A program made the translations under genes and the position numbers. From Candidatus Omnitrophota bacterium (GTDB lineage: Bacteria > Omnitrophota > Omnitrophia > Omnitrophales > JACROU01): a DNA stretch of 64,000 nt. This document shows positions 1-64,000 of the stretch, in pieces. The stretch's first letter is position 1. Each line of letters begins with the position of its first letter. The stretch spans positions 68,765 through 132,764 of the forward strand of contig JAJDCD010000004.1 of the NCBI GenBank assembly GCA_029261035.1, given 5' to 3'. Under the pieces are notes generated by a model. The model had not been told where the DNA came from and ran no database searches. It saw only the letters and a list, made by a program, of their open reading frames with translations.

Positions 1-1144
1 GAACATCTAAAATACCACCCACGTGGCGCATACTTCCATCGGGATAAATCCAACCTATTTGTTCATAGTTCTCTCCGCTATCTCCTTCATTTCTAAAGCC
101 AGCAATCCAATTAGATCCATTCCCAAAGGTGCTTAAATCGGTATCAAAGACTAACCAATAATTCTGATTCGCTTCTAACGTGATTTCTTCTTCAAAACTA
201 AGTTCTGCCCAACCAGCATTAGCATGACCACTTGAAGTTCTTAAAGTAAGCTCCGAGACATCCCTCTCTTCGGAATGGGCAATCAGCTCTCCTAGTTGTC
301 CATTTTGATTTGTATATATTTTTGCCCTCATCAATCCTTGAGGTTCACGCGTCCTTCTCATCCAAAACTCCAATGAAGACACAGCCATATCCGTACCGAA
401 CTGAACACTTTGCGCCATCCCTGTATAGTTTTGGTTACTACCAATTTCAAAAGCTTGGGACCCATCTGAGTAACGTTCGTAAAAGTTATCCGCATCCGGC
501 ATATCAAAATCATCACCATGAATAACACTTAAAGAATTTACATTCCCTAAATGATCAAACTTTCTTTCATAACGTTTAACATCTCCATTAGAGAATTCTT
601 TTTTAACTAAGTATTCATCTTCATAATGCTCTACACTGCCATCAGCTTTATTAATTAAAACAACTTCTCCATTTTGAATCGTCCAACGATCTCCATTTTC
701 ATCATCATAAGTGGCCTTTGAAACTTCTCCGGCATCACTTAGCCTAACATCTGACAACGTTTCTCCTTGCTGACTGACTTGAGAAACACTTCCATTGTTT
801 ATAGAGACATCCCAAGTACCATTAATCCCTTGGTCTAACAAAAATTCTATAGGGTCTGCATAGTTATCTGCAGAGCTTAGAGGCGAATCTTCTAAAAATT
901 CTAACGTTGTCTCATAACCTTCATTAGAATTATATGCTTGAGGGTTTTCGTCCTGCATAAGAGCTTCTTCAGATGACACAACTGGGGCAGCTAGAGGATC
1001 TTCTAGATGAGTTATTGGATTTACGAGTTGAGCTAACCCCAATTGCGAAAACATTACAGTTTGTATTAATGTAACTGATATTATTTTAAGAGCCAGTGAT
1101 TGGTTTTTAATTTTATTTAAGGTGCTTGAGTCCTGGTTATTCAT
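1..1144 (-). CDS. Hypothetical secreted protein, N-terminal 381 aa; partial, continues beyond the window start
   Basis: I translated the minus strand from ATG at 1142-1144 and it reads without a stop to position 1. It has a plausible RBS (AGAGGA) and an N-terminal signal-peptide-like hydrophobic stretch. It is absent from the ORF track only because it is truncated at the edge. Confidence 0.5.
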   Translation of the reverse strand, partial: MNNQDSSTLNKIKNQSLALKIISVTLIQTVMFSQLGLAQLVNPITHLEDPLAAPVVSSEEALMQDENPQAYNSNEGYETTLEFLEDSPLSSADNYADPIEFLLDQGINGTWDVSINNGSVSQVSQQGETLSDVRLSDAGEVSKATYDDENGDRWTIQNGEVVLINKADGSVEHYEDEYLVKKEFSNGDVKRYERKFDHLGNVNSLSVIHGDDFDMPDADNFYERYSDGSQAFEIGSNQNYTGMAQSVQFGTDMAVSSLEFWMRRTREPQGLMRAKIYTNQNGQLGELIAHSEERDVSELTLRTSSGHANAGWAELSFEEEITLEANQNYWLVFDTDLSTFGNGSNWIAGFRNEGDSGENYEQIGWIYPDGSMRHVGGILDV

Positions 1145-1372
1145 GTTCAAAAAATTCCTCTCTCTCACGTTCCTTGTGAGAAAAAAATCCATCATGGATA
1201 ATTAATTATTTTTGAACCTTGAAAATACCTAGGACGACCTGCTTAAAAAAAGCGGGAAGATCAAGGGGGGTTTTGTAAAACAAGTTGTAGGAGTATTTAT
1301 AAACTAAAATAAATTTTTGTCAATACGACAAACAAAAGTTTATTCGGTGCGCTGAAAGATTGTAGAAAAGAA

Positions 1373-1741
1373 CTATAAATCGAGGTCTTTTATAAGCTGA
1401 TCAATTGCTTTGGGAGTAATTGGTTTTTCTAGAAATTCAACAACGCCAATGGTTTCTGTTTCGTGTTTGATATTCGCATCCACATAACCCGTCATTGCTG
1501 TTATTTTTATATCAGGAAATTTCTTTTTGAGGTGACGCATTATGTCCAGACCCCCCATTGCGGTAGCAAGTTTTAAATCAACAAAAGCAAGATGGATAGT
1601 ATCTTCTCCGACTACGTTATCCACATCTTCCCCACTATAAGCCACGCGAACAGAATGTCCTGTTTCACCTTCAATAATTTCTTTAAGGTAATCGCAAATC
1701 TCTTCTTCGTCATCAACAACTAAAATATTGTATTCACTCAT
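1373..1741 (-). CDS. Single-domain response regulator (CheY-like receiver)
   Basis: 122 aa. ILVVDDEEE motif, the conserved Asp pocket and the FVDLKL pattern typical of REC domains. Confidence 0.8.
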   Translation of the reverse strand: MSEYNILVVDDEEEICDYLKEIIEGETGHSVRVAYSGEDVDNVVGEDTIHLAFVDLKLATAMGGLDIMRHLKKKFPDIKITAMTGYVDANIKHETETIGVVEFLEKPITPKAIDQLIKDLDL

Positions 1742-1862
1742 ATAAACACCCTTTGTCTTCTCTATTAAATATAACCTTCAATACCTTTATCGGCAAATAA
1801 GTTAAAATATTACCGTATTATTTACGCCTAATAAGGTATTCTGGATTTCTTCTAGTTATAAG

Positions 1863-1908
1863 TTAAAAAGGAGATCTCATCAGCCTTCGGGCAAAAGGCT
1901 GATGAGAT
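1863..1908 (-). terminator. Rho-independent terminator downstream of the TolB-like gene
   Basis: 12-bp perfect stem (atctcatcagcc / ggctgatgagat), loop 1886-1896, followed on the minus strand by a T-run (plus-strand aaaaa 1865-1869). Confidence 0.5.
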
Positions 1909-1927
1909 GGGGTTTACATCCATGTAA

Positions 1928-2851
1928 CTACTTTGCAGTGTACCAGTCAGGGAAGCTATTTGAGGTGAGATTGTTCTTTGATTGTTGTGGGATTAAAACT
2001 TTTCGAGTCGCTCTTGTTTCAATATTAAGCTCATAGAAAACACCAGGACCCATATCGATTTTTGAATATAAAATTCTTTTTCCGTCAGGAGAAAAGCACA
2101 CACCGCCTTTTCCACCCCAACCATTACCAATCAATTTTGTTTTTTCTGTCTTAAAATCATAGACATAAATATCACGAAGTGTTTGATATCCTGAAACGAC
2201 AAATACGACTTGTTTTCCATCTTGAGAAAAACGAGCCACTTCAGCTTGTTCTTTTAACAATAATATTTCTTTCCCTTTGCGATCCATTACATAAGTATTA
2301 AAGTAAGGATTATTTGCTTCTCTTTGAGCAAATAAGATTCTTTTTCCATCAGAGGAAACATCAATGCTTTTTAGATAAGTTCCCTTATCTAAAACCAAAA
2401 GCTCATTTCTTGATCCTGAATTGATGTCATAGATAGCAAGATGATAAATATAACCATAGCGAGTTTTTTCTGATTCAATCACAGCAAGTTTTTTACCTTT
2501 AGGAAACCAAGCGAATTCTTTAGGTTCAAATTGTGTTTTTACATCTTTAAGAGATCTTCCATTTTCATCAAAAATACTAATTTGAAGATCAAGACCATAA
2601 ATAGAAGTACTAATACATGCAATCTTCTTACCATCGGCAGACCATCTTGGAAACATTCCATTATCTGTAAGAAGTTTAATTTTTTGGTTCTTGTAGATCT
2701 TAACCCCATATCCTTGACTGCCTAATGTCGTCATATAAACAACTTTTCCATCTACCCCTGCTGCTGGGTTAACCGGCATATAGGTGTTAAAAGCCGAGGT
2801 GGCCATCGCTGTGATTACCAGTGCTATAATCGTTAAATAAATTCGCTTCAT
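1928..2851 (-). CDS. TolB-like periplasmic beta-propeller (WD40/PD40 repeat) protein
   Basis: 307 aa. N-terminal signal peptide and repeated PD40-like blades (SPDGKRI, FSQDGKQVVF, SADGKKIA). Confidence 0.65.
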   Translation of the reverse strand: MKRIYLTIIALVITAMATSAFNTYMPVNPAAGVDGKVVYMTTLGSQGYGVKIYKNQKIKLLTDNGMFPRWSADGKKIACISTSIYGLDLQISIFDENGRSLKDVKTQFEPKEFAWFPKGKKLAVIESEKTRYGYIYHLAIYDINSGSRNELLVLDKGTYLKSIDVSSDGKRILFAQREANNPYFNTYVMDRKGKEILLLKEQAEVARFSQDGKQVVFVVSGYQTLRDIYVYDFKTEKTKLIGNGWGGKGGVCFSPDGKRILYSKIDMGPGVFYELNIETRATRKVLIPQQSKNNLTSNSFPDWYTAK

Positions 2852-2936
2852 CTTCGTTCCTCCTTCTTTCTATCAGAATATGGTGTAGTTTTACTCTGTA
2901 TATCAAGGATCTTCAAGGAAAGTTACTAATGTTTTT

Positions 2937-3027
2937 TATATGCGATATATAGTCAATTTTAAAAACTAAACTCCTACTGCTACACTATTAGTAATATATA
3001 TGCGATTATTAGTTCAGTATAAAAACT
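2937..3027. promoter_or_regulatory. Two ~31-bp direct repeats spaced 60 bp in the divergent promoter region of the XRE-cupin regulator
   Basis: TATATGCGATATATAGTCAATTTTAAAAACT (2937-2967) and TATATGCGATTATTAGTTCAGTATAAAAACT (2997-3027). Candidate operator or paired promoter elements. Confidence 0.3.
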
Positions 3028-3103
3028 TTTGGTCGTAATTCTATAAATACAGGAATTATGAGTGTTTAGAGATGCTTATAGAAACAGACAACGGAGGCCT
3101 CTT

Positions 3104-3742
3104 ATGTATGATGAGATATCAAATGATTTAAATGAGCAGTTTAAAGACTTTCCTAGAAAAAAGACTCCTCTATGGGGAAAAGCTATAAAAACCATTCTAG
3201 AACAGAAGAAATCTAAAGGAGAAGATATCTCTATTCAGTCTCTAGCCAACAAAGCTGGGATGAATGATAAGAACCTGTTCAACATTGTAGCTGGACGAGT
3301 TCAGGATCCCTCCTCAGATAAATTAGTCCGTATTGCTGAGGCCTTAGGCCTTTCATTCCCAGAATTAGCAGAACGAGCCATTGGTGCTTGGGAAGGTTCT
3401 GTTTTTGTCTGTGGTTTCTCTCAGAGAGGTTATATCGACTACAGCCAGCATGGATTTGCGATTCAATCCTTAACTCCTCCAGGGGCAACTAATCGCGATT
3501 TTTTTGTAGGGCTAATGATGATTAAACCTTTTAAAGAAATGAAAAAGTGGAAGTTTGATAAAAATGCAACCATTTTCATGTTTGTCGAAAATGGAACCTT
3601 AGAAATAACGATTGGAAATCAAATCAAAACTGTAAATGCAAACGAATCCATTTACTTTGACGGCGGAATCTCACATAAAATAAAAAACGTAGACTCGATA
3701 GAAACAAAAATATTCCTAGTCACCCGCCCCCCCATGCATTAA
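3104..3742 (+). CDS. XRE-family HTH transcriptional regulator with C-terminal cupin domain
   Basis: HTH_XRE-like segment (SIQSLANKAGMNDKNLFNIVAGRVQDPSSDKLVRIAEALGLS) plus a cupin-like C-terminus. The ORF opens at 3062, but ATG 3104 has a GGAGG RBS 8 nt upstream. Confidence 0.7.
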   Translation: MYDEISNDLNEQFKDFPRKKTPLWGKAIKTILEQKKSKGEDISIQSLANKAGMNDKNLFNIVAGRVQDPSSDKLVRIAEALGLSFPELAERAIGAWEGSVFVCGFSQRGYIDYSQHGFAIQSLTPPGATNRDFFVGLMMIKPFKEMKKWKFDKNATIFMFVENGTLEITIGNQIKTVNANESIYFDGGISHKIKNVDSIETKIFLVTRPPMH

Positions 3743-3800
3743 AAAACAGAAGTCAGACGACAGAGGTCTGAAGACAGACATTACTTTTTATTTAAATCGC

Positions 3801-3996
3801 ATCGTCACACATGTGACGATACTGTTACCCTACAAAGCAAAAGTGCTCGATGCACTTTTGCTTTGTACCCTCTCACATCCCAGCGAAATAAGAAAAGCCC
3901 ATGGAACGTTCTCCACCGCGAGTTCACAACAGTGACAGTCACCGTAGGTGACAGTCACTGTTGTGCTGTCTGAGCGCTGGAGAACGTTCCATGGGC
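3801..3996. repeat. Copy A of a ~196-bp multi-hairpin structured repeat element
   Basis: Hairpin 1 (3801-3820, 8-bp stem). Hairpin 2 (3833-3865, 14-bp stem, GCTCGATG in the loop region). A 19-bp perfect outer stem (3897-3915 / 3978-3996) encloses the conserved core CCGCGAGTTCACAA (3916-3929), an inner 19-bp hairpin (3925-3965), and TTGTGCTGTCTGAGCGC (3961-3977). The same architecture and core recur at 35398-35592. Confidence 0.6.
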
Positions 3997-4019
3997 TGCA
4001 ACCCAACTCTAAATAGCTC

Positions 4020-4841
4020 TTACTTAACTAAACCATGCTTCTGACACATAGCCCTCAAAACCTCTTTCAACTTCTCAACCCCACTCATTTTATTGAGCAC
4101 CTCAAACCCACCTTCTCTAATACTCACAAGACGAGACGCAACATCTTCAGAAGAACTAAAAACCAAAAAGTCTTTTGGGCAATACGCTTCTCCATCTAAG
4201 AACTTCCTGATTAGTTCATCTCCCCACATATATTGCATCCTCATATCAACAATCATAAGATCGGGTTCAAACTCATTTGATATTTTAAAAGCTTCATCTC
4301 CCTGCGTAGTAAATCGAACTTCATAATCCGCATCTTCCGTATTTTGATTCAGTTCCTCCTGCAAATATTCACAAATTTCTTCTTCATCATCAACGAGTAA
4401 GATTTTAGCTTTAGGAATACCCTCTTCTACTATTGTACTTGAAGGTATTGGCACAGCATTATTTTCGAGAAGCCCTACAATACAATCATGCAAATCTTCG
4501 ATAGGATAAGGTTTATTAAAATAAGCTTTAACACTTAAAGCTTCTGATTCTTTTTTTAAAATTCCGGCCACCGATTGAACTATCAGCGGAATTTTAGGGT
4601 AAGCTAAGAGAATCTGTTTTACAGAATCCAAAACACCCATACCAGGCATATTGAGATCTAATAATACCAAACAGATATTCTCGTGAAATTCTTTTACTAT
4701 TTGAACCGCTTCTTTTCCACTTCCTGCAGTTTGAATCGTGTATCCCTTAGGGTTCAGCAATTGGTTCAACATAAAGATAATATCCTTATCATCATCACAG
4801 ATCAAAATTGTATTTTTATTCGGCATCCTTTTTCCTTCCAT
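4020..4841 (-). CDS. Response regulator with two tandem receiver domains and no output domain
   Basis: Two REC signatures (ILICDDDKDI... and ILLVDDEEEICEYL...). The ORF extends to 4853. Start ambiguous between 4841 and 4826. Confidence 0.7.
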   Translation of the reverse strand: MEGKRMPNKNTILICDDDKDIIFMLNQLLNPKGYTIQTAGSGKEAVQIVKEFHENICLVLLDLNMPGMGVLDSVKQILLAYPKIPLIVQSVAGILKKESEALSVKAYFNKPYPIEDLHDCIVGLLENNAVPIPSSTIVEEGIPKAKILLVDDEEEICEYLQEELNQNTEDADYEVRFTTQGDEAFKISNEFEPDLMIVDMRMQYMWGDELIRKFLDGEAYCPKDFLVFSSSEDVASRLVSIREGGFEVLNKMSGVEKLKEVLRAMCQKHGLVK

Positions 4842-4842
4842 G

Positions 4843-5646
4843 CTATATATCATAAATGTCAGGTCTACGATCTTCTAGGACCTTCATTTGACTTCTAACC
4901 TCTTCGGTACGAGATAAATCGATCGTTTCAGTAACTAAAATTTCTTGCTGATCGTTTGTTTCAATGATGACATTGCCCCACGGGTCAATAATCGTAGAAT
5001 TACCACAAAAGGTTACATCTTCTCCACGCCCAAAATCTTTTGTTCCAACTTGATTCACAGCGATAATAAACATCTGATTCTCAATAGCTCTAGCCTTTAA
5101 AAGAGTCTTTAAATGATCTTTCCTTGGATGCGGAAAAGCCAAAGGAATAAGTGCTATATCTGCCCCTTTTAAAGCATAAGAACGAAAAACTTCTGGAAAG
5201 CGAATATCATAACAAATAGCAAGCCCCGTCTTACCCCAAGGAGCCTCCACGATAGTTAACTCTTTTCCTGGAGTTAAATGCTTGTCTTCTTCTGCAAAAC
5301 TAAACAAGTGGGTTTTTCGGTAAAGAGCACTTTGGTTTCCTTCTGGATCAAATAATATTGAGGTATTTGTTGGCTTTTGATCTTCATTTAAAGAAAGGAC
5401 AGAACCACTAATCCAAATCTGATAATCATCTGCAAGATCAGAAATTGCTTGAATGGTATGATCAAATGTATTCGCTAATTTTTTATTCTTCTTCCAATTA
5501 AATCCCGTTGTCCATAACTCTGGAAAAACAATGAGTTCCGAACCCTTTTTAGAAGCTTCTTCCACATATTTCTTTGCTTTTTTTAAATTTCCTTTAGGAT
5601 CACCCGTAATTACATCAATTTGTGCAAGAGACAACTTTAATTTCAC
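4843..5646 (-). CDS. Carbon-nitrogen hydrolase (nitrilase/Nit superfamily)
   Basis: 267 aa. Glu-Lys-Cys triad context: VFPELW, YRKTHLF, LAICYDIRFPE. Confidence 0.8.
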   Translation of the reverse strand: MKLKLSLAQIDVITGDPKGNLKKAKKYVEEASKKGSELIVFPELWTTGFNWKKNKKLANTFDHTIQAISDLADDYQIWISGSVLSLNEDQKPTNTSILFDPEGNQSALYRKTHLFSFAEEDKHLTPGKELTIVEAPWGKTGLAICYDIRFPEVFRSYALKGADIALIPLAFPHPRKDHLKTLLKARAIENQMFIIAVNQVGTKDFGRGEDVTFCGNSTIIDPWGNVIIETNDQQEILVTETIDLSRTEEVRSQMKVLEDRRPDIYDI

Positions 5647-5647
5647 T

Positions 5648-6772
5648 TCAAACCTCTAAGAGTTCTTCATAAACAGATTCAAATATGAATCGACCCGTTC
5701 TAGTTAAACATATTCGATCCTGTTTATATTCAATCAATTTTTTTTCAATTAAATATTCTAATTTAGGCTCAACTTGATCAGCAATCAATTTTAATTCTTT
5801 CAAGCAGATTCCCTCTTGAAGCCGAAGACGAGTCATTAATGTTTCATACTCTTTTTGTTCTGGGGACAAAACATCCTGTTCGATAGGTTCCCATTCAGAT
5901 TGATCACATTTAGATAGATACTGATTTACATTTCCTGCAAACTTAAAACGTGTTCCATTTAAATAAGAAAATGCCCCGGGTCCAAGCCCTAAATATTCCT
6001 GATTATACCAATAAATCAGATTATGTTTCGATTCTTTTCCCTTCTGAGCATAATTCATTAATTCATAAGGCTCATAGCCTGCTTGTCGTAAAAGTGTATC
6101 CACTAGAATTGCCATATCTCTATGACTTTCCTCCTTAGGTAATTGCAATTCTCCCTTTCTCTGTCTTACACCATAAACCGTATTTTTATGGACATCCAAA
6201 TCATAGACTGAAACTTGAGAAACATTTAATGAAATTAAATTTTCAAGAGAATCTTTAACATCCGCTAAAGTTTGTTGAGGTAATCTTATAATGAGATCCG
6301 AGCTGATATTATTAAAGTTGAATTTCTTCAACAGTTGAATAGAAGCGATAATACCCTCTGGAGTATGCATTCGTCCCATATCTTTTAACAGCTGCTCATT
6401 AAAGGACTGCACTCCTAGGCTAATACGGTTAACACCTAAACTTCTGTAACATTCTAATTTGGATTCGGTTATATCTTCTGGGTTTAATTCACATGAAATT
6501 TCGGCTGATGCATCAATCTCAAAATGTTGATGCACTAAGTCAAAAACTAAGCCCATTTCTTCCTCGGAGAGAATTGAAGGCGTTCCACCCCCTATATAAA
6601 AAGTATCAAAATGCATCTTTCCATAAAGGGAATTATAGTATTCTATTTGTTTTTGAAGAGATAAGAGAAAATGCTGTTTTCTCTTGCTAGACTCATCTAC
6701 CGTAAGAACAAAATCACAGTAATGACAACGACGATGACAAAAAGGGATATGAATATATAGGCCACGTTTCAT
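5648..6772 (-). CDS. hemW: Radical SAM heme chaperone HemW (HemN-like, oxygen-independent coproporphyrinogen oxidase family)
   Basis: 374 aa. CxxxCxxC motif (CHRRCHYCDF) near the N-terminus and a HemN C-terminal-like region. Confidence 0.8.
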   Translation of the reverse strand: MKRGLYIHIPFCHRRCHYCDFVLTVDESSKRKQHFLLSLQKQIEYYNSLYGKMHFDTFYIGGGTPSILSEEEMGLVFDLVHQHFEIDASAEISCELNPEDITESKLECYRSLGVNRISLGVQSFNEQLLKDMGRMHTPEGIIASIQLLKKFNFNNISSDLIIRLPQQTLADVKDSLENLISLNVSQVSVYDLDVHKNTVYGVRQRKGELQLPKEESHRDMAILVDTLLRQAGYEPYELMNYAQKGKESKHNLIYWYNQEYLGLGPGAFSYLNGTRFKFAGNVNQYLSKCDQSEWEPIEQDVLSPEQKEYETLMTRLRLQEGICLKELKLIADQVEPKLEYLIEKKLIEYKQDRICLTRTGRFIFESVYEELLEV

Positions 6773-7323
6773 ATAGCCTATTATTCGTATCTGCCCTTAT
6801 AAATCAAGTGTTTTAAGGAATACGACTTTAAAAAGGGCAAAACCTCAAAGCGAGTCTCGCGTCCTAGGCTTTTCCCACCAAAGGCTTGCCCTTCCAATCT
6901 TACATTTCTTGTTCTTCCCATGAATTTCTTCGAACTAGAATATGGAGCATTTCTTCTAAACAACACATTACTTTTCCGTCATCTATATTCGATCGATCTT
7001 CAAACTCCTCCTCTAGTAAAGACTGAAGAGTTCGTATTTCTTCATAGATATAATTTTTTAATACTAACTTCATTGCTCAGATTCCCTTCTTAACTCCTCT
7101 AGAAATATATCCTCTTACTTAACTCATCTTAATATTTAACTTTTCGTTGCTTAAAGTCAATAGAGCAAAAAAAGTTTTAAAGTTACAATTAAACATTGTA
7201 CTCATAGAGAAAATTTCAAGAAAAATAACCATGGCAAGAAAAGGAGTTACAACAATTAAAGAGGTTAATAAAGGTATTAAAAGCACGAAGAGAAATCTTA
7301 TTTTTTTGAGCAGAAATAATAAA

Positions 7324-8415
7324 TCAAAAGATAGAGCGGTTGCGATGGATGGATAACAAGAGCCCTAAAGATATAAACATACTAATTATAGAAGACCCTC
7401 CATAACTAATAAAAGGCAACGGCAATCCTGTGATGGGCATATAACCAATAGTCATTCCGATATTAACAAAAACCTGAAAAGCAATCATAGAAACAACCCC
7501 AACGACTAAAATCCTACCAGAAACATCTGTGGTCTGATGAGCAATAGACACGGCACACCAAAAGAAAATAAGATAAAGTAGAACGATAGAAACAGCACCT
7601 AAAAAACCCCACTCTTCTCCTATAACACTAAAAATAAAATCTGTATGGCGTTCTGGAAGAAACTGTAACTGACTTTGAGTTCCTTCTTGCCATCCTTTTC
7701 CAGTTATCATTCCCGAACCAACAGCAATTTTAGATTGAATAGCGGAGTAACCCGAACCTAAAGGATCAATATTGGGATTAATAAACACAAGGAGCCTCCG
7801 TTTCTGGTACTCCTTCAGCATAAACCAAAAAATAGGCATACTGATCAACCCGGTAAGAATCGTTCCGATCAAATATCGAAGCTTAGCTCCCCAAACAAAA
7901 AGCATACAAAAATAAATAGGAACAAAGATAAGTGCTGTGCCCAAATCGGGCTGTTTTACAATAAAGGCTAATGGAAATAAGACAATCAATGAAGCAATAA
8001 AAAAACTAACCCTATGGTCTTGCGTTGGTTTCTTTCCACCCAAATAGTGTGCTAAGGCTAAAATTGTTGCCAGCTTACAAAATTCCGATGGCTGCAAAGC
8101 AATAAAACCCAAATGAAGCCAACGCTGCGCTCCCTGACGAACAACACCCGTAATTAATACCAATAATAATAAAGCAATAGAAATAGCATATAGAACATAT
8201 GAAAGATTTAAGAAAGGTCGGTATCCTAAAACAAGAATAATAAACATAAACAAAATTCCGACTCCAATCCATATTAATTGTTTATGTACGTAATCCACAT
8301 TCAGAGATGAAGAAGCACTTGCTATGACCACAAGTCCCGAAACTGAGAGAAGAAGAGCTATGAAAAACAGAGCCCAATGGAAATCTTTAATAAATGATTT
8401 AAGCTGCATGAACAA
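7324..8415 (-). CDS. rodA: Rod shape-determining protein RodA (SEDS family peptidoglycan polymerase)
   Basis: 363 aa polytopic membrane protein of the FtsW/RodA family. Adjacent to PBP2 and mreBCD. Confidence 0.85.
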   Translation of the reverse strand: MFMQLKSFIKDFHWALFFIALLLSVSGLVVIASASSSLNVDYVHKQLIWIGVGILFMFIILVLGYRPFLNLSYVLYAISIALLLLVLITGVVRQGAQRWLHLGFIALQPSEFCKLATILALAHYLGGKKPTQDHRVSFFIASLIVLFPLAFIVKQPDLGTALIFVPIYFCMLFVWGAKLRYLIGTILTGLISMPIFWFMLKEYQKRRLLVFINPNIDPLGSGYSAIQSKIAVGSGMITGKGWQEGTQSQLQFLPERHTDFIFSVIGEEWGFLGAVSIVLLYLIFFWCAVSIAHQTTDVSGRILVVGVVSMIAFQVFVNIGMTIGYMPITGLPLPFISYGGSSIISMFISLGLLLSIHRNRSIF

Positions 8416-10201
8416 CCGTGGTTGGGTTCGTTTGTAACGGAGAAATGGTTGCAGTTAATTTTTCAGAACCAGAAACAGCAGATTTTTTAACTTCCACCTT
8501 TTCTTGTTTGTTTATTTTCCATGCCCACAAAACTTCATGACCTAATTTAGCAGCAGTCCCCCCACCTGACTTTCCATGCTCAATGAAAATGACAAACGAA
8601 ACTTCTGGTTTTTGGTAAGGGAAATATCCTGAAAACCATGCATGATCTTCTCCTCGTGAGGCTTGAGCCGTACCTGTCTTCCCCGCCACCTTCATAAAGG
8701 AAACTCTTGCATACTGACCTGTTCCATAGTCTGTTTGCACACAATTATACAAACCCTGCCTTACTGATTTTAGATCGTTGAGATTAATTCCCAACTTCTT
8801 TTTGGGGTGTTTAAAAATATCTTTTGCAAAATGAGGAGAAGGTAAATGATATCCAGAGGCAATAGCACCCATCATCCTCATTACTTCCATTGGAGTCACA
8901 GACAAGAACCCTTGCCCAATGGAGTAACTGATCGTTTCTCCTAAATACCATTTCTCTTTATATATTTTCTTTTTCCAATCCTCATCAGGAATAAGCCCTT
9001 TTCTGTAAGACAATTCCAGGTTCATTTCTTCTCCTAAACCTACACGCATTGACATTTCTTTCAACTCTTCAGGTTTCAACATCCGTCCCAAATTATATAA
9101 AAAGACATTACAAGATCTCTCTATAGCTTTATAAACATTGACGGGACCATGCCCTAAATGAAACCAACATTTAAAAGGTCTTGATCTAGGATTCAATTTA
9201 AAAAAACCATTACAAAAAAAGGTGGTTTTATTATTCAACTTTCCTCTATCAAAAGCCGTCAAAATCGTCACTACTTTAAATACCGACCCTGGTGGGTATA
9301 AGGACATTAAACCTCTATCTAACATAGGCAACGTTTTGTTCTTTAAATAAGAGATTCTTTCTTTACTTCGATTTGAATCTATAAAAGCATTAGGATCGTA
9401 AGAAGGGTGACTTACCCAAGCAATCACTTCCCCACTATTGGGATCCATCATTCCAATCGTTCCTGTGCGATCCGCTAATAATACCTCCAATTTTTTCTGA
9501 AGAGCAATATCAATAGTTAAGTAAACATCTTGCCCTTTCTTTGGTTTCCTTTCTGAAATCACAGAACTCAAACGCCCTCGAGAATCAACTTCAATCTGTC
9601 GACCTCCATTTTCTCCTCTTAAAATCGAATCTAATCCTTTTTCGACACCAGACCTCCCTATTAAATCATTTCGACTGTAAACACCATGATCATCTCTATC
9701 AAGTTCTGACTGGGAAATACGGCCAACGTAACCTAAAACATGAGACGCAATAGCCCCATGAGGATAATAACGTACTGCTTGAGTTTCAATCAACACTCCT
9801 CCGAAATCAGGCTTAGACTCCTCTAGAACAAAAAGAGTTTCTTGATCGATATCTCTTTTTAGAATCGCAGGCATAAAAGGAACTCTTTTAGCCTTCTTTA
9901 TCTTAGCTCTAATGTCTTCTTCGGAAATATTTAAAATTTTTGAAAGACGAGGTAAATCTTCTTTTGAAAAATCTTGCGGCAAGATTGTTACATTGTAAGA
10001 AGCTCTATTCCCAATCAGCAACGCTCCATTAACATCATAAACGTTACCTCTTGGAGCCAGCAGCTCTATTAAACGTATTCTGTTGTTTTCACTTTGTTTA
10101 TAATAATGAGCCCCCTTAATCACCTGCACATTAAAGAGTCCACCTATTAAAATCATTAGAAGAAAACTAATTAGTATTCGAAAAGAGTAAAAACGAAGCA
10201 T
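8399..10201 (-). CDS. mrdA: Penicillin-binding protein 2 (peptidoglycan D,D-transpeptidase MrdA)
   Basis: 600 aa. N-terminal TM, PBP dimerisation domain, transpeptidase motifs SVFK, SCN and KTGTA. Located between mreD and rodA. Confidence 0.85.
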   Translation of the reverse strand: MLRFYSFRILISFLLMILIGGLFNVQVIKGAHYYKQSENNRIRLIELLAPRGNVYDVNGALLIGNRASYNVTILPQDFSKEDLPRLSKILNISEEDIRAKIKKAKRVPFMPAILKRDIDQETLFVLEESKPDFGGVLIETQAVRYYPHGAIASHVLGYVGRISQSELDRDDHGVYSRNDLIGRSGVEKGLDSILRGENGGRQIEVDSRGRLSSVISERKPKKGQDVYLTIDIALQKKLEVLLADRTGTIGMMDPNSGEVIAWVSHPSYDPNAFIDSNRSKERISYLKNKTLPMLDRGLMSLYPPGSVFKVVTILTAFDRGKLNNKTTFFCNGFFKLNPRSRPFKCWFHLGHGPVNVYKAIERSCNVFLYNLGRMLKPEELKEMSMRVGLGEEMNLELSYRKGLIPDEDWKKKIYKEKWYLGETISYSIGQGFLSVTPMEVMRMMGAIASGYHLPSPHFAKDIFKHPKKKLGINLNDLKSVRQGLYNCVQTDYGTGQYARVSFMKVAGKTGTAQASRGEDHAWFSGYFPYQKPEVSFVIFIEHGKSGGGTAAKLGHEVLWAWKINKQEKVEVKKSAVSGSEKLTATISPLQTNPTTVVHAA

Positions 10202-10229
10202 TTAGATTTCCAAACTATTTTGATTAGTT

Positions 10230-10742
10230 TCACAAGCTATAAGAGAAATCATCCACCCGGTTCGCCGCTCTCTTTTCAAGAAAAGAGACGAGAAGACCTC
10301 CTAGTAGTGCTGTATATGCAGAGCTCCAGAAAAATGACACCCAGACTTCCGAAGCAATTACTTTTTGCTCCATTAAAACAGTCTCCAAAATAAACAAAAG
10401 AGATAAATTTGCAAATGAAAATAAAAACAAAATACTCGACCTCATAAGCAAACTATGTTTTTGAAGCTTTAAACTAAGAAAAGAAATAATACAACCTATA
10501 ACAAAGTAAGATAAGGTGGCAATCCCAAAATAACCTGTAGAAAATACATCCCTCAACAAACCTAATATCAAGGAAATTTGGATAGCAGATTGTCGATCTA
10601 CACAAAAAGCCCAAAAAACAATAAGAACTAGAAACAAATCCGGACGAATCAAATTAAATTCCAGAAACCTCCCAAGAAAAACTTCGAAAAGAACTATAAG
10701 GATGAGAAGAGTTCCAGATCTTTTAACGTTTGAGCTAAACAC
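10230..10742 (-). CDS. mreD: Rod shape-determining protein MreD
   Basis: 170 aa polytopic membrane protein immediately after mreC. The 49-bp overlap with mreC suggests the true start may be internal or non-ATG. Confidence 0.6.
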   Translation of the reverse strand: MFSSNVKRSGTLLILIVLFEVFLGRFLEFNLIRPDLFLVLIVFWAFCVDRQSAIQISLILGLLRDVFSTGYFGIATLSYFVIGCIISFLSLKLQKHSLLMRSSILFLFSFANLSLLFILETVLMEQKVIASEVWVSFFWSSAYTALLGGLLVSFLEKRAANRVDDFSYSL

Positions 10743-11521
10743 AAAACCTCCTCTATATTAGAAAATTCTGTGAACGGTTTCACGACGGCAAATAAATGTA
10801 AACCATCAGACTCTTTACCTACAGAATCAACCTTACCTACAGGAATACCCTTTGGGTATATTCCTCCAATACCTGAAGAAACAATAGTATCCCCTATTTT
10901 AATGGTAGAATCTAAACTAATAAATTTCATCATTAACGTTGAAGAGCGTGTTCCGTAAATCAATCCTGTGTCTCTGGACTCCTGGCTTAAAACACTCACT
11001 CGAGAATGAATATCCGTTAACAAGATGACTTGAGCGGTATCTTGAGAGACAGAAACAACTCGTCCAACAAGCCCTTGATCACTAATCACAGCCATTTGCT
11101 TTTTTACACCTTGAGAAGAACCTTTATCAATCACGATCCCTTGATTCCAAAGAGAAATATCTCTAAAAATAATATGTGAAAGAATCACTTTGTCTGGCTT
11201 GTTTTCAACAAAAGGAATTAACTTCTCTAACCGTTCATATTTTCCATTTTGTTCTCTTAGCTGAAAAATTTCGGACTGCAATTGGTAAATCTCTTTCTGT
11301 AAGTTTTTATTCTGTTTATAAACAGTCATAAAACTTTGAGCAGACCCAATCCAGTCTATAGCTCTATCCGTAAAAAAATGAGAAGCTTGAAAAACAGGTT
11401 TGAATGTTTGGTTTGAGATAGAACGAATTGTTTCAGGAAAGGGCGTAGCCACTGAGGATAGCAACAAAGGAAAAATTGCTAAAAAAATAAGAAAAAGTAA
11501 AGCTCTAGGTCTCACCACCAC
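10694..11521 (-). CDS. mreC: Rod shape-determining protein MreC
   Basis: 275 aa. N-terminal TM, coiled coil, and the characteristic MreC beta-barrel region (GLVGRVVSVSQDTAQV, GIYPKGIPVGKV). Confidence 0.8.
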   Translation of the reverse strand: MVVRPRALLFLIFLAIFPLLLSSVATPFPETIRSISNQTFKPVFQASHFFTDRAIDWIGSAQSFMTVYKQNKNLQKEIYQLQSEIFQLREQNGKYERLEKLIPFVENKPDKVILSHIIFRDISLWNQGIVIDKGSSQGVKKQMAVISDQGLVGRVVSVSQDTAQVILLTDIHSRVSVLSQESRDTGLIYGTRSSTLMMKFISLDSTIKIGDTIVSSGIGGIYPKGIPVGKVDSVGKESDGLHLFAVVKPFTEFSNIEEVLCLAQTLKDLELFSSL

Positions 11522-11685
11522 ATCCAGTGTTCAAAAGGTTAAGGAATGTAAAACTTAAAACAAGAATTTAGACCTAAGATAACAGTACAGTTAACCAGTA
11601 AATTGCGGCTATTTTAAACAAAAAACCCTTAACCCAAAGTGCTTTTTATTAAAATAAATCTAGCTTTTAAGAGAAGTATAAAATA

Positions 11686-12744
11686 TTAAACGTTATGGTA
11701 TGTATTACTATGATTACTATTAACTGAAAGCTTTTTTAGTAAACTGATGTCACTCAAATAGCGTCCTGTCCCTAAAGCGATTGCAGTTAACGGATCATCC
11801 GCAATATGCACTGGTAATCCCGTTTCTTCCATGATCAACTTGTCTAAATTTCTCAATAACGCTCCACCACCCGCAAGAATAAGCCCACGAGACAATAAGT
11901 CGGCTGATAGCTCTGGAGGAGTTCTTTCTAAGGTAATACGAATTGCTTCTAAAATATGTGCCGTAGGCTCAGCTAATGCTTCCCTCACCTCTTCACTTGT
12001 TATAGTGATTGTTTTTGGCAACCCCGCCAAAATATCACGACCTTTCACTTCCATGGTCAATTCTTCTTCCAATGGAAATGCAGAACCGATACGAATTTTA
12101 ATGTCTTCAGCGGTTCTTTCTCCGATCAACAAGTTATAGGTTTTTTTCAAGTGTTGGATAATAGACTCATCAAATTCATCTCCACCAATACGAATACTTT
12201 TTGCATAAACAATCCCCGCAAGAGAAATAACAGCCATCTCAGTTGTTCCTCCACCAATATCAATAACCATATTTCCAGCAGGCTCTTGAATTGGAAGCCC
12301 AACACCAATTGCAGCAGCAATAGGTTCTTCAACTAAGTAAACAGGACTGCGAGCACCTGCTCTTTCAGCACTATCTTTCACAGCTCTCTTCTCTACCTCA
12401 GTAATTCCACTAGGCACAGCAATCACAACTCTAGGACTCACAAGTCTTTTATGTTGATGAACTTTTCTAATGAAATAACGGAGCATGCTTTCTGTCATAT
12501 CAAAATCTGCAATAACTCCATCTTTTAATGGTCGGATAGCAACAATGTTGCCTGGGGTTCTTCCTAACATTCTTTTTGCTTCTTCGCCAACAGCAACGAT
12601 GTTACTCGTACCTCGTTCAACGGCTACAACAGAAGGTTCGCATAGTACGACCCCTTGCCCTTTTACATAAACAAGCGTATTTGCTGTTCCTAAATCTATT
12701 CCGATATCGTTGGAGAACATCCCCATGAATTTACTGAAAACCAT
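11686..12744 (-). CDS. mreB: Rod shape-determining actin homologue MreB
   Basis: [19 protein letters not shown]... ATPase motifs of the MreB/actin fold. The start may be the internal Met at 12717. Confidence 0.9.
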
Positions 12745-12877
12745 TTTGCTACCCTACTAGGTTAAAGGATTGAAAATTGAATATAATCTAATTGGTGTAT
12801 TTTATCTAAAAGACGCATGAAGTTCAACAGCTAATGTTAAACTCTGATTAATACTTTAAGTTGTTTTAGATTCTAGG

Positions 12878-14185
12878 TTAAGACATGGCCTCTAAATCCT
12901 CAAAAAAGCCTGGGTATGAGGTTGCCACACAATCAATATCCTCTATTTCCACCCCATCCTGACTCAAAAAGCCTGCGATAGCCATACTCATAGCAGTTCT
13001 ATGATCTCCATAGCTTTTCACCTTACCTCCGCGAATAAAAGCACGCCCATGAATAATACAACCATCTTCTTTTTCTGTAACTTCAACACCCATTGCTTTC
13101 AAATTATCACACATTGATTTGATACGATCTGTCTCTTTATTTCTTAATTCCTCAGCCCCTTTAATGACTGTTTCTCCAGAAGCCATAGCTGCTGCCACCA
13201 TTAAAATAGGTAGTTCATCAATTAATCGAGGAATCATTCTTCCCGTTATCGTCGTCCCTTTTAAGGAACTCGAAAAACACTTGATATCTCCCATGGGTTC
13301 ATAGTTAGACTCAACAAGTCGAACATCAATCTTGGCACCCATATTTTTTAATACTTCAAGAAATCCTGTACGAGTAGGGTTTAAACCAACACGTCTAACC
13401 GTAAGATAAGAATCTTCTGAAAGAAGTGCTGCTACAATAAAAAATGCGGCGGAAGAAATATCCGATGGAATTGAAAAGTCTAAACCAATTAATTTGGAAG
13501 TAGGATGCACCGTCACAGACTTGCGGCCTAATTCAAAATCAGCTCTAAAGAGTTCAAAAAGTTTTTCTGTATGATCTCTAGATTCAATCGGTTCAACAAT
13601 AGTCGTATCCCCTTTTGCTGAAAGAGCTGCAAGCATCAGTGCCGATTTAACCTGAGCACTGGAGAGTTCATTTTTAAATTCGATTCCTTTTAAAGGACCT
13701 CCCTTAATTGTCAAAGGTCCATGAGAAGCTCCATCAGGACCTTCAAAACTAGCCCCCATCTCTGTTAAAGGTTCTACAATACGCCGCATAGGTCTAGAGT
13801 TCAAAGATTCATCCCCTGATAAAGTTACTTCAAGTGGTTGAGCTGCTAAAAGTCCGGATAAAAGCCTCATTGTTGTTCCAGAGTTTCCTACATAAATTTC
13901 CTCGCTAGGCTGTTGAAAACCATCTAACCCAACCCCCCTAACTTCAACCTCATTTACACCTACTTTTATAGGAACACCTAATGCTTGTAACGCCTTAACG
14001 GTACACATACAATCTTCAGCTTCAAGAAAGTTGGTGAAATGACTAAACCCTTTAGCAAGAGCAGAAACGATTAATGCCCTGTGAGATATAGACTTATCCC
14101 CCGGAGGCGTAAAAACACCTCGAATGCCTGTCTCAATGGGTTCTATAAATTTACTTGTCGCTGTTGAATCATTCATCAGAAACAC
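12878..14185 (-). CDS. aroA: 3-phosphoshikimate 1-carboxyvinyltransferase (EPSP synthase)
   Basis: 435 aa. EPSP synthase signatures (LGNSGTTMRLL, RPMRRI, DHRTAMSMAIAG). Confidence 0.9.
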   Translation of the reverse strand: MFLMNDSTATSKFIEPIETGIRGVFTPPGDKSISHRALIVSALAKGFSHFTNFLEAEDCMCTVKALQALGVPIKVGVNEVEVRGVGLDGFQQPSEEIYVGNSGTTMRLLSGLLAAQPLEVTLSGDESLNSRPMRRIVEPLTEMGASFEGPDGASHGPLTIKGGPLKGIEFKNELSSAQVKSALMLAALSAKGDTTIVEPIESRDHTEKLFELFRADFELGRKSVTVHPTSKLIGLDFSIPSDISSAAFFIVAALLSEDSYLTVRRVGLNPTRTGFLEVLKNMGAKIDVRLVESNYEPMGDIKCFSSSLKGTTITGRMIPRLIDELPILMVAAAMASGETVIKGAEELRNKETDRIKSMCDNLKAMGVEVTEKEDGCIIHGRAFIRGGKVKSYGDHRTAMSMAIAGFLSQDGVEIEDIDCVATSYPGFFEDLEAMS

Positions 14186-14191
14186 CTTTTC

Positions 14192-14422
14192 TTAAGAACG
14201 TCTAGTGTAATACCTTAAACGTTTAAATTCTTCAAACATTTGTTCTTGGTTATCTAAAACTTGCTGCATTTTGCTATCAAGGTTCTGCATATAAGCATAT
14301 AACTCTTTTAACCCAACTTCCGACTGCTTGGAATCTTGAGCTTGAACTCCTTGTACAATAAAAATAAGCGTAAGAAAAACTAATAGGACTGGAAGTAAGA
14401 TATTAAAAAAACGATTTTTCAA
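14192..14422 (-). CDS. Small hypothetical secreted protein
   Basis: 76 aa. N-terminal signal peptide ending VQAQ, acidic/Gln-rich helical remainder. Confidence 0.4.
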   Translation of the reverse strand: MKNRFFNILLPVLLVFLTLIFIVQGVQAQDSKQSEVGLKELYAYMQNLDSKMQQVLDNQEQMFEEFKRLRYYTRRS

Positions 14423-14444
14423 AACAACACTCCTTTAATTGTTT

Positions 14445-15149
14445 TTAAACAGCAATCGTTCTAGCTAAATCACCTTCTTGAATAGAAATAGGTCCATCCT
14501 GAACCACATCACAAGATGCTAAAGAATCATAAAGTTTTGTCACACTCACAGTGGCAACACCTTGTCCTTCGTGAACAATTTGAAATTGGTCTTCAATTTG
14601 AACACCGTCTAATTTCCCAACACCCACAACCACAAAACGATATTCTTTATTCACTAAAATAACTTTACCTTCAATAGCATTGAAATTTTCTTCTTGGGTG
14701 GCTATAGGCTCAACTTCTGTCGCTGTATTAATAAAAGAAGACCCAACAGAAACAGGTCCTGCTAAAGCGGAAGTTGTTGATTCAGGATCAAACAATTGAA
14801 CTCTTGCTTCTAAATCTTTTTTAGAATTTTCAAGTAACATGATCTTGTCTTCCCACTGCTTCACTTTACTTTTCCATTCCGCCAACTGCTCCCTATTTTT
14901 AACAATCTCTTGGGTTTTCATTTCAACAGATGATTCTAATTCTAATATTTGACTTTCAAAGCCTTGCTTAGATTCTTTTAACTGCAAATCTTTTTTAGCA
15001 ATTCTTTCTTGAAGTTCTTCAACTTGGTTCTTAAAAACAACACTTGAATTTTTCTCATTCTCAAGCTGTGTATATAAGTAAACAGTTCCAACGACAGAAC
15101 TCGCTGACAATACAAACAGAAAAATAATGCTCCCGTATAACAATCTCAT
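14445..15149 (-). CDS. Membrane-anchored coiled-coil protein with C-terminal beta-rich domain (unknown function)
   Basis: 234 aa. N-terminal TM, ~100 aa of heptad-like coiled coil, C-terminal beta-domain (RFVVVGVGKLDGVQIEDQFQIVHEG...). Confidence 0.45.
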   Translation of the reverse strand: MRLLYGSIIFLFVLSASSVVGTVYLYTQLENEKNSSVVFKNQVEELQERIAKKDLQLKESKQGFESQILELESSVEMKTQEIVKNREQLAEWKSKVKQWEDKIMLLENSKKDLEARVQLFDPESTTSALAGPVSVGSSFINTATEVEPIATQEENFNAIEGKVILVNKEYRFVVVGVGKLDGVQIEDQFQIVHEGQGVATVSVTKLYDSLASCDVVQDGPISIQEGDLARTIAV

Positions 15150-15256
15150 AATAATTCTCCTCTTAACGAAGTCCGATAATGTCTAAAATTGATGATCAAG
15201 CTGTATAGTCTATCATGGCTTGAGGGCAGGATCAAGAACCCTGAAACTAGGGGGTT

Positions 15257-16474
15257 CTACCCCATCTTCTTTTTAGCAAGATAAAGGTAGGTGAGGTCTT
15301 TTGCTCCCATACTCTGAGCTTTTTTGGCCGATTTAAGGGATTTTGGGTAATCTTTCTTATAGTAGTGTATTTTGGCTAGGGTTGCGTAAAAAGACCCTTC
15401 CCAAGGCGCTATATGGATGGCCTTCTCGATTCCCTTTATGGACTTTTTAAAATCTCCTTCTACCAGATAATACTCCGCCAGCAGAGCATAAGCATGGGCC
15501 ACATCAGGATGCTTTTCTACGGCCTTTTTCATGACCGTAATAGCTTTTGGATAATTCCCCTCTCTTGCATAAGCTTGCGCCATCATCAAATAGCTTCCTA
15601 TAAAATTAGGGTCTAACTCCATCGCGGTGTCTGTAACACTATTCCAATCAGAACTCATTTTGTAATAAGAATACACAAAGGCTAAATTCGTGTAAGCCAA
15701 AGCTAATTTAGGGCTCACCTTTAACGAAGATTGAAATGCCGATTTAGCCTTTTTAATAAGTCCTTGCCCAGAATAATAACTTCCTAAAGCCAAATAGTAG
15801 CCACTAAACAAATCTTTAGGTTCCAAAGTAGCTAAGTAGGATTTCTGCTCAATCGCTTCTTTTGATAAATGAGCAACACGAATATAAAATTGATCTGGAA
15901 AAATCATTCCAAAAGCTGTTGCTTCAATATTTATTTTTACTGTCCCGTCATCATATCGAGGGAAAATATGATAAGGAGCAAACACAGGATAAATCGGCAA
16001 ATCCAAAGCTTCCGCTAGTGCCAAATAAAGCGACGTCAGTCCCAGACAATTTCCTTGTCGATTCTGAATAACAGGAACTAAAAAAGAATCTTTATAAATT
16101 TGTTCTGGAGATTCTTCCGCAAATCGAAGTAAAGAATCATAGTACCCTAAATTGTTATTCCCACCTACCTGACTTGGAACTTTAAATCCCCACTTTTCAT
16201 AAATAAATTCTTTCAGTATAGTTAACTGTTTCTTCGGCCTAGATTCTTTTTCTATTACAGGTCGTATATCTTCTACCATCTGACGGAACTGTTCTCTAAT
16301 CTGTTTTGAAGAAAATTCCTTATCCACTTCTTTGGAAAAAAGAATGGCTGTCTCCAAAACAGATAAAGACTTTGAATGGAATAAGGCCTTCTCCAAAGCA
16401 ACCGAAGCCAGAGCGATCGTATGCGACACTAACAGTATTTGTATGATTAACACGAAACGGATTAATAGTTTCAT
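15257..16474 (-). CDS. Secreted papain-like (C39/transglutaminase-like) cysteine peptidase domain + TPR repeat protein
   Basis: 405 aa. Signal peptide. Q-x5-C motif (QNRQGNCLGLTSLYLALAEA) with downstream YHIF...YDDG, giving a candidate Cys/His/Asp triad. C-terminal TPR repeats. Confidence 0.55.
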   Translation of the reverse strand: MKLLIRFVLIIQILLVSHTIALASVALEKALFHSKSLSVLETAILFSKEVDKEFSSKQIREQFRQMVEDIRPVIEKESRPKKQLTILKEFIYEKWGFKVPSQVGGNNNLGYYDSLLRFAEESPEQIYKDSFLVPVIQNRQGNCLGLTSLYLALAEALDLPIYPVFAPYHIFPRYDDGTVKINIEATAFGMIFPDQFYIRVAHLSKEAIEQKSYLATLEPKDLFSGYYLALGSYYSGQGLIKKAKSAFQSSLKVSPKLALAYTNLAFVYSYYKMSSDWNSVTDTAMELDPNFIGSYLMMAQAYAREGNYPKAITVMKKAVEKHPDVAHAYALLAEYYLVEGDFKKSIKGIEKAIHIAPWEGSFYATLAKIHYYKKDYPKSLKSAKKAQSMGAKDLTYLYLAKKKMG

Positions 16475-16481
16475 CTTTTTG

Positions 16482-18395
16482 CTATTCCTTTGATACTTGT
16501 TTTAAGTCTGCAATAAACTCAGGATCGTTCACACCAGACCTTTGCGCGGCTCTTAAGTACTTCCATGCCGTAGGATAATCTTTTTCTTGATACGCAGCCT
16601 TAGCCATTAACTTTAATACTTGTCCGTTTTTAGGCAGATATTTATAAGCAATTTTCAAATTTCTCTTTGCTTCTTCCACTCTATTTAATTCTAAAAGAAT
16701 ATTCCCTTGCAGCTCATATGCTTTAAACGAGTAAGGGTTGCGTTTAAGCACTTTTAAATTCACTTTCACAGCTTCTTTCCAACGTTTTTCTTCTATATAG
16801 AATTGAACTAACTGAAGATTCCACCCTTCTTTTTCAAAGTAAGATGCATTTTGAATTGCTTTCTTTATTTCCTGAATTGCTAAGCCTGTTTGTCCTGTCC
16901 TAAAATAAAGTATCGATTGAGCATAAGAAACATTGGGGTTATTCGGGTCGAGCTCCTTCACTTCATTTATTTGTAATTGCGCCTGAACATACTTCCCTAA
17001 CGCCATTAAGCTTTGTGCTATTCCAATCATTGACTCTGAGGAAGCGGGTGCCATAGCAATTACTTTCTGAAAATTAGCTAAGGCTCGTTCAAACTGACCT
17101 GAATTATAATAAACAAGCGAAATAAAATACGAAGTGCTCCAAAGAGAAGAATTCTCTACCTCTGCTTTTCTAAAATACTCCATTGCATTCCATAACAACG
17201 AAGGGTCTGAGTAGATCCCCAAAAATAAATAACGCAAACCATGCGCTAATAATGTTGAGGCATCCGCCACCCCTTTTTTTAATGAGATATCAAATTGCTG
17301 TTGGGCTTTTTGTCTGTACCCTCTTAAATATTGCAATGTTGCTTGATAAGCTACCCCTTCAGAATCTTCTGGCCTTAGCTCTAAAAGAGCATGAATATAG
17401 CCTTCTGCTTCTACCAGTCCCATACGAATCAATTTAACCATAATCATTTTTCTCAAAACCCCCAGGTCGTCTGGGTATAAAGCAAGAATCTTTTCTAGGT
17501 ATTGTTCACATCGACTTGTATCTCCTTCATCCCAATAAAGATTCATTAATCCATAGATCGCCACTTCATCGTTCGAATACAGTTGTTCAGCTTCTAAAAA
17601 TTGTTTACGAGCTTCTTCTTTTAGTCCTTGCTCCAAATAAACCCATCCTAAGTCTGATTTTATTTCAGGGTTATCTGGAAACATTTCAACAGCCTCTCTT
17701 AATATATCCCCAGCCACTTCCAACTGATTCTGAAAGGCCATTACCTTCGCTACCGCATTTAAAAATATAACCTTCACTTCTTTCGAGGATAAAGCTCTAA
17801 AGTAAGCTGTCGTAGTTTCATTTTCGCTCCAACTAAATTGAGTTTTAAAATAATCTAAAGAATAGGTTCGACGACGAATTCCTACATCTATCGCTTTGCT
17901 GACTCCAGAAGTTTGAATCATCACTAAAGGGTATCGTGGAGCCAAAATCAAATGGAACGGTTCTCCGGTCTCTTCAGCCAAAGCTGCCCACAACCCTGCC
18001 AAACCAAGACGTCCTGCTTTTCTATTTTTAATAACAGAATCCAAAAACAAACTTGAAAACGCTCCCCTCCCTTTATCCGAAAGCCGAAAAGGGTTTAAAT
18101 TTAAGATATTCCTCTGAGAATCATACTCCACTTTCTTTTCTGAGAAGAGAAAACGTTCCCATTCTCGCACTTGTTTATTAAAAGATGCTTTTGAAACATT
18201 AGAAGAATTCAGTTCTTCCACCCACAGAGGAATAATCTGATTAGATTGACTATTAAAATTGGGGTTATATTCTTGAGATAGATCCAATAAAACCTGCGAC
18301 AAGGTCAGTTCTAAAGAAGAATCTGCAAAAACAGAGGGAAAGGAAAGGAAAACAATCAAAAGGGTTATAAGGGTTTTTTTCATATTTATACACAA
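16482..18395 (-). CDS. Secreted TPR repeat protein with degenerate (Cys-less) papain-like domain; paralogue of the preceding gene
   Basis: 637 aa. Its N-terminal region aligns to the neighbouring gene (VIKNRKAGRLGLAGLWAALAEE vs VIQNRQGNCLGLTSLYLALAEA) but has lost the Cys/His/Asp. Long TPR array. Confidence 0.55.
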   Translation of the reverse strand: MCINMKKTLITLLIVFLSFPSVFADSSLELTLSQVLLDLSQEYNPNFNSQSNQIIPLWVEELNSSNVSKASFNKQVREWERFLFSEKKVEYDSQRNILNLNPFRLSDKGRGAFSSLFLDSVIKNRKAGRLGLAGLWAALAEETGEPFHLILAPRYPLVMIQTSGVSKAIDVGIRRRTYSLDYFKTQFSWSENETTTAYFRALSSKEVKVIFLNAVAKVMAFQNQLEVAGDILREAVEMFPDNPEIKSDLGWVYLEQGLKEEARKQFLEAEQLYSNDEVAIYGLMNLYWDEGDTSRCEQYLEKILALYPDDLGVLRKMIMVKLIRMGLVEAEGYIHALLELRPEDSEGVAYQATLQYLRGYRQKAQQQFDISLKKGVADASTLLAHGLRYLFLGIYSDPSLLWNAMEYFRKAEVENSSLWSTSYFISLVYYNSGQFERALANFQKVIAMAPASSESMIGIAQSLMALGKYVQAQLQINEVKELDPNNPNVSYAQSILYFRTGQTGLAIQEIKKAIQNASYFEKEGWNLQLVQFYIEEKRWKEAVKVNLKVLKRNPYSFKAYELQGNILLELNRVEEAKRNLKIAYKYLPKNGQVLKLMAKAAYQEKDYPTAWKYLRAAQRSGVNDPEFIADLKQVSKE

Positions 18396-18409
18396 TCTCT
18401 TTTTAATCC

Positions 18410-19222
18410 ATGGCTTTTGACTACTCTATCTTATATAATAACATCATGTTAGATATTTTTAGAAATAATACAAAACTCATTATTTGGCTTATAGTTGGTT
18501 CCTTCTGCTTATGGGGTGTTGGCTCTGGTGTCATGTCAGGAACTTCAGGAGGGAATGCTGCAGGGAAAGTCTTCAACAAGAAAGTTTCAAACCAAGAATT
18601 CAATCGGTACCTAAAGATTGTCCAAATTTTTGGTGGTTCTGACATTGAAGAATTTACTCAAACACAATTAGAATCTCAGGCTTGGAAGCAAATCGCCTTG
18701 GCTATGAAGGCTGATCAATTAGGCTTCAAAGTTTCGAATGAAGAAGTTGGCACTCAAATCATGTCCAAAATGTCTGAACAAGGGGCCTTCGATCAAAATT
18801 TCTATGAAAGATGGGTTAAAAATGTTTTCAAAGAAAACCCAAGATCTTTCGAAGAAATGATGAGGCAAATGATAGCAACTGAAAAAATGATGGCTGCCAA
18901 TGTATCAACAACAACAATTTCTGATTTAGAACTCCAAGAACGCTATAAAAAAGCTTACCCTAACTCCAACGACGAGGATTATGATAAAGTAAAATCTGGA
19001 TATCGAATGGCTACGGAAGAGATATTACAGTTGGAATCTCGTGGTAATTTTATTAATGAAATTCTTGAAGAAGCTCAAATAGAAAGTTTTATCGAAAAAG
19101 AAAGAATTGCCGAAGAAGAGATGGAAAGTAAAATGAAACTACAGACGCCAGGGTCTCGTCTTTCAACTTACGTACCCAAACCAGATACTCTTTCGAAAGA
19201 AGAAACCTCAGAACCCAAATAA
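18410..19222 (+). CDS. SurA-N/PpiD-like periplasmic chaperone domain protein (no PPIase domain)
   Basis: 270 aa. N-terminal TM, then a PpiD/SurA N-terminal-like segment. The start may be an internal Met (18446). Confidence 0.5.
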   Translation: MAFDYSILYNNIMLDIFRNNTKLIIWLIVGSFCLWGVGSGVMSGTSGGNAAGKVFNKKVSNQEFNRYLKIVQIFGGSDIEEFTQTQLESQAWKQIALAMKADQLGFKVSNEEVGTQIMSKMSEQGAFDQNFYERWVKNVFKENPRSFEEMMRQMIATEKMMAANVSTTTISDLELQERYKKAYPNSNDEDYDKVKSGYRMATEEILQLESRGNFINEILEEAQIESFIEKERIAEEEMESKMKLQTPGSRLSTYVPKPDTLSKEETSEPK

Positions 19223-19355
19223 ACATTGAGGGGATTTTTCTAAGTTGTTCTTTTGACAAGGCATGGAACTGAAGTTGCCGCAGTCGTAGTTTTGCTACGA
19301 TGAGGAAATCTTCTGTTCCATAACGCAGTCAAAAGGATCAAATTAGGGAAATTAA

Positions 19356-19808
19356 TTACTTCGCAAGCAATGTTTTTAATTCACTCATAAAATGATTAAT
19401 ATCTTTAAACTGCCGATACACACTTGCAAATCGAACATAAGCGACTTCATCAATGTTCGATAGTTTTTGCATAACAAACTCCCCTATCAATTGAGAAGGA
19501 ATCTCACGATCAAACTCATCATCGATGTGTTTTTCAAGGTCTGAGATAATCTGATCTTGAACTTCAGCAGAAATAGGTCTCTTTTCACATGCTTTTTGAA
19601 TTCCATTCAAGAGCTTGATGCGATCAAACTGTTCTCTGTCACCATTTTTCTTAATAACAAGTAATGGAATTTCCTCTACTCGTTCATAAGTTGTAAAACG
19701 ACGATTACATTTAACACATTCTCGTCGTCTACGAATGACTTCGCTCTCATTTACAGAACGAGAATCAATCACCTTATCATCATCATGTTTACAAAACGGA
19801 CATTTCAT
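19356..19808 (-). CDS. nrdR: Transcriptional repressor NrdR
   Basis: [19 protein letters not shown] zinc ribbon plus ATP-cone. 150 aa. Confidence 0.9.
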
Positions 19809-19848
19809 TATTTTTTCCTCTATTTAGTAACAATCCTATACTAGAAAT

Positions 19849-21138
19849 TTAGAATTTACTTCTTAAAGCTCCGTATAGCGGAAATTTTTCAACTAGAACA
19901 CCCACACGGTCACGAATCTTCTGTTTATCGTCATCTGTAATATTTTTATTGAGTGCTAAGTTAATTACATCTCCAATTTCTTCCATCTCAGCTTCTTTCA
20001 TTCCTCGACCTGTTACCGCAGGAGTTCCTAAACGAATTCCAGAAGCAACAAACGGAGAATTTGTATCGAAAGGGATGCAATTCTTATTTACGGTAATTCG
20101 TACTTCATCAAGTAAATTAGAAGCTTCCTTTCCTGTAAAATCTTTAGCCGTAACATCCAACAACATCAAATGGTTATCTGTTCCACCAGAAACAATTCTA
20201 AAACCACTGTCCTGCATTTTTTTAGCCAAAGCACGAGAATTCAATACAATTTGCTTTTGATAAACTTTAAATTCATCAGAAAGCGCTTCTTTTAAAGCAA
20301 CCGCTTTAGCTGCAATCACATGTTGCAACGGTCCTCCTTGAACCCCTGGGAAGATCACACTGTCTAATTTCTTCGCATACTCTTCTCTACAAAGAATCAA
20401 ACCACCCCGAGGCCCTCTTAAAGTTTTATGTGTCGTGGTTGTTACAAAGTCCGCAAAAGGAACTGGACTTGGATGTTCTCCTGTAGCAACCAAACCTGCA
20501 AAGTGAGCCATATCCACTAATAATTTTGCCCCTACTTTATCTGCAATTTCACGACTACGCTTAAAATCTATAATTCTAGAATAAGCAGAAGCACCCATAA
20601 TCAATAGCTTAGGCTTATGCTCCACAGCTAACCGTTCAATCTCATCATAATCTAGAAGTTCTGTTTCTTTGTTTACTCCGTAAGGAATAATATCAAAGTA
20701 TTTACCAGAAAAATTCATTGGATGACCATGACTTAAATGCCCACCATGAGCTAAATCCATTGCTAGAATTTTATCTCCCAACTCTAGACAAGTCATAAAA
20801 ACAGCAACATTTGCTGTTGTTCCAGAGTGAGGCTGAACATTTGCATGATCAGCACCAAATAATTTTTTAGCACGGTCTATCGCTAACTGCTCTGTCACAT
20901 CTACATTCTCACATCCCCCATACCATCTTTTTCCTGGGTAACCTTCAGCATATTTATTGGTCAATGCGGACCCTTGAGCTTCAAGAACTGCTTCAGATAC
21001 AAAGTTCTCACTCGCAATCAATTCGATATTTTCGTGTTGTCTGAAAGTTTCCTTTTTAATCATTTCATAAACTTCTGGATCTTGTTTTTTTAGGTTAGGA
21101 TATAACCCATCTTGTGTTTGTGTCATTGTGCTCATCAC
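19849..21138 (-). CDS. glyA: Serine hydroxymethyltransferase
   Basis: 429 aa. PLP-lysine motif [14 protein letters not shown] and overall SHMT conservation. Confidence 0.9.
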
Positions 21139-21599
21139 TTCCCCTCATATTTGGTTATTTTATTAATTCGTTTTTCATGTCTTCCACCTTCAAAAGCTGT
21201 TTTTAACCATGTTTCTATAATCAGTTTTGAATCTTTTTTAGCAACAAACATAGATCCTAAAACTAGGACATTCGCATTGGTATGCAAACGAGAAAGTTTT
21301 GCCATCTTTTTATTTAAACATAAAGCAGCTCTAACTCCCTTAACCTTATTTGCTGTCACGGCCATACCAATCCCGGATTTACAAATTAATATTCCTTTTC
21401 TATCTTTCTCTTTTCCTACTTTTTTCGCTAGCTTCAAAGCATAGTCTGTGTAATCGACTGAACTTTCAGAGTGAGTCCCAAGGTCTTTCACAGGCACATT
21501 CATTTTAGTCAGTATTTGAACAATATGTTGTTTTAACTTCACACCGCCATGGTCCGAAGCAATTAGTATTTCAGAACCCATTCCATCTCCTTTTTGCAT
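21135..21599 (-). CDS. rpiB: Ribose-5-phosphate isomerase B
   Basis: 154 aa. RpiB/LacAB signature ([21 protein letters not shown]). 4-bp overlap with glyA. Confidence 0.85.
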
Positions 21600-22633
21600 T
21601 TTTCATCAATCTCTTGGAACACCTTCGCATAACTAGCAACACTTAATCCAAGAGGATCTCCGATTTCCAAAACTTTAATTCTGTTCTCAACTTCTGGAAT
21701 CAATTCCACAATATAATTCTTATGCTGCTCTGTCATGACAAAGATATAATCCGATTCTAAAATCAACTCTGCACTTAATGTTCTTGATCTCTGATGAGAA
21801 ATATCAATGCCGGCTTTATTACACACCTGTATTGATTCTTCCGCCGGTGGAATCCCCGTAAATGCAGATGTGCCGCAGGACGTCACAATGTATTTATCAG
21901 ACAGACCCTGTTTTTCTAAAGCGTTACGCATCCAACCTTCACCCATAGGACTTCGACACGTATTCCCTGTGCAAACAAATAAAACCTGCTTTTTTAATGT
22001 CCTATTATTTTCAAATTCTTTCAAAGCTTCTTTTACCTTTTGAGCATTAGTCCCTTCTCTAATAATTTGAGCGGGCCATCCAGTTAAATCAATAATGGTG
22101 GAAGCCTCTTTTAAATCAGTCTTCCCTCCATCAATATAAAGCGCCACTTTATCTTCAAAAGCAGCTTTTGCTTCTTCTGCAGAATTTGCAGGTATTTCAC
22201 TACTCTTATTTGCACTTGTTGCTAAAACAGGTTCCCCCACATACTCTATGAGCTTTCTTGCAATTTTATGACTCGGAAATCGGTAACCTATAATTTCCCC
22301 ATTCACATGCTTAACAATTAACGTTATGGGACCAGGGAAAAAACGGTGTACTAAAAACCGAATTAAATAAGAAAAATATATATTTTCTAAGTCCAAAAAA
22401 CGCAAACTCGAAATATGATAAGTAAGAGGTTTGTGCTCCTCCCGACCTTTTAAATCATATATTTTCGATACCGACTTCTTCTGCGAAAGAGCAACTCCTA
22501 CACCGTAAACTGTTTCTGTAGGAAAAACAACTATCTTACCTTTTTTTAAAAGATCAGCTGCTTTTTTAATTTTTTCTAAGTCTATATCCTCAGGGTCAAT
22601 TTTAAAAATCTCAGAAGACACTATTTTAGTCAT
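21563..22633 (-). CDS. Fusion protein: L-threonylcarbamoyladenylate synthase (Sua5/YrdC/YwlC) + low-molecular-weight protein tyrosine/arginine phosphatase (YwlE-like)
   Basis: N-terminal YrdC domain (KGKIVVFPTETVYGVG). C-terminal LMW-PTP P-loop VLFVCTGNTCRSPMGE (CX5R). Confidence 0.75.
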   Translation of the reverse strand: MTKIVSSEIFKIDPEDIDLEKIKKAADLLKKGKIVVFPTETVYGVGVALSQKKSVSKIYDLKGREEHKPLTYHISSLRFLDLENIYFSYLIRFLVHRFFPGPITLIVKHVNGEIIGYRFPSHKIARKLIEYVGEPVLATSANKSSEIPANSAEEAKAAFEDKVALYIDGGKTDLKEASTIIDLTGWPAQIIREGTNAQKVKEALKEFENNRTLKKQVLFVCTGNTCRSPMGEGWMRNALEKQGLSDKYIVTSCGTSAFTGIPPAEESIQVCNKAGIDISHQRSRTLSAELILESDYIFVMTEQHKNYIVELIPEVENRIKVLEIGDPLGLSVASYAKVFQEIDEKCKKEMEWVLKY

Positions 22634-22652
22634 AAGTGAAGAACCTAATAAA

Positions 22653-23162
22653 CTACAAAGAAACTTCTTTTAATTTACTTTGTAACTTTTTATTCTTAGC
22701 ATCAATTTTAGATTCAAATTGAGCTCTATAATTTTTTAGTTTGGTTTCAATTTTTTTATTTGAAAGCGCTAAAATCTGACACGCCAAAAGCGCTGAATTA
22801 AGAGCTCCTGGTTTCCCAATCGCTACAGTTGCTACCGGCATTCCTCCAGGCATTTGAACTGTAGATAACAATGAGTCAAGACCTCCCAAGTTTTGAGTTT
22901 CAATTGGAACGCCAATAACCGGAAGAGTCGTGTGAGCGGCACAAACTCCTGCCAAATGAGCTGCTCCACCTGCTGCAGCAATAATCACTTTCGTCCCCAT
23001 CTTTTTAAGGCCTGCCAAATACTTAACCAAGGTCTTAGGCGTTCTATGCGCAGACAAAACTCTCACATCGTAAGTAACTCCAAAATCTTTTAAGGTACTT
23101 ATCGCAGGTTTCAACTGTTCTAAATCAGAATCACTTCCCATTAAAATAACAACTTGTTTCAT
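22653..23162 (-). CDS. purE: N5-carboxyaminoimidazole ribonucleotide mutase
   Basis: 169 aa. PurE motif (GSDSDL, AGGAAHLAG). Confidence 0.9.
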   Translation of the reverse strand: MKQVVILMGSDSDLEQLKPAISTLKDFGVTYDVRVLSAHRTPKTLVKYLAGLKKMGTKVIIAAAGGAAHLAGVCAAHTTLPVIGVPIETQNLGGLDSLLSTVQMPGGMPVATVAIGKPGALNSALLACQILALSNKKIETKLKNYRAQFESKIDAKNKKLQSKLKEVSL

Positions 23163-23191
23163 TAGAGACTCCTTTTTTCCTTTAAAATTAC

Positions 23192-24469
23192 TCAGCTGAC
23201 CGTTTTTAAAATTTGATATCCAATATCCGTTCTAAATTGCATTCCCTCAAAAGAAATAGCTTTAATTGCTTCATAAGCATTTTCTCTTGCGTCTAATAAA
23301 GTTTCTCCTAAAGCCGTAACCCCTAGAACACGCCCTCCAGAAGTAACAACCTCTCCAGCATCATTCATCGCTGTTCCTGCATGAAAGACAGTCACGTTCT
23401 CATTATCCGCTTCTTTCAACCCTGAAATAGGAATTCCTTTTTTATATTCTCCTGGGTATCCTCCAGCGGCCAAAACAACCGTCATAGAAGCTCTATGATC
23501 CCACTCCAACTGAGTCTTTGAAAGGTCCCCTTTTGCAGAAGCCATGAGAACGTCTAGCAAATCATTTTTAAGTCTAAATAACACCGACTGAGCTTCTGGA
23601 TCTCCAAAACGAACGTTGAATTCCAAAACCTTTGGCCCTTGCTCTGTTAACATAAGCCCTCCATACAAAAGTCCTTTAAAGGGAATTCCTTCTTCTTTTA
23701 ATCCTTGTACCACTGGTTTCATTGTTTTCTCAACAAGACTCTGAATGTCTTTTTCTAAAACAAAAGGATATGGAGAATAAGCTCCCATACCACCCGTATT
23801 CGGTCCTAGATCTCCATCTAAAGCTCGTTTATGGTCTTGAGAGCTAGCAAGAGGGATAACCCTTTCCCCATCCGTCAAACCCAAAATAGAAATTTCTGGC
23901 CCCGTTAAACACTCCTCAATTAAAACTTTTTGCCCCGCATCTCCGAAAATTTTATTTTTAAATATTTCATCCAAAACTTTCACAGACTCCTCTGCCGAAG
24001 ACAAAACAAAAACTCCTTTTCCAGCACATAAACCATCCGCTTTAATAACCAAAGGATAATCTGCGTTTACAACATAAGCTTTGGCCTTGTCTAAATCTGT
24101 AAAAACCTCAAAATCTGCAGTCGGCACATGATATTTTTTCATTACTTCTTTTGAAAAAATCTTAGACCCTTCTAGCTGAGCCCCTGCTTTACTTGGACCA
24201 AAAACGGCAAAACCTTGTTCATTAAAGGCATCCACAATCCCATCGACAAGTGGCGCTTCTGGACCTACAACAGTTAGCTCAATATTTTTTTCTTTGGCGA
24301 AAGAAAGTAAAAAATCAAAATCGTGAATATCTCCAGGGACACATTCTGCAAGCCCCTGCATACCTGCATTTCCCGGTATCGCATAAATTTGTTTTACTTT
24401 TGAGCTTTGATTTAACTTCCACACCAATGCATGCTCTCGCCCACCTGAACCAATAACTAAAACATTCAT
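23192..24469 (-). CDS. purD: Phosphoribosylamine-glycine ligase
   Basis: MNVLVIGSGGREHAL...; ATP-grasp. The ORF extends to 24487; start at 24469 is likely. Confidence 0.9.
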   Translation of the reverse strand: MNVLVIGSGGREHALVWKLNQSSKVKQIYAIPGNAGMQGLAECVPGDIHDFDFLLSFAKEKNIELTVVGPEAPLVDGIVDAFNEQGFAVFGPSKAGAQLEGSKIFSKEVMKKYHVPTADFEVFTDLDKAKAYVVNADYPLVIKADGLCAGKGVFVLSSAEESVKVLDEIFKNKIFGDAGQKVLIEECLTGPEISILGLTDGERVIPLASSQDHKRALDGDLGPNTGGMGAYSPYPFVLEKDIQSLVEKTMKPVVQGLKEEGIPFKGLLYGGLMLTEQGPKVLEFNVRFGDPEAQSVLFRLKNDLLDVLMASAKGDLSKTQLEWDHRASMTVVLAAGGYPGEYKKGIPISGLKEADNENVTVFHAGTAMNDAGEVVTSGGRVLGVTALGETLLDARENAYEAIKAISFEGMQFRTDIGYQILKTVS

Positions 24470-24487
24470 ACAAACTCCTTTTTTCAA

Positions 24488-25489
24488 TTAAGCTTTGCCT
24501 AACTGAACACCTTTTCCTTTTACAATAGCCCCAACATCGAAAGCTGCTATTTTTTGCTTCTTAAAAAATGAAAGCGCTTTTGATTTTTCTTTTTCTGAAA
24601 CAACCAAAACCATTCCTATACCCATATTAAACGTTCGATGCATCTCAAAATCATCCAAACTTGCTCTCTTTTGAATTTCGTTAAAAATGGTTGGCACTTT
24701 CCAAGAACCCAACTTAACCTTTGCACCGACACCCGCTTTTAAAACACGAGGAATATTATCAATAAAACCACCGCCCGTTATGTGCGCCATTGCTTTAATC
24801 TTAAATTTATCTAAGGCTTTCAATAAGGGCAACACATAAATTTGAGTCGGTTTTAAAACTTGCTTGCCCCAGGAGCCTGATAATTCCTTTTTTGAAAATA
24901 CTTTTCTAATTAAAGAAAATCCATTACTATGAGGCCCTGTCGAAGCAAGTCCAATCAGCGCATCTCCAGCTTTTACTGATTTGCCTGTAATCACTTTTTT
25001 ACGATCAACCATCCCCACAGAAAATCCTGCTAAGTCATATTTTCCGTCCGTATAAATCCCTGGCATTTCTGCCGTCTCACCACCCACTAAAGCACATCCT
25101 GCTTGCTTGCAGCCTGTGGCAATACCTTTAATTACTTGCTTCGCTTGAATCAGATCTAATTTTCCTACAGCAAAGTAATCTAGAAAAAATATAGGTTTAG
25201 CTCCAGTTACGATAATGTCATTTACGCACATCGCAACAAGATCTATTCCAATCGTATCGTGCTTATTTTGAAATTTAGCTACTTCTAGCTTTGTTCCCAC
25301 ACCATCAGTAGAAGATACAAGCAAAGGGTTTTTAATATTTTGTAATGATGGGTCAAAGAAAGCAGCAAACCCTCCCAAAGAAGAGGTCACACCCTTGATT
25401 CGTGTAGATTTAGACAAAGGCTTGATGTGCTGAACTAACTGATTTCCCTTATCAATATCAACGCCACTTTTTTTATACGTAATTGCCAT
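24488..25489 (-). CDS. purM: Phosphoribosylformylglycinamidine cyclo-ligase (AIR synthetase)
   Basis: 333 aa. PurM N- and C-domain motifs. Confidence 0.9.
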   Translation of the reverse strand: MAITYKKSGVDIDKGNQLVQHIKPLSKSTRIKGVTSSLGGFAAFFDPSLQNIKNPLLVSSTDGVGTKLEVAKFQNKHDTIGIDLVAMCVNDIIVTGAKPIFFLDYFAVGKLDLIQAKQVIKGIATGCKQAGCALVGGETAEMPGIYTDGKYDLAGFSVGMVDRKKVITGKSVKAGDALIGLASTGPHSNGFSLIRKVFSKKELSGSWGKQVLKPTQIYVLPLLKALDKFKIKAMAHITGGGFIDNIPRVLKAGVGAKVKLGSWKVPTIFNEIQKRASLDDFEMHRTFNMGIGMVLVVSEKEKSKALSFFKKQKIAAFDVGAIVKGKGVQLGKA

Positions 25490-25517
25490 AAAAACCTCTA
25501 AAACTAATTTTCATTAA

Positions 25518-26960
25518 TTAAAACTGGCGACCTTTTTCCATGCCAAACTTATCCATTTCATCAATCACTGGACATGGATATGTTTTACTCCAACATGCTG
25601 TACAGTAATCTTGATCTGTGCCCTCAGCTGCCTCTAACATTCCTTCAATACTTAGATATCCAATGGAATCTACATCTAAAAATTTTTTAATTTCTTCCAT
25701 ATTGTGTCGAGAAGCTAACAATTCTTTTGGATCCGGAAAATCAATCCCGTAATAACAAGGAGAAACATGTGGAGGACAACTAATTCTCATATGAACTTCC
25801 TTAGCCCCTGCCTCTCTTAAAGTTCTAACCCTGCTTCGTGCCGTGTTTCCACGCACAATAGAGTCATCAATCACAATCACTCTTTTTCCCTCAACAACTT
25901 CTTTAACTGGATTGAGTTTAACTTTAATTTTAAACTCTCTTTGCGTTGCTGTTGGACTAATAAAGGTACGTCCAATATAGTGATTCCTGGTGAAACCGTT
26001 ATGAAATGGAATTCCAGATTCTAAGGCATAGCCCACAGCAGCAAAATTTCCAGAGTCTGGAACAGGAGTAACCAAATCCGCTTCAACAGGATGTTCTTTT
26101 GCCAATTGTCTTCCCAAATTTTCTCTTACAATTCCAACCGTCTTACCAAACACCTTTGAGTCTGGTCTTGAAAAATAAACGTGCTCAAAAATACAATGCG
26201 CTTTACGAGTCGGGTTATCTTTTAAAGGAAACAAACTCTTAATCCCTGTTTTGTCGATAATAACAATCTCGCCAGGCTCTACATCTCTAACATAAGTAGC
26301 TCCGATTAAATCAAACGCACAGGTTTCAGAAGCTATAAAATAAGAATCATTTAATTTCCCAATACACAAAGGGCGAAACCCATAAGAATCTCTCGCTCCA
26401 ATCAAACTATCTTCCGTTAAAATCACAATTGAAAAAGCACCTTTAATTTTTTGAAAAGCTCCTTCTAAAGCTTCTTCCCTAGTACGATAACTTGGCTTAG
26501 CCATTAAATGAATAATAATTTCCGAATCTGAAGTACTTCCAAAAATAGAACCGTAAGCTTCCAACTCATCGCGAAGCAAACGAGCATTTACCAGGTTTCC
26601 GTTATGTGCAATTGAAATTTTTCCACGAGAGTAATCAACCATATAAGGTTGAGCATTCTTAATTGTAGAGGACCCTGAAGTAGAATACCGCACATGCCCA
26701 ATAGAGGCACTTCCCTTTAAAGCAGCTAAACGGCTTGGGTTAAAAACATCATTGACCAAACCAACATTCTTATGAAGATACAAAGTCTCTCCATCAGAAG
26801 AGCAAATGCCTGCAGCCTCTTCTCCCCTATGTTGAAGAGAAAACAAACCAAGATAAGTCAATTGAGCAGCCTCTTCGTGACCAAAAACACCAAAAACACC
26901 ACATTCATCTTTTAACTTATCTTCATTTGGATCTATCATAGAATTATGCTCATCTGTCAT
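25518..26960 (-). CDS. purF: Amidophosphoribosyltransferase
   Basis: 480 aa. N-terminal Cys (DECGVFGV) and a PRTase motif. Confidence 0.9.
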   Translation of the reverse strand: MTDEHNSMIDPNEDKLKDECGVFGVFGHEEAAQLTYLGLFSLQHRGEEAAGICSSDGETLYLHKNVGLVNDVFNPSRLAALKGSASIGHVRYSTSGSSTIKNAQPYMVDYSRGKISIAHNGNLVNARLLRDELEAYGSIFGSTSDSEIIIHLMAKPSYRTREEALEGAFQKIKGAFSIVILTEDSLIGARDSYGFRPLCIGKLNDSYFIASETCAFDLIGATYVRDVEPGEIVIIDKTGIKSLFPLKDNPTRKAHCIFEHVYFSRPDSKVFGKTVGIVRENLGRQLAKEHPVEADLVTPVPDSGNFAAVGYALESGIPFHNGFTRNHYIGRTFISPTATQREFKIKVKLNPVKEVVEGKRVIVIDDSIVRGNTARSRVRTLREAGAKEVHMRISCPPHVSPCYYGIDFPDPKELLASRHNMEEIKKFLDVDSIGYLSIEGMLEAAEGTDQDYCTACWSKTYPCPVIDEMDKFGMEKGRQF

Positions 26961-26973
26961 GGTTTATGTCCGC

Positions 26974-29241
26974 CTAAGATTGTGTTTCCATTCTTCTTGG
27001 AATCGCTTGTCTAAAAATTTGTTCCAACTCACTGACAGGAAGATCTATCAATTTATCCATTTGAACTCTATTCCCTTCAACAACACCCACCTTTTGAAAG
27101 GGTACTTTTGTTTCCTTTAAAACAACTTCTAACGCTTCCACATTCTCAGGATCACAGCTCGCAATAACCCGCGATTGAGATTCTCCGAAAAGTAACGCGT
27201 CTTTTCTCACTTCCCCTTCATTAAAGACACCTAATGAATCCAATTTAGCGCCTAAGCTTTTACCCGATTCCGAAAAGCAACATTCCGTAAGAGCAACAGC
27301 AAATCCACCATCCGAAAGATCATGACAAGAACGGAGTAATTTTTTTTGCTGCGATTGATGAATCGCTTTATAAAGTTGTTTTTCTTTTTCCAAATCAAGC
27401 TTTGGAGGCAATCCAGCACGAACACCCTGAACTTCGGCAAGATACTGTGATCCTCCAATTTCATTAAAAGTTTCACCCATCAAATAAATAACATCTCCTT
27501 GTTCCTGAAAAGCAGAAGGAGTTCTAAGCTCAATATCTGGAAGAACACCTACCAAACCAATGGTTGGCGTTGGGTAAATTGCACCTGAAGGGTTCTCGTT
27601 ATAAAGACTTACATTCCCACCTGTGATCGGAACATCAAAGGCATTACAAGCATCTTTAATTCCGTCAATTGCTTGGTGAAATTGCCAGAAAATTTCAGGT
27701 TTCATTGGATTACCAAAATTCAAACAATCTGTAACTCCAATAGGATGCCCTCCAACACAAACCACATTACGAGCCGCTTCGCTCACAGCAATTTTTGCTC
27801 CTTCGTACGGATCCAAGTAACAATACAAACCATTACAATCTGTCGAAACAGCTAAACCCCGATTAGTCCCTTTAATACGAACGAGCGCAGCATCATGCCC
27901 TGGAATATAAACAGAGTCCGTTCGAACCATGTGGTCGTATTGCTCATAAATCCAAGATTTCGATGCAATAGAAGGAACATCCATTAGTTTTTTTAACGTT
28001 TCATTAAAGTCCGTTGGTTCCTTAACAGTATTAATATCAAATGCACGTGTTTCTTTTAAGTACTCAGGTTCTTTTTCTTCTCTAATATAAATAGGTCCGT
28101 CATCGGCCAATGCTTTAGCAGGAATTTCCGCAACTAGTTTTTCTCCTTCGAATACGCGCATCATATGACCTTCGCATACTTCCCCAATATTAACTGCATG
28201 CAAATCCCACTTTTCAAAAATTGCCTCTACTTCTTTTTCTTTCCCTTTTTTACCAATAATAAGCATACGTTCTTGAGACTCAGACAACATAGTCTCATAA
28301 GGAATCATTCCCGTTTCTCTCATAGGCACTTTATTTAAATCAATCTGAACTCCAGAATTCCCGCGACTCGCTGTCTCACAAGTAGAACAGGTAAGGCCGG
28401 CAGCACCCATATCCTGAATTCCAACAATCTCTCCAGATTTAATTACCTCAAGACAAGCCTCCAATAATAATTTCTCTTTAAATGGATCTCCAACCTGAAC
28501 TGCTGGCCTATCTTCAGTGGACTCTTCTGTTAACTCTTTTGAAGCAAAAGCGGCGCCTCCCAAACCATCTCTTCCTGTCGTAGCTCCGACATAAAAAATA
28601 GGATTTCCAACTCCTGTAGCAGCTCCCTTAGACAACTCTTCATGCTTTAAAAGCCCCATACTCATTACATTAACCAAAGGATTACCACTATAAGATTCAT
28701 CAAAGTAAATCTCCCCACCTACGGTAGGAATACCAATACAATTTCCATAATGAGCCACACCCGCCACGACACCCTTAAGTAAATGCTTCGCTTCTTTTGT
28801 ATCTAAACTACCAAAACGAAGAGAGTTCATATTCATAATAGGGCGCGCACCCATAGTAAATATATCTCTTAAAATCCCGCCCAAACCTGTAGCAGCACCT
28901 TGGAAAGGCTCTATCGCTGATGGGTGATTGTGACTTTCAATTTTAAAAACGACAGCATATCCATCCCCGATGTCCAAACAACCTGCATTTTCCTCGCCCG
29001 CTTTTACCATAACTTTAGGTCCACTCGTCGGCAATGTCTTTAAAAGAGGTTTGGAATTTTTGTAGCTGCAATGTTCAGACCACATCACACTAAAAATACC
29101 CAGCTCTGTAAAGTTAGGCTCTCTTCCTAATATTTCTTTAATTCGAGAATATTCCTCAGGTGTAATTCCGTGATCAGCAATCACTTCCGGTGTTATCTCT
29201 GGCTCTTGTTTTCTTTGCGTTTGTTCTGTCATAGTATTCAT
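26974..29241 (-). CDS. purL: Phosphoribosylformylglycinamidine synthase subunit PurL (FGAM synthase II)
   Basis: PurL N/C AIRS-like domains. The ORF extends to 29298, but the internal Met at 29241 avoids overlap with purQ. Confidence 0.9.
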
Positions 29242-29263
29242 AATTTCCCTTTGTGAGTTCAAC

Positions 29264-29944
29264 TTAAACCAAAACGGATTCCCAAATACACTTCCCATCT
29301 ACGCCACCCAAGATTTCTTCTGAAACTCTTTCAGGATGAGGCATCATTCCTAATATATTTCCTTTATCATTTATAATCCCTGCAATACTCTCTCTACTTC
29401 CATTCGGATTAAAACAATCCGCTTCTTCCCCTGTCTCGGACACGTATTTAAAAATAATCTTATTCTCATCTTTTAATTTCTGAATCGTATCATCATCTGC
29501 AGTATAGTTCCCCTCCCCATGGGCAATAGGAATCTGAATCAACTGGCCTGAGTTCATTTTATTCGTAAATGCCGTATCATTATTTTCGCAACGAAGCCAA
29601 ACAGGTTTACAGATAAATTTCATGGAACGGTTAGGCAACATTGCCCCTGGCAACAAACCAGACTCTAATAAAATTTGAAATCCATTACAAATCCCAATGA
29701 CTTTCCCACCTTTTTTAGCATACGAGATCACTTCATTCATAATGGGAGAAAACCGAGCAATAGCACCTGTCCTTAAATAATCTCCATAACTAAAACCACC
29801 AGGCAATACAACCAAATCTGTTTTATTCAATTGGGTCTCTTTATGCCATACAAACTCTGTATCCATACCCATAACGCTACTTAAAACATTAAAACAATCC
29901 GTATCACAATTTGAACCTGGAAATACAACAACAGAAGCTTTCAT
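29264..29944 (-). CDS. purQ: Phosphoribosylformylglycinamidine synthase glutaminase subunit PurQ
   Basis: 226 aa. Class I glutamine amidotransferase (GICNGFQ..., HPE). Confidence 0.9.
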
Positions 29945-29985
29945 AATTATATCCTCTAAAGATTTAGTAGTTATCCATCTGAAAT

Positions 29986-30243
29986 CTAAGCTATTTTTTC
30001 TAGCTCTACGGTGTAATCCTCAATCACAGGGTTAATTAACAACTTATCGCACATCGCATCAATTTGTATTTTCGCATCCGCTTCATCTTTCGCTTTCAGC
30101 CTCACTTCAAAAAACTTTCCGACACGAAGACTCTCTGTTTGATCAAAACCCATAGAGTGCAACGACTCCAACACCGTTTGACCTTGCGGATCTAAAACTG
30201 ATTTTCTTAAAGTAACATTTAACTTTGCATTAAAATTTTCCAT
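29986..30243 (-). CDS. purS: Phosphoribosylformylglycinamidine synthase subunit PurS
   Basis: 85-aa PurS-like protein sitting between purC and purQ. Confidence 0.85.
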
Positions 30244-30276
30244 GTTAATTTCCTTTATATTGGGCCTAGATTTTCT

Positions 30277-30987
30277 TTAGGACTCTTGTGTAATTCGAGA
30301 TAACATTTCTTGATAAGCATCTTCCACATCACCTAAATCCTGTCTAAAACGGTCTTTGTCTAATTTTTTCCCAGTTCCCTTCTCCCAAAAACGACACGTA
30401 TCTGGAGATATTTCATCCGCTAAAATAATTGTATCTTTGTACCGCCCAAACTCTAACTTGTAATCAACCAAGTCAATATTAAGACCCTCAAAAAACTTTT
30501 TTAATAACTGGTTAATTTTCAAAGCATAATCTTTGATTATTGCCATTTCTTCATCGGTAGCCAGACCTAATACTTTGGCATGGTCTTCGTTAATCAAGGG
30601 GTCATCCAACTTATCTTCTTTATAGTGAATTTCGTAAACAGGTTCTTTTAGACGAACACCTTCTTCAACGCCTATAGTCCTACATATTCCACCTGCCGTA
30701 ATATTACGGACCGTTACTTCCAACATAACAATTTCCACTTTTTTAATAAGCATATCTCGATCCGACAACAACTTTTCAAAATGAGTCGGAACTCCCTCTT
30801 TCTCTAACATCTGAAAAAGCACGGAAGAAATCTTGTTATTCACAACACCCTTGCCAACAATCTCTCCCTTTTTCTTCGCATTAAATGCTGTAGCATCATC
30901 TTTAAATTCTTGAACATACAAGTCGGGATCGGAAGTAGAATAAACCCTCTTCGCTTTTCCCTCATACAACAATTCACCCTTATCCAT
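30277..30987 (-). CDS. purC: SAICAR synthetase
   Basis: 236 aa. PurC motifs (LYEGKAKRVY, DTCRFW). Confidence 0.9.
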   Translation of the reverse strand: MDKGELLYEGKAKRVYSTSDPDLYVQEFKDDATAFNAKKKGEIVGKGVVNNKISSVLFQMLEKEGVPTHFEKLLSDRDMLIKKVEIVMLEVTVRNITAGGICRTIGVEEGVRLKEPVYEIHYKEDKLDDPLINEDHAKVLGLATDEEMAIIKDYALKINQLLKKFFEGLNIDLVDYKLEFGRYKDTIILADEISPDTCRFWEKGTGKKLDKDRFRQDLGDVEDAYQEMLSRITQES

Positions 30988-31008
30988 AAAGAACCTCTTT
31001 CTAATGAT

Positions 31009-32301
31009 TTACAAGTTTAATCGTTTAAAAATTTTATCTACATTCTTCGTATGATAATTATAATCAAACACACTCTTAATTTCACTTTCTGACAAGTGCG
31101 TTTTTATTTCATCATCATCTAGAACAATCGTATTTAAATCCTTACCTTCATCCCAAACACGGGCAGCACACTGTTGTACCATTCGGTAACCATCTTCACG
31201 TGTTAAGCCCTTTTCCACAAGCTTCAACAACAAACCTTGGGAAAAAATCATGCCACGGCTTTTTTCCATATTAGATTTCATATTTTCACCGTACACTTCC
31301 AAGTTTTGTATCACATCCACCATTTTACTGAGCATATAATCCATCAAAATAGTTGCATCAGGGAAAATTACACGCTCAACAGAAGAGTGAGTAATATCTC
31401 TTTCATGCCATAATGCTTGGTTTTCAAAAGCAGACAAGGCATACCCTCGAATATTTCTAGACAATCCCGCAATTCGTTCGCATGTAATCGGGTTTCTTTT
31501 GTGTGGCATAGCGGAAGAACCTTTTTGTCCTTTTTTAAAGCTTTCAGCCACTTCTAGAGTTTCTGTTTTTTGGAGTAAACGAATTTCGGTAGCTAATTTA
31601 TCTAAGGAGCCTGCAATCACGGCCAAAGTTCCTAAATAATAAGCGTGTCGATCTCTCTGAATAATTTGTGTGGAAATAGGCGCTGGTTTCAAACCTAGAA
31701 TAGCCAATGCTTCCTCTTCAATTTCCGGATCGATATTTGCGAATGTCCCAACAGCTCCAGAAATTTTACCAACATTCATAGACTCCTGGGCAGCCAATAA
31801 ACGTTCCTTAGCCCTTTGGAACTCCGCATAGAAAAGTGCCATTTTCAAACCAAAAGTAATAGGTTCTGCATGAATTCCATGACTCCGCCCCACCATTAAA
31901 GTCATTTTATGTTCTTGAGCTTGTTCTTTGAGCGCTTCAATAAGCTGATCCAACTCTTTTAATAGTAATTCAGAAGCTTGTTTCACCTGCAAAGAAAGTC
32001 CGGTATCCAAAACATCAGAAGAAGTCATTCCATAATGCACATACCTTGCATCAGGACCTACGTTTTCTGAAATATTAGTTAAAAACGCAATAACATCATG
32101 ATTCACAACTTCTTCAATTTCTAAAACGCGCTTAAGATCAAATTTTGCTTTAGGAATTACTTTTGACGGAATATCACTAGGAATAACACCATGCTTTCCT
32201 TGAGTTTCAAGAACAGCCATTTCAACTTTGAGCCATGTATTCAATTTATTTTCTTCGGTCCATATCGAACCCATTTGAGGACGTGTGTATCTGGTAATCA
32301 T
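31009..32301 (-). CDS. purB: Adenylosuccinate lyase
   Basis: 430 aa. Fumarate lyase signature GSSAMPHKRNP. Confidence 0.9.
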   Translation of the reverse strand: MITRYTRPQMGSIWTEENKLNTWLKVEMAVLETQGKHGVIPSDIPSKVIPKAKFDLKRVLEIEEVVNHDVIAFLTNISENVGPDARYVHYGMTSSDVLDTGLSLQVKQASELLLKELDQLIEALKEQAQEHKMTLMVGRSHGIHAEPITFGLKMALFYAEFQRAKERLLAAQESMNVGKISGAVGTFANIDPEIEEEALAILGLKPAPISTQIIQRDRHAYYLGTLAVIAGSLDKLATEIRLLQKTETLEVAESFKKGQKGSSAMPHKRNPITCERIAGLSRNIRGYALSAFENQALWHERDITHSSVERVIFPDATILMDYMLSKMVDVIQNLEVYGENMKSNMEKSRGMIFSQGLLLKLVEKGLTREDGYRMVQQCAARVWDEGKDLNTIVLDDDEIKTHLSESEIKSVFDYNYHTKNVDKIFKRLNL

Positions 32302-32354
32302 TTTCTAAACCTTCCCTTCGATATCTATTTATAAGAACAATAAAATCAAACTTT

Positions 32355-32430
32355 TGGTAGCCCCTACGGGAGTTGAACCCGTGTTACCTGGCTGAGAACC
32401 AGGCGTCCTAGACCACTAGACGAAGGGGCC
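32355..32430 (-). tRNA. tRNA-Glu (anticodon CUC)
   Basis: Reverse complement GGCCCCTTCGTCTAGTGGTCTAGGACGCCTGGTTCTCAGCCAGGTAACACGGGTTCAACTCCCGTAGGGGCTACCA folds as a cloverleaf. Anticodon stem CCTGG/CCAGG, loop TTCTCAG. T-arm and acceptor closely parallel E. coli tRNA-Glu. 3' CCA is encoded. Confidence 0.85.
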
Positions 32431-32646
32431 ATAAAGTGAAATAAACTTCAAACACTCACCTTTGTTTAGTTGTAGGAGCCCCATATTTACTGCTTATTTG
32501 GGAACAAAATCAGAAAAATAGACCCTTAGTATATCCCACTCGGATATCTGAATCAAGGTAGATGTTGTGGTGTGAGCAACTTTTTATCGATTATTTAGGG
32601 GTATGAAAGTTAATTCGAGCTTCTGAAGTCTCGAAAACCCCTGATT

Positions 32647-33342
32647 TTATACGGTTAAACGGCAACGAACAAGCCAATAGATCACGATGAAAAAATGCCA
32701 CCAATGAATCTTCTTCCCTTCGGAATAGCTACGTCCACTATAAGAAACAGGGGTTTCATAAACCCTATATTGATGGTTCTTAAAGATTTTGGCCGTCATT
32801 TCAGGTTCTACTCCAAAACCTTTGGCTTTAAGGTCTAAAGACTGAGCAATTTCTCGTCTCATAACTTTGTAACAAGTCATCATGTCTGTTAAAACAGTAT
32901 CAAACATAATATTGGTTAGAATATTAGCCCATTTATTTCCAATGTAATGCCAATAGAAAAATACGCGATGCGTTCCAATAAAACGCGACCCATAAACGAC
33001 ATCCGCCCTACCTTTAACAATAGTATCTAATAAATGAGGGTACTCTTCTGGGTGATATTCTAAATCCGCATCTTGAATAATAACGATATCCCCTTTTATT
33101 TCTTTAAAACCTGTTCTTAAAGCGGCTCCCTTACCTTGGTTGCTTTCATGGTAAAGAACTCTCACTTCATTTTTATCATCTTTATATCCATCCACAGATC
33201 TTAAAATATCTCTCGTTCCATCAGCAGAACCATCATCTACAATAATAATTTCTTTATCAATATCAACAGCTTTGATTCGACCTAAAATTTCTTCGATGGT
33301 TGCTTTTTCGTTATAACAAGGTACAACAACAGATAATTTCAT
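32647..33342 (-). CDS. Family 2 glycosyltransferase (dolichol-phosphate mannosyltransferase-like)
   Basis: 231 aa. N-terminal GT2 motif LSVVVPCYNE...IIIVDDGSADGT, and a DxD-like IIQDADLE. Confidence 0.8.
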   Translation of the reverse strand: MKLSVVVPCYNEKATIEEILGRIKAVDIDKEIIIVDDGSADGTRDILRSVDGYKDDKNEVRVLYHESNQGKGAALRTGFKEIKGDIVIIQDADLEYHPEEYPHLLDTIVKGRADVVYGSRFIGTHRVFFYWHYIGNKWANILTNIMFDTVLTDMMTCYKVMRREIAQSLDLKAKGFGVEPEMTAKIFKNHQYRVYETPVSYSGRSYSEGKKIHWWHFFIVIYWLVRCRLTV

Positions 33343-33357
33343 TTTCTATTCTCTCCT

Positions 33358-34494
33358 TTATTTCAAAATAGACTTTAAACAAACAAGGGTTGATTGAATA
33401 AATTCTTTAGGCTCAATATCAAACACTCTTTTTTTAGATTGCTGAACGAGCTCTTCTTTATAAGCTTGGTCCACAAGTGCCAAATCTATATTTTCTTTAA
33501 TCTCTTGAATTTTTGCTTCTGGGTCCGACAAAATTTGATCTAAAGTTATTACATGATTCCCAGTCTTAAATGGAATCAATGGGATATCCATAGATATCGC
33601 GTCATCGATCACATCTTCCAACAACTCATTCCAAAACATTGAATCATATACCGGATCGACTAAAACATCGATCACTTTAAGATATTCACTGATCAATTCA
33701 TAGTTAAAATCCGAAACCAATTTAACACGAGAAGACAATCCCAAACCATGAATCAGCTTTTGTAAAGCATACCCTTGGCACCCTTCCCCAATAATAATCA
33801 AAGATAAATTCTTAGGGATTTTAGCCACAGCTTTAATAATAATAGAAACAATCTCGTCTGTCACTATAGGTTCAATGTAACCAACAACAACGGACCCTAA
33901 ACCCAGAGATTCTTTTTTTCGAACCACATCCAACTTTTCGTTCCCTAAAATATTGTTTTCAAATTTTAAGTCTGCTGGAATTTCAATTAACTTCCCTTCA
34001 AATCCTTTTCTCAATAAATGATCGCTCACTTTTCGGCTCCCCGAAAAAGCACACGACAATCTCTTAAAATTAGATTTTTCTATTTTCTTTAATGCGGGCA
34101 TTAACTGTTTAAAACGAGGGTCTCTGGCTGTACAAAAAACATGGACCCACGGCATAAACCATTTTTTAATCTTAATCCACTTAGTGAGCAATGCCCCTTG
34201 AGGCTCATCATCAACCCAAATAACATCTGGGTAATAGGTTAACCCTTGCCACAAATCAATCAATAAAGTAAACACACTAGCAAACAGATGTCCAAAGACG
34301 CTTCTATAAACCAAGACATCAAAATTAGAATCTAAATCAACTTTAGAACTTCTAAATACTTTTCCAGTATTTTTTTCTTTCCAAACATGCGGCATTAAAA
34401 TCTTTACCTGTACGTTTGGATTCTGTGAAAGTTGTTTAAATTTATAACAATGTCTTTTAATGACAGCTCGTTGACTGACAATTAAAATTTTCAT
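33358..34494 (-). CDS. Divergent GT1/GT4-like glycosyltransferase (putative)
   Basis: C-terminal half resembles the GT-B glycosyltransferase fold (LIIIGEG...VDPVYDS...IPLI). Start chosen at MKILIVSQ (34494) to avoid overlap with the CPBP gene. Confidence 0.45.
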   Translation of the reverse strand: MKILIVSQRAVIKRHCYKFKQLSQNPNVQVKILMPHVWKEKNTGKVFRSSKVDLDSNFDVLVYRSVFGHLFASVFTLLIDLWQGLTYYPDVIWVDDEPQGALLTKWIKIKKWFMPWVHVFCTARDPRFKQLMPALKKIEKSNFKRLSCAFSGSRKVSDHLLRKGFEGKLIEIPADLKFENNILGNEKLDVVRKKESLGLGSVVVGYIEPIVTDEIVSIIIKAVAKIPKNLSLIIIGEGCQGYALQKLIHGLGLSSRVKLVSDFNYELISEYLKVIDVLVDPVYDSMFWNELLEDVIDDAISMDIPLIPFKTGNHVITLDQILSDPEAKIQEIKENIDLALVDQAYKEELVQQSKKRVFDIEPKEFIQSTLVCLKSILK

Positions 34495-34501
34495 TTTAGG
34501 C

Positions 34502-35359
34502 TTAAGCCTTAACTTGCTTTTCTCGAGAAACAAACCAAACAAAAGCACCCATAAGAATCATAAAACCCCAGCCCATGAGGCCTCCGTAATACTCTCCTCC
34601 ACCCCAAAATAAAGTTGGATCTGGATTTTTCTCTGCAATAAAATTAACGTCTACTTTTAGGAACATCACTGCTCCTGCATGAATTCCTATAGCTAAGTAA
34701 AGAGCACGCGTACGCAAATAGGCATATTGAAGAACAAAACCAAACAAAAGCAAACCTACGAATGATGGCAGAATATTTTGCCAATCCCCTAAAGGTTTAA
34801 GCCAAGAAAGTAAAACACTAAAACTATCAGAAATTGTTGGCTCTACCCACTCTTGTTTCGATCCTCTAAAAAAATGAACGATAGCATAAAAAGCATTGGT
34901 GATAATAAAACTCCAAGCACGATGCATGAATTTACAAAGAGAAAGAAACACAAATCCTCTAAAAAAGAATTCTTCCAATGTAGCAACAAGCAACCCTGTT
35001 CCTAACGCTTTAAATACTCTCTCTGGAATACGATCCCATTTAACACGAAGGCCAATATCATAAACACCAAAAAAAGACTCAAAAATAGCCATTCCAAAAA
35101 GAATACCAGAACCTAATAGAATCCCAATCCCAATAAGACGCCACCAATTTGTATCCGCCGTAAAACCAAAACGCCTAAACGCTCCTAAGTCTTTACGAAT
35201 AAATAGTGCTATAGCAACAAATCCACTAATCATAATCAAACGAGAAAGAACTCTTTCAAAAGGATACTTATCCTGAACTATCGAATAAATAAACGGTGCC
35301 AAAACCGCAGGAATGACTACAACTGCAGCTAAAGCTAATAATAATTTCAAAATTTTCAT
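34502..35359 (-). CDS. CPBP family intramembrane metalloprotease (CAAX protease-like)
   Basis: EEFFFRG motif 1 and FxxxH motif 2 in a polytopic membrane protein. True start MKILKLLLAL at 35359. The 35482 ORF extension is spurious read-through into repeat element B. Confidence 0.75.
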   Translation of the reverse strand: MKILKLLLALAAVVVIPAVLAPFIYSIVQDKYPFERVLSRLIMISGFVAIALFIRKDLGAFRRFGFTADTNWWRLIGIGILLGSGILFGMAIFESFFGVYDIGLRVKWDRIPERVFKALGTGLLVATLEEFFFRGFVFLSLCKFMHRAWSFIITNAFYAIVHFFRGSKQEWVEPTISDSFSVLLSWLKPLGDWQNILPSFVGLLLFGFVLQYAYLRTRALYLAIGIHAGAVMFLKVDVNFIAEKNPDPTLFWGGGEYYGGLMGWGFMILMGAFVWFVSREKQVKA

Positions 35360-35397
35360 GCTAAACCTTTCGTTATTTATAGTTTTTGGTGCAAACG

Positions 35398-35592
35398 GAG
35401 CGTCATATACATGACGCTCACAGCAAATACCAAGGGCAAAAGAAGGGCTCGATGTACTTCTTTTGCCATCCCCCTCCAACACACACCCAAATGTTGTTCA
35501 AATTAAAGGAAAACGAAGTGTGCTCGCCGCGAGTTCACAAAAATAGATTCTCAATTTTTGTGCTGTCTGAGCGCCGAGGATACTTCGTTTTC
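35398..35592. repeat. Copy B of the ~196-bp multi-hairpin structured repeat element
   Basis: Hairpin 1 (35398-35419, 9-bp stem). Hairpin 2 (35435-35467, 11-bp stem, loop contains GCTCGATG). Imperfect 19-bp outer stem (35508-35526 / 35575-35592) enclosing CCGCGAGTTCACAA (35527-35540), an 8-bp inner hairpin, and TTGTGCTGTCTGAGCGC (35558-35574). Same order and spacing as copy A. Confidence 0.6.
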
Positions 35593-35601
35593 TGGTACAA
35601 C

Positions 35602-36054
35602 CTAAACAGATAAAGTTAGTTCCAGTTCAACAAAAGCATTCATTGGTAAACTATTAACCCCTACAGCAGAGCGAGCATGTTTGCCCCGTTCTCCAAAAAC
35701 TTCTAAAAATAGATCCGATGCCCCATTAATTACTTGTGGATGCTCTGTGAACCCTTCCATACTCTGAACATAACCCACCAACCGTATAATCCTGTCCACT
35801 TTATCTAAACTCCCTAAAAACCCTCTTATAACACCCAACGCATTTAGTGCAGCAATTCGAGCTGCTTGCTGTCCTCGATCATTCTTATCAGCCCCACCTT
35901 TACCCGTAAAGATATCTCCATTAGCAATTTTAGGCAAAACACCACTTAGAAATACAAGGTTACCCACCTGAGTTATTGGAACATAGGAGCCTAGAGGCTT
36001 CGGAGGTTCTGGAATAAACAAACCCATCTCTTCTATTTTCTGTTCTGCACTCAT
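35602..36054 (-). CDS. ridA: RidA/YjgF family reactive-intermediate deaminase
   Basis: YjgF/chorismate-mutase-like fold motifs. Likely start at MSAEQKIEE (36054). Confidence 0.8.
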   Translation of the reverse strand: MSAEQKIEEMGLFIPEPPKPLGSYVPITQVGNLVFLSGVLPKIANGDIFTGKGGADKNDRGQQAARIAALNALGVIRGFLGSLDKVDRIIRLVGYVQSMEGFTEHPQVINGASDLFLEVFGERGKHARSAVGVNSLPMNAFVELELTLSV

Positions 36055-36764
36055 ACTGTCTTCTCCGCAATAATCATAGTACAAATACCAAAAGTAAATG
36101 ATTTCGTATTAACTTTTTTAAATCCTGCATCTTTTATTTTTTGTTCTAATTCAGAAACTCCATAAAATTTCTGAATCGAACTAGAAAGAAATTTATAAGC
36201 ATTCCATGACCCAGAAAAAAAACGGCCTACGAATGGAAGATAAATATTAAGGTAGGGAAAATAAAGAGCCTTCATCCACCAAGACGTTGGGCGCGTTAAT
36301 TCTAAAATAACGAACTTCCCCTTCGAACTCAATACGCGATAACTCTCTTGAAACAAAGAATCTAAATCTGCAATACTTCTTAAAACAAAAGCTGAACTAA
36401 TTAAGTCAAACTGATCATCTTCATAGGGAAGTTTTGGTAACTCAACAACATCTAATTTAGCTTTATTTCCCAATCGCTGCTCTGCCTGTTTTAACATTTC
36501 TTTCGAAAAATCAGCCCCAACTGCTTTTTCGAAAGGGTGAAAACGAGTGATGTCATACAAAAAAACACCTGAACCCGTTCCGATATCAAGAACAGAGTTC
36601 ATCCAAGGCTCTACAGACTGACGAACCGCCTTACGCCTCCAACCATCATCTCTTTTAAAACTTAAAAACTTATTGAGAAAATCATATTTAGGAGCAATCA
36701 CATCAAAGATTTGATTAATTTCCGAAGGATGTTTTGTGTATTCTGGAAGTTGTGTTGAATTCAT
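36051..36764 (-). CDS. ubiE: Demethylmenaquinone methyltransferase (UbiE/MenG family)
   Basis: SAM-binding motif VLDIGTGSGVF. UbiE family. Adjacent to mqn genes. Likely start at MNSTQL (36764). Confidence 0.8.
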   Translation of the reverse strand: MNSTQLPEYTKHPSEINQIFDVIAPKYDFLNKFLSFKRDDGWRRKAVRQSVEPWMNSVLDIGTGSGVFLYDITRFHPFEKAVGADFSKEMLKQAEQRLGNKAKLDVVELPKLPYEDDQFDLISSAFVLRSIADLDSLFQESYRVLSSKGKFVILELTRPTSWWMKALYFPYLNIYLPFVGRFFSGSWNAYKFLSSSIQKFYGVSELEQKIKDAGFKKVNTKSFTFGICTMIIAEKTV

Positions 36765-36780
36765 AGGATCCTGCTTTGGG

Positions 36781-37884
36781 CTAATCACAATGCCTAATAA
36801 TTTTATAATTTGTATCTCGTTGAGCAGCTTTATAACCTGCTTTTTTAATGAGACGAATAAATTCATCCACGTTAGTGTCATTTACGATACCCGTCGCTTT
36901 AACAACCCTTTCTTCCATCAAGATACCACCCATATCGTTAGCACCAAAAGCCAAAGCTGTTTGAGCCATCTTAACCCCTTCTGTAACCCAACCTGTTTGG
37001 AAATTAGGAATGTTATCCATCATCAAACGACCCACAGCCATGGTGCGAACATAATCTTCTCCTCCTGCCATAGGAAGATGACTCATTCTAGGGGTCCCCG
37101 GAGAAGAAAAACTCCAAGGGATAAATGCTCGAAATACTTCTGTTTCATCTTGCAGCTGTCTCAATTTTAAAAAATGGATCACTCGTTCTTCGATCGTTTC
37201 TACATGACCATACATCATTGTCGCAGAAGCTTTGAGTCCTACATTATGGCACGATCTCATAATATCTAACCAACGATCTGCAGAAGCTTTCTTAGGGCTA
37301 ATTTCCTTTCGAACGCGATCTACTAAAATTTCAGCTCCACCTCCAGGAAAAGAATTTAATCCAGCTGCTTTTAATTCTTCAAAAACTTGTTCCGCTGTCA
37401 TTTTTTCAGATTTACACAAATAATCAATTTCTTCTGGGGACATGGAGTGTATGTGTACATGGGGATACTTCTCCATAACTTTTTGAAATAGATTCACATA
37501 GTGTTTTAATCTTAAATCGGGGTTGATCCCTCCCTGAAACAACACTTGAGTGCCTCCCAAAGCTGTTAAATCATCCAAGTTTTGGTATACCTCGTCGAGC
37601 TCAGTCACATAACCCTTATCAGAACGTGGCGGAGTATAAAAGGCACAAAATCCACAATCAATAATACACACATTGGTTGTTGCTACATTGCGATCAATAA
37701 CAAAGGTAACAATACCTTCTGGGTGCAACTCGTTTCTTACTTGAGTTGCCGCATGACCTAGCAAAGTTAAATCTGCATTGAACAGCAAGATACCTTCTTC
37801 TAAACTTAATCGATCTCCACCTAACCTTTTTTCAATAATGCTTTCTACTACTGTTGAATCAACCGTTGATGAACGTTCTATCAT
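36781..37884 (-). CDS. Futalosine-pathway radical SAM enzyme (MqnC/MqnE family)
   Basis: CxxxCxxC (CIIDCGFCAF) and MqnC/MqnE-type C-terminal region. I cannot distinguish MqnC from MqnE by eye. Confidence 0.75.
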   Translation of the reverse strand: MIERSSTVDSTVVESIIEKRLGGDRLSLEEGILLFNADLTLLGHAATQVRNELHPEGIVTFVIDRNVATTNVCIIDCGFCAFYTPPRSDKGYVTELDEVYQNLDDLTALGGTQVLFQGGINPDLRLKHYVNLFQKVMEKYPHVHIHSMSPEEIDYLCKSEKMTAEQVFEELKAAGLNSFPGGGAEILVDRVRKEISPKKASADRWLDIMRSCHNVGLKASATMMYGHVETIEERVIHFLKLRQLQDETEVFRAFIPWSFSSPGTPRMSHLPMAGGEDYVRTMAVGRLMMDNIPNFQTGWVTEGVKMAQTALAFGANDMGGILMEERVVKATGIVNDTNVDEFIRLIKKAGYKAAQRDTNYKIIRHCD

Positions 37885-38741
37885 AGCGCAAACTCCAATT
37901 CTCTCAGTTGGCTTACCCACCCTAGTTTGTAAGCCTTTTCAAAAAATAAGTATAGCCCCTGAATTGCTTTCGAATTTAATCGATATTCAAAACCATCTAA
38001 ATATTCAACCAACTCTTCATCCGTCAAAGCAGATAAGTTGGGCATCTCTTCTAAACAACGCTGTTTTAAACCTATTAAATTTGATTTATTCTGTTCAACT
38101 TGGGCTCGCATTAAACGAGTAAAAGACTGAACAGTCTCTTTATTCTTCTCAAAATATTCTTTACGAACAAGCCATAGAGCAAAACAAAAAGGTCTCTCTA
38201 ACCAAGCCCACCACAAAGATGATAAATCAAAACACTGAATATCTGTTTCTTCAAGCTGTTTTCTTAAAAGCAATGCTTTATCACCAATAACCAAACAGGG
38301 GCGTCCTGAACGAATAACATCCCCTTCATCCTCTTCTTTCAAAACGGTAAGCTTTGCATTTACTTCAAAACACTCTTTAAGCAAAATATCTAAAAGTACA
38401 ATTGAGCTCGAGGTTTCTTTTGTGACAAAAATTTCTTTACTCTCTAAAGACTTAATAGAATCTTTCGTAAAAAGAATAACGCTTCTACAAATCTGCTGGG
38501 TACTTAACCCTAAGTCTGGAAGAATATAATAAGAATCACTATTTTTGGCATATTCAATTGAAGATGCCAAAGTAATGTCCACCTTTCCCTCTCGAATACT
38601 CTGATTCAAGACCGAAGGTACGGCATCTAAAAAATTTAACTCACAACAATCCAAAGATTCTTCTAGCCCAAAGAAATAAGGGATCGCATTAATATACGAA
38701 GGCTTTCCAACTCTGATTTGTGTTTTAATCTTAGATTGCAT
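37881..38741 (-). CDS. Menaquinone biosynthesis protein of the MqnA/MqnD family (PF02621-like)
   Basis: 286 aa. N-terminal SYINAIPY (ylN..P-like) motif. Sandwiched between the two Mqn radical SAM genes. Leans MqnA (chorismate dehydratase) but is ambiguous. Confidence 0.6.
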   Translation of the reverse strand: MQSKIKTQIRVGKPSYINAIPYFFGLEESLDCCELNFLDAVPSVLNQSIREGKVDITLASSIEYAKNSDSYYILPDLGLSTQQICRSVILFTKDSIKSLESKEIFVTKETSSSIVLLDILLKECFEVNAKLTVLKEEDEGDVIRSGRPCLVIGDKALLLRKQLEETDIQCFDLSSLWWAWLERPFCFALWLVRKEYFEKNKETVQSFTRLMRAQVEQNKSNLIGLKQRCLEEMPNLSALTDEELVEYLDGFEYRLNSKAIQGLYLFFEKAYKLGWVSQLRELEFAL

Positions 38742-38781
38742 AAAGGTTTTAATTTAATCCTCTTGTAAGCCTTGTTGGTAT

Positions 38782-39861
38782 TTAATAACTAGAGTTTACT
38801 AGCTTAGGGACTCGATTAGCGGTCTCAATAATTCGCACTAACTCATCTCTCTTAAGAAAAACTGGGGTTTTAGCCCCTGCATTGTGCATAATCTTCTCAT
38901 CGATAGCCATTCCCCCTAAATCATCCACTCCAAAAGACAACAAAACCTGTGCGAGCTTCTTTCCCAGAGAGGTCCAAAACGCTTTAATATGAGGAAAATT
39001 ATCTAGATAAATACGTCCAACAGCATAAACTTTCAAATCGGTAAAGGCATCGACAAATGGGATATGGTCTAACTCCGTATTATCTGGATGAAAAGCCAAA
39101 GGAATAAAAGAATTAAACCCCCCAGTCACATCCTGAACTTTTCTCAAACGATCCATATGGTCCACAATGTCCTCTTCGTTTTCAATGTGCCCATAAAGCA
39201 TTGTCGCGTTACTCTTCAATCCAGTTTCGTGAGCCAATTGATGAATCTCCAACCATTTGTCTCCAGCTATTTTTCCTTTAGCTATTTCAGGACGGACACG
39301 TTCAGAAAAAATTTCTGCGCCTCCACCCGGCATACCGCAAAGACCCGCATCTTTTAATTGTTTTAGAACTTCAGAATATGAAAGTTTAGTCTGACGAGAA
39401 AAATGATCAATTTCAACAGCTGTAAATGCCTTCACAAAAATATCTGGATTATAATTTCGGACCAAACTCATCATTTCCAAAATGTATTCAAAGGACGCTT
39501 TGTAAGTGATTCCACCCACGATGTGGACTTCATTAATATGATAGTCTTGATGTGCTTGCTTTACTTTCTCTTCAATTTCTTTCAGCGATAATAGATAAGC
39601 GTCCGCGTCTCCTTCTTTTCTAGAAAAAGCGCACAACTGACAACTCAAATAACAGATATTCGTATAATTCATATTGAGATAAGCGCTATAACAAACCTCA
39701 TCCCCAGCAATTTTCTTTCTAACAAAATCGGCTAAGTATCCAACCGTATTAATCTCATTCGAACGCATGAGTTCAACACCATCCTCAAAAGTAATTCTTT
39801 CTCCTCCGAGAACTTTATCTATAATTTTTTTGTGTTTGGAGTTCTTCCACAAATTCTTCAT
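38782..39861 (-). CDS. Futalosine-pathway radical SAM enzyme (MqnE/MqnC family), second paralogue
   Basis: CxxxCxxC (CYLSCQLCAF). Paralogous to 36781-37884. The ORF extends to 39900 and overlaps ubiX. Confidence 0.75.
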   Translation of the reverse strand: MKNLWKNSKHKKIIDKVLGGERITFEDGVELMRSNEINTVGYLADFVRKKIAGDEVCYSAYLNMNYTNICYLSCQLCAFSRKEGDADAYLLSLKEIEEKVKQAHQDYHINEVHIVGGITYKASFEYILEMMSLVRNYNPDIFVKAFTAVEIDHFSRQTKLSYSEVLKQLKDAGLCGMPGGGAEIFSERVRPEIAKGKIAGDKWLEIHQLAHETGLKSNATMLYGHIENEEDIVDHMDRLRKVQDVTGGFNSFIPLAFHPDNTELDHIPFVDAFTDLKVYAVGRIYLDNFPHIKAFWTSLGKKLAQVLLSFGVDDLGGMAIDEKIMHNAGAKTPVFLKRDELVRIIETANRVPKLVNSSY

Positions 39862-40480
39862 CGCTTCCCCACGGTTTATACAAATTATGATTAACATCAA
39901 AACTATCTAAAATTTTACCCACAACAAAATCGATCAAATCATTAATATTTTTTGGTTTATGATAAAACCCTGGATTTGCTGGCAACACGGTAACGCCTAA
40001 TCTAGATAGTTTTAACATATTTTCTAAATGAATAGCACTAAAAGGAGTTTCTCTAGGAACAATCAAGAGTTTTCTACCTTCTTTAAGAGTCACATCGGCA
40101 GAACGAGAAATAAGATTGGATGAAATTCCGTTAGCAACTTCTGCCAACGTATTCATAGATGTTGGGCAAATAATCATCCCCCGTGTCTTAAAGGTCCCAC
40201 TGGCACTTTTTGCACTAACATCTCGATAACGGACCAGCTCTATTCTTTCTGCTATTTCTTTCGAAAATAATGATTCTAAAAATTCTGGAGTTTCCTGTGG
40301 TGGGAGTTCTAAATCCATTTCTTTCTCAAATACAAGTCGCGCATGAGGTGACATCATAAATATAACAGGCTCGCTTTGTTCTGCCAAAACGCGAACCAAA
40401 CGCAACCCGTACTGCAACCCACTCGCTCCTGTTAACGCAACAATAATAGGATCTTTTTTCACTCTCAACTCCCTCTTCAT
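39815..40480 (-). CDS. ubiX: Flavin prenyltransferase UbiX (prenylated-FMN synthase)
   Basis: 221 aa. Flavoprotein motif IIVALTGASG, UbiX/Pad1 family. Partners the adjacent UbiD-family gene. Confidence 0.85.
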   Translation of the reverse strand: MKRELRVKKDPIIVALTGASGLQYGLRLVRVLAEQSEPVIFMMSPHARLVFEKEMDLELPPQETPEFLESLFSKEIAERIELVRYRDVSAKSASGTFKTRGMIICPTSMNTLAEVANGISSNLISRSADVTLKEGRKLLIVPRETPFSAIHLENMLKLSRLGVTVLPANPGFYHKPKNINDLIDFVVGKILDSFDVNHNLYKPWGSDEEFVEELQTQKNYR

Positions 40481-40492
40481 AGAAGGTTTATA

Positions 40493-41350
40493 TTAAAATA
40501 TTAAATCCAAAAACGTACTGACTAATAAGATTAAACTAAAACATACATTAGGAATAAAAAATATTTTTGGGATAAATGACAGGTTATGCCCTCTCACCTG
40601 AAATTGCTGCTGAAATATTAAAATACCCGCAACAACAAAACCCACCCAATAATATACACCTAAATGATTCATTGAGCCTAAAACAAAAAGGCTAATCAGA
40701 GTAATTCCTTGAAACAAGCTGGATACTCTTAGACTGATCGTTTTCCCAAAACGAGAAGGAAGAGAAAAAAGCCCTTCCCTACGATCAAATCCTTCATCCT
40801 GCAAAGAGTAAATTATATCAAATCCTGCAACCCAAAATAAGACTGCTATAACGAGTGGCACAGGATACCAAGAAAAGCTCCCCTCTGACGCTATCCATCC
40901 TCCCATAGGAGAAATAGCCAAAATAGACCCTAAATAGAGATGTGTCCCCCACGTGAAACGCTTGAAAAGTGGGTAGGTACAGACCATAAACAAAGGAATG
41001 AAGGACAGCAGCAAACAGAGCTTATTTAATGCAAATACAGAGTAAAAATAAAACCCACAGCAAGAAATTAAACAGCAGAGTAAAAACTGCTTAGATATTA
41101 AACCCTGCGACAAAGGCCATATGGAAGTTCTTGGATTCTTTTGATCATAGCGAATATCTAATAAACGGTTCATGATCATTCCAACAGTTCTTAAACTAAC
41201 CATGGCCACCGTAACCCAAATAAATATGTGCAGCCTTGGCCAGCCCCCTTCCGCTAGTACCAAACCTAAGTAGGCAAAAGGAAGAGCAAATAACGTATGC
41301 TCAAACTTAATTGTTTCTAAAAAAAGTTTTAGCTGGTTCATTTGAATCAA
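40493..41350 (-). CDS. UbiA-family polyprenyltransferase (MqnP-like, menaquinone branch)
   Basis: 285 aa polytopic membrane protein with UbiA-type Asp-rich regions (DIRYD..., DxxxD-like FDIIYSLQDEGFD). Confidence 0.7.
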   Translation of the reverse strand: MIQMNQLKLFLETIKFEHTLFALPFAYLGLVLAEGGWPRLHIFIWVTVAMVSLRTVGMIMNRLLDIRYDQKNPRTSIWPLSQGLISKQFLLCCLISCCGFYFYSVFALNKLCLLLSFIPLFMVCTYPLFKRFTWGTHLYLGSILAISPMGGWIASEGSFSWYPVPLVIAVLFWVAGFDIIYSLQDEGFDRREGLFSLPSRFGKTISLRVSSLFQGITLISLFVLGSMNHLGVYYWVGFVVAGILIFQQQFQVRGHNLSFIPKIFFIPNVCFSLILLVSTFLDLIF

Positions 41351-42811
41351 CTACTTCAACTTTCCATTAAAACCATACTCACTCCAACGATCCGTAATCT
41401 TTTGCTGAATCTCTTCGGACATCTTCATTTCTTCAGGCCAATCTCTCAACATCCCTTCTTCAGGAAGTTTATGAGTGACATCTACCCCCATTTTCCCACC
41501 CCATAGATGTTGGGATGCAGAGTGATCGAGTTCATCCACTGGCCCTTCAGAAAAAACGATATCCCGCTTGGGATCCACATTCGCAAAAACCTTAAAAGCA
41601 ACTTCTTTCAGGTCATGAATATTAGTGTCATGATCAAAAACAAAAACAAATTTAGAAAACATGAGCTGTCCCAAACCCCAGATCGAATTCATCATTTTCT
41701 TAGCTTGATTCGGATAAGTCTTTTTAATGGATACTAAAATACAATTATGAAAAACCCCTTCCCAGGGTAAATGGATATCTACCACCTCAGGAAGAATCTT
41801 CCGAAGCATCGGAATAAAAATACGTTCTGTTGCCTTCCCTAGATAACAATCTTCCATAGGCGGCTTACCGACTATCGTTGTCATGTAAACAGGGTTTTTT
41901 CTATGAGTCATACATGTAATATGAAACGCTGGAAAATCCTTTGCTGGCGAGTAATATCCTGTATGGTCCCCAAAAGGCCCTTCTTCACGAAGGTCATCCA
42001 AATCCACATAACCTTCCAAGACAAACTCACTCTCTGCCGGAACTTCTAAATCTACGGTTTTACATTTAACGAGCTCTAAAGGTTTTTTTCTCAGAAAACC
42101 AGCAAACATAAACTCGTCGATATCTTTGGGAAGAGGTGCTGTTGCCGAATATACGGTAATAGGATCTGCTCCTATAGCCACCGCCACAGGCATTTGTTTA
42201 CTCTTCGCATCCTTTAAATTTCTAAAATGCTCTGCTCCATCTTTATGAATCTGCCAATGCATCCCCGTTGTTTTATTATCAAACACCTGCATACGATACA
42301 TGCCGACATTTCTATTTCCAGAAATAGGATCTTTAGAAATTACCAAAGGAAGTGTAATGAATTTACCTGCATCCTTAGGCCAACATTGAATCACAGGTAA
42401 TAGGTCTAACATAGGCCCCTCTTTAATGACAACCTCTTGACAAGGAGCTGAAGAAACAATTTTTGGAGTCGCTTTGGAAAGTTCAATAGCTTTAGGTAAA
42501 AGCCTCAATTTGTCCATCAAGGTTTCAGGAGTTTTAACTTGAGTAAAATCCTCTAAACGATCGGAGATTTCTTCATAAGCCTCAACACCTAAGGCCCCTA
42601 GCATCCGATTATGAGAAGCGAAAGTGTTTATAAGTAAAGGAAAAGAACTCCCTTTAACCTTTTCGAAATAAAGAGCGGGACCATCCTTCTTAACCACACG
42701 ATCCGCAATTTCAGTGACTTCTAAAATAGGGTCTACTTCTGCGGCAACGGTATGCAATTCGCCTAGCTTTTTAATGTGTTCAATATAATCACGCAGATTT
42801 TGAAATGCCAT
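41351..42811 (-). CDS. UbiD-family prFMN-dependent decarboxylase (MqnL-like)
   Basis: 486 aa. UbiD family conservation. Adjacent to ubiX and the UbiA-family gene. Confidence 0.8.
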   Translation of the reverse strand: MAFQNLRDYIEHIKKLGELHTVAAEVDPILEVTEIADRVVKKDGPALYFEKVKGSSFPLLINTFASHNRMLGALGVEAYEEISDRLEDFTQVKTPETLMDKLRLLPKAIELSKATPKIVSSAPCQEVVIKEGPMLDLLPVIQCWPKDAGKFITLPLVISKDPISGNRNVGMYRMQVFDNKTTGMHWQIHKDGAEHFRNLKDAKSKQMPVAVAIGADPITVYSATAPLPKDIDEFMFAGFLRKKPLELVKCKTVDLEVPAESEFVLEGYVDLDDLREEGPFGDHTGYYSPAKDFPAFHITCMTHRKNPVYMTTIVGKPPMEDCYLGKATERIFIPMLRKILPEVVDIHLPWEGVFHNCILVSIKKTYPNQAKKMMNSIWGLGQLMFSKFVFVFDHDTNIHDLKEVAFKVFANVDPKRDIVFSEGPVDELDHSASQHLWGGKMGVDVTHKLPEEGMLRDWPEEMKMSEEIQQKITDRWSEYGFNGKLK

Positions 42812-42878
42812 CAGGTCTCCTTAATAAAGACAGTGTGGAACCATAGAAAGGTTATATGTAAAAGAGGTATATTACTGG

Positions 42879-42926
42879 AAAAAAAGAGGTCAGGCTACTT
42901 TATTATTAATCTGAAAAAAGTAGCCT
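42879..42926 (-). terminator. Rho-independent terminator downstream of the TPR gene
   Basis: 8-bp stem aggctact/agtagcct (42893-42926) with a minus-strand T-run (plus-strand A7 at 42878-42888). Confidence 0.5.
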
Positions 42927-42937
42927 GTTCCCTTTAA

Positions 42938-44020
42938 TTATTCGCTAATTGCTGGTGTAGACTGAGGGGACGACTGCGGTGCTGGAATATTGTCAATCAG
43001 AGACTGAAAACCAGGCTCTTTTCTCAATTCCTCGAAATTCTTATCTTGTTTTACTAATTGAGCTAGATTAGGGTCTTGTCTTAAAGCAATCCCCAACTTC
43101 TGAATTGCTTCTATATTCTTACCTTGCGCGGCCAATACCGCTCCTAACCCATAATTCGCCTGAGCTGATCCTGGCTCAATCTCTAAGCTTTTGATATAAC
43201 TAGCAATAGATTGCTCCATATCCTTAGACAGAAAATAAGCTTCCCCCATATTTTGATAAGCAATGCTATATTTAGAATTTATCTCAACAGCTTGAGTATA
43301 ATATTCTATAGCTCTCATGTAATCTTTTTTTCCGTTCGCATAAGCGACACCTAAATTATTATAAGCTGAAGCAATCTGTGGATTAATTTCAATAGACTTC
43401 AAAGCAAACTGAATAGCATTATCATAATCTTTTTCAAAAATACTGATCACTGCAAGATCATTGTAGGCATTCGCATTAGGACTAATATCAACAGCCGTTC
43501 TTAAATAACGGTGAGCTGACAAATAATCTTTCTGAAGAATAAACATCCGTCCTATTCTTAAAAAATCGGAAACAAATCGAGGTGAGTGATTTGAAAGTTC
43601 ATAAAACATTTCACTAGCCTTAACTGTACGCCCTTGAAGCAAAAGAAGAACACCGGCATTATAATAAGAGCGAGAGAATTCAGGATCAATCTCAATCGCT
43701 TTAAGATACGATGCTACCGCTTCATCAATCTTCTGCTGTCTCTCAAACAAACTCCCCTTTAAAAAATGAATTGAAGCAGAGTTTGGATTCATTTGCATAC
43801 AATCTGCTATAAGAACCTCTGCTAACTGCACATCTCCATCAGAAATTGCCTGTATCGTATACAACAACTTTCGTTCAAATTCTTTAGATTCATCCGCATA
43901 CAACACACTTCCCACCGACTGAACTATTAGAAAACTAAAAAAGAACAAAGGGACTATTAAAAATTTAAAATAACGACTCATAAGAACTCTCCTTTTCTTA
44001 ACCCTAAATTGTTTAAACAT
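42938..44020 (-). CDS. Secreted TPR repeat protein
   Basis: 360 aa. Signal peptide/TM, then 8+ TPR motifs (AYNNLGVAY, AYQNMGEAY ...). Confidence 0.6.
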   Translation of the reverse strand: MFKQFRVKKRRVLMSRYFKFLIVPLFFFSFLIVQSVGSVLYADESKEFERKLLYTIQAISDGDVQLAEVLIADCMQMNPNSASIHFLKGSLFERQQKIDEAVASYLKAIEIDPEFSRSYYNAGVLLLLQGRTVKASEMFYELSNHSPRFVSDFLRIGRMFILQKDYLSAHRYLRTAVDISPNANAYNDLAVISIFEKDYDNAIQFALKSIEINPQIASAYNNLGVAYANGKKDYMRAIEYYTQAVEINSKYSIAYQNMGEAYFLSKDMEQSIASYIKSLEIEPGSAQANYGLGAVLAAQGKNIEAIQKLGIALRQDPNLAQLVKQDKNFEELRKEPGFQSLIDNIPAPQSSPQSTPAISE

Positions 44021-44051
44021 TTGGGTTACAATCTATTAACAAAATACACAA

Positions 44052-44396
44052 CTAAACTCTAAGACGATTCACCTTACGTTCTAATCGGTCCAGCCGATCC
44101 ATTTTTCTTTCTAAATCATCCACCTTCGAAAGTCTATTTTCCATCCTTTGTAGACGCTCTACTTGGTTAGATATTCGATTCATTTTTCTTTCCAAGCTGT
44201 CCATTTGACTCTTCATTCTTTTCAAACGGTAGTCAAAATTATTCATTTTTTGAGACTGATTACTTCGATTTCTAATCTGCTCTGCTGCTAGAGCTTCAAG
44301 ATCTGTATCTTGAGCATAAACTAAATTGGAATTACTAACAAATACAACAGTAAATAACAATAGATAAAAATAAGCTCTCATTACACCCCCTCGCAA
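44052..44396 (-). CDS. Small secreted coiled-coil repeat protein
   Basis: 114 aa. Signal peptide. Internal LERKM(D/N)RL... repeats, also visible as DNA repeats (catttttctttc twice). Strong RBS GAGGGGG. Confidence 0.45.
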   Translation of the reverse strand: MRGGVMRAYFYLLLFTVVFVSNSNLVYAQDTDLEALAAEQIRNRSNQSQKMNNFDYRLKRMKSQMDSLERKMNRISNQVERLQRMENRLSKVDDLERKMDRLDRLERKVNRLRV

Positions 44397-44571
44397 TTAT
44401 AGATGCCACCTTATACTTTCGACTTATTTGAGATTAATATTTAATTTTAATTCATTTTTACCTTATTTTCTAATTTAGGATTTAACTGTATTTCTGCAGA
44501 AAAATTAATATGCAGAGTTACTAATGAATCATCCTAGACGACCCCTAGAGGGGGGGGGTTATTACTGACAC

Positions 44572-44607
44572 AAAAAAAGCCCTCAACACTGGGGTTGAGG
44601 GCTTTTT
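44572..44607. terminator. Bidirectional rho-independent terminator (rpsU 3' end)
   Basis: A7 run, 9-bp GC-rich stem gccctcaac/gttgagggc (44579-44602), then T5. Serves rpsU on the minus strand. Confidence 0.7.
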
Positions 44608-44623
44608 ATTAAATTACAATTTC

Positions 44624-44827
44624 TTACATCTTCTTATCTATAAAAACCTGTGCTTTTTTAGCTCGACTCTTTCGCACAGTTCTTTCTCTTCTCAAACGAT
44701 CCGATCTTTTTTCATAACGCAAAGATCTTTTGTGTTCTTCTATCACCCCTGCCTTTTTCATCTTTGTTTTAAACTTCTTTAGTGCAAGTTCGATAGGTTG
44801 ACCTTCTTGAACATAGACTTTAACCAC
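44624..44827 (-). CDS. rpsU: 30S ribosomal protein S21
   Basis: 67 aa. Highly basic. MVKVYVQEGQPIELALKKFK... classic bS21. Confidence 0.9.
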   Translation of the reverse strand: MVKVYVQEGQPIELALKKFKTKMKKAGVIEEHKRSLRYEKRSDRLRRERTVRKSRAKKAQVFIDKKM

Positions 44828-44904
44828 AAATACTCACCACCCTTTAATATAGATTCACTCTCACTAGAATCCTAACTGATGGTTTTGCGAGTGTCAAACT
44901 CATC

Positions 44905-45798
44905 TCATCCTCTAGGGTGAAATTGGGTGTGAATTCCTTTGAGACGGTCTTTGGAAACATGCGTATATATTTGAGTTGTGCTGATATCTGCGTGCCCCAA
45001 GAGTTCTTGAACAATTCTAAGATCTGCCCCACCTTCAAGCAAATGTGTGGCAAATGAATGGCGAAATGTATGTGGGGTTATTCTCTTCTTAAGATGCGCT
45101 TCCTTCGTGTACTTTTTAATAATTTTCCAAAACGATTGTCGGGTTAGCTTTTTTCCCTGACGATTCAGAAACAACTCAGATGAAGGAGACTTAACCTTAC
45201 TTCGGATATGTTTAATATAACTTTGAATAACCTCATTCGCTATTCGACCTAACGGGATCATTCTCTCCTTCCCCCCTTTACCCATACACTTCAAAATTGA
45301 AGCTTCAAAATTAAGATCCGCTAATTTTAAATTAACAATCTCTGATACACGCATCCCTGTAGCATAAAACAGCTCTAGAATAGCTCTGTCACGCACTTTC
45401 TTACGAGAACCACCCGAAGTAGCTTTAATCATCTTTTCAACCTCGACAAAGGATAAAAAGTCCGGTAGCTTTTTCCATGTTTTCGGAGATTCCAAAGTGG
45501 AAGTAATGTCTTTTTTTAAATAACGCTCTCGAACTAGAAAACGATGAAAAATCTTTACAGACACAAGGTGTCTCGCTATAGATGTCGTAGCTAAACCTTT
45601 ATTCTTTAGCTCCATTAAAAAAGCATGAATTTTTTGAGGGTTTACTTTTTCCAATTCGACTAATTTACTTTTTCTTAAAAAAGTCACATAATCCCGGAGA
45701 TCTCTTTGATAAGCCATTAAACTATTTTTAGCCAATAACTTCTCAACAGAAAGATATTCCATAAAAAGTTGTATATAAGAATCCAACCGATCAGCCAT
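44905..45798 (-). CDS. xerD: Tyrosine recombinase XerD/XerC family
   Basis: 297 aa. RHRY catalytic residues (HTFRHSFATHLL...LGHADISTTQIYTHV). 8 bp downstream of ligA. Confidence 0.8.
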   Translation of the reverse strand: MADRLDSYIQLFMEYLSVEKLLAKNSLMAYQRDLRDYVTFLRKSKLVELEKVNPQKIHAFLMELKNKGLATTSIARHLVSVKIFHRFLVRERYLKKDITSTLESPKTWKKLPDFLSFVEVEKMIKATSGGSRKKVRDRAILELFYATGMRVSEIVNLKLADLNFEASILKCMGKGGKERMIPLGRIANEVIQSYIKHIRSKVKSPSSELFLNRQGKKLTRQSFWKIIKKYTKEAHLKKRITPHTFRHSFATHLLEGGADLRIVQELLGHADISTTQIYTHVSKDRLKGIHTQFHPRG

Positions 45799-45806
45799 AA
45801 TGTTCC

Positions 45807-47864
<2,058 letters not shown>

Positions 47865-47931
47865 TTACCAGCTTTGAGGGGAATCGATCGGATAAATATG
47901 GGGGTGTGTAGAGCACACACCCCCAATAAAA

Positions 47932-50250
47932 CTATTTTGCTGCAGCTTCTGTTTCCACTTCAATATTCTTACCGTAAGATTCACCTCGTTTGTTCAAATA
48001 AACAGCTAAGGCAAGAGCTGCAGCCATAGCTAACACAACCCCAGAACGTTGCATAGTAGAAATATCTTGAATAGCCAAAGGTGCGATTAAGATAGCCACC
48101 AAGTTCATCACTTTAATCAATGGATTAAGAGCAGGGCCTGCTGTATCTTTAAATGGATCTCCTATCGTATCGCAAATAATCCCTGCCTTATGAATCTCAC
48201 TTCCTTTTCCACCTAAATAACCTTCTTCTATCCGTTTTTTACCATTATCCCATGCACCACCAGCATTAGACAACATCACAGCCATCAGTTGTCCCGTCAA
48301 AATAGCTCCTGCTAAATAGCCTCCTAAAGCAGCCGCTCCTTCTAAGGGTTTGCTAAAACCTAACCCAAAAGCAACCAAAATAGGGGTGCAAATGGCTAGG
48401 ATACCTGGTGCAATTAATTCCCTCTGAGCAGCACCCGTCACAATTTCTACACAGCGAGAGTAATCTGGTTTTGACTTCCCTTGAAGCAAACCTGGAATTT
48501 CTTTAAATTGCCGTCTAACTTCTTCCACAACCATAAAAGCAGAACGCCCCACAGCTCGAATAGCAAATGCTGAAAATAAAAATGGAACTGCCCCGCCAAT
48601 TAAGAACCCAATAAAAACAGTAGGAAGATTAATTTGAATTCCAATTCCAGTTAATCCAACTTCGTCAATGTAGGAACCAAAAAGCGAGACCGCGGCAATG
48701 ACAGCTGTCGCAATTGCAAATCCTTTCGTTAACGCTTTTGTTGTATTTCCAACAGCATCCAGCTTTGCTACAATTTTATGAGCATGTGTATTCTCAGAAC
48801 CATCCTCATTTTTAAGGGCTCCAGACATTTCAAATACCCCATTGGCATTATCCGAAATAGGCCCGAAGGTATCCATTGCAAGAATAAAACCCGTCGTAGT
48901 CAACAGACCTAACCCAGACAATGCAACACCATAAGCACTTAAAGCAAGACTACCTTCGAAAATAAGATAGGAACTAAAAATGGTAAGCGCAATAGCAACA
49001 ATACTCCAAACACTGCTTTCCAAACCAAGAGCAAACCCACTCAGAACCATTGTTGCCGGCCCTGACTTAGCCGAGTCTGCAACTTCTTCTACAGGCTTTT
49101 TGTCTACGGAAGTAAAATACTCCGTTAAATGACTGATGACAAGCGCTAGAATAATTCCTATGAGAGTCGCAAAAAAGAAACGATAATCTGGTTTACCATC
49201 AGGTCCATGAAGATAAAAATAATTAACGAAGAAAAAACTTATTGTTGAAACAACTGCAGCAACCCAGAAACCAAAATTAATCGGTTTCATTGGATCGAAG
49301 TTCTCTTCATCTTTACCTTTAACTGCCATTGTTCCAATAATACTAGCAAACACCCCTGATGCACGTACAAGCAATGGATAAATAATCAATTTAAGTGCCA
49401 TCGCAGAAGCTGCTGTAATCCCACCGTAAGTAGCCACAAACTCTGGATCTAATAATGTCGCAGCTCCCAAAATAATTGCTGCCACTAGAGTAACTTCATA
49501 GCTTTCAAAAACATCTGCAGCCATTCCAGCACAATCCCCTACATTGTCCCCAACGTTATCTGCAATAGTTGCAGCATTACGAGGATCATCTTCAGGAATG
49601 TTGTTTTCTACTTTACCTACAAGATCAGCTCCAACATCTGCAGCTTTCGTAAAAATACCTCCACCCACACGCATGAAAAGAGCAACAAGACATCCTCCAA
49701 AACCAAAACCAATTAAAACTTTCATAGCGTGTTCACCAAAAATCAAAAAGATAACGGTCGCACCCACAAGACCCAAACCAACAGTAAACATACCAGACAC
49801 AGTTCCTGCTTGAAAAGCAAGCTCCAAAGCTTCTTTAAAACTTTTAAGAGCCGCATTGGCCACACGACAATTCGCTCGAACAGCTAAACTCATACCTAAA
49901 TAACCTGCTCCACCCGATGCCAAACAACCAAATAAAAACGCGATAGATACACCCCAAGGAATTTGAGGCAAATCTACATACATGGGTTTATAAGCAAAGT
50001 AAAGTATCACAGCTAAAGCTGCAATAAAAATACCCATAACAGAAAATTGTCTAAAGAGATATCCTCGAGATCCATCTTGAATCGCCTTAGAAACATCTAC
50101 CATTTCTGGTGATCCAGGGTCTGCTTTCATAACTTTTCTGGCTAAATAAGCACCATAAACAAGACCAACAAATGCAGAAAATAAAACAAACCATAGAAGA
50201 GCAACTTCTGTGGCCCCTAATGGAGGTAGTGTAATTGCGTGTTCGCTCAT
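47932..50250 (-). CDS. hppA: Membrane-bound proton-translocating pyrophosphatase, K+-independent type
   Basis: 772 aa polytopic. H+-PPase motifs (GGIFTKAADVGADLVGKVE, DNVGDNVGD). GNTTKA (Lys rather than Ala) indicates the K+-independent subtype per established knowledge. Confidence 0.9.
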   Translation of the reverse strand: MSEHAITLPPLGATEVALLWFVLFSAFVGLVYGAYLARKVMKADPGSPEMVDVSKAIQDGSRGYLFRQFSVMGIFIAALAVILYFAYKPMYVDLPQIPWGVSIAFLFGCLASGGAGYLGMSLAVRANCRVANAALKSFKEALELAFQAGTVSGMFTVGLGLVGATVIFLIFGEHAMKVLIGFGFGGCLVALFMRVGGGIFTKAADVGADLVGKVENNIPEDDPRNAATIADNVGDNVGDCAGMAADVFESYEVTLVAAIILGAATLLDPEFVATYGGITAASAMALKLIIYPLLVRASGVFASIIGTMAVKGKDEENFDPMKPINFGFWVAAVVSTISFFFVNYFYLHGPDGKPDYRFFFATLIGIILALVISHLTEYFTSVDKKPVEEVADSAKSGPATMVLSGFALGLESSVWSIVAIALTIFSSYLIFEGSLALSAYGVALSGLGLLTTTGFILAMDTFGPISDNANGVFEMSGALKNEDGSENTHAHKIVAKLDAVGNTTKALTKGFAIATAVIAAVSLFGSYIDEVGLTGIGIQINLPTVFIGFLIGGAVPFLFSAFAIRAVGRSAFMVVEEVRRQFKEIPGLLQGKSKPDYSRCVEIVTGAAQRELIAPGILAICTPILVAFGLGFSKPLEGAAALGGYLAGAILTGQLMAVMLSNAGGAWDNGKKRIEEGYLGGKGSEIHKAGIICDTIGDPFKDTAGPALNPLIKVMNLVAILIAPLAIQDISTMQRSGVVLAMAAALALAVYLNKRGESYGKNIEVETEAAAK

Positions 50251-50419
50251 GTTTTCTCCTTTAAACTATTATTTAGTAAACGATGTCCTATAAAACCAAA
50301 CCCTAAATTGTTCGTACTTTAATATATCGGAAAATTAATAGAAATATTGAGGAGTATTACCTTATTTAGTAGAGATGAATAACTTAAACCTAATGCTTTG
50401 ATATAATGCTTTGTTCATT

Positions 50420-50497
50420 CGGGATGTAGCTCAGCTTGGCTAGAGCGCTTCGTTCGGGACGAAGAGGTCGGAGGTTCAAATCCCCCCATCCCGACCA
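50420..50497 (+). tRNA. tRNA-Pro (anticodon CGG)
   Basis: CGGGATGTAGCTCAGCTTGGCTAGAGCGCTTCGTTCGGGACGAAG... Cloverleaf with anticodon stem CTTCG/CGAAG, loop TTCGGGA. Closely parallels E. coli tRNA-Pro(CGG). CCA encoded. A 9-bp hairpin follows at 50498-50520. Confidence 0.85.
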
Positions 50498-50593
50498 TAC
50501 ACCACAAGGGTGTATGGCGGAGCCATACATATTATTATCAGGTATGAGCTCGTAAACTACGTAAAGTTTATAGCAAGCCTGCTCCATAAATTA

Positions 50594-51028
50594 TCAATGA
50601 AATTCCATCCTATCACCCACTATGATTCCATTTGTCTTAAACCAGCCTTGATTTACTTCTAAGGCATAACGCACATCTTCTGCAGATTTATGACGATCCA
50701 AAGACAAAGCTTCCATATCTTCAATTTGAGTAATAATCCCATCTTCATCTATAAAAGCAATACTTAATGGAATTAACGTATTCTTCATCCAAAACGAAAC
50801 TTTTCTTTCCGTTATAAAATCAAAAAGCATTCCTCGGTTCGGAGCAAGTTCTTTTCTATTTTGCAAACCCAAACTGCGCTCTTCTAAAGATCTTGCTATC
50901 TCAACTTCTAGACGAGTATCATTAATCGTAATTGTTTGAATCTCAAGATCAGACCGATTGTTTTGACTAAATGCGTAAAGAGGGTTTAAAGAAAGATTTA
51001 AAAATAGAATTAAAAAAAAGATTCTCAT
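50594..51028 (-). CDS. DUF192 (COG1430) family secreted protein
   Basis: 144 aa. Signal peptide. DUF192 hallmarks (GLQNRKEL, GMLFDF, FWMKNTLIPLSIAFID). Confidence 0.7.
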   Translation of the reverse strand: MRIFFLILFLNLSLNPLYAFSQNNRSDLEIQTITINDTRLEVEIARSLEERSLGLQNRKELAPNRGMLFDFITERKVSFWMKNTLIPLSIAFIDEDGIITQIEDMEALSLDRHKSAEDVRYALEVNQGWFKTNGIIVGDRMEFH

Positions 51029-52755
51029 GCCGCTTCTGTCTCTAAAGTCATATCTGTCGTTTCAGGACGATAGCCCATATAAAGCAATGCTTGCTCAACC
51101 ACATTTTTAAAAACAGGCGCAGAAACAGTCCCTCCGTAATATTTGGGTCCAGGGTCATCCAAAACTACCATCATACTAATCATAGGGTCTTCAACAGGTG
51201 CAAATCCAATAAAGGAGGATATAAAATCAGAATGAGAATATCCCTTTCCATTCTCTAAAACTTTTTGTGCGGTTCCTGTCTTTCCTCCAACAGAAATACC
51301 TTCTATTTGCGCTCGTTTTCCAGTTCCTTCCTCCACAACACGTTTCAAAATATTCCGCATTTGAGCTGCAACTTCCGGACGAATAACTTCACCCTTCCAC
51401 TCCGGTTTATTCTTAAAAATCTCAACACCTTTTTCATCCACTATTTTGGAAAGCAAACGAGGAGAAACTAAAGTACCACCATTAGCGATAACATTTAGAG
51501 CGCTCAAACATTGAAGTGCTGTGGAGGTTACTTCATGACCCATCGGAATTGCTGTCATTGAAGTTTTAGACCATTTACTTGGGGGACGAATAATCCCATT
51601 AACCTCTCCAGGAAAATCCACTCCTGATTTTTCACCAAAACCATACTTCCTAATATATCGATATAAAGAATCAGGGCCTAATTCTTTCGCAATTTTATGA
51701 GTTCCAATGTTACTGGACTTGGTTAAAACCGTTGAGAGATCCAAGACCCCATAACCATGCACATCATGAAGAACATGTCCTCCCACTCGATAACTTCCCT
51801 GCTCACAATCAAATTCGTCCAAGATATTTACAGCACCTTCATTCAGCGCGGATGAAACGGTTACTATTTTAAATACAGACCCTGGCTCAAAAGTATCTGT
51901 AACAATTCTATTGCGCCGACTATCTAAAAGAGAATCTTTGAAATTATTAGGATCATAATTAGGCCATGAAGCCATTGCTAATATAGATCCATCCTTAGGA
52001 TTCATCGCTATGGCCATTCCACCTTTTGCATTCCATTTTTCACAAGCAGCTTCCAATTCCCTTTGTGCTAAATACTGAATATACTGATCAATCGTCAATA
52101 CCAAGTTATATCCATTTACAGCTGGAATGAGCTTTTGCTCCATCGAAACGATTTCACGCCCCATGGCATCTCTCTTTGTATACTTCGCCCCTTTTTTACC
52201 TTTTAAATAAGAATCAAAATGCAGCTCCAACCCTTCCAAACCATTATTATCAATACCACAAAACCCTATAACATTTCCCAGAAGGCTCTCATTAGGATAA
52301 ACGCGCTGATACTCATCTACAATTCCCAAATTAGGATTCTTTAAAGCTTTAAAAACATCCGACTCTTCTTTAGATCCTCGTCGCTTTAACCATACAAACA
52401 TTTTATCTTTAGCTAATCTTTTTCTGATAAAGGATGCCTCTACAGAAAGCATCTGGGATAAAATTGGGATCAATTTTTCTTTTTCTTCTGGAAGCATCAA
52501 ACGGGGAGCCGCATAAAAAGATGGCACCTGTATCGAAGAGGCCAACTCTTTTAAATTCTTGTCATAAATCAACCCTCTTTTGGGTTCAATTTCTATGACC
52601 AAATTATGTTGCCGTTTAGCAATATCCGTAAGTTCATCTTTTCGGAAATAAGCGAGTACAATTAATTGGAAAATAATAAGAGAGAAAAGAATAAATAAAA
52701 TTGCAGCAACGAAACGGTGTCTAGATAAAGATAAGTCGGTATCAGTAAATGCCAT
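51025..52755 (-). CDS. ftsI: Penicillin-binding protein 3-like transpeptidase (FtsI)
   Basis: 576 aa. N-terminal TM, PBP dimer domain, SVFK / SSN / KTGTA motifs. Follows ftsL in the dcw context. Confidence 0.85.
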   Translation of the reverse strand: MAFTDTDLSLSRHRFVAAILFILFSLIIFQLIVLAYFRKDELTDIAKRQHNLVIEIEPKRGLIYDKNLKELASSIQVPSFYAAPRLMLPEEKEKLIPILSQMLSVEASFIRKRLAKDKMFVWLKRRGSKEESDVFKALKNPNLGIVDEYQRVYPNESLLGNVIGFCGIDNNGLEGLELHFDSYLKGKKGAKYTKRDAMGREIVSMEQKLIPAVNGYNLVLTIDQYIQYLAQRELEAACEKWNAKGGMAIAMNPKDGSILAMASWPNYDPNNFKDSLLDSRRNRIVTDTFEPGSVFKIVTVSSALNEGAVNILDEFDCEQGSYRVGGHVLHDVHGYGVLDLSTVLTKSSNIGTHKIAKELGPDSLYRYIRKYGFGEKSGVDFPGEVNGIIRPPSKWSKTSMTAIPMGHEVTSTALQCLSALNVIANGGTLVSPRLLSKIVDEKGVEIFKNKPEWKGEVIRPEVAAQMRNILKRVVEEGTGKRAQIEGISVGGKTGTAQKVLENGKGYSHSDFISSFIGFAPVEDPMISMMVVLDDPGPKYYGGTVSAPVFKNVVEQALLYMGYRPETTDMTLETEAA

Positions 52756-52776
52756 GAATAGTGACCATCATCCTTA

Positions 52777-53136
52777 TTATTTAGTGGTTTTGGCTTGAGC
52801 TTCTTTAATCCAGTTCAGCCACCCTCCGTAAGATTCTATTGAAGAAGGAGAAACTATATTACCGGAAGATAAGAGTGGAGCATCTATTTTAACAATCCGT
52901 ATTTCTCTAGGTAATTGAAAATCAACATTAGCCGACTTCATCATTTCCTCTAGACGTCCTGGAGATTTCAAAAAAGCCACTTTGAATTTTAACTGTTTTT
53001 GCTCTTCTGAAAATTGTGAATATAGTTTTTCTTTTTTATCTATTTCATAAGATAATTTAACTAAATTCACTTTTTGAAATACATACCCCAAAAGCAAACT
53101 AGTAATGAATAGGATCGCAAAAAAAGCTCTTATCAT
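52777..53136 (-). CDS. ftsL: Cell division protein FtsL-like
   Basis: 119 aa bitopic protein (N-terminal TM plus coiled coil) between rsmH and ftsI. Confidence 0.6.
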   Translation of the reverse strand: MIRAFFAILFITSLLLGYVFQKVNLVKLSYEIDKKEKLYSQFSEEQKQLKFKVAFLKSPGRLEEMMKSANVDFQLPREIRIVKIDAPLLSSGNIVSPSSIESYGGWLNWIKEAQAKTTK

Positions 53137-53178
53137 TCACTCTCCATAGTGTCTATGTTAATTAAAATCCAATTTATT

Positions 53179-54063
53179 TTATTCTGAAAGAACTGGTTTT
53201 TCAGCTACTCTTAATTTAGCGCTTCGAGACTTAGAATTACTTAAAACCTCTTCTCGAGAAGGCTTAATCACTTTTTTGTTTATAATCTTAATCTCACCCA
53301 CACGATGCTTTTCTTTAAACATTCTCTTAACAATCCGATCTTCTAAAGAATGAAATGTCAGCACAGCGATTCGTCCATGAGGCTTCAAGAGTTGAATCGC
53401 TTTTGGGAGCGCTTCCTCAACAGCACCCAATTCATCATTAACTACTATTCTTAATGCTTGAAATACTTTCGTCGCGGGATGAATACGTCCCCGTCTTCCA
53501 AATTTTTTTTCAATGAGTTGACTCAATTCAAGGCAAGTACTAATTCGTTTTTTATGTCTCTCTTCCACGATAACCTTAGCAATACGTCTCGATCCACGCT
53601 CTTCACCATATTGCCAGAAAATATTAGCAAGGTCTTCCTCCGGTGTATCATTTATAAGATCGGCTGCTGTGAGAGGAGACTTAAGATCCATCCTCATATC
53701 CAAAGGACTATCCCACTGAAAACTAAACCCTCTAGTTTCACTTAAAATCTGATCTGAAGAGATTCCTAAATCAAAAAGAATGGCATCTATACTATCTATT
53801 TTAAGCTCTTTTAGCACATGATCTATCTGTCTAAAATTTGCTTCTATTAAATCGTAGTGTCCATCGAACTCTTTTAGGTTGAGCTTGGTTCTATCTATGG
53901 CTTCTCTATCTTGATCGATCCCAATCAAACGACCTTGAGGTGTAATCTTGCGAAGAATTTCTTTTGCATGCCCCCCACCTCCTAATGTCGCATCACAAAC
54001 AACATTTCCAGGCTTAAGACAAAGATGTTCTAGTATTTCTTCTGTTAAGATAGGTACATGCAA
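53179..54063 (-). CDS. rsmH: 16S rRNA (cytosine1402-N4)-methyltransferase
   Basis: 294 aa. MraW motifs (DATLGGGGH, FDLGISS). Confidence 0.9.
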   Translation of the reverse strand: MHVPILTEEILEHLCLKPGNVVCDATLGGGGHAKEILRKITPQGRLIGIDQDREAIDRTKLNLKEFDGHYDLIEANFRQIDHVLKELKIDSIDAILFDLGISSDQILSETRGFSFQWDSPLDMRMDLKSPLTAADLINDTPEEDLANIFWQYGEERGSRRIAKVIVEERHKKRISTCLELSQLIEKKFGRRGRIHPATKVFQALRIVVNDELGAVEEALPKAIQLLKPHGRIAVLTFHSLEDRIVKRMFKEKHRVGEIKIINKKVIKPSREEVLSNSKSRSAKLRVAEKPVLSE

Positions 54064-54082
54064 TAAAAGCCTCTTTTAATTT

Positions 54083-54427
54083 TTAGAAGCGTTTGAAGCT
54101 CTTAAGAGCGTCTTCACGGGATGTGAAGGTTTCGAAAAGTGATGCCACGCCCATACGATCCATAACACGAGAAACTTCAGGTCTTAATTGACAAAGCTTA
54201 ATATCCCCTTTTTTCTCTCTCATACGGATAAGCTTTTCAACAAGAATTCCGATACCAGCAACATCCATTTTCTTGGCTGATTTCAAATCAACAATAATCT
54301 TAAAATGTTTTTTATTCATTAAACGATTTACTTTGTTTTTTAGATTCACTACTTTGGCGGCTTGAAGATTGTCACACTCAAGAATATCTACATTCCTTAC
54401 TTTCCCTAGCCTTTTTGAAAATTGCAC
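54083..54427 (-). CDS. STAS-domain anti-sigma factor antagonist (SpoIIAA-like)
   Basis: 114 aa. STAS fold pattern with candidate phosphorylatable region (DLKSAKKMDVAGIGILV). Confidence 0.7.
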   Translation of the reverse strand: MQFSKRLGKVRNVDILECDNLQAAKVVNLKNKVNRLMNKKHFKIIVDLKSAKKMDVAGIGILVEKLIRMREKKGDIKLCQLRPEVSRVMDRMGVASLFETFTSREDALKSFKRF

Positions 54428-54451
54428 CCTTCACCTCCCCTATTTTTTATA

Positions 54452-54892
54452 TTATTCTTTATCGATAAGTTTTTCAGCCAATGTTTCAAATGATTCTATA
54501 GAATCATCAAAAAAACTTTTCCACTTCTCTTTAGACCAAATTTCAACACGGTCAGAAACTCCAACAACCATAACTTCGTCTTTAATAAAAGCGTAATCAA
54601 ACAAGTACTGTGGAATTAAAATACGGCCTTGCGCATCACATACAACTTCGCTAGCACCGGAAAAGTAAAGTCTGTTAAACTTTCGAGCTTCACCTTTCGT
54701 AAAGGAAAGATCTTTGAATTTTTTTTCTTGGAGCTTCCACTCTTCTTCGGTAAACAAAAATAAACACTTATCCAACCCACGAGTAATATACAGTTTGTCT
54801 GTATAGCGATCTTTGTAGATCTCTCGGAATTTAGAAGGAATGATCAACCTCCCCTTCTTATCAATATTGTGCTCAAATTCACCATAAAACAT
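54452..54892 (-). CDS. mraZ: Transcriptional regulator MraZ
   Basis: MFYGEFEHNIDKKGRLIIPSKFRE... and a second DxxGR repeat (DAQGRILIPQYL). Start at the internal Met; the ORF to 55012 is an upstream extension. Confidence 0.8.
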   Translation of the reverse strand: MFYGEFEHNIDKKGRLIIPSKFREIYKDRYTDKLYITRGLDKCLFLFTEEEWKLQEKKFKDLSFTKGEARKFNRLYFSGASEVVCDAQGRILIPQYLFDYAFIKDEVMVVGVSDRVEIWSKEKWKSFFDDSIESFETLAEKLIDKE

Positions 54893-54897
54893 ATTTA

Positions 54898-54921
54898 CCA
54901 CTTTCCTCCACTTTTCACCAC
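54898..54921 (-). promoter_or_regulatory. Candidate MraZ operator: three GTGG direct repeats at 10-bp periodicity in the mraZ leader
   Basis: Minus strand AAAGTGGtgaAAAGTGGaggAAAGTGGtaaatATG (plus-strand CCAC at 54898, 54908, 54918). In E. coli, MraZ binds a series of TGGGN direct repeats upstream of mraZ. Confidence 0.45.
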
Positions 54922-54937
54922 TTTGTTGACTTGATGT

Positions 54938-54966
54938 AGTATATTTACTTAAGGGTATGACGTCAA
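54938..54966 (-). promoter_or_regulatory. Candidate sigma70-type promoter of the mraZ operon
   Basis: Minus strand TTGACG (54961-54966), 17-nt spacer, TATACT (54938-54943), just upstream of the GTGG repeats. Confidence 0.4.
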
Positions 54967-55190
54967 CCAGTTTTTTATATGGGATTGAACTTTTATTGCG
55001 CCAATTTGGCACATTCTAATTTGATAGAAGATGGCCGTAATTTAGGACAAAAAAAAGGGTGGAGATCACACACACCCTACTGCTTACCAGCAGCTGGTTG
55101 TAATCACCACCCTAATTTCTAAATTTAATTAAGTGAAATATCGGCTAAAACAGGAACCTTAAGATCTACAAAACTATAGGAGAGATCGAA

Positions 55191-55901
55191 TTAATTCTCG
55201 AATAAAATACGGGTGCAGTTTTCACAGCAAACAACATCCCTTTGGAGTTTAACTTCATTAATTATTTGAGGTCTTAATTGCACATGACAGGCTCCACAAA
55301 TGTCTCCTGTAATACTTGCCATAGCAACACCTTCTCTTTTCTTTAAAATCTTGTCGTACAATTCTTTCACTTCTTTTTCAATAGGCTCTAAATTTTTTAA
55401 GCGTTCTTTCTGAAGAGATTCTATCTTAACCTTTGCCTCAGAAGCTTCTTTTTCCAACCCTTGCTTTTGTTGCTTTAATTTTGCTTCTTCTTCATCTAAC
55501 TTTTTCTTTTCAATATTTTTCTCTTGGTTGAGTTCTTCAACTTTATCCCACTCACCTAACAGGGCTTCTTCAACCATAGCTTTATCTGCTTTAATCGAAG
55601 ATATTTGCTCTAGCATTGCAGCGTATTCTTTGTTGGTCTTAAGTTGAACCAGTTGCCCATCCAACTTAGTCATTTCATCATCCTTCTTACCTAAATCTAA
55701 TTCTTCTTCTTTTATCTTTAACTTTAATTGGATCACCTTCTCATCCAACTCATTAAACGTCTGCTTCTTTAACTCAAATTCATTATCTAACTCTTCCAAC
55801 CTCTCAGGTAAACCCTCCAAAAAAACTTCTAAATCATAAATTTCTTTATCCAAAACCTGAACCGATTTAAGTATGTCTATATCTTTATTTACCTCTGTCA
55901 T
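55191..55901 (-). CDS. Zinc-ribbon coiled-coil protein (COG1579/DUF164 family)
   Basis: 236 aa. Long coiled coil and C-terminal C4 zinc ribbon (CGACHVQL...CCENCTRILF). Confidence 0.7.
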   Translation of the reverse strand: MTEVNKDIDILKSVQVLDKEIYDLEVFLEGLPERLEELDNEFELKKQTFNELDEKVIQLKLKIKEEELDLGKKDDEMTKLDGQLVQLKTNKEYAAMLEQISSIKADKAMVEEALLGEWDKVEELNQEKNIEKKKLDEEEAKLKQQKQGLEKEASEAKVKIESLQKERLKNLEPIEKEVKELYDKILKKREGVAMASITGDICGACHVQLRPQIINEVKLQRDVVCCENCTRILFEN

Positions 55902-56039
55902 TCTCAGTATCCTCTTTTATCACTAGAATTAAATATAGGGCACAAAAGCACAATAAGCCTATACAAGGTGACTACCCTTGAATCACCAAATAGCCTCATA
56001 TTATAGTGGCATACTTGAGTACGTCAACATCGAATACCG

Positions 56040-56705
56040 TTAAAGGTTCATCTGATGTAGATCAGATTCTAGCTCCATAAAACTGGCTAATTCTGACTCT
56101 GTGAGACGGCCCATTTTATAAAAAAATGAGGTCAGGGAGATATCGCTGGCTTTGATGCTACTCTCGTCAGCACTTACATTCTCATGCTGTTGAGATTCTC
56201 TTTCTACTGGCTGGTTTAAAGGGGCTACTTCTTCATATTCTTGCGTATTTTGATTGTGAATATCTTGCTCCAAAGCAGAGTCTAAATTTTTCTTTAAGCA
56301 TTCTTCCACTAAGACTCTATCTTCTTTCTGAGATAATGTAAGCTCAAAAATCTCAATCTTATCTTCAATCGATGAACATGTTTGAATAAGACCTGCAGAA
56401 ATGCGCTCACCCACAATAACCAATCGGGTTTCGTTGGACTGTTCCAATCCAATCACTAAATGTTGCCACTTTACTTTGAATTCTAAAAGAGGAAGTAATA
56501 CATCAAGTTCATAGGCAGGTTTCCACAAACACACAAAAATTAAACTTCCCTCTTTTTGTAAGATCCATGTAATTTCTTCTTTTGATAACCATGAAGGAAT
56601 ATCTTGAAATGTGTAATTTGGATAAATCTCTTCGATAACAGATTTGGCGATAGGTTTCAGTTGTTCAACATCCGTTCCTAAAGATTTTACAAATTGAATT
56701 TTCAT
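56040..56705 (-). CDS. Hypothetical protein
   Basis: 221 aa. No recognisable motifs. Acidic C-terminal tail. Last gene of the apparent ParA-containing operon. Confidence 0.4.
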   Translation of the reverse strand: MKIQFVKSLGTDVEQLKPIAKSVIEEIYPNYTFQDIPSWLSKEEITWILQKEGSLIFVCLWKPAYELDVLLPLLEFKVKWQHLVIGLEQSNETRLVIVGERISAGLIQTCSSIEDKIEIFELTLSQKEDRVLVEECLKKNLDSALEQDIHNQNTQEYEEVAPLNQPVERESQQHENVSADESSIKASDISLTSFFYKMGRLTESELASFMELESDLHQMNL

Positions 56706-56714
56706 AATGAATAC

Positions 56715-57587
56715 CTATACCTTAACAAATGTAGATTCTAATTTATTCAAAAATCGAATTTGGTCTAATGAACCTACTTTAATTTTTTGCTTTGCAACTT
56801 GAGACTTAAATAAAACATCCCAATTTAACTTTGAAATGGCATTAGAAGAAATTCCAATTTTTTCCATCTTTGTCGACACAGCTCCAATACACCGAAGCGA
56901 AACAACTAAGTATTGAGAAACAATCTCTGAAAATCTAGAAAACACCTTCTCAACATCATCATCTGTCATTACAGCATCAAAGATGATAAACACTTCCAAT
57001 TCTTGATTCACATACTGACAGGATTTAATAATTTTATAAGCACTTTCTAGCTCATAGGCTAAAGGCTGAACAACCAGAACTAATTTATCCAAAACCTTTA
57101 TAAGTTGTTCAATGCCCATATTTTCATTTCGAAAAGGGTCTAAAGCAATCAAAGAGCCTGGCATAGCCATAGAATGCATTTGCTTTTTTTGATTATCGAT
57201 TTCATGGCTGCCTTCCGGATAAGTTTCTTCCGAAATATCAAGCCAATAAAAATTATTGATTAACTTTTGTTTTTTTTCATTCCGATACACCCAGTCATAT
57301 TCTGAATTTTTAAATAAGCTTTCCACCATCTCAATGTCTCGAGATAAGGGTTGGCTAGTAACAAAATAGGTCTGCTCATAATATTGAGATAAAAAAGAAG
57401 AAAAAAGAAGATTGAAAATTAGAGTTTCTTCTTCTCGAAAAGGAGAAACGAAACTAACTAATTGCGACTTATTTAATGATTTAGTAGGCTCTTTTTTTTG
57501 AGACACTTCTCCGCTCGAAGAGGCTTTCGAAAGAAAAACATCAACAACTTGTTTTAGTTCATTTTTAGATTTCTGGGGTTCGCTCAT
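56715..57587 (-). CDS. Hypothetical protein, possibly a degenerate ParA/MinD-like fold lacking Walker A
   Basis: 290 aa. No P-loop, but a Walker-B-like hydrophobic-Asp segment (SLIALDPF...LDKLVLVVQP). 23-bp overlap with the upstream ParA gene suggests translational coupling. Confidence 0.35.
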   Translation of the reverse strand: MSEPQKSKNELKQVVDVFLSKASSSGEVSQKKEPTKSLNKSQLVSFVSPFREEETLIFNLLFSSFLSQYYEQTYFVTSQPLSRDIEMVESLFKNSEYDWVYRNEKKQKLINNFYWLDISEETYPEGSHEIDNQKKQMHSMAMPGSLIALDPFRNENMGIEQLIKVLDKLVLVVQPLAYELESAYKIIKSCQYVNQELEVFIIFDAVMTDDDVEKVFSRFSEIVSQYLVVSLRCIGAVSTKMEKIGISSNAISKLNWDVLFKSQVAKQKIKVGSLDQIRFLNKLESTFVKV

Positions 57588-58878
57588 TAATCGTCTCTTG
57601 TATCGATTTGTTAGTCGTGTCTATAACAGAATCAATTCCACCGTAGACATTAGATTCTGTTAAATTGTTGTTAGGATCAACCATCCATTCTCCGTCGACA
57701 ATAAATTTGTAACGATACTTTCCTGGTGTTAAGGGAATATACTTTCTCCACATACCCTTTTCCCCATCTGAGCACTCCATTGCTTCATTAACCCAATTAT
57801 TAAAATCACCTGCAATTTGCACCATCTTAGCATTCTTTTCTAAATACCCGAACTGAACTCCATTTTCTTCTAAAACAGGGTACATCTCACTTTCATTCTG
57901 GATATGACTCATTTGCTCCAGAAAAGACTCTTCCTCTGATTTTGCTGGATCTTCAGGACTACCCTCCTTAAAAAAAGCCTTCTCAAATTCTTCAGATAGT
58001 TTTTCTTTGCTCATTCCATTAGTACTATTTAACGGCTCTTCTTCCGATTCTAAGGTTGAATCTAAATGAGCATTAGAATCATTAACTTCATCCTTCTGTT
58101 CTTTTAAGAAAATTTCTGATTTTTTTTCAATCAGCTCGGAGGCCAGGCTTACATAATCATGAAAACCCTTACTCTTTCGATCAAAATCACAAATAGACAT
58201 CCCTGCAGTAATGGCCTCTTTCAATTTAATATTTTGATGAATCACTGTATTAAAAAGCTCCTGACCACACTCTGCTTGTAACTGAGCCAATATGCTTTTA
58301 TTAAAGTTAGAATTTGAATTAAACATAGTGAGCAAAACATGAACCTTAGCTGAATGCTTTAAGGTTTCTTCAATTAATTGCACTGTCTCTTTTATCTTTC
58401 TAAAGCCTTGAACCGAAAAATCAGAAGGCTCGACAGGAACAATCAATTCTTGAGAAGCTCGAAGGGCATTAAAGGTAAGTAAACCAAGATTCGGAGGGCA
58501 ATCAATAATGACATAATCGTATTGATCTCCTACAGACAAAACTTTTTCCATCAACTTTTCTTCTCTACCATAAACTCCAGATAACTGTTGTTCAATGGCA
58601 CTCAAAATAATCTGCGATGGAACTAAATGAAAGTTAGAATTAATGTAAAGAACAATTTCTTCTAAAGAGGTTGCCACCTGCGCAGGGCTTAAAACATCAT
58701 ATAAACTTTTTTGAATTTTATCCGTATCGTAACCCAAACCCATTGTGGAATGACCTTGTGGGTCCAAGTCAATCAGAAGTGTTCTTTTTCCTAAAAAGGA
58801 TAAACTAGAAGCAAGATTAATTGACGTTGTAGTCTTTCCACAGCCACCCTTTTGATTCGCAATCGAAATCACTCTCAT
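57565..58878 (-). CDS. ParA/Soj-type ATPase fused to a C-terminal CBM48 (AMPK-beta glycogen-binding-like) domain
   Basis: N-terminus has the deviant Walker A KGGCGKTTT, DLDPQG, and Walker B VIIDCPP. After an acidic linker, the C-terminal ~80 aa (IAGDFNNW...GKYRYKFIVDGEWMVDPNN) match the AMPK-beta GBD/CBM48 signature. Confidence 0.7.
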   Translation of the reverse strand: MRVISIANQKGGCGKTTTSINLASSLSFLGKRTLLIDLDPQGHSTMGLGYDTDKIQKSLYDVLSPAQVATSLEEIVLYINSNFHLVPSQIILSAIEQQLSGVYGREEKLMEKVLSVGDQYDYVIIDCPPNLGLLTFNALRASQELIVPVEPSDFSVQGFRKIKETVQLIEETLKHSAKVHVLLTMFNSNSNFNKSILAQLQAECGQELFNTVIHQNIKLKEAITAGMSICDFDRKSKGFHDYVSLASELIEKKSEIFLKEQKDEVNDSNAHLDSTLESEEEPLNSTNGMSKEKLSEEFEKAFFKEGSPEDPAKSEEESFLEQMSHIQNESEMYPVLEENGVQFGYLEKNAKMVQIAGDFNNWVNEAMECSDGEKGMWRKYIPLTPGKYRYKFIVDGEWMVDPNNNLTESNVYGGIDSVIDTTNKSIQETINERTPEI

Positions 58879-59008
58879 AGACGTCTCCTTGCCCTAACAT
58901 ACACACACTTTTAGAGCTCTGCTATTATAGCAAAGGTTCTTTGAAAGGCGCACTTATTTTAAGTAAAAAGACTCAAACCTTTTTAAGAACTTTTTTAATG
59001 CATCTATT

Positions 59009-60271
59009 CTAAGATTGTATTTTGTCTTGAGGTTTATTTTGACTCTTAATTTCTTTTTTGATTCTGGAATCGTAGTATGCAAACATATTTTTTTTAAACG
59101 CGTTCAAAAAAGCATCTACAACTTTAGGATGGAATTGCTTACCTTTGTTTGTTTCTAGTTCATTAATTGCAAAATCCAGCGGAAAACCTTTTTTATAACA
59201 TCGAGACGATATCATGGCATGAAAAGCATCTACAACAGAGATAATTGAAGACTCAATAGGAATTTCATCTCCTTTAATCCCCCTAGGATAACCCGATCCA
59301 TCATAGTTTTCATGATGACAACGAATAATATCCGACACTTCTTTAAAGTCTGTTAAGGGTTCTAAAATCTTAACTCCTTTATCCACATGTTCTTTCATAA
59401 TGCTCCATTCTTCCTCATTTAGACTCCCCTCTTTCTTCAAAACCGAGTCTGGTATTCCAATCTTACCCACATCATGTAATCTCAAAGAAGCGGACAGAAC
59501 AACTCGTTTTTTTCCAGATAAGTCTAATCCCAATTCCTCCGCTGTCATAATACCTAACTTTTCCACAGCTTCTAAATGCCCAAATGTGGAAGAATCTTTC
59601 ATTCGTACTTCCTGTGCTAAAGACAACATAATTTCATAATAGGTCTGTTGTTCTTTATCTCTCAAAACTTTGTTCTCTTTTAGTTTTTCTTCTAACTCTG
59701 CATTACGTTTAACCAACTCCGTTTGTGTTTCAGCATTTTTAATAGTCATAGCAGAATCATTGGCTAGAGTTTCAAAAAACTGAATTTCTTCCTCCAAAAA
59801 ATCTTCCCCTGTTTTTTTATTCCCCAAAATAAGAATCCCCAAAAGCTCTTCATGATAAAAACAAGGAATACACAACGATGCATTCAAAGAGATCATCAAC
59901 TCTTTAATTTTTTCAATTTCTTTTAAATCTTGTGGACTTAATTCAGAATGCTTAACGCGATTAAACGATTTTAATTTCTTCAAACAAAAATAACCTTCCA
60001 ATATCTGCAACTTATCTTTCTTTTCAAGAAACCATAGAATGAGAGGGTGATCTAAATCAATCCGCACCAAATGAATAGGAATTCTATCCTTACCCTTAGA
60101 ATCAATAAAAGAGTATCTCTGCTTCGAAGATTCATACACAAGCATGCTCGCTTGAGTCAAATTTGATTCGCGTGCTATAAAGCGAACCACCATCCTCAAA
60201 AGATTATTAGGGTTTTTAAATCGAACCATACTTCTTGCAGCATTTTTTAACGCTTCTGAATAATTAATCAT
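59009..60271 (-). CDS. GAF-domain HD-GYP phosphodiesterase (c-di-GMP)
   Basis: 420 aa. HD motif (LRLHDVGKIGIP) and HHENYDGSGYP (HD-GYP signature). N-terminal GAF-like region. Confidence 0.8.
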   Translation of the reverse strand: MINYSEALKNAARSMVRFKNPNNLLRMVVRFIARESNLTQASMLVYESSKQRYSFIDSKGKDRIPIHLVRIDLDHPLILWFLEKKDKLQILEGYFCLKKLKSFNRVKHSELSPQDLKEIEKIKELMISLNASLCIPCFYHEELLGILILGNKKTGEDFLEEEIQFFETLANDSAMTIKNAETQTELVKRNAELEEKLKENKVLRDKEQQTYYEIMLSLAQEVRMKDSSTFGHLEAVEKLGIMTAEELGLDLSGKKRVVLSASLRLHDVGKIGIPDSVLKKEGSLNEEEWSIMKEHVDKGVKILEPLTDFKEVSDIIRCHHENYDGSGYPRGIKGDEIPIESSIISVVDAFHAMISSRCYKKGFPLDFAINELETNKGKQFHPKVVDAFLNAFKKNMFAYYDSRIKKEIKSQNKPQDKIQS

Positions 60272-60300
60272 AACCTCTCAACACCTTTCCTTAAGTAAGC

Positions 60301-60666
60301 CTAAGCAATCGAAGCTAATTTCTGACGCACATCATTTTCTAAATACTCTAAACTCAACGGTTTAGTAATGTAGTTATCCGCACCCATACGAACAGCTTCT
60401 TCAATTTTTTCTGTCGTTTCAATAGCCGTTACCATAATCACCTTAACCTTTGGGTACTTATCTTTAATTTCCTTCAATACCTGAAGACCATCAATCCCAG
60501 GCATTTTAATATCTAAAAGACACACATCCGGTTGAACTTGGGCTATTTTTTCAAGAGCATCAAAACCAGAACATGCCGTATCTACACTAAACTCTCTTTC
60601 TTCAAAAAAACATTTAAGGAAATCACAAATTTCCTCTTCATCATCCACAACTAGCAATTTAACCAT
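60301..60666 (-). CDS. Single-domain response regulator (CheY-like)
   Basis: 121 aa. LLVVDDEEEICDF..., DIKMPGIDG, KVIMVTA. Confidence 0.8.
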   Translation of the reverse strand: MVKLLVVDDEEEICDFLKCFFEEREFSVDTACSGFDALEKIAQVQPDVCLLDIKMPGIDGLQVLKEIKDKYPKVKVIMVTAIETTEKIEEAVRMGADNYITKPLSLEYLENDVRQKLASIA

Positions 60667-60682
60667 AATTACTCCCCTTTGT

Positions 60683-62230
60683 TTATTTACCTTGATCTAA
60701 CACAACCGATTCTAAATCATTACGAGAATCAGCCTCATCTTGAACCATCTCGTTTTCTACTTCTATCATCATTGGCAAACGAATACTCACACAAGTGCCA
60801 CGACTCGGGTCACTCTCGATGGAGATCCCCCCTTTATTTCTTTGAATAATCCTTTGAACGACAAATAACCCCAAACCTAAACTATTATGTTTGGTTGTAT
60901 AAAAGGCGTCAAAAACATTTGATATCACCTGATCCTCAATTCCACACCCCGTATCCTCAACCCTTATCTCAAGAATCCCTTCAGCGGCATCATGTTTCAA
61001 AATAACCGTAATTTCCCCTTCTTGCTCTACGGACTGAACCGCATTTAATATCAAGTTCAGAAAAACTTCTCTAAACTCATCCAAATGACCTTTGAATTTA
61101 GGCAAATCACTGTCGATCTCTTTTTGAATATTTATCTTTTCCAGAGAAGTCTGATAAGAAATTAACTCAAATGTATCGTCAATAATTGTTTCAAAAGGAA
61201 TTTGCTCTTCATGCTCAGGACTTGTTCTAGAAAATAAGAGTAATTTCCTCGTAATATCGGCTGCCCTAGTTGTTTGTTCAACGATCCCTTTTAAATCCTC
61301 TTCAGATTTTTGAGTTAGAAAATTTTTTCCCTTATTCAAAAGTAACATTTGAGCTTTTCCAGAAATAATCGTTAATGGATTATGAATTTCGTGAGCAATT
61401 CCTGTCGCCAATTGTTCCATCGCTGAAAATTTATTAGAATGCATAATATGAGACTGAAATTCTTTAAGTTCCTCATATTGGCTTCTGATGTGTTCGTATT
61501 TAATCGCATTCTGTAAACTCGTATTTAATTTCATAGCAAAATCGTTGAAGAGTCTTAACTCGTTATGAAAGAAAGGTGTATGGGATGGTTTAGAACTTAC
61601 CGAAATAAATGCTTTTAATTCCCCCTTATCCAGGATGGGAATGATTAGCTGCGCTCTAAGAAGCTCAAAATCCGAATTCAACTGAGATGCCTCAGGCCAA
61701 TTCATGGACTTCAATGTATTATCTCTTAAAATTGGAAATCTACTATTTTCTAACTCCTCCACAAGCTTAGAATTCGTATCTATCTTAATTTTCTTTGAAT
61801 CATTAAGGTTAAACCCGACAAGAGAGCGTGGAACAAATTTTCGAAGCCCCTCATCTTTAACAAGAAACGCAACATGCTTAACATTGAAAAGGTCATAAAA
61901 CGTATTAACTAATAAATTAGAAAATTCCCTTAAATCCAAACTCGCATTCAGATCTTCGATAGAGTTTATCAAAATACTCTGAAAACCAACCTTCTCCTTA
62001 AAAATAAACTCACGAAAAACAAAATTTAAAAAGTGATCTAAAGGTTTATAAGCAATTATGCAAACAATGATGATAAGTCCGACGTCAGATGCGAACTGTA
62101 AGGAAGGTTTTACAGGAAGAAAGGTAAAAACAATATTTTTAAGTTGTAAAATGGCTATCGATAAAAAGAATAAGCTGATAAGCTTCATCCCTTTTTTTAA
62201 AGCAATTTTACGTTTCCTTAGATATAGCAT
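60683..62230 (-). CDS. Sensor histidine kinase (membrane, GAF-like sensor)
   Basis: 515 aa. N-terminal TMs, HisKA H-box (IAHEIHNPLTII), and HATPase_c N/G boxes (LNAVQS, DTGCGI, GLGLFV). Confidence 0.8.
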   Translation of the reverse strand: MLYLRKRKIALKKGMKLISLFFLSIAILQLKNIVFTFLPVKPSLQFASDVGLIIIVCIIAYKPLDHFLNFVFREFIFKEKVGFQSILINSIEDLNASLDLREFSNLLVNTFYDLFNVKHVAFLVKDEGLRKFVPRSLVGFNLNDSKKIKIDTNSKLVEELENSRFPILRDNTLKSMNWPEASQLNSDFELLRAQLIIPILDKGELKAFISVSSKPSHTPFFHNELRLFNDFAMKLNTSLQNAIKYEHIRSQYEELKEFQSHIMHSNKFSAMEQLATGIAHEIHNPLTIISGKAQMLLLNKGKNFLTQKSEEDLKGIVEQTTRAADITRKLLLFSRTSPEHEEQIPFETIIDDTFELISYQTSLEKINIQKEIDSDLPKFKGHLDEFREVFLNLILNAVQSVEQEGEITVILKHDAAEGILEIRVEDTGCGIEDQVISNVFDAFYTTKHNSLGLGLFVVQRIIQRNKGGISIESDPSRGTCVSIRLPMMIEVENEMVQDEADSRNDLESVVLDQGK

Positions 62231-62442
62231 AGGCCTCCTTTTGAAATGCCTAATACTAAAACTGGAAAAAAAATTATTTATCTGAATGCTGTTTGGATAT
62301 CAAAAATACGCCCGAGAATGAAACTCTATAAAAAAAGATAACTCAAACACTTCCAGAAGTCAAATTATCGGCTACATTCTATACTATCTGAATCTTTGAT
62401 TACCTAAAAGATTAAATTCAGAACTTCAAATCGATTAATCTT

Positions 62443-63288
62443 TTATAATCTATTTAGAACTCCTTTTATTAATTTGTCTAATTTAGGACCAGCTGACTGA
62501 GCCGTTTTTATAATTTCTTCAATATTAATAGGCTCTAATGACTCTGGAATACACATATCCGTAATAACACTTAAACCTAATACTTTCAGTCCTGCATGAA
62601 CAGCCACAATAACCTCTGGAATAGTTGACATCCCCACCATATCCGCTCCCCAAGTACGCATCATTCGATACTCTGCTCTCGTTTCTAAACAAGGACCCGT
62701 GACCCCTACATAAACCCCTTTGTGGAGATTAAGACCTTGCTCTGTAGCAACGTCCTCAGAAAGACGCATAAGCTCTTTCTGATACGGCTCTATCATATCC
62801 GGGAACCTGGGGCCTAGCTTTTCATGATTAGGCCCAATCAAAGGATTTAAACCCATAAAATTGATATGATCCTCAATCAAAACAATATCCCCTTTTTGGT
62901 ACTGAGAATTTAACCCACCAGCAGCATTAGAAACAATCATGATATCAATGCCCAATGCTTTCATTACTCGAACCGGAAACGTAATCTGCTTTAATGAATG
63001 ACCTTCATAAAAATGATAACGACCTTCCATCGCCATAATAGTTTTACCGGACAATTGACCAAACACAAGCTGCCCCGTATGCGAAATTACGGTCGAAGAA
63101 GAAAAGTGCGGAATTTCTTCATAAGGAATCGTAATCTTATTTTCAATCTGTTCTGTAACCTTTCCCAAGCCTGTTCCAAGGATCAAACCCAGGGTTGGAA
63201 TCATCTCACCTAATTTCGATTGCAAAAAAACTTTGGCTTCCTCGACATCTTCTAAGGTTGTTGGTTTTTCAATTTGGTCTATACTCAA
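62443..63288 (-). CDS. Purine nucleoside phosphorylase family protein (PunA/MtnP-like)
   Basis: 281 aa. PNP-I family conservation (IVSNAAGGLN, GPCLETRAE, MSTIPEVIVA). Confidence 0.75.
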   Translation of the reverse strand: MSIDQIEKPTTLEDVEEAKVFLQSKLGEMIPTLGLILGTGLGKVTEQIENKITIPYEEIPHFSSSTVISHTGQLVFGQLSGKTIMAMEGRYHFYEGHSLKQITFPVRVMKALGIDIMIVSNAAGGLNSQYQKGDIVLIEDHINFMGLNPLIGPNHEKLGPRFPDMIEPYQKELMRLSEDVATEQGLNLHKGVYVGVTGPCLETRAEYRMMRTWGADMVGMSTIPEVIVAVHAGLKVLGLSVITDMCIPESLEPINIEEIIKTAQSAGPKLDKLIKGVLNRL

Positions 63289-63506
63289 ATTTCAATCTCC
63301 ACTAATTTATTATTACTTTTCAGCCCTTTAACTAATTCAACCTTACTCTTAGCAACACCAAACTCTTTACTCAAAAGCTTAATTAGCTCTAAGTTTGCTT
63401 TACCTTCTGTTGCTGGTGCATTTACATGGACAATATAGTTATCTTTTTCGATTTGAACAATTTTTCTTACTTTAGAATTGGGTTTTACTTTAACTTGAAT
63501 CAACAT
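63285..63506 (-). CDS. DUF167 family protein (YggU-like)
   Basis: 73 aa. YggU pattern (VKPNS..., EGKAN). Follows yggT and proC as in the conserved yggS-proC-yggT-yggU neighbourhood. Confidence 0.7.
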   Translation of the reverse strand: MLIQVKVKPNSKVRKIVQIEKDNYIVHVNAPATEGKANLELIKLLSKEFGVAKSKVELVKGLKSNNKLVEIEI

Positions 63507-63515
63507 ACTTCTATT

Positions 63516-63812
63516 TTATCGCATCGCAACACTTAGATCCATCAAACTACCTACTAGAAAAATTTGAATGAACTTAATCACTAAAATAGCAATTAATGGA
63601 GAAAAGTCCAAACCAATCGGAGGAACCACTCTTCGGATTGGAGACAAAATAGGTTCCGTAACTGTATCTAGAAATCTTACGATTGGATTATATGGATCTG
63701 GATTGACCCAAGAGATCAATGCTCTAATCAAAATAATCCAAAATAAAATTTCTAATACAGAGTTCAATATATATGCTAATGCTTTTACTAAATTACTAAG
63801 AACAAACATCAA
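63516..63812 (-). CDS. YggT family membrane protein
   Basis: 98 aa. Two TMs. YggT/Ycf19 motif (LIRALISWV...). Confidence 0.7.
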   Translation of the reverse strand: MMFVLSNLVKALAYILNSVLEILFWIILIRALISWVNPDPYNPIVRFLDTVTEPILSPIRRVVPPIGLDFSPLIAILVIKFIQIFLVGSLMDLSVAMR

Positions 63813-63837
63813 AACCTCCCATAAATTCTCTTATCTA

Positions 63838-64000
63838 TTAACTTTTCCCTAATTGTTCGCCGCGTTTCACTGCGGATTGAATTACCTTTGAAAAGGTTTG
63901 CTCAAATTTCTTTTCTGAAAAAACTTTAAGGGCCGCTTCTGTTGTCCCTCCCTTAGAAGTGACTCTTTGCTTTAATGTTTTTGCATCCAAATCAGATGTC
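63838..64000 (-). CDS. proC: Pyrroline-5-carboxylate reductase, C-terminal fragment (partial at window end)
   Basis: Minus-strand translation ...TSDLDAKTLKQRVTSKGGTTEAALKVFSEKKFEQTFSKVIQSAVKRGEQLGKS* matches the ProC C-terminal dimerisation region (SPGGTT-like). Stop at 63838-63840. Confidence 0.7.
   Translation of the reverse strand, partial: TSDLDAKTLKQRVTSKGGTTEAALKVFSEKKFEQTFSKVIQSAVKRGEQLGKS

Follow-up and report, generated by a model that had tools for sequence, protein, structure and literature searches.

Intergenic hairpin repeats are usually species-specific, and their stems are conserved. The REP, BIME and REPIN sequences of the RAYT (Y1 HUH) system are extragenic hairpins that lie right after genes, show an orientation bias, form mosaics and affect mRNA 3' ends, with a stem and a 5' GTAG-type tag conserved within each genome. 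The attC sites of integrons conserve structure rather than sequence and carry a variable terminal structure above a short conserved region that is unpaired or bulged. Recognition is of the folded single strand and relies on extrahelical bases. The sites bear the R''/R' boxes (RYYYAAC / GTTRRRY) at the base of the stem and occur in cassette arrays with IntI. Rho-independent terminators follow the stop codon at a distance of a few to about 20 nt and consist of a hairpin that is GC-richer than the genome and a T-rich run. BOX (pneumococci), Correia (Neisseria) and ERIC (enterobacteria) elements are fixed series of hairpin modules repeated in intergenic DNA, conserved in sequence over their full length, with terminal inverted repeats and TA duplications in Correia and ERIC. 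Lastly, IS1397/ISKpn1 (REP loops), IS110/IS1111 (REP or attC) and class C group II introns (terminators) place a conserved unit at or in host hairpins at gene ends; these are kilobase-sized and carry their own enzyme genes.

The unit described here resembles each of these systems in part. It occurs twice, in the same orientation, in a 64-kb stretch of DNA (the window, meaning the whole stretch that was analysed). A preliminary description had reported four hairpins at 3801-3996 and a partner at 35398-35592, and all the features that it named were found in place. Measured anew, the parts of the first copy (copy A) and its neighbours are:

3753-3789, both strands, small hairpins of terminator type with T runs, in the gap from the XRE-cupin stop (3742) to copy A; context, outside the repeat
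3801-3997, the entire unit, a four-hairpin series of about 200 bp
3801-3820, hairpin 1, 8 bp with loop ACAT; the stem core CGTCA/TGACG is common to copy B
3831-3867, hairpin 2, 16 bp, all paired; loop TCGAT inside the conserved GCTCGATG
3868-3895, spacer, C-rich on the plus strand and A-rich further on
3896-3997, plus strand (that of the core), the cored hairpin, a family member; the adjoining gene is on the minus strand
3896-3915 and 3978-3997, outer stem, 20 bp without mismatch
3916-3929, motif CCGCGAGTTCACAA
3916-3925, 5' core CCGCGAGTTC
3925-3965, inner hairpin, 19-nt arms with a single A.A mismatch
3961-3977, motif TTGTGCTGTCTGAGCGC
3965-3977, 3' core GCTGTCTGAGCGC
4020-4826, minus strand, tandem-receiver response-regulator (REC) gene, 268 aa as called in public data

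The second copy (copy B) has the same four hairpins in the same order:

34502-35369, minus strand, Rce1-like CAAX protease gene, ATG at 35369
35398-35593, the entire unit
35398-35419, hairpin 1, 9 bp with loop ATAC
35435-35467, hairpin 2, 13 of 14 loop-anchored positions paired (one as G.T), one G.A mismatch; loop TCGAT within GCTCGATG
35468-35507, spacer, C-rich on the plus strand
35508-35593, plus strand (that of the core), the cored hairpin
35508-35526 and 35575-35593, outer stem with two G.T pairs and one G.G mismatch
35527-35540 and 35558-35574, the same two motifs as in copy A
35527-35536, 5' core
35536-35562, inner hairpin
35562-35574, 3' core
35602-36084, minus strand, YjgF/RidA-like gene, the final gene of a menaquinone (futalosine-type) operon

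Both copies close long minus-strand operons. Copy A follows the REC gene, the last of a HemW-like / CN-hydrolase / REC operon, and its right arm lies 22 nt from the REC stop codon (4020-4022), close to the 24 nt or so first estimated. The REC product is represented in public data by two short Logan contigs only, which end just before or inside copy A, and palindromes coincide with contig ends in these short-read assemblies of the locus. In copy B, 9 nt separate the right arm from the stop codon of the YjgF/RidA-like gene. At the other end the protease ATG stands 29 nt past hairpin 1, which makes copy B intercistronic, with a minus-strand gene on either side. On the minus strand, both copies have the make-up of an intrinsic terminator, with a stable hairpin after the stop codon and then a T-rich run. 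Specifically, the first 10 bases past the big hairpin of copy A, from 3895 to 3886, form the terminator-like T run TTTCTTATTT, and those past copy B read TTTAATTTGA, directly after the arm end GTTTTCC. The fold energies on this strand are -124 kcal/mol for copy A (211-nt region) and -76 kcal/mol for copy B (216-nt region), and stems of 20-30 bp exceed the ordinary terminators of the window in length.

The evidence supports copies A and B as true relatives with a constant core and compensating stems. Allowing even two to three mismatches, the two long motifs match nowhere else in the window, where shuffled sequence gives an expectation of 0.14 and 0.07 matches. The top three inverted repeats of the entire window belong to the cored hairpins, two in copy A and one in copy B. 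RNAfold z scores are -14.7 (A) and -8.1 (B) on the plus strand and -14.1 (A) and -4.5 (B) on the minus strand, with none of 200 shuffles folding as well in either case. When the copies were compared pair by pair in ungapped alignments anchored on the loop or the core, two-sided changes that preserve pairing numbered 2 in hairpin 1, 6 in hairpin 2, 11 in the outer stem (one giving G.T) and 2 in the inner stem. Only 6 of 20 positions agree between the outer 5' arms, against complete identity of the 31 core bases, in line with the earlier claim that both motifs are unchanged. The order and spacing of the four hairpins are preserved as well, and the unpaired spacer keeps its C-rich composition. 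The preliminary description had held that every stem differs in sequence and still pairs. The compensating changes bear this out; the stems of hairpins 1 and 2, however, share sequence and are related. In hairpin 2 the shared stretch is GCAAAAG/CTTTTGC, shifted by a 3-nt indel that is mirrored in both arms. Some stem lengths also needed revision: hairpin 2 has 16 bp rather than 14, the outer stem gains an A-T pair to reach 20 rather than 19, and the 19-nt arms of the inner hairpin include the A.A mismatch.

The right-hand module (3896-3997; 35508-35593) reaches beyond the lineage. The motifs of hairpins 1 and 2 are confined to the window and absent from every other locus fetched. A likeness between the copies in a small ORF over hairpin 2 on the minus strand (AK-VHRALLL) was rejected as coding: copy A has no start codon, and the likeness, which stops outside the hairpin, is explained by the conserved loop and palindromic stems. 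The exact core pattern GAGTTCACAAN{5,35}TTGTGCTGTCTGAG gave no match in genome, metagenome or viral contigs, because the base of the inner stem covaries and the pattern fixed it too tightly. A relaxed pattern, GCGAGTTCN{15,45}GCTGTCTGAGCGC, returned 51 loci from metagenome contigs and none from viral contigs. About 20 of the 51 have complementary arms of 15-34 bp around the core. With about 20 further distinct copies from metagenomes, the pattern extends to a family. Its hosts are gut Thermophilibacter/Atopobiaceae, soil high-GC bacteria and one organism of 48% GC; a high-GC copy compared by BLAST with plasmids and phages had no match.

All members share one layout: copy-specific, near-perfect outer arms of 7-32 bp, a constant asymmetric core (GCGAGTTC ... 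GCTGTCTGAGCGC) and a variable inner hairpin. The constant core has 21 bases, 5'-(C)CGC GA G UU C (variable hairpin) G CUGU CU GA GCG(C)-3', and conservation of the arms is limited to the 1-6 bp adjoining it. The covariation analysis that had been proposed earlier took the form of pair counts on 21 sequences of the right-hand module. It gave 93.5% paired cells and 129 both-sided changes, a level reached by none of 500 shuffles, and slid controls were at most 46% paired. A covariance model of the cored hairpin, R1, scores all copies at 50-90 bits (copy A 70.3 bits, E = 1e-14; copy B 66.7 bits, E = 8e-14) and has no match in 1.29 Mb of unrelated genomes. It also picks up three additional diverged copies, in one of which both sides of the short core helix have changed in a compensating way, from CGC/GCG to GGC/GCC. 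Alignment of the REC protein brought in a single true orthologue, at 40% identity; the other 79 loci fetched with it were unrelated receivers and provided a negative control. The nearest syntenic genome (L003, 46% identity) has no element at the REC/cupin site. A full-text literature search with the core sequence found nothing relevant, and a general search only reviews on REP and MITE sequences. By inspection, the core did not fit the hammerhead or hairpin ribozyme, loop E, a tRNA-like fold or domain 5 of group II introns, nor the Neisseria DUS, Tn3 or IS4 ends or sigma-E or sigma-54 promoters. It is not a Nextera or SMRTbell adapter. A K-turn or box C/D motif was likewise rejected by inspection: CUGA precedes a helix on the 3' strand and GA follows a helix on the 5' strand, but the 3-nt bulge is missing.

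The place of the element relative to genes follows a rule. In 12 of the 21 copies that could be assessed, a gene on the opposite strand ends close by, its stop codon 3-22 nt past the 3' arm, so that the core is antisense to that gene. A same-strand stop is equally close on the other side in three copies only, all between convergent gene pairs. The tandem-gene contexts that obey the stop-codon rule are all antisense (copy B, L095, L104, L119 and L105), and a reading of the flanks places L114 and L129 with them. Two sense-oriented copies upstream of genes, L087 and L135-, break the rule. Additionally, the element has been gained or lost at one orthologous site among congeners: between the amylase and M20-dipeptidase genes it is present in L096, L102, L132, L141, L142 and L090, while L136 and L137 have another hairpin repeat instead and L144 has a plain hairpin.

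The preliminary description had taken the covariation as the mark of a selected RNA structure. The covariation is indeed very strong, but the absence of a G.U excess, the long perfect arms, the mirrored indels and the turnover at the orthologous site weaken the inference to RNA. The outer arms of the family comprise about 480 pairs, of which 435 are Watson-Crick, 19 G.T, 6 A.C and 19 other. The apparent excess of G.T (19 against 6) was rejected as a signal of strand-specific wobble: 12 of the 19 come from two related copies, and 7 G.T against 6 A.C remain without them. Perfect pairing in the outer arms extends to as much as 31 bp. When L096 is compared with L090, an indel in one arm has its mirror image in the other, just as in hairpin 2 of copies A and B. 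Taken together, G.U pairs as rare as A.C, perfect arms and mirrored indels point to inverted repeats that are kept complementary at the DNA level. Based on this small sample of mismatches, arm complementarity appears to be maintained in DNA. Alternatively, the arms could be perfect because an RNA helix is selected very strongly, for instance as a substrate of RNase III. An RNA role, as a terminator or a 3'-end structure of the upstream mRNA, is likely as a consequence.

The kind of mobile element was also considered. A PATE related to IS200/IS605 had been suggested on the strength of a TTAC at 3781-3784, left of copy A. This is not supported: by eye, no TTAC lies left of hairpin 1 of copy B, the hairpins do not resemble matched left and right ends, and no Y1 transposase was found, either as a PF01797 (Y1_Tnp) protein in the window or by tblastn of the element-bearing loci. 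The option of a MITE with conserved terminal inverted repeats and target-site duplications finds no support either, the arms being copy-specific and neither a flanking motif nor a direct repeat or target-site duplication being visible outside them in 20 copies inspected by eye. The description of a modular, BOX-like repeat fares better; hairpin mosaic is a fair term for the 200-bp unit, whose four hairpins are unrelated to one another within a copy. No shared 5' tag (REP-type GTAG or similar) precedes the arms. The only RAYTs seen are in the Thermophilibacter loci L136, L138 and L139, all of which lack the element, and a link to RAYT was rejected when tblastn with the Thermophilibacter protein gave no match in the window or the element loci. 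No transposase or other partner protein was identified in the window or the element-bearing loci.

Based on the current evidence, the reading given most weight, at a little less than an even chance, is that of a REP/MITE-like non-autonomous hairpin element that would be gained and lost at gene 3' ends and act there as a terminator. Each copy would be a mosaic of about 200 bp, made of hairpin-forming inverted repeats and placed right behind the last gene of a minus-strand operon, with hairpins 1 and 2 as lineage-specific additional modules of the same unit. The constant core, which resists the symmetrisation that keeps the arms perfect, may be the recognition site of a structure-specific partner protein. 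Such a protein would act on a folded single strand, as do the HUH/Y1 'RAYT' transposases or integron integrases, and this would account for the orientation bias with respect to gene and replication direction. The arms may be the stem of an older terminator hairpin that received a core unit of about 60 nt in its apex, or a later extension by template switching within the palindrome. The two-tier hairpin and its T run would then terminate the upstream operon, protect its 3' end, or both. High-GC members of the family have no T run, so that terminator action is not evident in them.

A broader proposal, which is possible but rather doubtful, is that the family represents a new cross-phylum class. 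Either a unit of about 60 nt would be copied into terminator apices, or build a palindrome from its flanks, through a loop-recognising enzyme, or the core would serve as a new RNA motif, protein-binding or catalytic, by which mRNA 3' ends are marked. If either form were true, there would be a widespread gene-end signal that is absent from present catalogues of RNAs and repeats. An Omnitrophota-like MAG shares the identical 21-base asymmetric core with gut Atopobiaceae and soil high-GC bacteria, although the stems vary freely. The element also keeps strictly to its place and orientation where genes end, and this suggests that it has a conserved partner, so far undescribed, which could be either an enzyme or a protein that binds RNA. 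The R1 model, being specific in 1.3 Mb of controls, offers a handle for tracing this partner. Should the arms be captured terminator stems, they would provide a compact case of hairpin-targeted insertion; should the core be an RNA signal, it would be a new 3'-end motif. Palindromes of this kind also account for part of the 'covarying' intergenic structures that sequence-only scans call ncRNAs.

Among the alternatives, an immobile cis-acting RNA element of the upstream mRNA, maintained by selection on the RNA, survives best, although it is considered unlikely. Right behind the stop codon, the long helix and its conserved internal loop would be a protein-binding element, an RNase III-type processing or stability signal or an unusual terminator, with the core as the protein contact. 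Such a role would suit the set place and orientation relative to the upstream gene, the T-rich tail behind the hairpin in both window copies, and a core that is constant across phyla between covarying helices. By inspection, the core can moreover form tandem G.A/A.G pairs beside the CGC/GCG helix, which is typical of protein-binding RNA loops. The DNA-like features of the arms argue against it, namely G.U pairs that are not enriched over A.C, perfection up to 31 bp and mirrored indels. In addition, the patchy taxonomy and the gain and loss at an orthologous site within a genus fit horizontal spread better than a conserved host signal, and no Rfam family matches. The search of Rfam with Infernal that the preliminary description had proposed was run on several sets. 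At the gathering threshold, Rfam 15 found only two tRNAs in the entire window, and in 23 element-bearing loci an FMN riboswitch, a cobalamin riboswitch and a tRNA, all outside the element. At E values up to 10, both window copies matched only weak miRNA-type hairpins and the L096 and L087 copies only generic ones.

Paralogous sRNA genes on the plus strand are improbable. They would consist of hairpins 1 and 2, a single-stranded C-rich stretch (CCCUCUC... / CCCCCUCC...) that could pair with Shine-Dalgarno sequences, and the big hairpin as a 3' structure. The constant order and spacing of the four hairpins and the C-rich composition of the unpaired spacer would suit such genes, as would the wobble pairs of copy B, which favour the plus strand (z = -8.1 against -4.5), and the TATAGT-like and TATTTA-like boxes seen by eye upstream of hairpin 1. 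A scan with promoter consensus sequences, however, gave no site in front of either copy: it was empty around copy A, and in the case of copy B it gave just two sites, both distant and one of them on the other strand. The big hairpin, moreover, has no U tail on the plus strand. Between the XRE-cupin gene and copy A, the hairpins at 3753-3789 read GTCTGAAGACAGAC then ATTACTTTTT on the plus strand and TCAGACCTCTGTCGTCTGA then CTTCTGTTTT on the minus strand, and plus-strand transcription toward copy A would reach the former, a terminator-like hairpin of its own, before the element. All other organisms, furthermore, have the big hairpin without hairpins 1 and 2 and antisense to the adjoining gene.

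A catalytic RNA, be it a small self-cleaving ribozyme or of another kind, is very improbable; the conserved internal loop would then hold the active site, with a variable helix on either side. About 13 constant nucleotides are unpaired or flank the loop between covarying helices, and the patchy cross-phylum distribution recalls twister, hatchet and pistol. Yet no ribozyme family of Rfam was matched even at E up to 10, and inspection found neither the hammerhead consensus (CUGANGA ... GAAA) nor the loops of the hairpin ribozyme. Ribozymes can do with far shorter and less perfect helices, and the complementarity of the arms is of the DNA type.

Still less credible is the reading of copies A and B as directly repeated recombination sites, attL/attR or attC-like, around an insert of 31.6 kb. 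They have the same orientation and identical stretches of 14 and 17 nt, a tRNA-Glu gene lies within the interval, and the window has a tyrosine recombinase gene (44905-45798). This recombinase, the only one in the window, is nevertheless XerC/D-like, stands next to ligA and lies outside the interval, at a distance of 9 kb from copy B. Between the copies there are core genes only (mreBCD/PBP2/RodA, the purine pathway, SHMT and NrdR), and composition is uniform; this gene content effectively refutes the att-site reading and the 31.6-kb island with it. In other organisms the element stands singly at unrelated gene ends, and the window copies are single sites in housekeeping operons. The stem base varies and lacks the attC boxes, no AAC pairs with the GTT of GAGTTC, and neither a cassette array nor a nearby IntI was found. 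Ordinary, unrelated terminator palindromes that resemble one another by chance would share the post-stop position and T-rich tails, but this is refuted by 31 identical core bases where 0.07-0.14 matches were expected per motif, by the same core and architecture in about 20 other loci, and by the lack of R1 matches in the 1.29 Mb of controls.

Overall, a REP/MITE-like element remains the preferred reading, and the comparison with known systems shows where it stands. With REP, BIME and REPIN sequences it has in common hairpins right after genes, orientation bias, mosaics and a putative effect on mRNA 3' ends, and in both cases the presumed substrate is folded single-stranded DNA in which asymmetry marks the strand. 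In contrast to the REPs, with their conserved stem and tag, its arms are copy-specific and an internal asymmetric core is conserved. REPs are specific to a species, but this core is the same in different phyla, and no RAYT was found beside any copy. Like attC, the element conserves structure rather than sequence, stands right behind an ORF stop in a set orientation and has a variable terminal structure above a short conserved region. Unlike attC, it has a long variable stem below the conserved part in place of the boxes, and its neighbours are housekeeping operons rather than cassettes and IntI. With Rho-independent terminators the element shares the distance from the stop codon and a hairpin GC-richer than the genome, and the two window copies share the T-rich run as well, but the element is a two-tier hairpin of 50-125 nt with a 21-nt core found across phyla and arms of 7-32 bp, which are often longer than those of terminators. 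The 200-bp unit is a fixed series of hairpin modules and, like BOX, Correia and ERIC, is probably co-transcribed with neighbouring genes; only its loops and core are conserved, however, and its stems are at random-level identity. Finally, the conserved unit of the cored hairpin, at about 45-75 nt and with no gene, is far from the kilobase-sized elements that target hairpins, and yet these elements, which settle at or in host hairpins at gene ends, provide the proposed model for how its copy-specific arms may have originated.

The two copies of the element in the window have an identical order of parts: hairpin 1, hairpin 2, a C-rich spacer and a two-tier hairpin, called here the cored hairpin.

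3062-3742, + strand: HTH-cupin gene, converging on copy A
3801-3997: copy A, between the converging HTH-cupin and tandem-receiver gene ends
4020-4826, - strand: tandem-receiver (REC) gene, converging on copy A from the other side
ATG at 35369, - strand: Rce1-like gene, 29 nt beyond hairpin 1 of copy B
35398-35593: copy B, between two minus-strand genes
Stop at 35602-35604, - strand: YjgF-like gene, closing the menaquinone operon and adjoining copy B
Hairpin 1, copies A and B: 8-9 bp
Hairpin 2, copies A and B: 14-16 bp, loop TCGAT within GCTCGATG
Two-tier hairpin, copies A (3896-3997) and B (35508-35593): long outer stem around CCGCGAGTTCACAA, an inner hairpin and TTGTGCTGTCTGAGCGC

Even when 2-3 mismatches are allowed, CCGCGAGTTCACAA and TTGTGCTGTCTGAGCGC are confined to these two sites of the window (expected, 0.14 and 0.07). 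Both regions fold much better than shuffles on either strand (z = -4.5 to -14.7), and between them account for the window's three strongest inverted repeats. When A and B were compared pair by pair, with loops and core as anchors, the both-sided changes that preserve pairing numbered two in hairpin 1, six in hairpin 2, two in the inner stem and 11 in the outer stem, where one led to a G.T pair. The outer arms agree at 6/20 positions and the core bases at 31/31. The pair comparison, the folding scores and the rarity of the motifs bear out the preliminary description of a structured repeat with constant motifs and compensating stems.

The window has a G+C content of 36.9%. Its GC skew stays below zero in all 2-kb bins, and it belongs entirely to a single replication arm whose genes run in the direction of the fork. 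Strand bias is extreme, the only gene-like ORFs on the plus strand being 3062-3742 and 18410-19222, plus one tRNA. The futalosine-type menaquinone operon (36051-44020, minus strand) encodes UbiD, UbiA, a UbiX-like flavoprotein, two MqnC/E-like radical SAM proteins, an MqnD-like protein and a UbiE/MenG methyltransferase; the YjgF/RidA-like gene comes last, followed by copy B. Four minus-strand ORFs of 114-290 aa without a Pfam match at E <= 1e-5 (14445-15149, 44052-44396, 52777-53136 and 56040-57587) are lineage-specific proteins of unassigned function amid housekeeping genes. A public protein is 100% identical to the receiver, which also occurs on a pair of short Logan contigs. The closest relatives after that are only 46% identical, on a metagenome contig of 2.17 Mb, and 40%, in a Candidatus Omnitrophota MAG, so the lineage is poorly sampled; in the 46% relative, the syntenic spacer between the REC and cupin genes is without the element. 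Short-read Logan contigs of this locus stop just before the element (L001, 3368) or inside it (L002, 1058), probably an assembly effect of long palindromes and not of copy number. In short-read MAGs, palindromic elements of this kind will be seen less often than they occur.

The exact core pattern gave zero matches in the genome, metagenome and viral collections. Reduced to its loop-proximal bases, GCGAGTTCN{15,45}GCTGTCTGAGCGC, the pattern matched 51 metagenome loci, in about 20 of which the core lies inside complementary flanks of 15-34 bp and encloses its own inner hairpin, the same build as in the window. The remaining matches have no complementary arms and are due to chance. The carriers are high-GC gut contigs (Thermophilibacter / Atopobiaceae, assigned via a flanking alpha-amylase), soil contigs of 61-72% G+C and one organism of 48% G+C. 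In 21 distinct copies aligned together, Watson-Crick or wobble pairs make up 93.5% of those proposed, and 129 changes are both-sided; none of 500 shuffles reached this pairing, and sliding the partner by 1-3 columns left 35-46% paired. A covariance model built on the alignment gave each copy a score of 50-90 bits (70 and 67 for those of the window), added three diverged copies (L126-, L117- and L135+, the sign giving the strand) and found zero matches in 1.29 Mb of unrelated bacterial loci. Because L135+ replaces the short core-adjoining helix CGC/GCG with GGC/GCC, the core is best written as follows: 5'-[arm] N CGC GA G UU C [hairpin] G CUGU CU GA GCG N [arm']-3'. The element is real and more widespread than a first reading of the window could reveal. 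The Rfam search that had been proposed matched no family to any cored-hairpin copy, and no plasmid or phage record contained one. Only the window genome has hairpins 1 and 2 with the C-rich spacer, which make the 200-bp unit a BOX-like mosaic, in keeping with the modular view first taken of it.

Perfect pairing of the outer arms extends to as much as 31 bp. If an RNA helix were being selected, G.U pairs should be well in excess of A.C on one of the strands. Of some 480 pairs in the arms, 19 are G.T and six A.C, but 12 of the G.T pairs come from two related copies, and independent copies alone give seven against six. Indels are mirrored in both arms, as in hairpin 2 of A and B and at one orthologous locus in L096 and L090. 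The covariation on which a noncoding RNA had been proposed stands, but the RNA reading of it has partial support only, and from these patterns arm complementarity looks to be kept at the DNA level. Single-arm mutations do exist (L141 versus L096), so that symmetry must be restored or selected afterwards. A symmetric form of the core is never seen, which argues that its asymmetry is functional.

The position of the cored hairpin follows a rule. The stop codon of an opposite-strand gene lies 3-22 nt past the 3' arm in 12 of 21 assessable copies, and at 55-57 nt in two more. A same-strand stop is equally near on the other side in only three copies, all between convergent genes. Copies that obey the rule between tandem genes are all antisense to those genes, and adjacent copies point apart, each toward its own gene. 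The exceptions are L087 and L135-, which stand upstream of genes in the sense orientation and have an additional conserved block.

L126:311-546, L117:1247-1435, L135:5964-6294: diverging pairs of cored hairpins, 38-200 nt apart
L087:9890-10050 (-), L135:5890-6030 (-): extra-block copies, 48%-GC organism
L136:11590-11715: different hairpin repeat, two tandem copies, GCGGCYTCCTGACGGTTYTG...GAAAACGTCAG...GCCGC

The block (GCGRAGYCGGCCGCGGCTT...AGCCTGTCCGGCGRTGAGGACAMAAAGCCTAACGGCGASTGAGTAA), which is about 110 nt long and comes after the cored hairpin, ends a few bases before the start codons of genes that, judged from ORF translations, are unrelated, one Rieske-like and one RluB-type pseudouridine synthase-like. 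These copies have no Rfam match, and hairpin and block may form a larger composite repeat or leader.

At the spacer between amylase and M20-dipeptidase genes in Thermophilibacter-like genomes, the element is present in L096, L102, L132, L141 and L142, and in L090 with diverged arms. In its place L136 and L137 have two copies of the different hairpin repeat and L144 a plain hairpin; the model gives no match in the roughly 79 kb of loci L136-L140, all non-carriers. Across these genomes the element is gained and lost at this spacer, and the different hairpin families at one converging-gene spacer mark it as a hot spot for them.

Read in the sense of the adjoining genes, the cored hairpin is directly followed by a T-rich run: TTTCTTATTT for copy A, GTTTTCC-TTTAATTTGA for copy B. 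This tail is missing from high-GC members. Before copy A on the plus strand is a separate small terminator-like hairpin that would stop plus-strand transcription first. Terminator-type hairpins also occur at 44574-44607, 1874-1908 and 42883-42935 (for example, AAAAAGCCCTCAAC / GTTGAGGGCTTTTT, predicted to be bidirectional). These plain terminators have short loops, with stems of 9-14 bp at the first two sites and an imperfect 22-nt arm at the third, whereas the cored hairpins span 90-100 nt.

On the reading with most support, the cored hairpin would be a small, non-autonomous DNA element of the REP/MITE kind, defined by structure and settling at gene 3' ends, perhaps moving as a folded single strand. 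The constant asymmetric core would be the part recognised by a putative propagating machinery, and the copy-specific arms could be captured terminator stems or palindromic extensions. In the window genome, the whole structure may terminate the upstream operon or form its 3'-end hairpin. No enzyme gene lies near the element, the window holding housekeeping genes and one XerC/D-like recombinase beside ligA. This tyrosine recombinase (44905-45798, minus strand; 297 aa, Phage_integrase and SAM-like N domains), directly downstream of the NAD-dependent DNA ligase, looks like a housekeeping XerC/D and not a mobile-element integrase. A RAYT-type Y1 transposase was found only in Thermophilibacter loci without the element (Y1_Tnp, PF01797, 268 aa, conserved chromosomal; L136:1-348, L138:1-319 and L139:1-319 (-)). 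The gene is about 10 kb from the amylase in genomes without the cored hairpin, and a 14-bp perfect hairpin (GACAATGGGGACGG...CCGTCCCCATTGTC) stands just upstream of it.

The strongest alternative is a signal in the 3' UTR that acts as RNA through a protein-binding loop. It accounts for the position rule and the constancy of the core as well as a DNA element does; the points against it are confined to the statistics of pairing, the length and perfection of the arms, and a distribution that is patchy and unstable. The window copies could encode a small RNA, read from the plus strand and having a C-rich seed, but this misfits the antisense-to-gene rule of the family, and hairpins 1 and 2 are absent outside the window genome. 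A ribozyme, an att site or chance would be unlikely explanations of these hairpins.

The DNA-element reading places the cored hairpin among the gene-end hairpin repeats. There is a fair chance, though less than even, that it is an element or RNA motif of a class not described before. The PATE affinity first suggested does not find support, as there is no fixed target and the hairpins do not look like matching ends. Unlike MITEs, it is without conserved terminal repeats or duplications and, unlike REPs, its stems are not conserved and it has no tag. Integron attC sites are similar in their conserved fold, free sequence, fixed orientation and location directly after an ORF, but the cored hairpin has no R/L boxes and no array. 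The usual pattern of conservation is inverted, which is unusual, with the core constant across phyla and the arms free. In working, it appears most like REP/BIME elements and intrinsic terminators.

Follow-up and report, generated by a model that had tools for sequence, protein, structure and literature searches.

What fills the gap between ridA and the neighbouring CPBP protease gene in this genome, and is any of it protein? In the window, by which we mean the whole 64,000-nt stretch of DNA that was analysed, both genes lie on the minus strand, and Pfam places their products in the YjgF/RidA and Rce1-like CPBP families. The ridA stop codon (TAG, 35604-35602, minus strand) and the CPBP start codon (ATG, 35359-35357, minus strand) are separated by 242 nt (35360-35601). 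A first-pass annotation, made from the letters of the window, had read this gap as the second of two copies of a structured element, which we call copy B, and had suspected that translation through it had artificially lengthened the CPBP open reading frame (ORF).

Four modules between ridA and CPBP

Copy B spans 35381-35606 on the minus strand as a non-coding insertion of ~226 nt, in agreement with the claim that it fills the ridA-CPBP gap. Read in the orientation of the genes, it begins with a TTTAG tag (35602..35606), the TAG of which (35604-35602) is the ridA stop codon. The core module that comes next (35508..35593, minus strand) is supported by its folds, by a 14-sequence alignment and by a covariance model score of 63.8 bits. 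Its outer stem pairs 35508-35528 with 35573-35593 and surrounds an invariant bubble, formed by GCGAGTT (35529-35535) and CTGTCTGAGC (35563-35572), as well as an inner hairpin (35536-35562). The outer stem had been described as imperfect, with 16/19 bp; the stem itself was recovered and the count turned out to be approximate, as the minimum free energy (MFE) fold pairs 35508-35530 with 35571-35593 through 21 pairs, including one G.U. On the plus strand, this stem encloses, in order, CCGCGAGTTCACAA, the inner hairpin and TTGTGCTGTCTGAGCGC. The big hairpin is followed on the minus strand by the T-rich tract CTTTAATTT, and the adjoining spacer (35468..35507, minus strand) is G-rich on the minus strand (GGGUGUGUGUUGGAGGGGGAUGG) and C-rich on the plus strand. 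Hairpin 2 (35435..35467, minus strand) has a stem of 11-13 bp with the arms GGCAAAAGAAG/CTTCTTTTGCC at 35435-35445 / 35457-35467, and its loop contains the conserved GCTCGATG (plus strand). Hairpin 1 (35398..35419, minus strand) has a 9-bp stem with CGTCA...TGACG, its arms being GAGCGTCAT/ATGACGCTC at 35398-35406 / 35411-35419. The element closes at 35381..35397 (minus strand) with CGTTTGCACCAAAAACT(A), an outline that it has in common with the other copy (CGATTTAAATAAAAAGTA). This 3' boundary, 35381, was inferred by comparison with the empty site in the relative L009 described below, and beyond it lie the original intergenic remnant TAAATAACGAAAGG and the CPBP ribosome-binding site (35361-35379).

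The other copy in the window, copy A (approximately 3785..4013, minus strand), lies between two converging genes, one for a response regulator (4020-4853, minus strand, stop codon 4020-4022) and one for an XRE/cupin protein (3062-3742, plus strand, stop codon 3740-3742). Its tag, CTAAA at 4009-4013, reads TTTAG on the minus strand and stands 11 nt before the outer stem of the big hairpin (3896-3997). The counterpart of the copy B spacer (3868-3895), hairpin 2 (3831-3867) and hairpin 1 (3801-3820) come after it in the same order, and the T-rich tract following the big hairpin on the minus strand is TTTTCTTATTT. The four-module order reported for both copies, the two small hairpins with the loop sequence, and the enclosed cores were all found in place. 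Part of the reported similarity between the right flanks of the copies also held: the match TTTAG...GGTTG..CA (minus strand) is the end of the element, including the ridA stop codon in copy B, and the remaining aligned part is ridA coding sequence, not similarity of the flanks.

Several lines of evidence show that the likeness of the two copies goes beyond chance. The folding z-scores against shuffled sequences were -14.7 (plus strand) and -14.1 (minus strand) for copy A, and -7.9 (plus strand) and -5.0 (minus strand) for copy B. A conserved 14-mer and a conserved 17-mer each occur exactly twice in the window, and in each case none of 100 shuffles contained two or more matches. Paired changes distinguish copy A from copy B in all four stems (those of hairpins 1 and 2, the outer and the inner), and the hairpin 2 loop and both bubble strands are identical. 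The changes in the hairpin 2 stem include a paired 3-nt indel, and hairpin 1 carries three double compensatory differences and zero single ones. The modules, the repetition of the oligomers, the fold z-scores and the paired changes therefore confirm the observation of the first-pass annotation, and its interpretation is supported. Both window copies are single units, not inverted dimers. In Logan contigs from the window's own organism, copy A is present unchanged in one (L016), and the other (L015) stops 17 nt past the response-regulator stop codon, which is inside the end of the element and 5 nt short of the big hairpin.

Insertion at the end of ridA

The CPBP homologues mark the organism of the window as a relative of Candidatus Omnitrophica. 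The nearest available relative (L009/L010) is an Omnitrophota genome whose CPBP is 69% identical to that of the window. It has the window's gene order (UbiD, UbiA, flavoprotein, mqn genes, ubiE, ridA, CPBP, glycosyltransferase), with a ridA-CPBP spacing of 14 nt (TAG TTAGAAAGGGAATT ATG) versus 242 nt in the window. In L009, ridA ends in ...GCTGTAAATAACTAG; the window reads ...TCTGT/TTAG...element...AAAAACTA/TAAATAACGAAAGG, with slashes at the junctions. By inference, CTGT and TAAATAAC flank the element, whose terminal TTTAG has become the stop codon of ridA; the relative is distant, and the exact junction is therefore uncertain. The site of copy A is empty in the relative as well, with only simple hairpins between the response-regulator and cupin genes, and the covariance model found zero copies in 33 kb of this genome. 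By this comparison, copy B is a DNA element of ~226 nt that entered at the extreme 3' end of ridA, and we could identify no target-site duplication.

The ORF at 34502..35482 runs through hairpins 1 and 2 upstream of MKILKLLL, which gives the gene 41 additional codons (35360..35482, minus strand). A database protein 100% identical to the window CPBP has 285 aa and starts with MKILKLLL, the CPBP homologues have 276-298 aa, and the CPBP of L009 begins at the equivalent MKI codon, immediately after the short spacing to ridA. The 41-codon extension is translation through the inserted element, as had been suspected, and should be dropped from the annotation of the CPBP gene. It had further been proposed that a conserved small ORF in the inner variable region would mark the element as coding. 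ORFs across the conserved core use different frames in copies A and B (SPRVHK vs TASSQQ), and there is therefore no conserved small ORF.

A family with an invariant bubble

To place the two copies, we consider where else the core occurs. The exact core had one match among 185,579 species representatives, a Fibrobacteria metagenome-assembled genome of 63% GC, and it was present in six contigs of 61-67% GC among 241 million metagenome records; one of these contigs carries an atpD 86% identical to that of Ca. Krumholzibacteria/Gemmatimonadota. In an alignment of 14 instances of the large hairpin, 5'-GCGAGTT and CTGYCTGAGC-3' are invariant and face each other as an asymmetric bubble of 7 + 10 nt (5 x 8-10 nt as an internal loop). 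Every instance adopts one fold, in which a nearly perfect outer stem (15-31 bp) leads through the bubble to an inner stem (9-12 bp) and a variable tip. The unit is 77-104 nt long, and in Omnitrophota it is part of the ~226-nt element with two additional hairpins. Copies A and B and the other loci have stems of unrelated sequence, which are kept paired: 86.6% of the alignment cells are paired, double changes occur in 20 of 25 pairs, and the inner stem covaries at its closing triplet (CAC/GTG, GAC/GTC, GGC/GCC). The observed pairing and covariation values were matched by 0 of 500 shuffles, and the covariation signal collapses when the partner columns are slid.

A covariance model built from the aligned instances and applied to about 260 kb over both searches separated 17 true instances (≥63.8 bits) from everything else (≤15 bits). 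In the 64-kb window it found copies A and B only, and no extra or degenerate copies were detected by it in the window, the Omnitrophota relative or the Krumholzibacteria loci. At 14.6 bits and lacking the outer stem, a match in the viral contig L008 was dismissed as chance. Searching the window, both copies and seven related loci against all 4227 Rfam families, at gathering and at permissive thresholds, gave no family that matches the element; the matches in the window that reached threshold were tRNAs and a cobalamin riboswitch only, all elsewhere, and over the element Rfam returned sub-threshold miRNA-like hairpins only. A full-text literature search for the core sequences retrieved unrelated primers and miRNAs only, and topical searches gave nothing specific. 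Altogether, the element belongs to what appears to be an undescribed family of REP-like palindromes, present in three or more bacterial lineages that represent separate phyla.

The position and the orientation of the copies follow a common rule. Read along the upstream gene, the element always has the form CTCAGRCAG...AACTCGC and begins a few nt past the stop codon. This holds for window copies A and B, for L001, where the copy comes after a DHFR gene, and for L003, L004, L002/L005, L006 and L007. The stem starts 5-25 nt after the stop codon in the window copies and in L001-L005; in L003 and L004, a plus-strand ORF ends in TAG 5 nt ahead of the stem. Orientation relative to the upstream gene is alike in all five independent single copies, and in every inverted pair the gene-proximal member keeps it. 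A K-TAG (TTAG or GTAG) stands 2-11 nt before the outer stem in six of the seven independent stop-adjacent copies, and its TAG is the upstream stop codon in four of them (window copy B, L001, L004 and L002/L005); in the partner copies of dimers, the tag is degenerate (GTGC) or absent. From the two window copies, either an insertion preference for gene 3' ends or a 3'-UTR or intercistronic role on the minus strand had been suggested, together with a check of whether other copies lie close to a stop codon on one strand. They do in every other locus recovered, with the same orientation, and both window sites are empty in the relative; these results favour the suggestion, the two parts of which are not mutually exclusive. 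Within the window, the minus strand carries 50 of 52 long ORFs, and the plus strand has a strongly negative GC skew (-0.15 to -0.27 window-wide), so that gene-relative and replication-relative orientation are inseparable there.

In the high-GC lineage, the element is usually organised as two inverted units around a palindromic spacer. Such pairs, with their units 70-110 nt apart and the tags facing outwards, occur in L002, L005, L006, L007 and L021; a 21-23 bp inverted repeat (GCGTGAGGCNGTGCTTGGGCC) encloses the pair, and the complete structure folds into a four-way junction. Downstream of atpC, the site is polymorphic: L021 and L007 (atpD 99-100% identical) hold a double unit of ~330 nt, L019 (atpD 96%) has an empty 106-nt spacer, and in L011 (atpD 100%) the unit is inverted and partly rearranged. 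The orthologous L002 and L005 (89% identical DNA) both retain the two units with identical cores, and one 16-bp stem differs between them by three compensatory double changes and one single change. Across the 14 sequences, the inner stem shows no one-sided (G.U) change, and counting wobble pairs by the folded strand gave 31 vs 28, without bias; because of this symmetric count, we dropped the assignment of a strand from G.U versus A.C pairs. Polymorphism and pairing of this kind would be expected of a DNA palindrome that can move, disappear and flip while its stems stay paired. Selection on RNA would explain the identical cores and compensatory stems of L002/L005 equally well.

A probable mobile palindrome or possibly an RNA motif

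Given an element that is inserted, repeated, structured, covarying, regular in position and orientation, polymorphic and non-coding, the best reading, to which we assign a probability modestly above even, is that of a mobile, non-autonomous palindromic element which, once transcribed, would form a hairpin at the 3' end of minus-strand mRNA. The closest model is the REP/REPIN system with its HUH tyrosine transposases (RAYT, TnpA of IS200/IS605). By this analogy we infer a mobilising enzyme that acts on a single strand: the tag and the bulged hairpin in single-stranded DNA would be, with moderate confidence, the recognition site of a trans-acting HUH-type enzyme, and this candidate enzyme would copy or move the element. 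A horizontal distribution of the putative enzyme would explain why the same core is patchy in unrelated phyla.

GTAG REPs have an unpaired tag beside a palindrome with bulged stems, are predominantly arranged as head-to-head dimers 20-100 bp apart and are patchy over eight phyla, the PVC group among them (PMC3733652). TnpA(REP) of E. coli recognises its REP by the GTAG and by a conserved AA/GC bulge, and it binds one folded strand only (PMC8266576). Our element is like GTAG REPs and REPINs in its tag-like (K)TAG 5' of the palindrome, often the stop codon of the upstream ORF (PMC3733652), in its location no more than ~20 nt from where the upstream gene ends, with co-directional or convergent neighbours, and in its inverted dimers (20-100 nt in REPs, 70-110 nt here). 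It also has a conserved asymmetric bulge interrupting the stem, like the AA/GC bulge of the E. coli REP that the enzyme requires, is patchy over distant phyla and is probably transcribed as an RNA hairpin. However, the REP stem is a conserved repeat of 20-40 bp, often in >100 copies, whereas in our element the bubble is fixed and the stems are free, the units are larger (the element as a whole measures 100-230 nt) and the copy number is apparently low; the two copies in 64 kb count against a classical REP. The gap between tag and stem, which varies over 2-11 nt and never closes to direct abutment, also counts against a REP-like reading. Neither the window nor the genes listed for the loci include a RAYT (Y1 HUH transposase, PF01797), a gene that such repeats typically flank. 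More generally, no transposase (RAYT, IS200/IS605 or any other) was found in the 64-kb window or among the called genes of the related loci; all 50 of the 50 window ORFs scanned are housekeeping genes, and the sole recombinase is a XerC/D-type gene. Since the element has these traits in common with REPs and its stem is not conserved, we file it as REP/REPIN-like and not as a demonstrated REP; in the way it works, its closest known kind is the REP/REPIN/MITE-like palindromic repeats.

MITEs and intergenic mosaic repeats (Correia/NEMIS, ERIC, BOX, RUP, BIME) are non-coding, repeated and co-transcribed with their neighbours. The likeness lies in the non-coding repeat, in the 21-23 bp inverted repeats of the high-GC double unit and in presence or absence among close strains. 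The element differs from MITEs in that its copies within a genome share short conserved islands and not their overall sequence, in the lack of an identifiable target-site duplication and in the occurrence of the same core in different phyla. In integron attC sites, structure is conserved over sequence, the site directly follows a gene in a fixed orientation, and folded single-stranded DNA is recognised. The element resembles them in its unpaired central region, variable terminal structure and gene-adjacent, fixed orientation, but the base of its hairpin lacks R''/R' boxes (RYYYAAC/GTTRRRY), its bubble is buried inside variable outer stems of 15-31 bp, and its neighbours are conserved housekeeping operons instead of cassettes. 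No integron integrase was found, and with GCGAGTT / CTGYCTGAGC lying inside the outer stems and no R boxes at the base, attC was rejected. Other known structures were set aside as follows: a K-turn, because the GA pairs flank the bulge on the wrong side; retron msr/msd, for which there is no reverse transcriptase and the a1/a2 topology is wrong; CRISPR repeats, to which there is only a GTTCAC/GAGTTC hexamer resemblance (types I-F and I-E); and hammerhead, hairpin and twister ribozymes, 6S RNA, SRP RNA and Tn3-type inverted repeats, all on sequence.

As a mobile palindrome, the element may still affect its host transcript. After insertion it would be transcribed as the 3' end of the upstream minus-strand (ridA) mRNA, where the hairpin (folding energy -40 to -75 kcal/mol), with CUUUAAUUU after it, or UUUUCUUAUUU in the case of copy A, would attenuate read-through and protect the upstream mRNA, a step that we hold with moderate confidence. 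In a low-GC genome, a stable hairpin with a U-rich tract could serve both as a terminator or attenuator and as a block to 3'-exonucleases. In this way ridA would be uncoupled from CPBP, 14 nt away in the relative, and CPBP would then depend on read-through or on an outward promoter near hairpin 1. REP sequences attenuate read-through and protect the upstream mRNA in the malE-malF spacer of E. coli. The high-GC copies have no U-tract or T run, and a classical intrinsic-terminator role is therefore not general. Our terminator scan, which accepted loops of 3-8 nt only, did not call the big hairpins.

The alternative that fares best, which we regard as credible but doubtful, is a structured RNA motif that acts in cis at mRNA 3' ends and is kept by selection and not by mobility. 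The bubble would then be a putative site for an RNA-binding protein, or a tertiary or catalytic motif, through which termination, processing or stability of the upstream transcript is controlled. Such a motif would account for the fixed orientation to the upstream gene and the adjacency to its stop codon, and strong covariation around an internal loop that is invariant across phyla is what it predicts. The L002/L005 orthologues, with their preserved core and compensatory stem changes, agree with it, and so does the hairpin-2 loop GCUCG, which is complementary to the bubble sequences CGAGU and UGAGC in both window copies. However, each dimer has one member in the opposite orientation on any single transcript, and an RNA under selection is not readily reconciled with presence, absence and inversion among close strains. 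The inner stem lacks G.U intermediates and the wobble pairs show no strand asymmetry; the exact core is patchy, with the single species-representative match and the six metagenome contigs given above, and no Rfam family matches.

We find it improbable that the element is an independent plus-strand small RNA gene, antisense to its neighbours and built of hairpins 1 and 2, a single-stranded C-rich seed and a terminator formed by the big hairpin. On the plus strand, the bubble can form tandem sheared G.A pairs beside GC pairs, a common RNA motif, and the C-rich spacer (CCCUCC) resembles anti-Shine-Dalgarno seeds; this C-richness, however, agrees with the GC skew of the window (-0.15 to -0.27). 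The plus-strand big hairpin ends in UUUUCU in copy B, but it has no U-tract in copy A, and no promoter-like site lies upstream of either copy on that strand. Copy A is preceded on the plus strand by a terminator-like hairpin with a T run and followed by a terminator on the minus strand; these predicted hairpins place it inside the putative minus-strand transcription unit and outside the plus-strand one. Nor would an independent gene be expected always to lie a few nt from a convergent stop codon, and the high-GC dimers would leave a 70-110 nt palindromic spacer for two divergent promoters. Finally, ordinary unrelated terminators, chance palindromes or genuine CPBP coding sequence, which the frequency of hairpins after stop codons and the ORF crossing the region might suggest, have virtually no chance and are already refuted by the 14- and 17-mers identical in both copies (at least two matches in 0 of 100 shuffles), the same bubble in other phyla, the gap between 17 instances at ≥63.8 bits and the rest at ≤15 bits, the MKIL start of the database protein and homologues, and the lack of frame conservation between the copies.

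For the organism, where ridA and CPBP were once 14 nt apart and probably coupled in translation, the insertion has left ~240 nt of strongly structured spacer, and the locus is therefore a natural experiment on operon uncoupling, in which the stop codon of ridA is supplied by a repeat, as its annotation should record. For the family, we put forward, as a tentative and rather unlikely proposal, that the bubble GCGAGUU / CUGYCUGAGC is a new functional motif common to Omnitrophota, Fibrobacterota and Krumholzibacteriota/Gemmatimonadota-like bacteria, either the site recognised by a hitherto unrecognised family of ssDNA transposases (or by domesticated relatives) or an RNA motif of mRNA 3' ends. 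As an RNA motif, the bubble could be protein-binding or self-processing, and in Omnitrophota it would be joined by an accessory hairpin whose loop can kiss it. The finding means that palindromic repeats of a REP-like type, placed close to stop codons, occur in phyla that are uncultivated and little studied, in an unusual form in which the bubble is conserved rather than the stem. If a cognate enzyme is found, the REP/RAYT paradigm would be extended, and the interest would be greater if the bubble turns out to be recognised by a new enzyme family or to function as an RNA motif.

The atpC-downstream site in close strains

Four very close strains of the high-GC lineage differ at the position downstream of atpC. 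A double unit of ~330 nt, consisting of an inverted pair of cores (the core being the big hairpin with its invariant bubble), is present in L007 (1715-2075) and L021 (2900-3350), inverted and partly truncated in L011 (11800-12255), and absent from L019 (4817-4924). The double unit is bounded by an inverted repeat of 21-23 bp and folds as a four-way junction.

In the high-GC copies, the inner hairpin ends in a variable tip that is always ~50 nt long (for example, L002 1520-1545, L005 7400-7425, and L006 2185-2205), and the tips fall into two sequence types that are paired up in the dimers. An (A/C)A(A/G)GC(A/G) motif recurs within these tips and is absent from the Omnitrophota copies. We noticed that L002 also contains an 830-nt segment (485-1314), which encodes a 319-aa protein, has one boundary ~20 nt from the element pair, and is missing from the orthologous L005 (about 7484). 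At the Fibrobacteria locus (L001, 1720-1900), a second, different complex palindrome adjoins the core; this palindrome, GCGGGGCCGGAAAAAGTTCCGG ... CCGGAATTTTTCCGGCCCCGC, has further inverted repeats inside and does not resemble hairpin 1 or hairpin 2 of the window copies.

Loop-bubble complementarity and the flank of copy A

Hairpin 2 carries a conserved loop, GCUCG, with complementarity to both the CGAGU and the UGAGC of the bubble, and therefore a kissing contact between loop and bubble is possible on either strand, judging from two sequences only. The candidate partners are 35446-35456 with 35529-35535 / 35563-35572 in copy B, the element in the ridA-CPBP gap, and 3847-3851 with 3918-3975 in copy A, the second element of the window. 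A short terminator-like hairpin (3753-3779), bidirectional and with T runs on both strands, is positioned between the stop of the XRE/cupin gene and copy A and puts copy A within the minus-strand transcription unit.

Genes and strand bias of the window

The mechanical ORFs of ubiE (36051-36881) and ridA (35602-36084) carry long N-terminal extensions overlapping the upstream genes, and the listed starts of both are probably too far upstream. The ridA start is most likely MSAEQK (36054), and the ubiE product has 237 aa in the Omnitrophota relative that shares the ridA-CPBP gene order without the element, versus a 276-aa ORF in the window. The sole recombinase within the window is an XerC/XerD-type tyrosine recombinase with Phage_integrase and SAM-like N domains, encoded next to ligA (44905-45798), and is probably the housekeeping Xer. 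The only Rfam/ARAGORN matches in the window are tRNA-Glu(CTC) (32355-32430, minus strand) and tRNA-Pro(CGG) (50420-50497, plus strand). The minus strand carries 50 of the 52 ORFs with a length of 150 aa or more (1-64000), and the GC skew stays between -0.15 and -0.27 throughout; the entire window is on one replichore, with an extreme gene-strand bias.

Follow-up and report, generated by a model that had tools for sequence, protein, structure and literature searches.

The 64-kb window (the whole stretch of DNA analysed, 64,000 nucleotides) contains a gene in which a ParA/Soj-type ATPase is fused to a predicted glycogen-binding CBM48 module, followed by two genes whose products may act together with it. 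We tentatively interpret the three genes as a ParA module that would tether or position glycogen and whose ATPase possesses its own glycogen-binding handle; this is the explanation which we prefer, held with somewhat less than even confidence. The fusion is confirmed as genuine. It defines a widespread family, which is common in metagenome genomes and which has no earlier study in the searched literature. The module, its domains and its neighbours are listed in Table 1.

Table 1. Positions in the window of the three-gene module, its predicted domains and the adjoining genes
Feature	Coordinates	Strand	Evidence
mraZ, STAS-domain gene, rsmH, ftsL-like gene and ftsI (PBP)	51025..55012	-	ORFs, Pfam of syntenic loci, phmmer
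Coiled-coil and C4 zinc-ribbon gene (Zn_ribbon_9, CT398-like)	55191..55901	-	Pfam, synteny
Third-component gene, 221 aa	56040..56705	-	ORF call, synteny, fusions elsewhere
Partner gene, 290 aa	56715..57587	-	ORF call, family profile
Predicted P-loop-less MinD/FlhG-fold domain, aa 42–290	56718..57464	-	PDB profile, AF2, Foldseek
N-terminal partner peptide, aa 6–22, KSKNELKQVVDVFLSKA	57522..57572	-	Family alignment, motif scan
ParA–CBM48 fusion gene, 437 aa	57565..58878	-	ORF call, Pfam AAA_31/CbiA and AMPK1_CBM/CBM_48
Disordered 13-aa C-terminal tail and stop codon	57565–57606	-	Follows CBM48
AMPK-beta-type CBM48 beta-sandwich, aa 330–424	57607..57891	-	PF16561, PDB phmmer, AF2
Acidic low-complexity flexible linker, aa about 256–329	57892..58113	-	AF2, family alignment
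ParA/Soj-type ATPase domain, aa 1–255	58114..58878	-	PDB phmmer, AF2, Foldseek, conservation
GAF-histidine kinase, receiver-only regulator and GAF-HD-GYP phosphodiesterase	59009..62230	-	Pfam

The ParA–CBM48 fusion protein

The three minus-strand ORFs and the 23-bp overlap of the partner gene with the end of the fusion gene (57565–57587) were confirmed as the sequence-only reading had described them. That reading had assigned the 437-aa protein to ParA/Soj from its N-terminal KGGCGKTTT, and Pfam agrees: AAA_31 matches residues 1–176 (E=5.5e-54) and CbiA matches with E=2e-21. Against the PDB (phmmer), the ATPase domain is closest to the ParA of 8RAY (E=6.6e-48) and to Thermus Soj (5e-40). The AF2 model has a pLDDT above 90 for residues 1–255 and is superposed by Foldseek on Soj/ParA structures (9A6N, 8RAY, 6IUB and 2BEK) with a TM score of 0.93 and an rmsd of 1.3–1.7 Å; the core is 35–37% identical to the ATPases of ParABS systems (ParA/Soj with ParB/Spo0J). 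The deviant Walker A (KGGCGKT), Walker A′ (D37/D39) and Walker B (D126) motifs are all present, and each of the catalytic residues K10, K15, T16, D37, D39 and D126 is found in 85 of 85 family sequences. The predicted catalytic core is complete and Soj-like.

As well as the deviant Walker A, the ATPase shares with ParABS the pocket beside Walker B which accommodates the ParB peptide; its segment reads DCPPNLGLLT, and the LGL part is kept in the family. Differences from ParABS are the added C-terminal CBM48 and the family residues Cys13 and His43, which replace Val and Asn of Soj. At the position of Soj R189, a DNA-binding arginine, Arg is found in 80 of the 85 sequences, and the window protein is the only one with Asn; nucleoid binding is for this reason less certain for the window protein than for the family as a whole. 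The R218 region keeps Lys/Arg, with K218 and K220 present.

Concerning the linker, its start continues the last ParA helix and its pLDDT is below 50 over residues 277–329. Linker length varies in the family from 13 to 156 aa (median 42), and the region is unalignable in alignment A3. Both domains are nevertheless found in a single ORF in all of the 120 best database homologues, and in 80 genome loci the match extends from query residue 1 to about 420; the fusion is therefore no product of misassembly or of a frameshift, in agreement with its first reading. The genome scan detected the fusion in at least eight phyla. Homologues are annotated generically, as ‘AAA family ATPase’ or, in some sources, as ‘chromosome partitioning protein’. 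The claim that no such system has been described holds to the extent that the searched literature contains no functional description of the architecture, but the architecture is not rare, given this phyletic spread.

The CBM48 module

The C-terminal domain, recognised from the start as CBM48 following an acidic linker, scores above the Pfam cutoffs both for AMPK1_CBM (PF16561, residues 348–424: 49.3 bits, cutoff 26.8) and for CBM_48 (PF02922: 34.9 bits, cutoff 22.4). It is modelled with a pLDDT of 90–97, and phmmer matches it in the PDB to the CBMs of AMPK beta1 (1Z0N) and beta2 (E about 2e-7). In the alignment to AMPK-beta1, residues W100, K126, W133 and G147, where mutations reduce glycogen binding or eliminate it (PMC6274970), correspond to W362, K391, W398 and G413. 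Both tryptophans are found in 85 of 85 family sequences and G413 in 84; position 391 is basic in 78, and position 416 is N or D in 84. Predicted glucan binding by the module is well supported by sequence, and its placement as a separate unit joined through a disordered linker is as expected for a tether.

The CBM of AMPK beta, plant PTST and SEX4 belong to the same Pfam family (PF16561), whose CBM48 modules bring proteins to glycogen or starch or regulate them there, and the equivalents of the glycogen-site residues are kept here. Unlike those modules, the present one is bacterial and cytoplasmic; it sits on a P-loop positioning ATPase, where theirs are carried by a kinase scaffold, a phosphatase or a coiled-coil protein.

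The partner proteins

Neither the 290-aa nor the 221-aa protein has a match in Pfam or NCBIfam. The profile of the 290-aa family (60 cluster representatives) matches FlhG (4RZ2, E=1.8e-7) and FleN (1.3e-5) in the PDB, and the match to FlhG/FleN/MinD, the best on both profile and fold, begins at the Walker B strand and reaches the C-terminus. With the AF2 model (pLDDT 82.5, pTM 0.82), Foldseek retrieves FlhG, FleN, PF-32, MinD, McdA and ParA. The loop between strand 42–47 and helix 52–69 reads PFRE rather than GKGGxGK[ST], and a Walker A at this site is found in 0 of 56 partner-family members. Since the P-loop is deleted and the Walker A′ Asp is also gone, canonical nucleotide binding is not expected, and the absence of the P-loop means that the protein is not classed as an ATPase. 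Judged by profile and model, the 290-aa partner is a MinD/FlhG fold with its P-loop deleted, a putative pseudo-ATPase body carrying a ParB-like N-terminal peptide; the earlier description of a degenerate ParA-like partner is refined accordingly. More distantly related partners retain GxxxxGK[ST] and still score above the Pfam cutoff for CbiA. The HMM places the 290-aa family directly downstream of ParA–CBM in 13 of the 85 loci. There is no sign of a membrane-targeting helix of the FlhG/FleN/MinD type: the C-terminal helices have a median hydrophobic moment of 0.51 against 0.53 for interior controls, and the 290-aa protein has no TM segment.

The N-terminal peptide is an addition relative to FlhG, FleN and MinD. 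In many family partners it reads LGRGLxD(V/I)SHLFLS, and the window peptide (KSKNELKQVVDVFLSKA) has diverged from the family motif (KLKRGLKDISPLF or LGRGLxDVSHLFLS) and lacks its central Arg-Gly, so that activation of the window ATPase is also less certain. In partner alignment A4, conservation is at least 90% at R9, L11 and F18, and the AF2 model has a low-confidence helix at 8–22 followed by a disordered stretch at 23–41. Occurrence of the peptide is highly specific to genes next to ParA–CBM: the strict core motif is found in 28 of 5019 ORFs, 24 of them with the motif at the N-terminus of the gene right after ParA–CBM; a broader motif is present in the adjacent gene in 36 loci, compared with 38 ORFs in the whole set. 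All 23 of the upstream ‘cluster 1’ proteins contain the peptide. A gene with the peptide adjoins ParA–CBM in at least 55 of the 85 loci, on very different protein bodies; a Desulfobacterota partner, for example, is RodZ-like and consists of the peptide, an HTH, a TM helix and RodZ_C (E=4.6e-13).

By pattern comparison, the partner peptide resembles the ParA-activating peptide of ParB: hydrophobic residues surround a central basic residue, as in the peptides of Caulobacter ParB (GLGRGLSALLGE) and of B. subtilis Spo0J (GLGKGINALF). We propose it as a candidate ParA-docking and activating peptide. The motif of the activating ParB peptide has been described in PMC12462528; a phmmer search of our peptide against PDB sequences returned zinc-finger noise and nothing else. 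In other respects the partner differs from ParB, with no ParB fold, HTH/CTPase domain or parS.

In the 221-aa protein, an N-domain of about 147 aa is joined through an acidic linker, which varies, to a conserved helix at the C-terminus (LTxxELxxFxELE). The sole PDB profile match of this protein, to NucS (2VLD, E=0.12), which has a PD-(D/E)xK nuclease fold, is not significant. Homologues hold the same position in loci L001–L004, L021 and L023. In Rokubacteria and Gemmatimonadales the N-domain is fused right behind the LGRGL peptide of the partners, and because of this direct fusion the 221-aa gene, on sequence grounds, belongs to the ParA–CBM system.

Genomic context

The context is mixed, with linkage to the division cluster in this clade and adjacency to a GH57 gene in a sister clade. 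The order Zn-ribbon gene–mraZ–STAS–rsmH–ftsL–ftsI is fixed in seven loci, down to 39% ParA identity, and the Zn-ribbon gene lies between the three-gene module and mraZ (L001–L004, L009, L071 and L085); the genes upstream vary among these loci. This dcw linkage is restricted to a single clade of Omnitrophota, and most ParA–CBM loci contain no division genes. In the GH57-linked clade, which is a different one, the gene for this alpha-glucan enzyme adjoins ParA–CBM in 14 loci; an alginate-export-type porin, a single-pass membrane protein with the partner peptide and a DUF4870 membrane protein are also found there as neighbours. A check for glg genes found no glycogen-metabolism genes within the 64-kb window; Omnitrophota MAGs commonly encode glycogen synthesis (PMC8542988).

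The identities first given to the genes upstream of the fusion were correct, the kinase being GAF-HisKA-HATPase and the GAF and HD_5 protein carrying HHExxDGxGYP, but the set is not conserved more widely: it is found in the closest relative only (present in L001, absent from L002–L004). The best promoter-like site (56027..56000, 11 of 12 matches) is located just upstream of the Zn-ribbon gene; counts of such sites are no higher than in shuffled controls.

Comparison with known positioning systems

ParA/MinD ATPases are general positioning engines of bacteria. To our knowledge, every described case reaches its cargo via a separate adaptor and uses DNA or membrane as matrix, whereas in the present protein the ATPase chain includes a candidate cargo-binding domain of its own. 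The module is similar to McdA–McdB, ParC–ParP and PomXYZ in combining an orphan ParA-type ATPase with a fast-evolving neighbour partner that would engage it via its N-terminus, and to PomXYZ also in its two accessory proteins and its location beside division genes. PhaM of Ralstonia, a single protein which ties the PHB granule to the nucleoid for inheritance, is conceptually alike, although it is no ATPase and shows no sequence relationship to ParA–CBM.

Possible functions of the module

In the glycogen-tethering or positioning interpretation, ATP-bound ParA–CBM dimers would bind a matrix, probably the nucleoid in most family members, and the two CBMs of each dimer would hold alpha-glucan (glycogen) particles with raised avidity. 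The partner peptide may dock in the pocket beside Walker B, in the manner of ParB, and trigger ATP hydrolysis and release of ParA–CBM; the peptide would be presented by a scaffold made up of the pseudo-MinD body and the 221-aa protein. Repeated cycles could tether, distribute or partition glycogen granules. In the Omnitrophota clade, glycogen cycling could be coordinated with cell division, because the module is fixed upstream of mraZ–ftsI. In the classical diffusion-ratchet the activator is on the cargo and ParA on the matrix; as ParA itself would be the cargo holder here, that scheme is not directly applicable. The earlier proposal of granule positioning is strengthened as regards glucan, by the predicted glucan-site residues and the GH57 neighbour of the sister clade, while positioning itself is still to be read as a suggestion. 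Against tethering stand the lack of glycogen-metabolism genes in the window, the restriction of the GH57 linkage to another clade, and conserved neighbours that in this clade serve division rather than storage.

The main rival, which we consider rather unlikely, is a glycogen-sensing regulator of division or envelope growth. The AMPK-like CBM48 would report glycogen amount or branching, and glycogen would sequester or release ParA, which together with the pseudo-MinD would act on the divisome or elongasome in the way of MipZ, PomZ or MinD. The fixed division-gene synteny with varying upstream genes is consistent with this, as are the RodZ-like Desulfobacterota partner, the closeness of the partner fold to FlhG/FleN/MinD, which are regulators and not cargo adaptors, and the role of the AMPK CBM as a glycogen sensor, documented in PMC2642990. 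However, the dcw linkage is limited to one clade and may merely mirror gene order kept in the lineage, and no FtsZ- or MinC-like interaction domain was identified.

It is unlikely that the protein is an ordinary orphan ParA whose cargo is the 290-aa/221-aa complex or its ligand, with a CBM48-like domain that binds a protein or another ligand. The cargo of a ParA/MinD ATPase is normally set by its partner proteins (PMC10241942), the family does have dedicated partners of diverse kinds, and the lack of glycogen genes in the window fits as well; yet the conservation of glycogen-site residues across at least eight phyla would be difficult to account for if the ligand were not a glucan, and the GH57 adjacency also argues against this reading.

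A further, quite doubtful reading is that glycogen is more than cargo and serves a ParA/MinD machine as a working surface of a third kind, or else as a metabolic input, with partners that couple the store to division or envelope growth in many uncultured phyla. By analogy, the avidity of a dimer with two CBM48 modules would be the counterpart on glycogen of the MinD amphipathic helix on membrane, and the ATP cycle would drive the ATPase onto glycogen particles and off them again. The interchangeable partners would then be the pseudo-MinD, the RodZ-like protein, the single-pass membrane protein and a PD-(D/E)xK-like domain.

A role in an alpha-glucan synthesis or export machine is improbable. 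In this role, similar to that of BcsQ in cellulose secretion, the ATPase would bring a complex for polysaccharide handling to the membrane or assemble it there, and the CBM would hold the nascent glucan; the Pfam match to CBP_BcsQ (50.2 bits) and the porin and membrane proteins of the GH57-linked clade point in this direction. The BcsQ score is, however, far under the Soj/ParA similarity, no conserved glycosyltransferase or synthase is found beside the gene, and the window partner has neither a TM segment nor a C-terminal helix more amphipathic than controls. That the protein is the chromosome-segregation ParA (Soj) of the organism with an accessory domain is very improbable, and membership of a chromosomal ParABS was rejected: the nearest solved structures and sequences are chromosomal Soj/ParA and some sources label relatives as partitioning proteins, but no ParB-like ORF was found with the ParB queries used in the window or adjoining the gene in the 85 loci, the partner is MinD-like and no ParB, the window protein lacks the R189-type arginine, and the phyla concerned (Planctomycetota, Myxococcota and Desulfobacterota) have canonical ParABS systems too.

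If the tethering or positioning interpretation is true, polysaccharide storage granules would join the actively organised structures of bacteria; alternatively, a direct link between carbon reserve and cell cycle would be revealed. Both domains of ParA–CBM are small and soluble, so that the central claims are open to direct in vitro testing. The ParB-like N-terminal peptide is a simple sequence handle for finding the cognate partner, and the partners form a natural series for studying how partners of ParA/MinD ATPases evolve, with active-looking MinD-like proteins at one end and a P-loop-less pseudo-ATPase at the other. Study of the family may reveal how glycogen stores are placed or sensed in bacteria.

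Domain architecture and conservation of the ParA-CBM proteins

Based on Pfam, the 437-aa protein (ParA-CBM) contains an ATPase part, covered by AAA_31/CbiA/ParA-type models from residue 1 to ~250, and a C-terminal domain (residues 338-424) which exceeds the cutoffs of both AMPK1_CBM (49.3 bits, cutoff 26.8) and CBM_48 (34.9 bits, cutoff 22.4). The CBM48 assignment of the sequence-only reading is thereby borne out. The nearest matches of the ATPase part are chromosomal Soj/ParA proteins, namely Myxococcus ParA (8RAY, E=6.6e-48), Thermus Soj (E=5e-40) and Helicobacter Soj. In the AlphaFold2 model, the ATPase core (residues 1-255, pLDDT above 90; TM 0.93 and 1.3-1.7 Å against Soj/ParA structures) and the beta-sandwich of the CBM (residues 330-424, pLDDT 90-97) are accompanied by a disordered acidic linker (residues 277-329) and a disordered tail (residues 425-437), both with pLDDT below 50. 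Concerning the glycogen site, W362, K391, W398 and G413 align to W100, K126, W133 and G147 of the rat AMPK-beta1 CBM, whose glycogen binding is lost with W100G or K126Q and reduced with W133L or G147R (PMC6274970).

The catalytic residues are invariant in the 85 sequences of the family set. W362 and W398 are found in all 85 and G413 in 84; position 391 is Arg or Lys in 78 and position 416 (AMPK N150 region) is Asn or Asp in 84. The CBM residues were not used in selecting the loci. The motifs including Cys13 and His43 served as patterns in the genome scan, so the invariance of these two residues among its loci is partly by construction and is not counted as evidence. The 437-aa protein is firmly predicted to be a catalytically intact Soj-like ATPase, with a flexibly tethered CBM48 whose predicted glycogen site appears firmly to be under selection across phyla.

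Both domain sets are present in 120 of the 120 best-scoring protein clusters of a metagenome-scale database, and scanning one genome for each species gave at least 591 confirmed relatives, the best 80 of which match across query residues 1 to ~420; an assembly or frameshift artefact joining two genes is thus ruled out. The best 80 come from Omnitrophota, several Planctomycetota orders, Rokubacteria, Margulisiibacteriota, Gemmatimonadales, Desulfobacterota and Thermodesulfobacteriota, Myxococcota and Ca. Auribacter; a member is also found in Zixibacteria. The possibility that the architecture is common and already annotated holds in its first half: it is common, but named relatives are called just 'AAA family ATPase' or 'chromosome partitioning protein', and it is unmentioned in the full-text literature searched and in ParA/MinD overviews.

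Organisation of the module and its surroundings

The three ORFs of the module are tightly packed (see table). Upstream, in the same orientation, are a GAF-HisKA-HATPase histidine kinase, a receiver-only response regulator and a protein with GAF and HD_5 domains (Pfam) and an HHExxDGxGYP signature; downstream are a coiled-coil/Zn_ribbon_9 protein, mraZ, a STAS-domain gene, rsmH, an ftsL-like gene and ftsI. The GC content of the window (~35-38%) is uniform and the skew is steady, so nothing points to an island. Within these 64 kb no glg gene, ParB or further ParA/MinD is present, and in a promoter/terminator scan the site counts were not above those of shuffles and no terminators were found. The mraZ ORF, as mechanically called, encodes 186 aa from a GTG, ~37 aa longer than the MraZ of relatives (146-151 aa), and its real start is probably an internal ATG ('MFYGEFEH..'). 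The other content of the window is housekeeping, including mreB-mreC-PBP2-rodA, a XerC/D-type recombinase, a purine biosynthesis block and a futalosine-type menaquinone set (MqnA-like VitK2_biosynth, two radical-SAM CofH/MqnC-like genes, UbiA, UbiD and UbiE).

Positions of the genes and sites discussed, in the window and in loci (L numbers) with ParA-CBM relatives
Feature	Locus	Position	Strand	Remark
437-aa gene (ParA-CBM)	window	57565..58878	-	ORF
N189 codon	window	58312-58314		in 437-aa gene
290-aa gene (partner)	window	56715..57587	-	ORF; 23-bp overlap with 437-aa gene
221-aa gene	window	56040..56705	-	ORF; starts 10 bp past the stop of the 290-aa gene
CT398-like gene	window	55191-55901		also L001-L004, L009, L085
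mraZ ORF	window	54452-55012		as mechanically called
STAS-domain gene	window	54083-54427		also L001-L004, L009, L085
HD-GYP gene	window	59009-60271
Purine biosynthesis block	window	~22.6-32.3 kb
Housekeeping content, among it	window	7324-12744, 36051-42811, 44905-45798
HD-GYP gene	L043	8146-9771
HD-GYP gene	L060	10750-12117
HD-GYP gene	L082	7963-10166		receiver-domain gene also present
Walker A-keeping partner	L080	7089-7949		unclassified MAG; GKGVRGKT
Walker A-keeping partner	L073	3339-4277		unclassified MAG; GERVKGKS
Walker A-keeping partner	L084	1174-2088		unclassified MAG; GDRTPGKS
RodZ-like partner	L053	1614-2969		Desulfobacterota
Conserved block with GH57 (example)	L035	3818-5377		also L013, L027, L034, L039, L041, L042, L047, L049, L060, L061, L069, L074, L078
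~140-aa protein gene	L034	7514-7936
~140-aa protein gene	L043	7412-7834
~140-aa protein gene	L049	4286-4705
Giant gene	L002	20551-21500		Omnitrophota; runs off locus

The 290-aa partner

The 290-aa protein has no match in Pfam or NCBIfam, and Pfam was also blank over 56 members of its family. Word-indexed homologue searches with the 290-aa and 221-aa proteins returned self matches only; exhaustive HMMER searches recovered 60 cluster representatives of the 290-aa family, all of ~260-290 aa, including relatives at 36-43% identity which the indexed search had missed. Negatives from indexed searches on such fast-evolving small proteins should not be trusted. Searched against the PDB, the profile of the family aligns with FlhG (4RZ2, E=1.8e-7) and FleN (E=1.3e-5), the match beginning at the Walker B strand, and a fold search with the AlphaFold2 model (pLDDT 82.5, pTM 0.82) finds FlhG, FleN, Borrelia PF-32, MinD, McdA and ParA. 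Comparing the family with the ParA-CBM alignment by hhalign gave no significant match (probability 0.1), though the Walker-B region was aligned. At the P-loop site, between strand 1 (42-47) and helix 1 (52-69), the protein has the four residues PFRE, and none of the 56 aligned family members contains a Walker A there.

More distant partners exceed the Pfam CbiA threshold and have Walker A-like motifs (L073, L080 and L084), and the partner family, judged by these motifs, appears to range from apparently active MinD-like ATPases to the P-loop-less form of the window. Because of the profile and fold matches and the missing P-loop, the 290-aa protein is placed as a MinD/FlhG-type pseudo-ATPase, the degenerate end of a series that starts with active-looking ATPases; the description of it as a degenerate ParA-like partner was correct, and the loss of the P-loop in the window's clade is firm. 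A membrane association of all partners was considered and rejected for this clade, in which there is no TM segment and the amphipathicity of the C-terminal helix is not above controls.

The partner peptide

The 290-aa family starts with the consensus 'M.e.kKLKRGLKDISPLF', in which conservation is at least 90% at R9, L11 and F18; the stretch behind it is variable and disordered. In other phyla, a related peptide opens the gene directly after ParA-CBM, and the remainder of the protein is highly variable. The peptide is '..PLGRGLEDVSHLFLS' in Rokubacteria and Gemmatimonadales, 'LSEISHLFLS' in Tepidisphaerales and Phycisphaerae, 'RLAKVSHLFLS' in Desulfobacterota and 'LDxLADLFLTG' in Phycisphaeraceae; 'RKLGRGLSDVSHIFLS', 'RLGRGLADVSHVFLS' and 'KLGKGLEDISYLFLS' are found at other loci, and a 'LGRGLEDVSHLFLS' version exists beside the window's own. 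The latter (KSKNELKQVVDVFLSKA) lacks the central Arg-Gly and keeps the flanking lysines and the hydrophobic pattern. The seven-residue core pattern occurs 28 times in the 5,019 ORFs of the 85 loci, and 24 of these occurrences are at the N-terminus of the gene directly downstream of ParA-CBM. Also, in a second Omnitrophota context group, the gene immediately upstream starts with '..IY(E/D)HLA(K/Q)(I/V)YL(D/G)' in all 23 loci, and continues with a segment rich in Lys, a single TM helix and an extracytoplasmic domain. An adjacent peptide-bearing gene is present in at least 55 of the 85 loci.

The bodies carrying the peptide include a MinD-like domain, a protein with HTH, TM and RodZ_C parts, and a ~150-aa domain homologous to the 221-aa protein; also among them are Planctomycetota proteins of 470-720 aa with the same degenerate MinD-like core. 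The RodZ-like protein, encoded after ParA-CBM48 at L053, consists of the partner peptide, an HTH_17/MerR-like HTH, a single TM helix near residue 233 and RodZ_C (E=4.6e-13). It suggests that the system is connected with MreB/RodZ elongation in Desulfobacterota.

ParB proteins carry the N-terminal sequences GLGRGLSALL in Caulobacter and GLGKGINALF in B. subtilis, very close to the LGRGLxDVSHLFLS of the ParA-CBM partners. This likeness rests on pattern comparison; a phmmer search of the 25-aa partner peptide against PDB sequences returned zinc-finger repeats only. The ParB peptide binds a pocket beside Walker B (L150-G151-L152) and forms a helix upon binding (PMC12462528), and the equivalent segment of ParA-CBM, DCPPNLGLLT, is conserved. 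A putative cognate partner can thus be told by its peptide, which resembles that of ParB. At the DNA-binding arginine site of Soj (R189), Arg is found in 80 of the 85 sequences; Asn is found solely in the window protein and Gln in its closest relative (P0002). The central Arg of the partner peptide is also lost in these two lineages, and the two losses may be a coupled change.

The 221-aa protein

Homologues of the 221-aa protein hold the same position across the syntenic loci. Iterative profile searches find its N-terminal domain (~147 aa) as the entire body of the LGRGL-peptide proteins in Rokubacteria and Gemmatimonadales, and as part of a Myxococcota neighbour. Because its domain is fused to the partner peptide elsewhere, the protein is tied to the predicted ParA-CBM system. 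The single PDB match of its profile (NucS, E=0.12) is not significant; together with the motif pattern, it hints at a possible degenerate PD-(D/E)xK-like core.

Genomic context across lineages

A rough NJ tree places the window's clade apart from a larger Omnitrophota clade. In the former, the gene order is ParA-CBM, the 290-aa and 221-aa homologues, Zn_ribbon_9/CT398-like, mraZ, STAS, rsmH, ftsL and ftsI. It is kept down to 39% ParA identity, and the genes upstream vary: the kinase, regulator and HD-GYP trio is common only to the window and a 61%-identical relative. The STAS (anti-sigma-antagonist-like) gene between mraZ and rsmH and the CT398-like coiled-coil/zinc-ribbon gene ahead of mraZ are unusual members of the division and cell-wall (dcw) cluster, which ends at ftsI with no mur or ftsZ after it. 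HD-GYP genes lie within a few kb of ParA-CBM48 in different clades, and the protein may be weakly but recurrently associated with c-di-GMP signalling. At L002, a giant gene ~9 kb downstream of the module (product recorded as 7,467 aa) contains SNF2 helicase, methyltransferase and ABC1 domains.

The neighbours in the larger Omnitrophota clade are an alginate-export-type porin, GH57, a TM partner, a DUF4870 membrane protein and a Lys-rich 140-aa protein. A GH57 glycoside hydrolase (E=7.8e-63; best PDB matches the uncharacterised GH57 entries 9KYQ and 8ZYI) adjoins ParA-CBM48 in 14 loci of the sister clade, in the order porin, GH57, 190-aa single-pass membrane protein with a partner-like peptide, ParA-CBM48, DUF4870. 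ParA-CBM48 thus does have a genuine linkage with an alpha-glucan enzyme, though in the sister group. Glycogen synthesis is encoded by most described Omnitrophota MAGs (PMC8542988). The ~140-aa protein is encoded in 20 loci, 0.3 kb beyond ParA-CBM48 on the downstream side. Its N-terminal half is Lys-rich and resembles histone H1, its C-terminal domain ('..ITHYFPHVxAAVIKL..IKGHTTD..') is conserved, and it has no Pfam match.

Possible functions of the ParA-CBM system

The most economical reading, which we put forward tentatively, is a ParA system in which glycogen is bound by the ATPase itself. In most members, ATP-dependent ParA-CBM dimers would attach to the nucleoid; the two CBMs of each dimer would grip glycogen particles, and hydrolysis and release would be set off by the partner peptide. 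For the window protein, the Asn at the Soj R189 position and the diverged partner peptide argue for caution.

The chief rival, in which the system senses glycogen and regulates division or envelope growth, is rather unlikely. The dcw synteny of the window's clade, the RodZ-like Desulfobacterota partner and the FlhG/FleN-likeness of the partner speak for it. A role of the CBM towards something other than a glucan is less likely than either of these, a BcsQ-like role in glucan export is improbable, and chromosome segregation is very improbable.

The individual parts of the favoured glycogen-binding ParA system (ParA, CBM48 and the MinD-like fold) are of known kinds, and its function is one that we infer. 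What the literature searched does not describe is their combination: an ATPase carrying its own predicted polysaccharide handle, a conserved putative docking peptide on interchangeable partners, and a partner that is a pseudo-ATPase.
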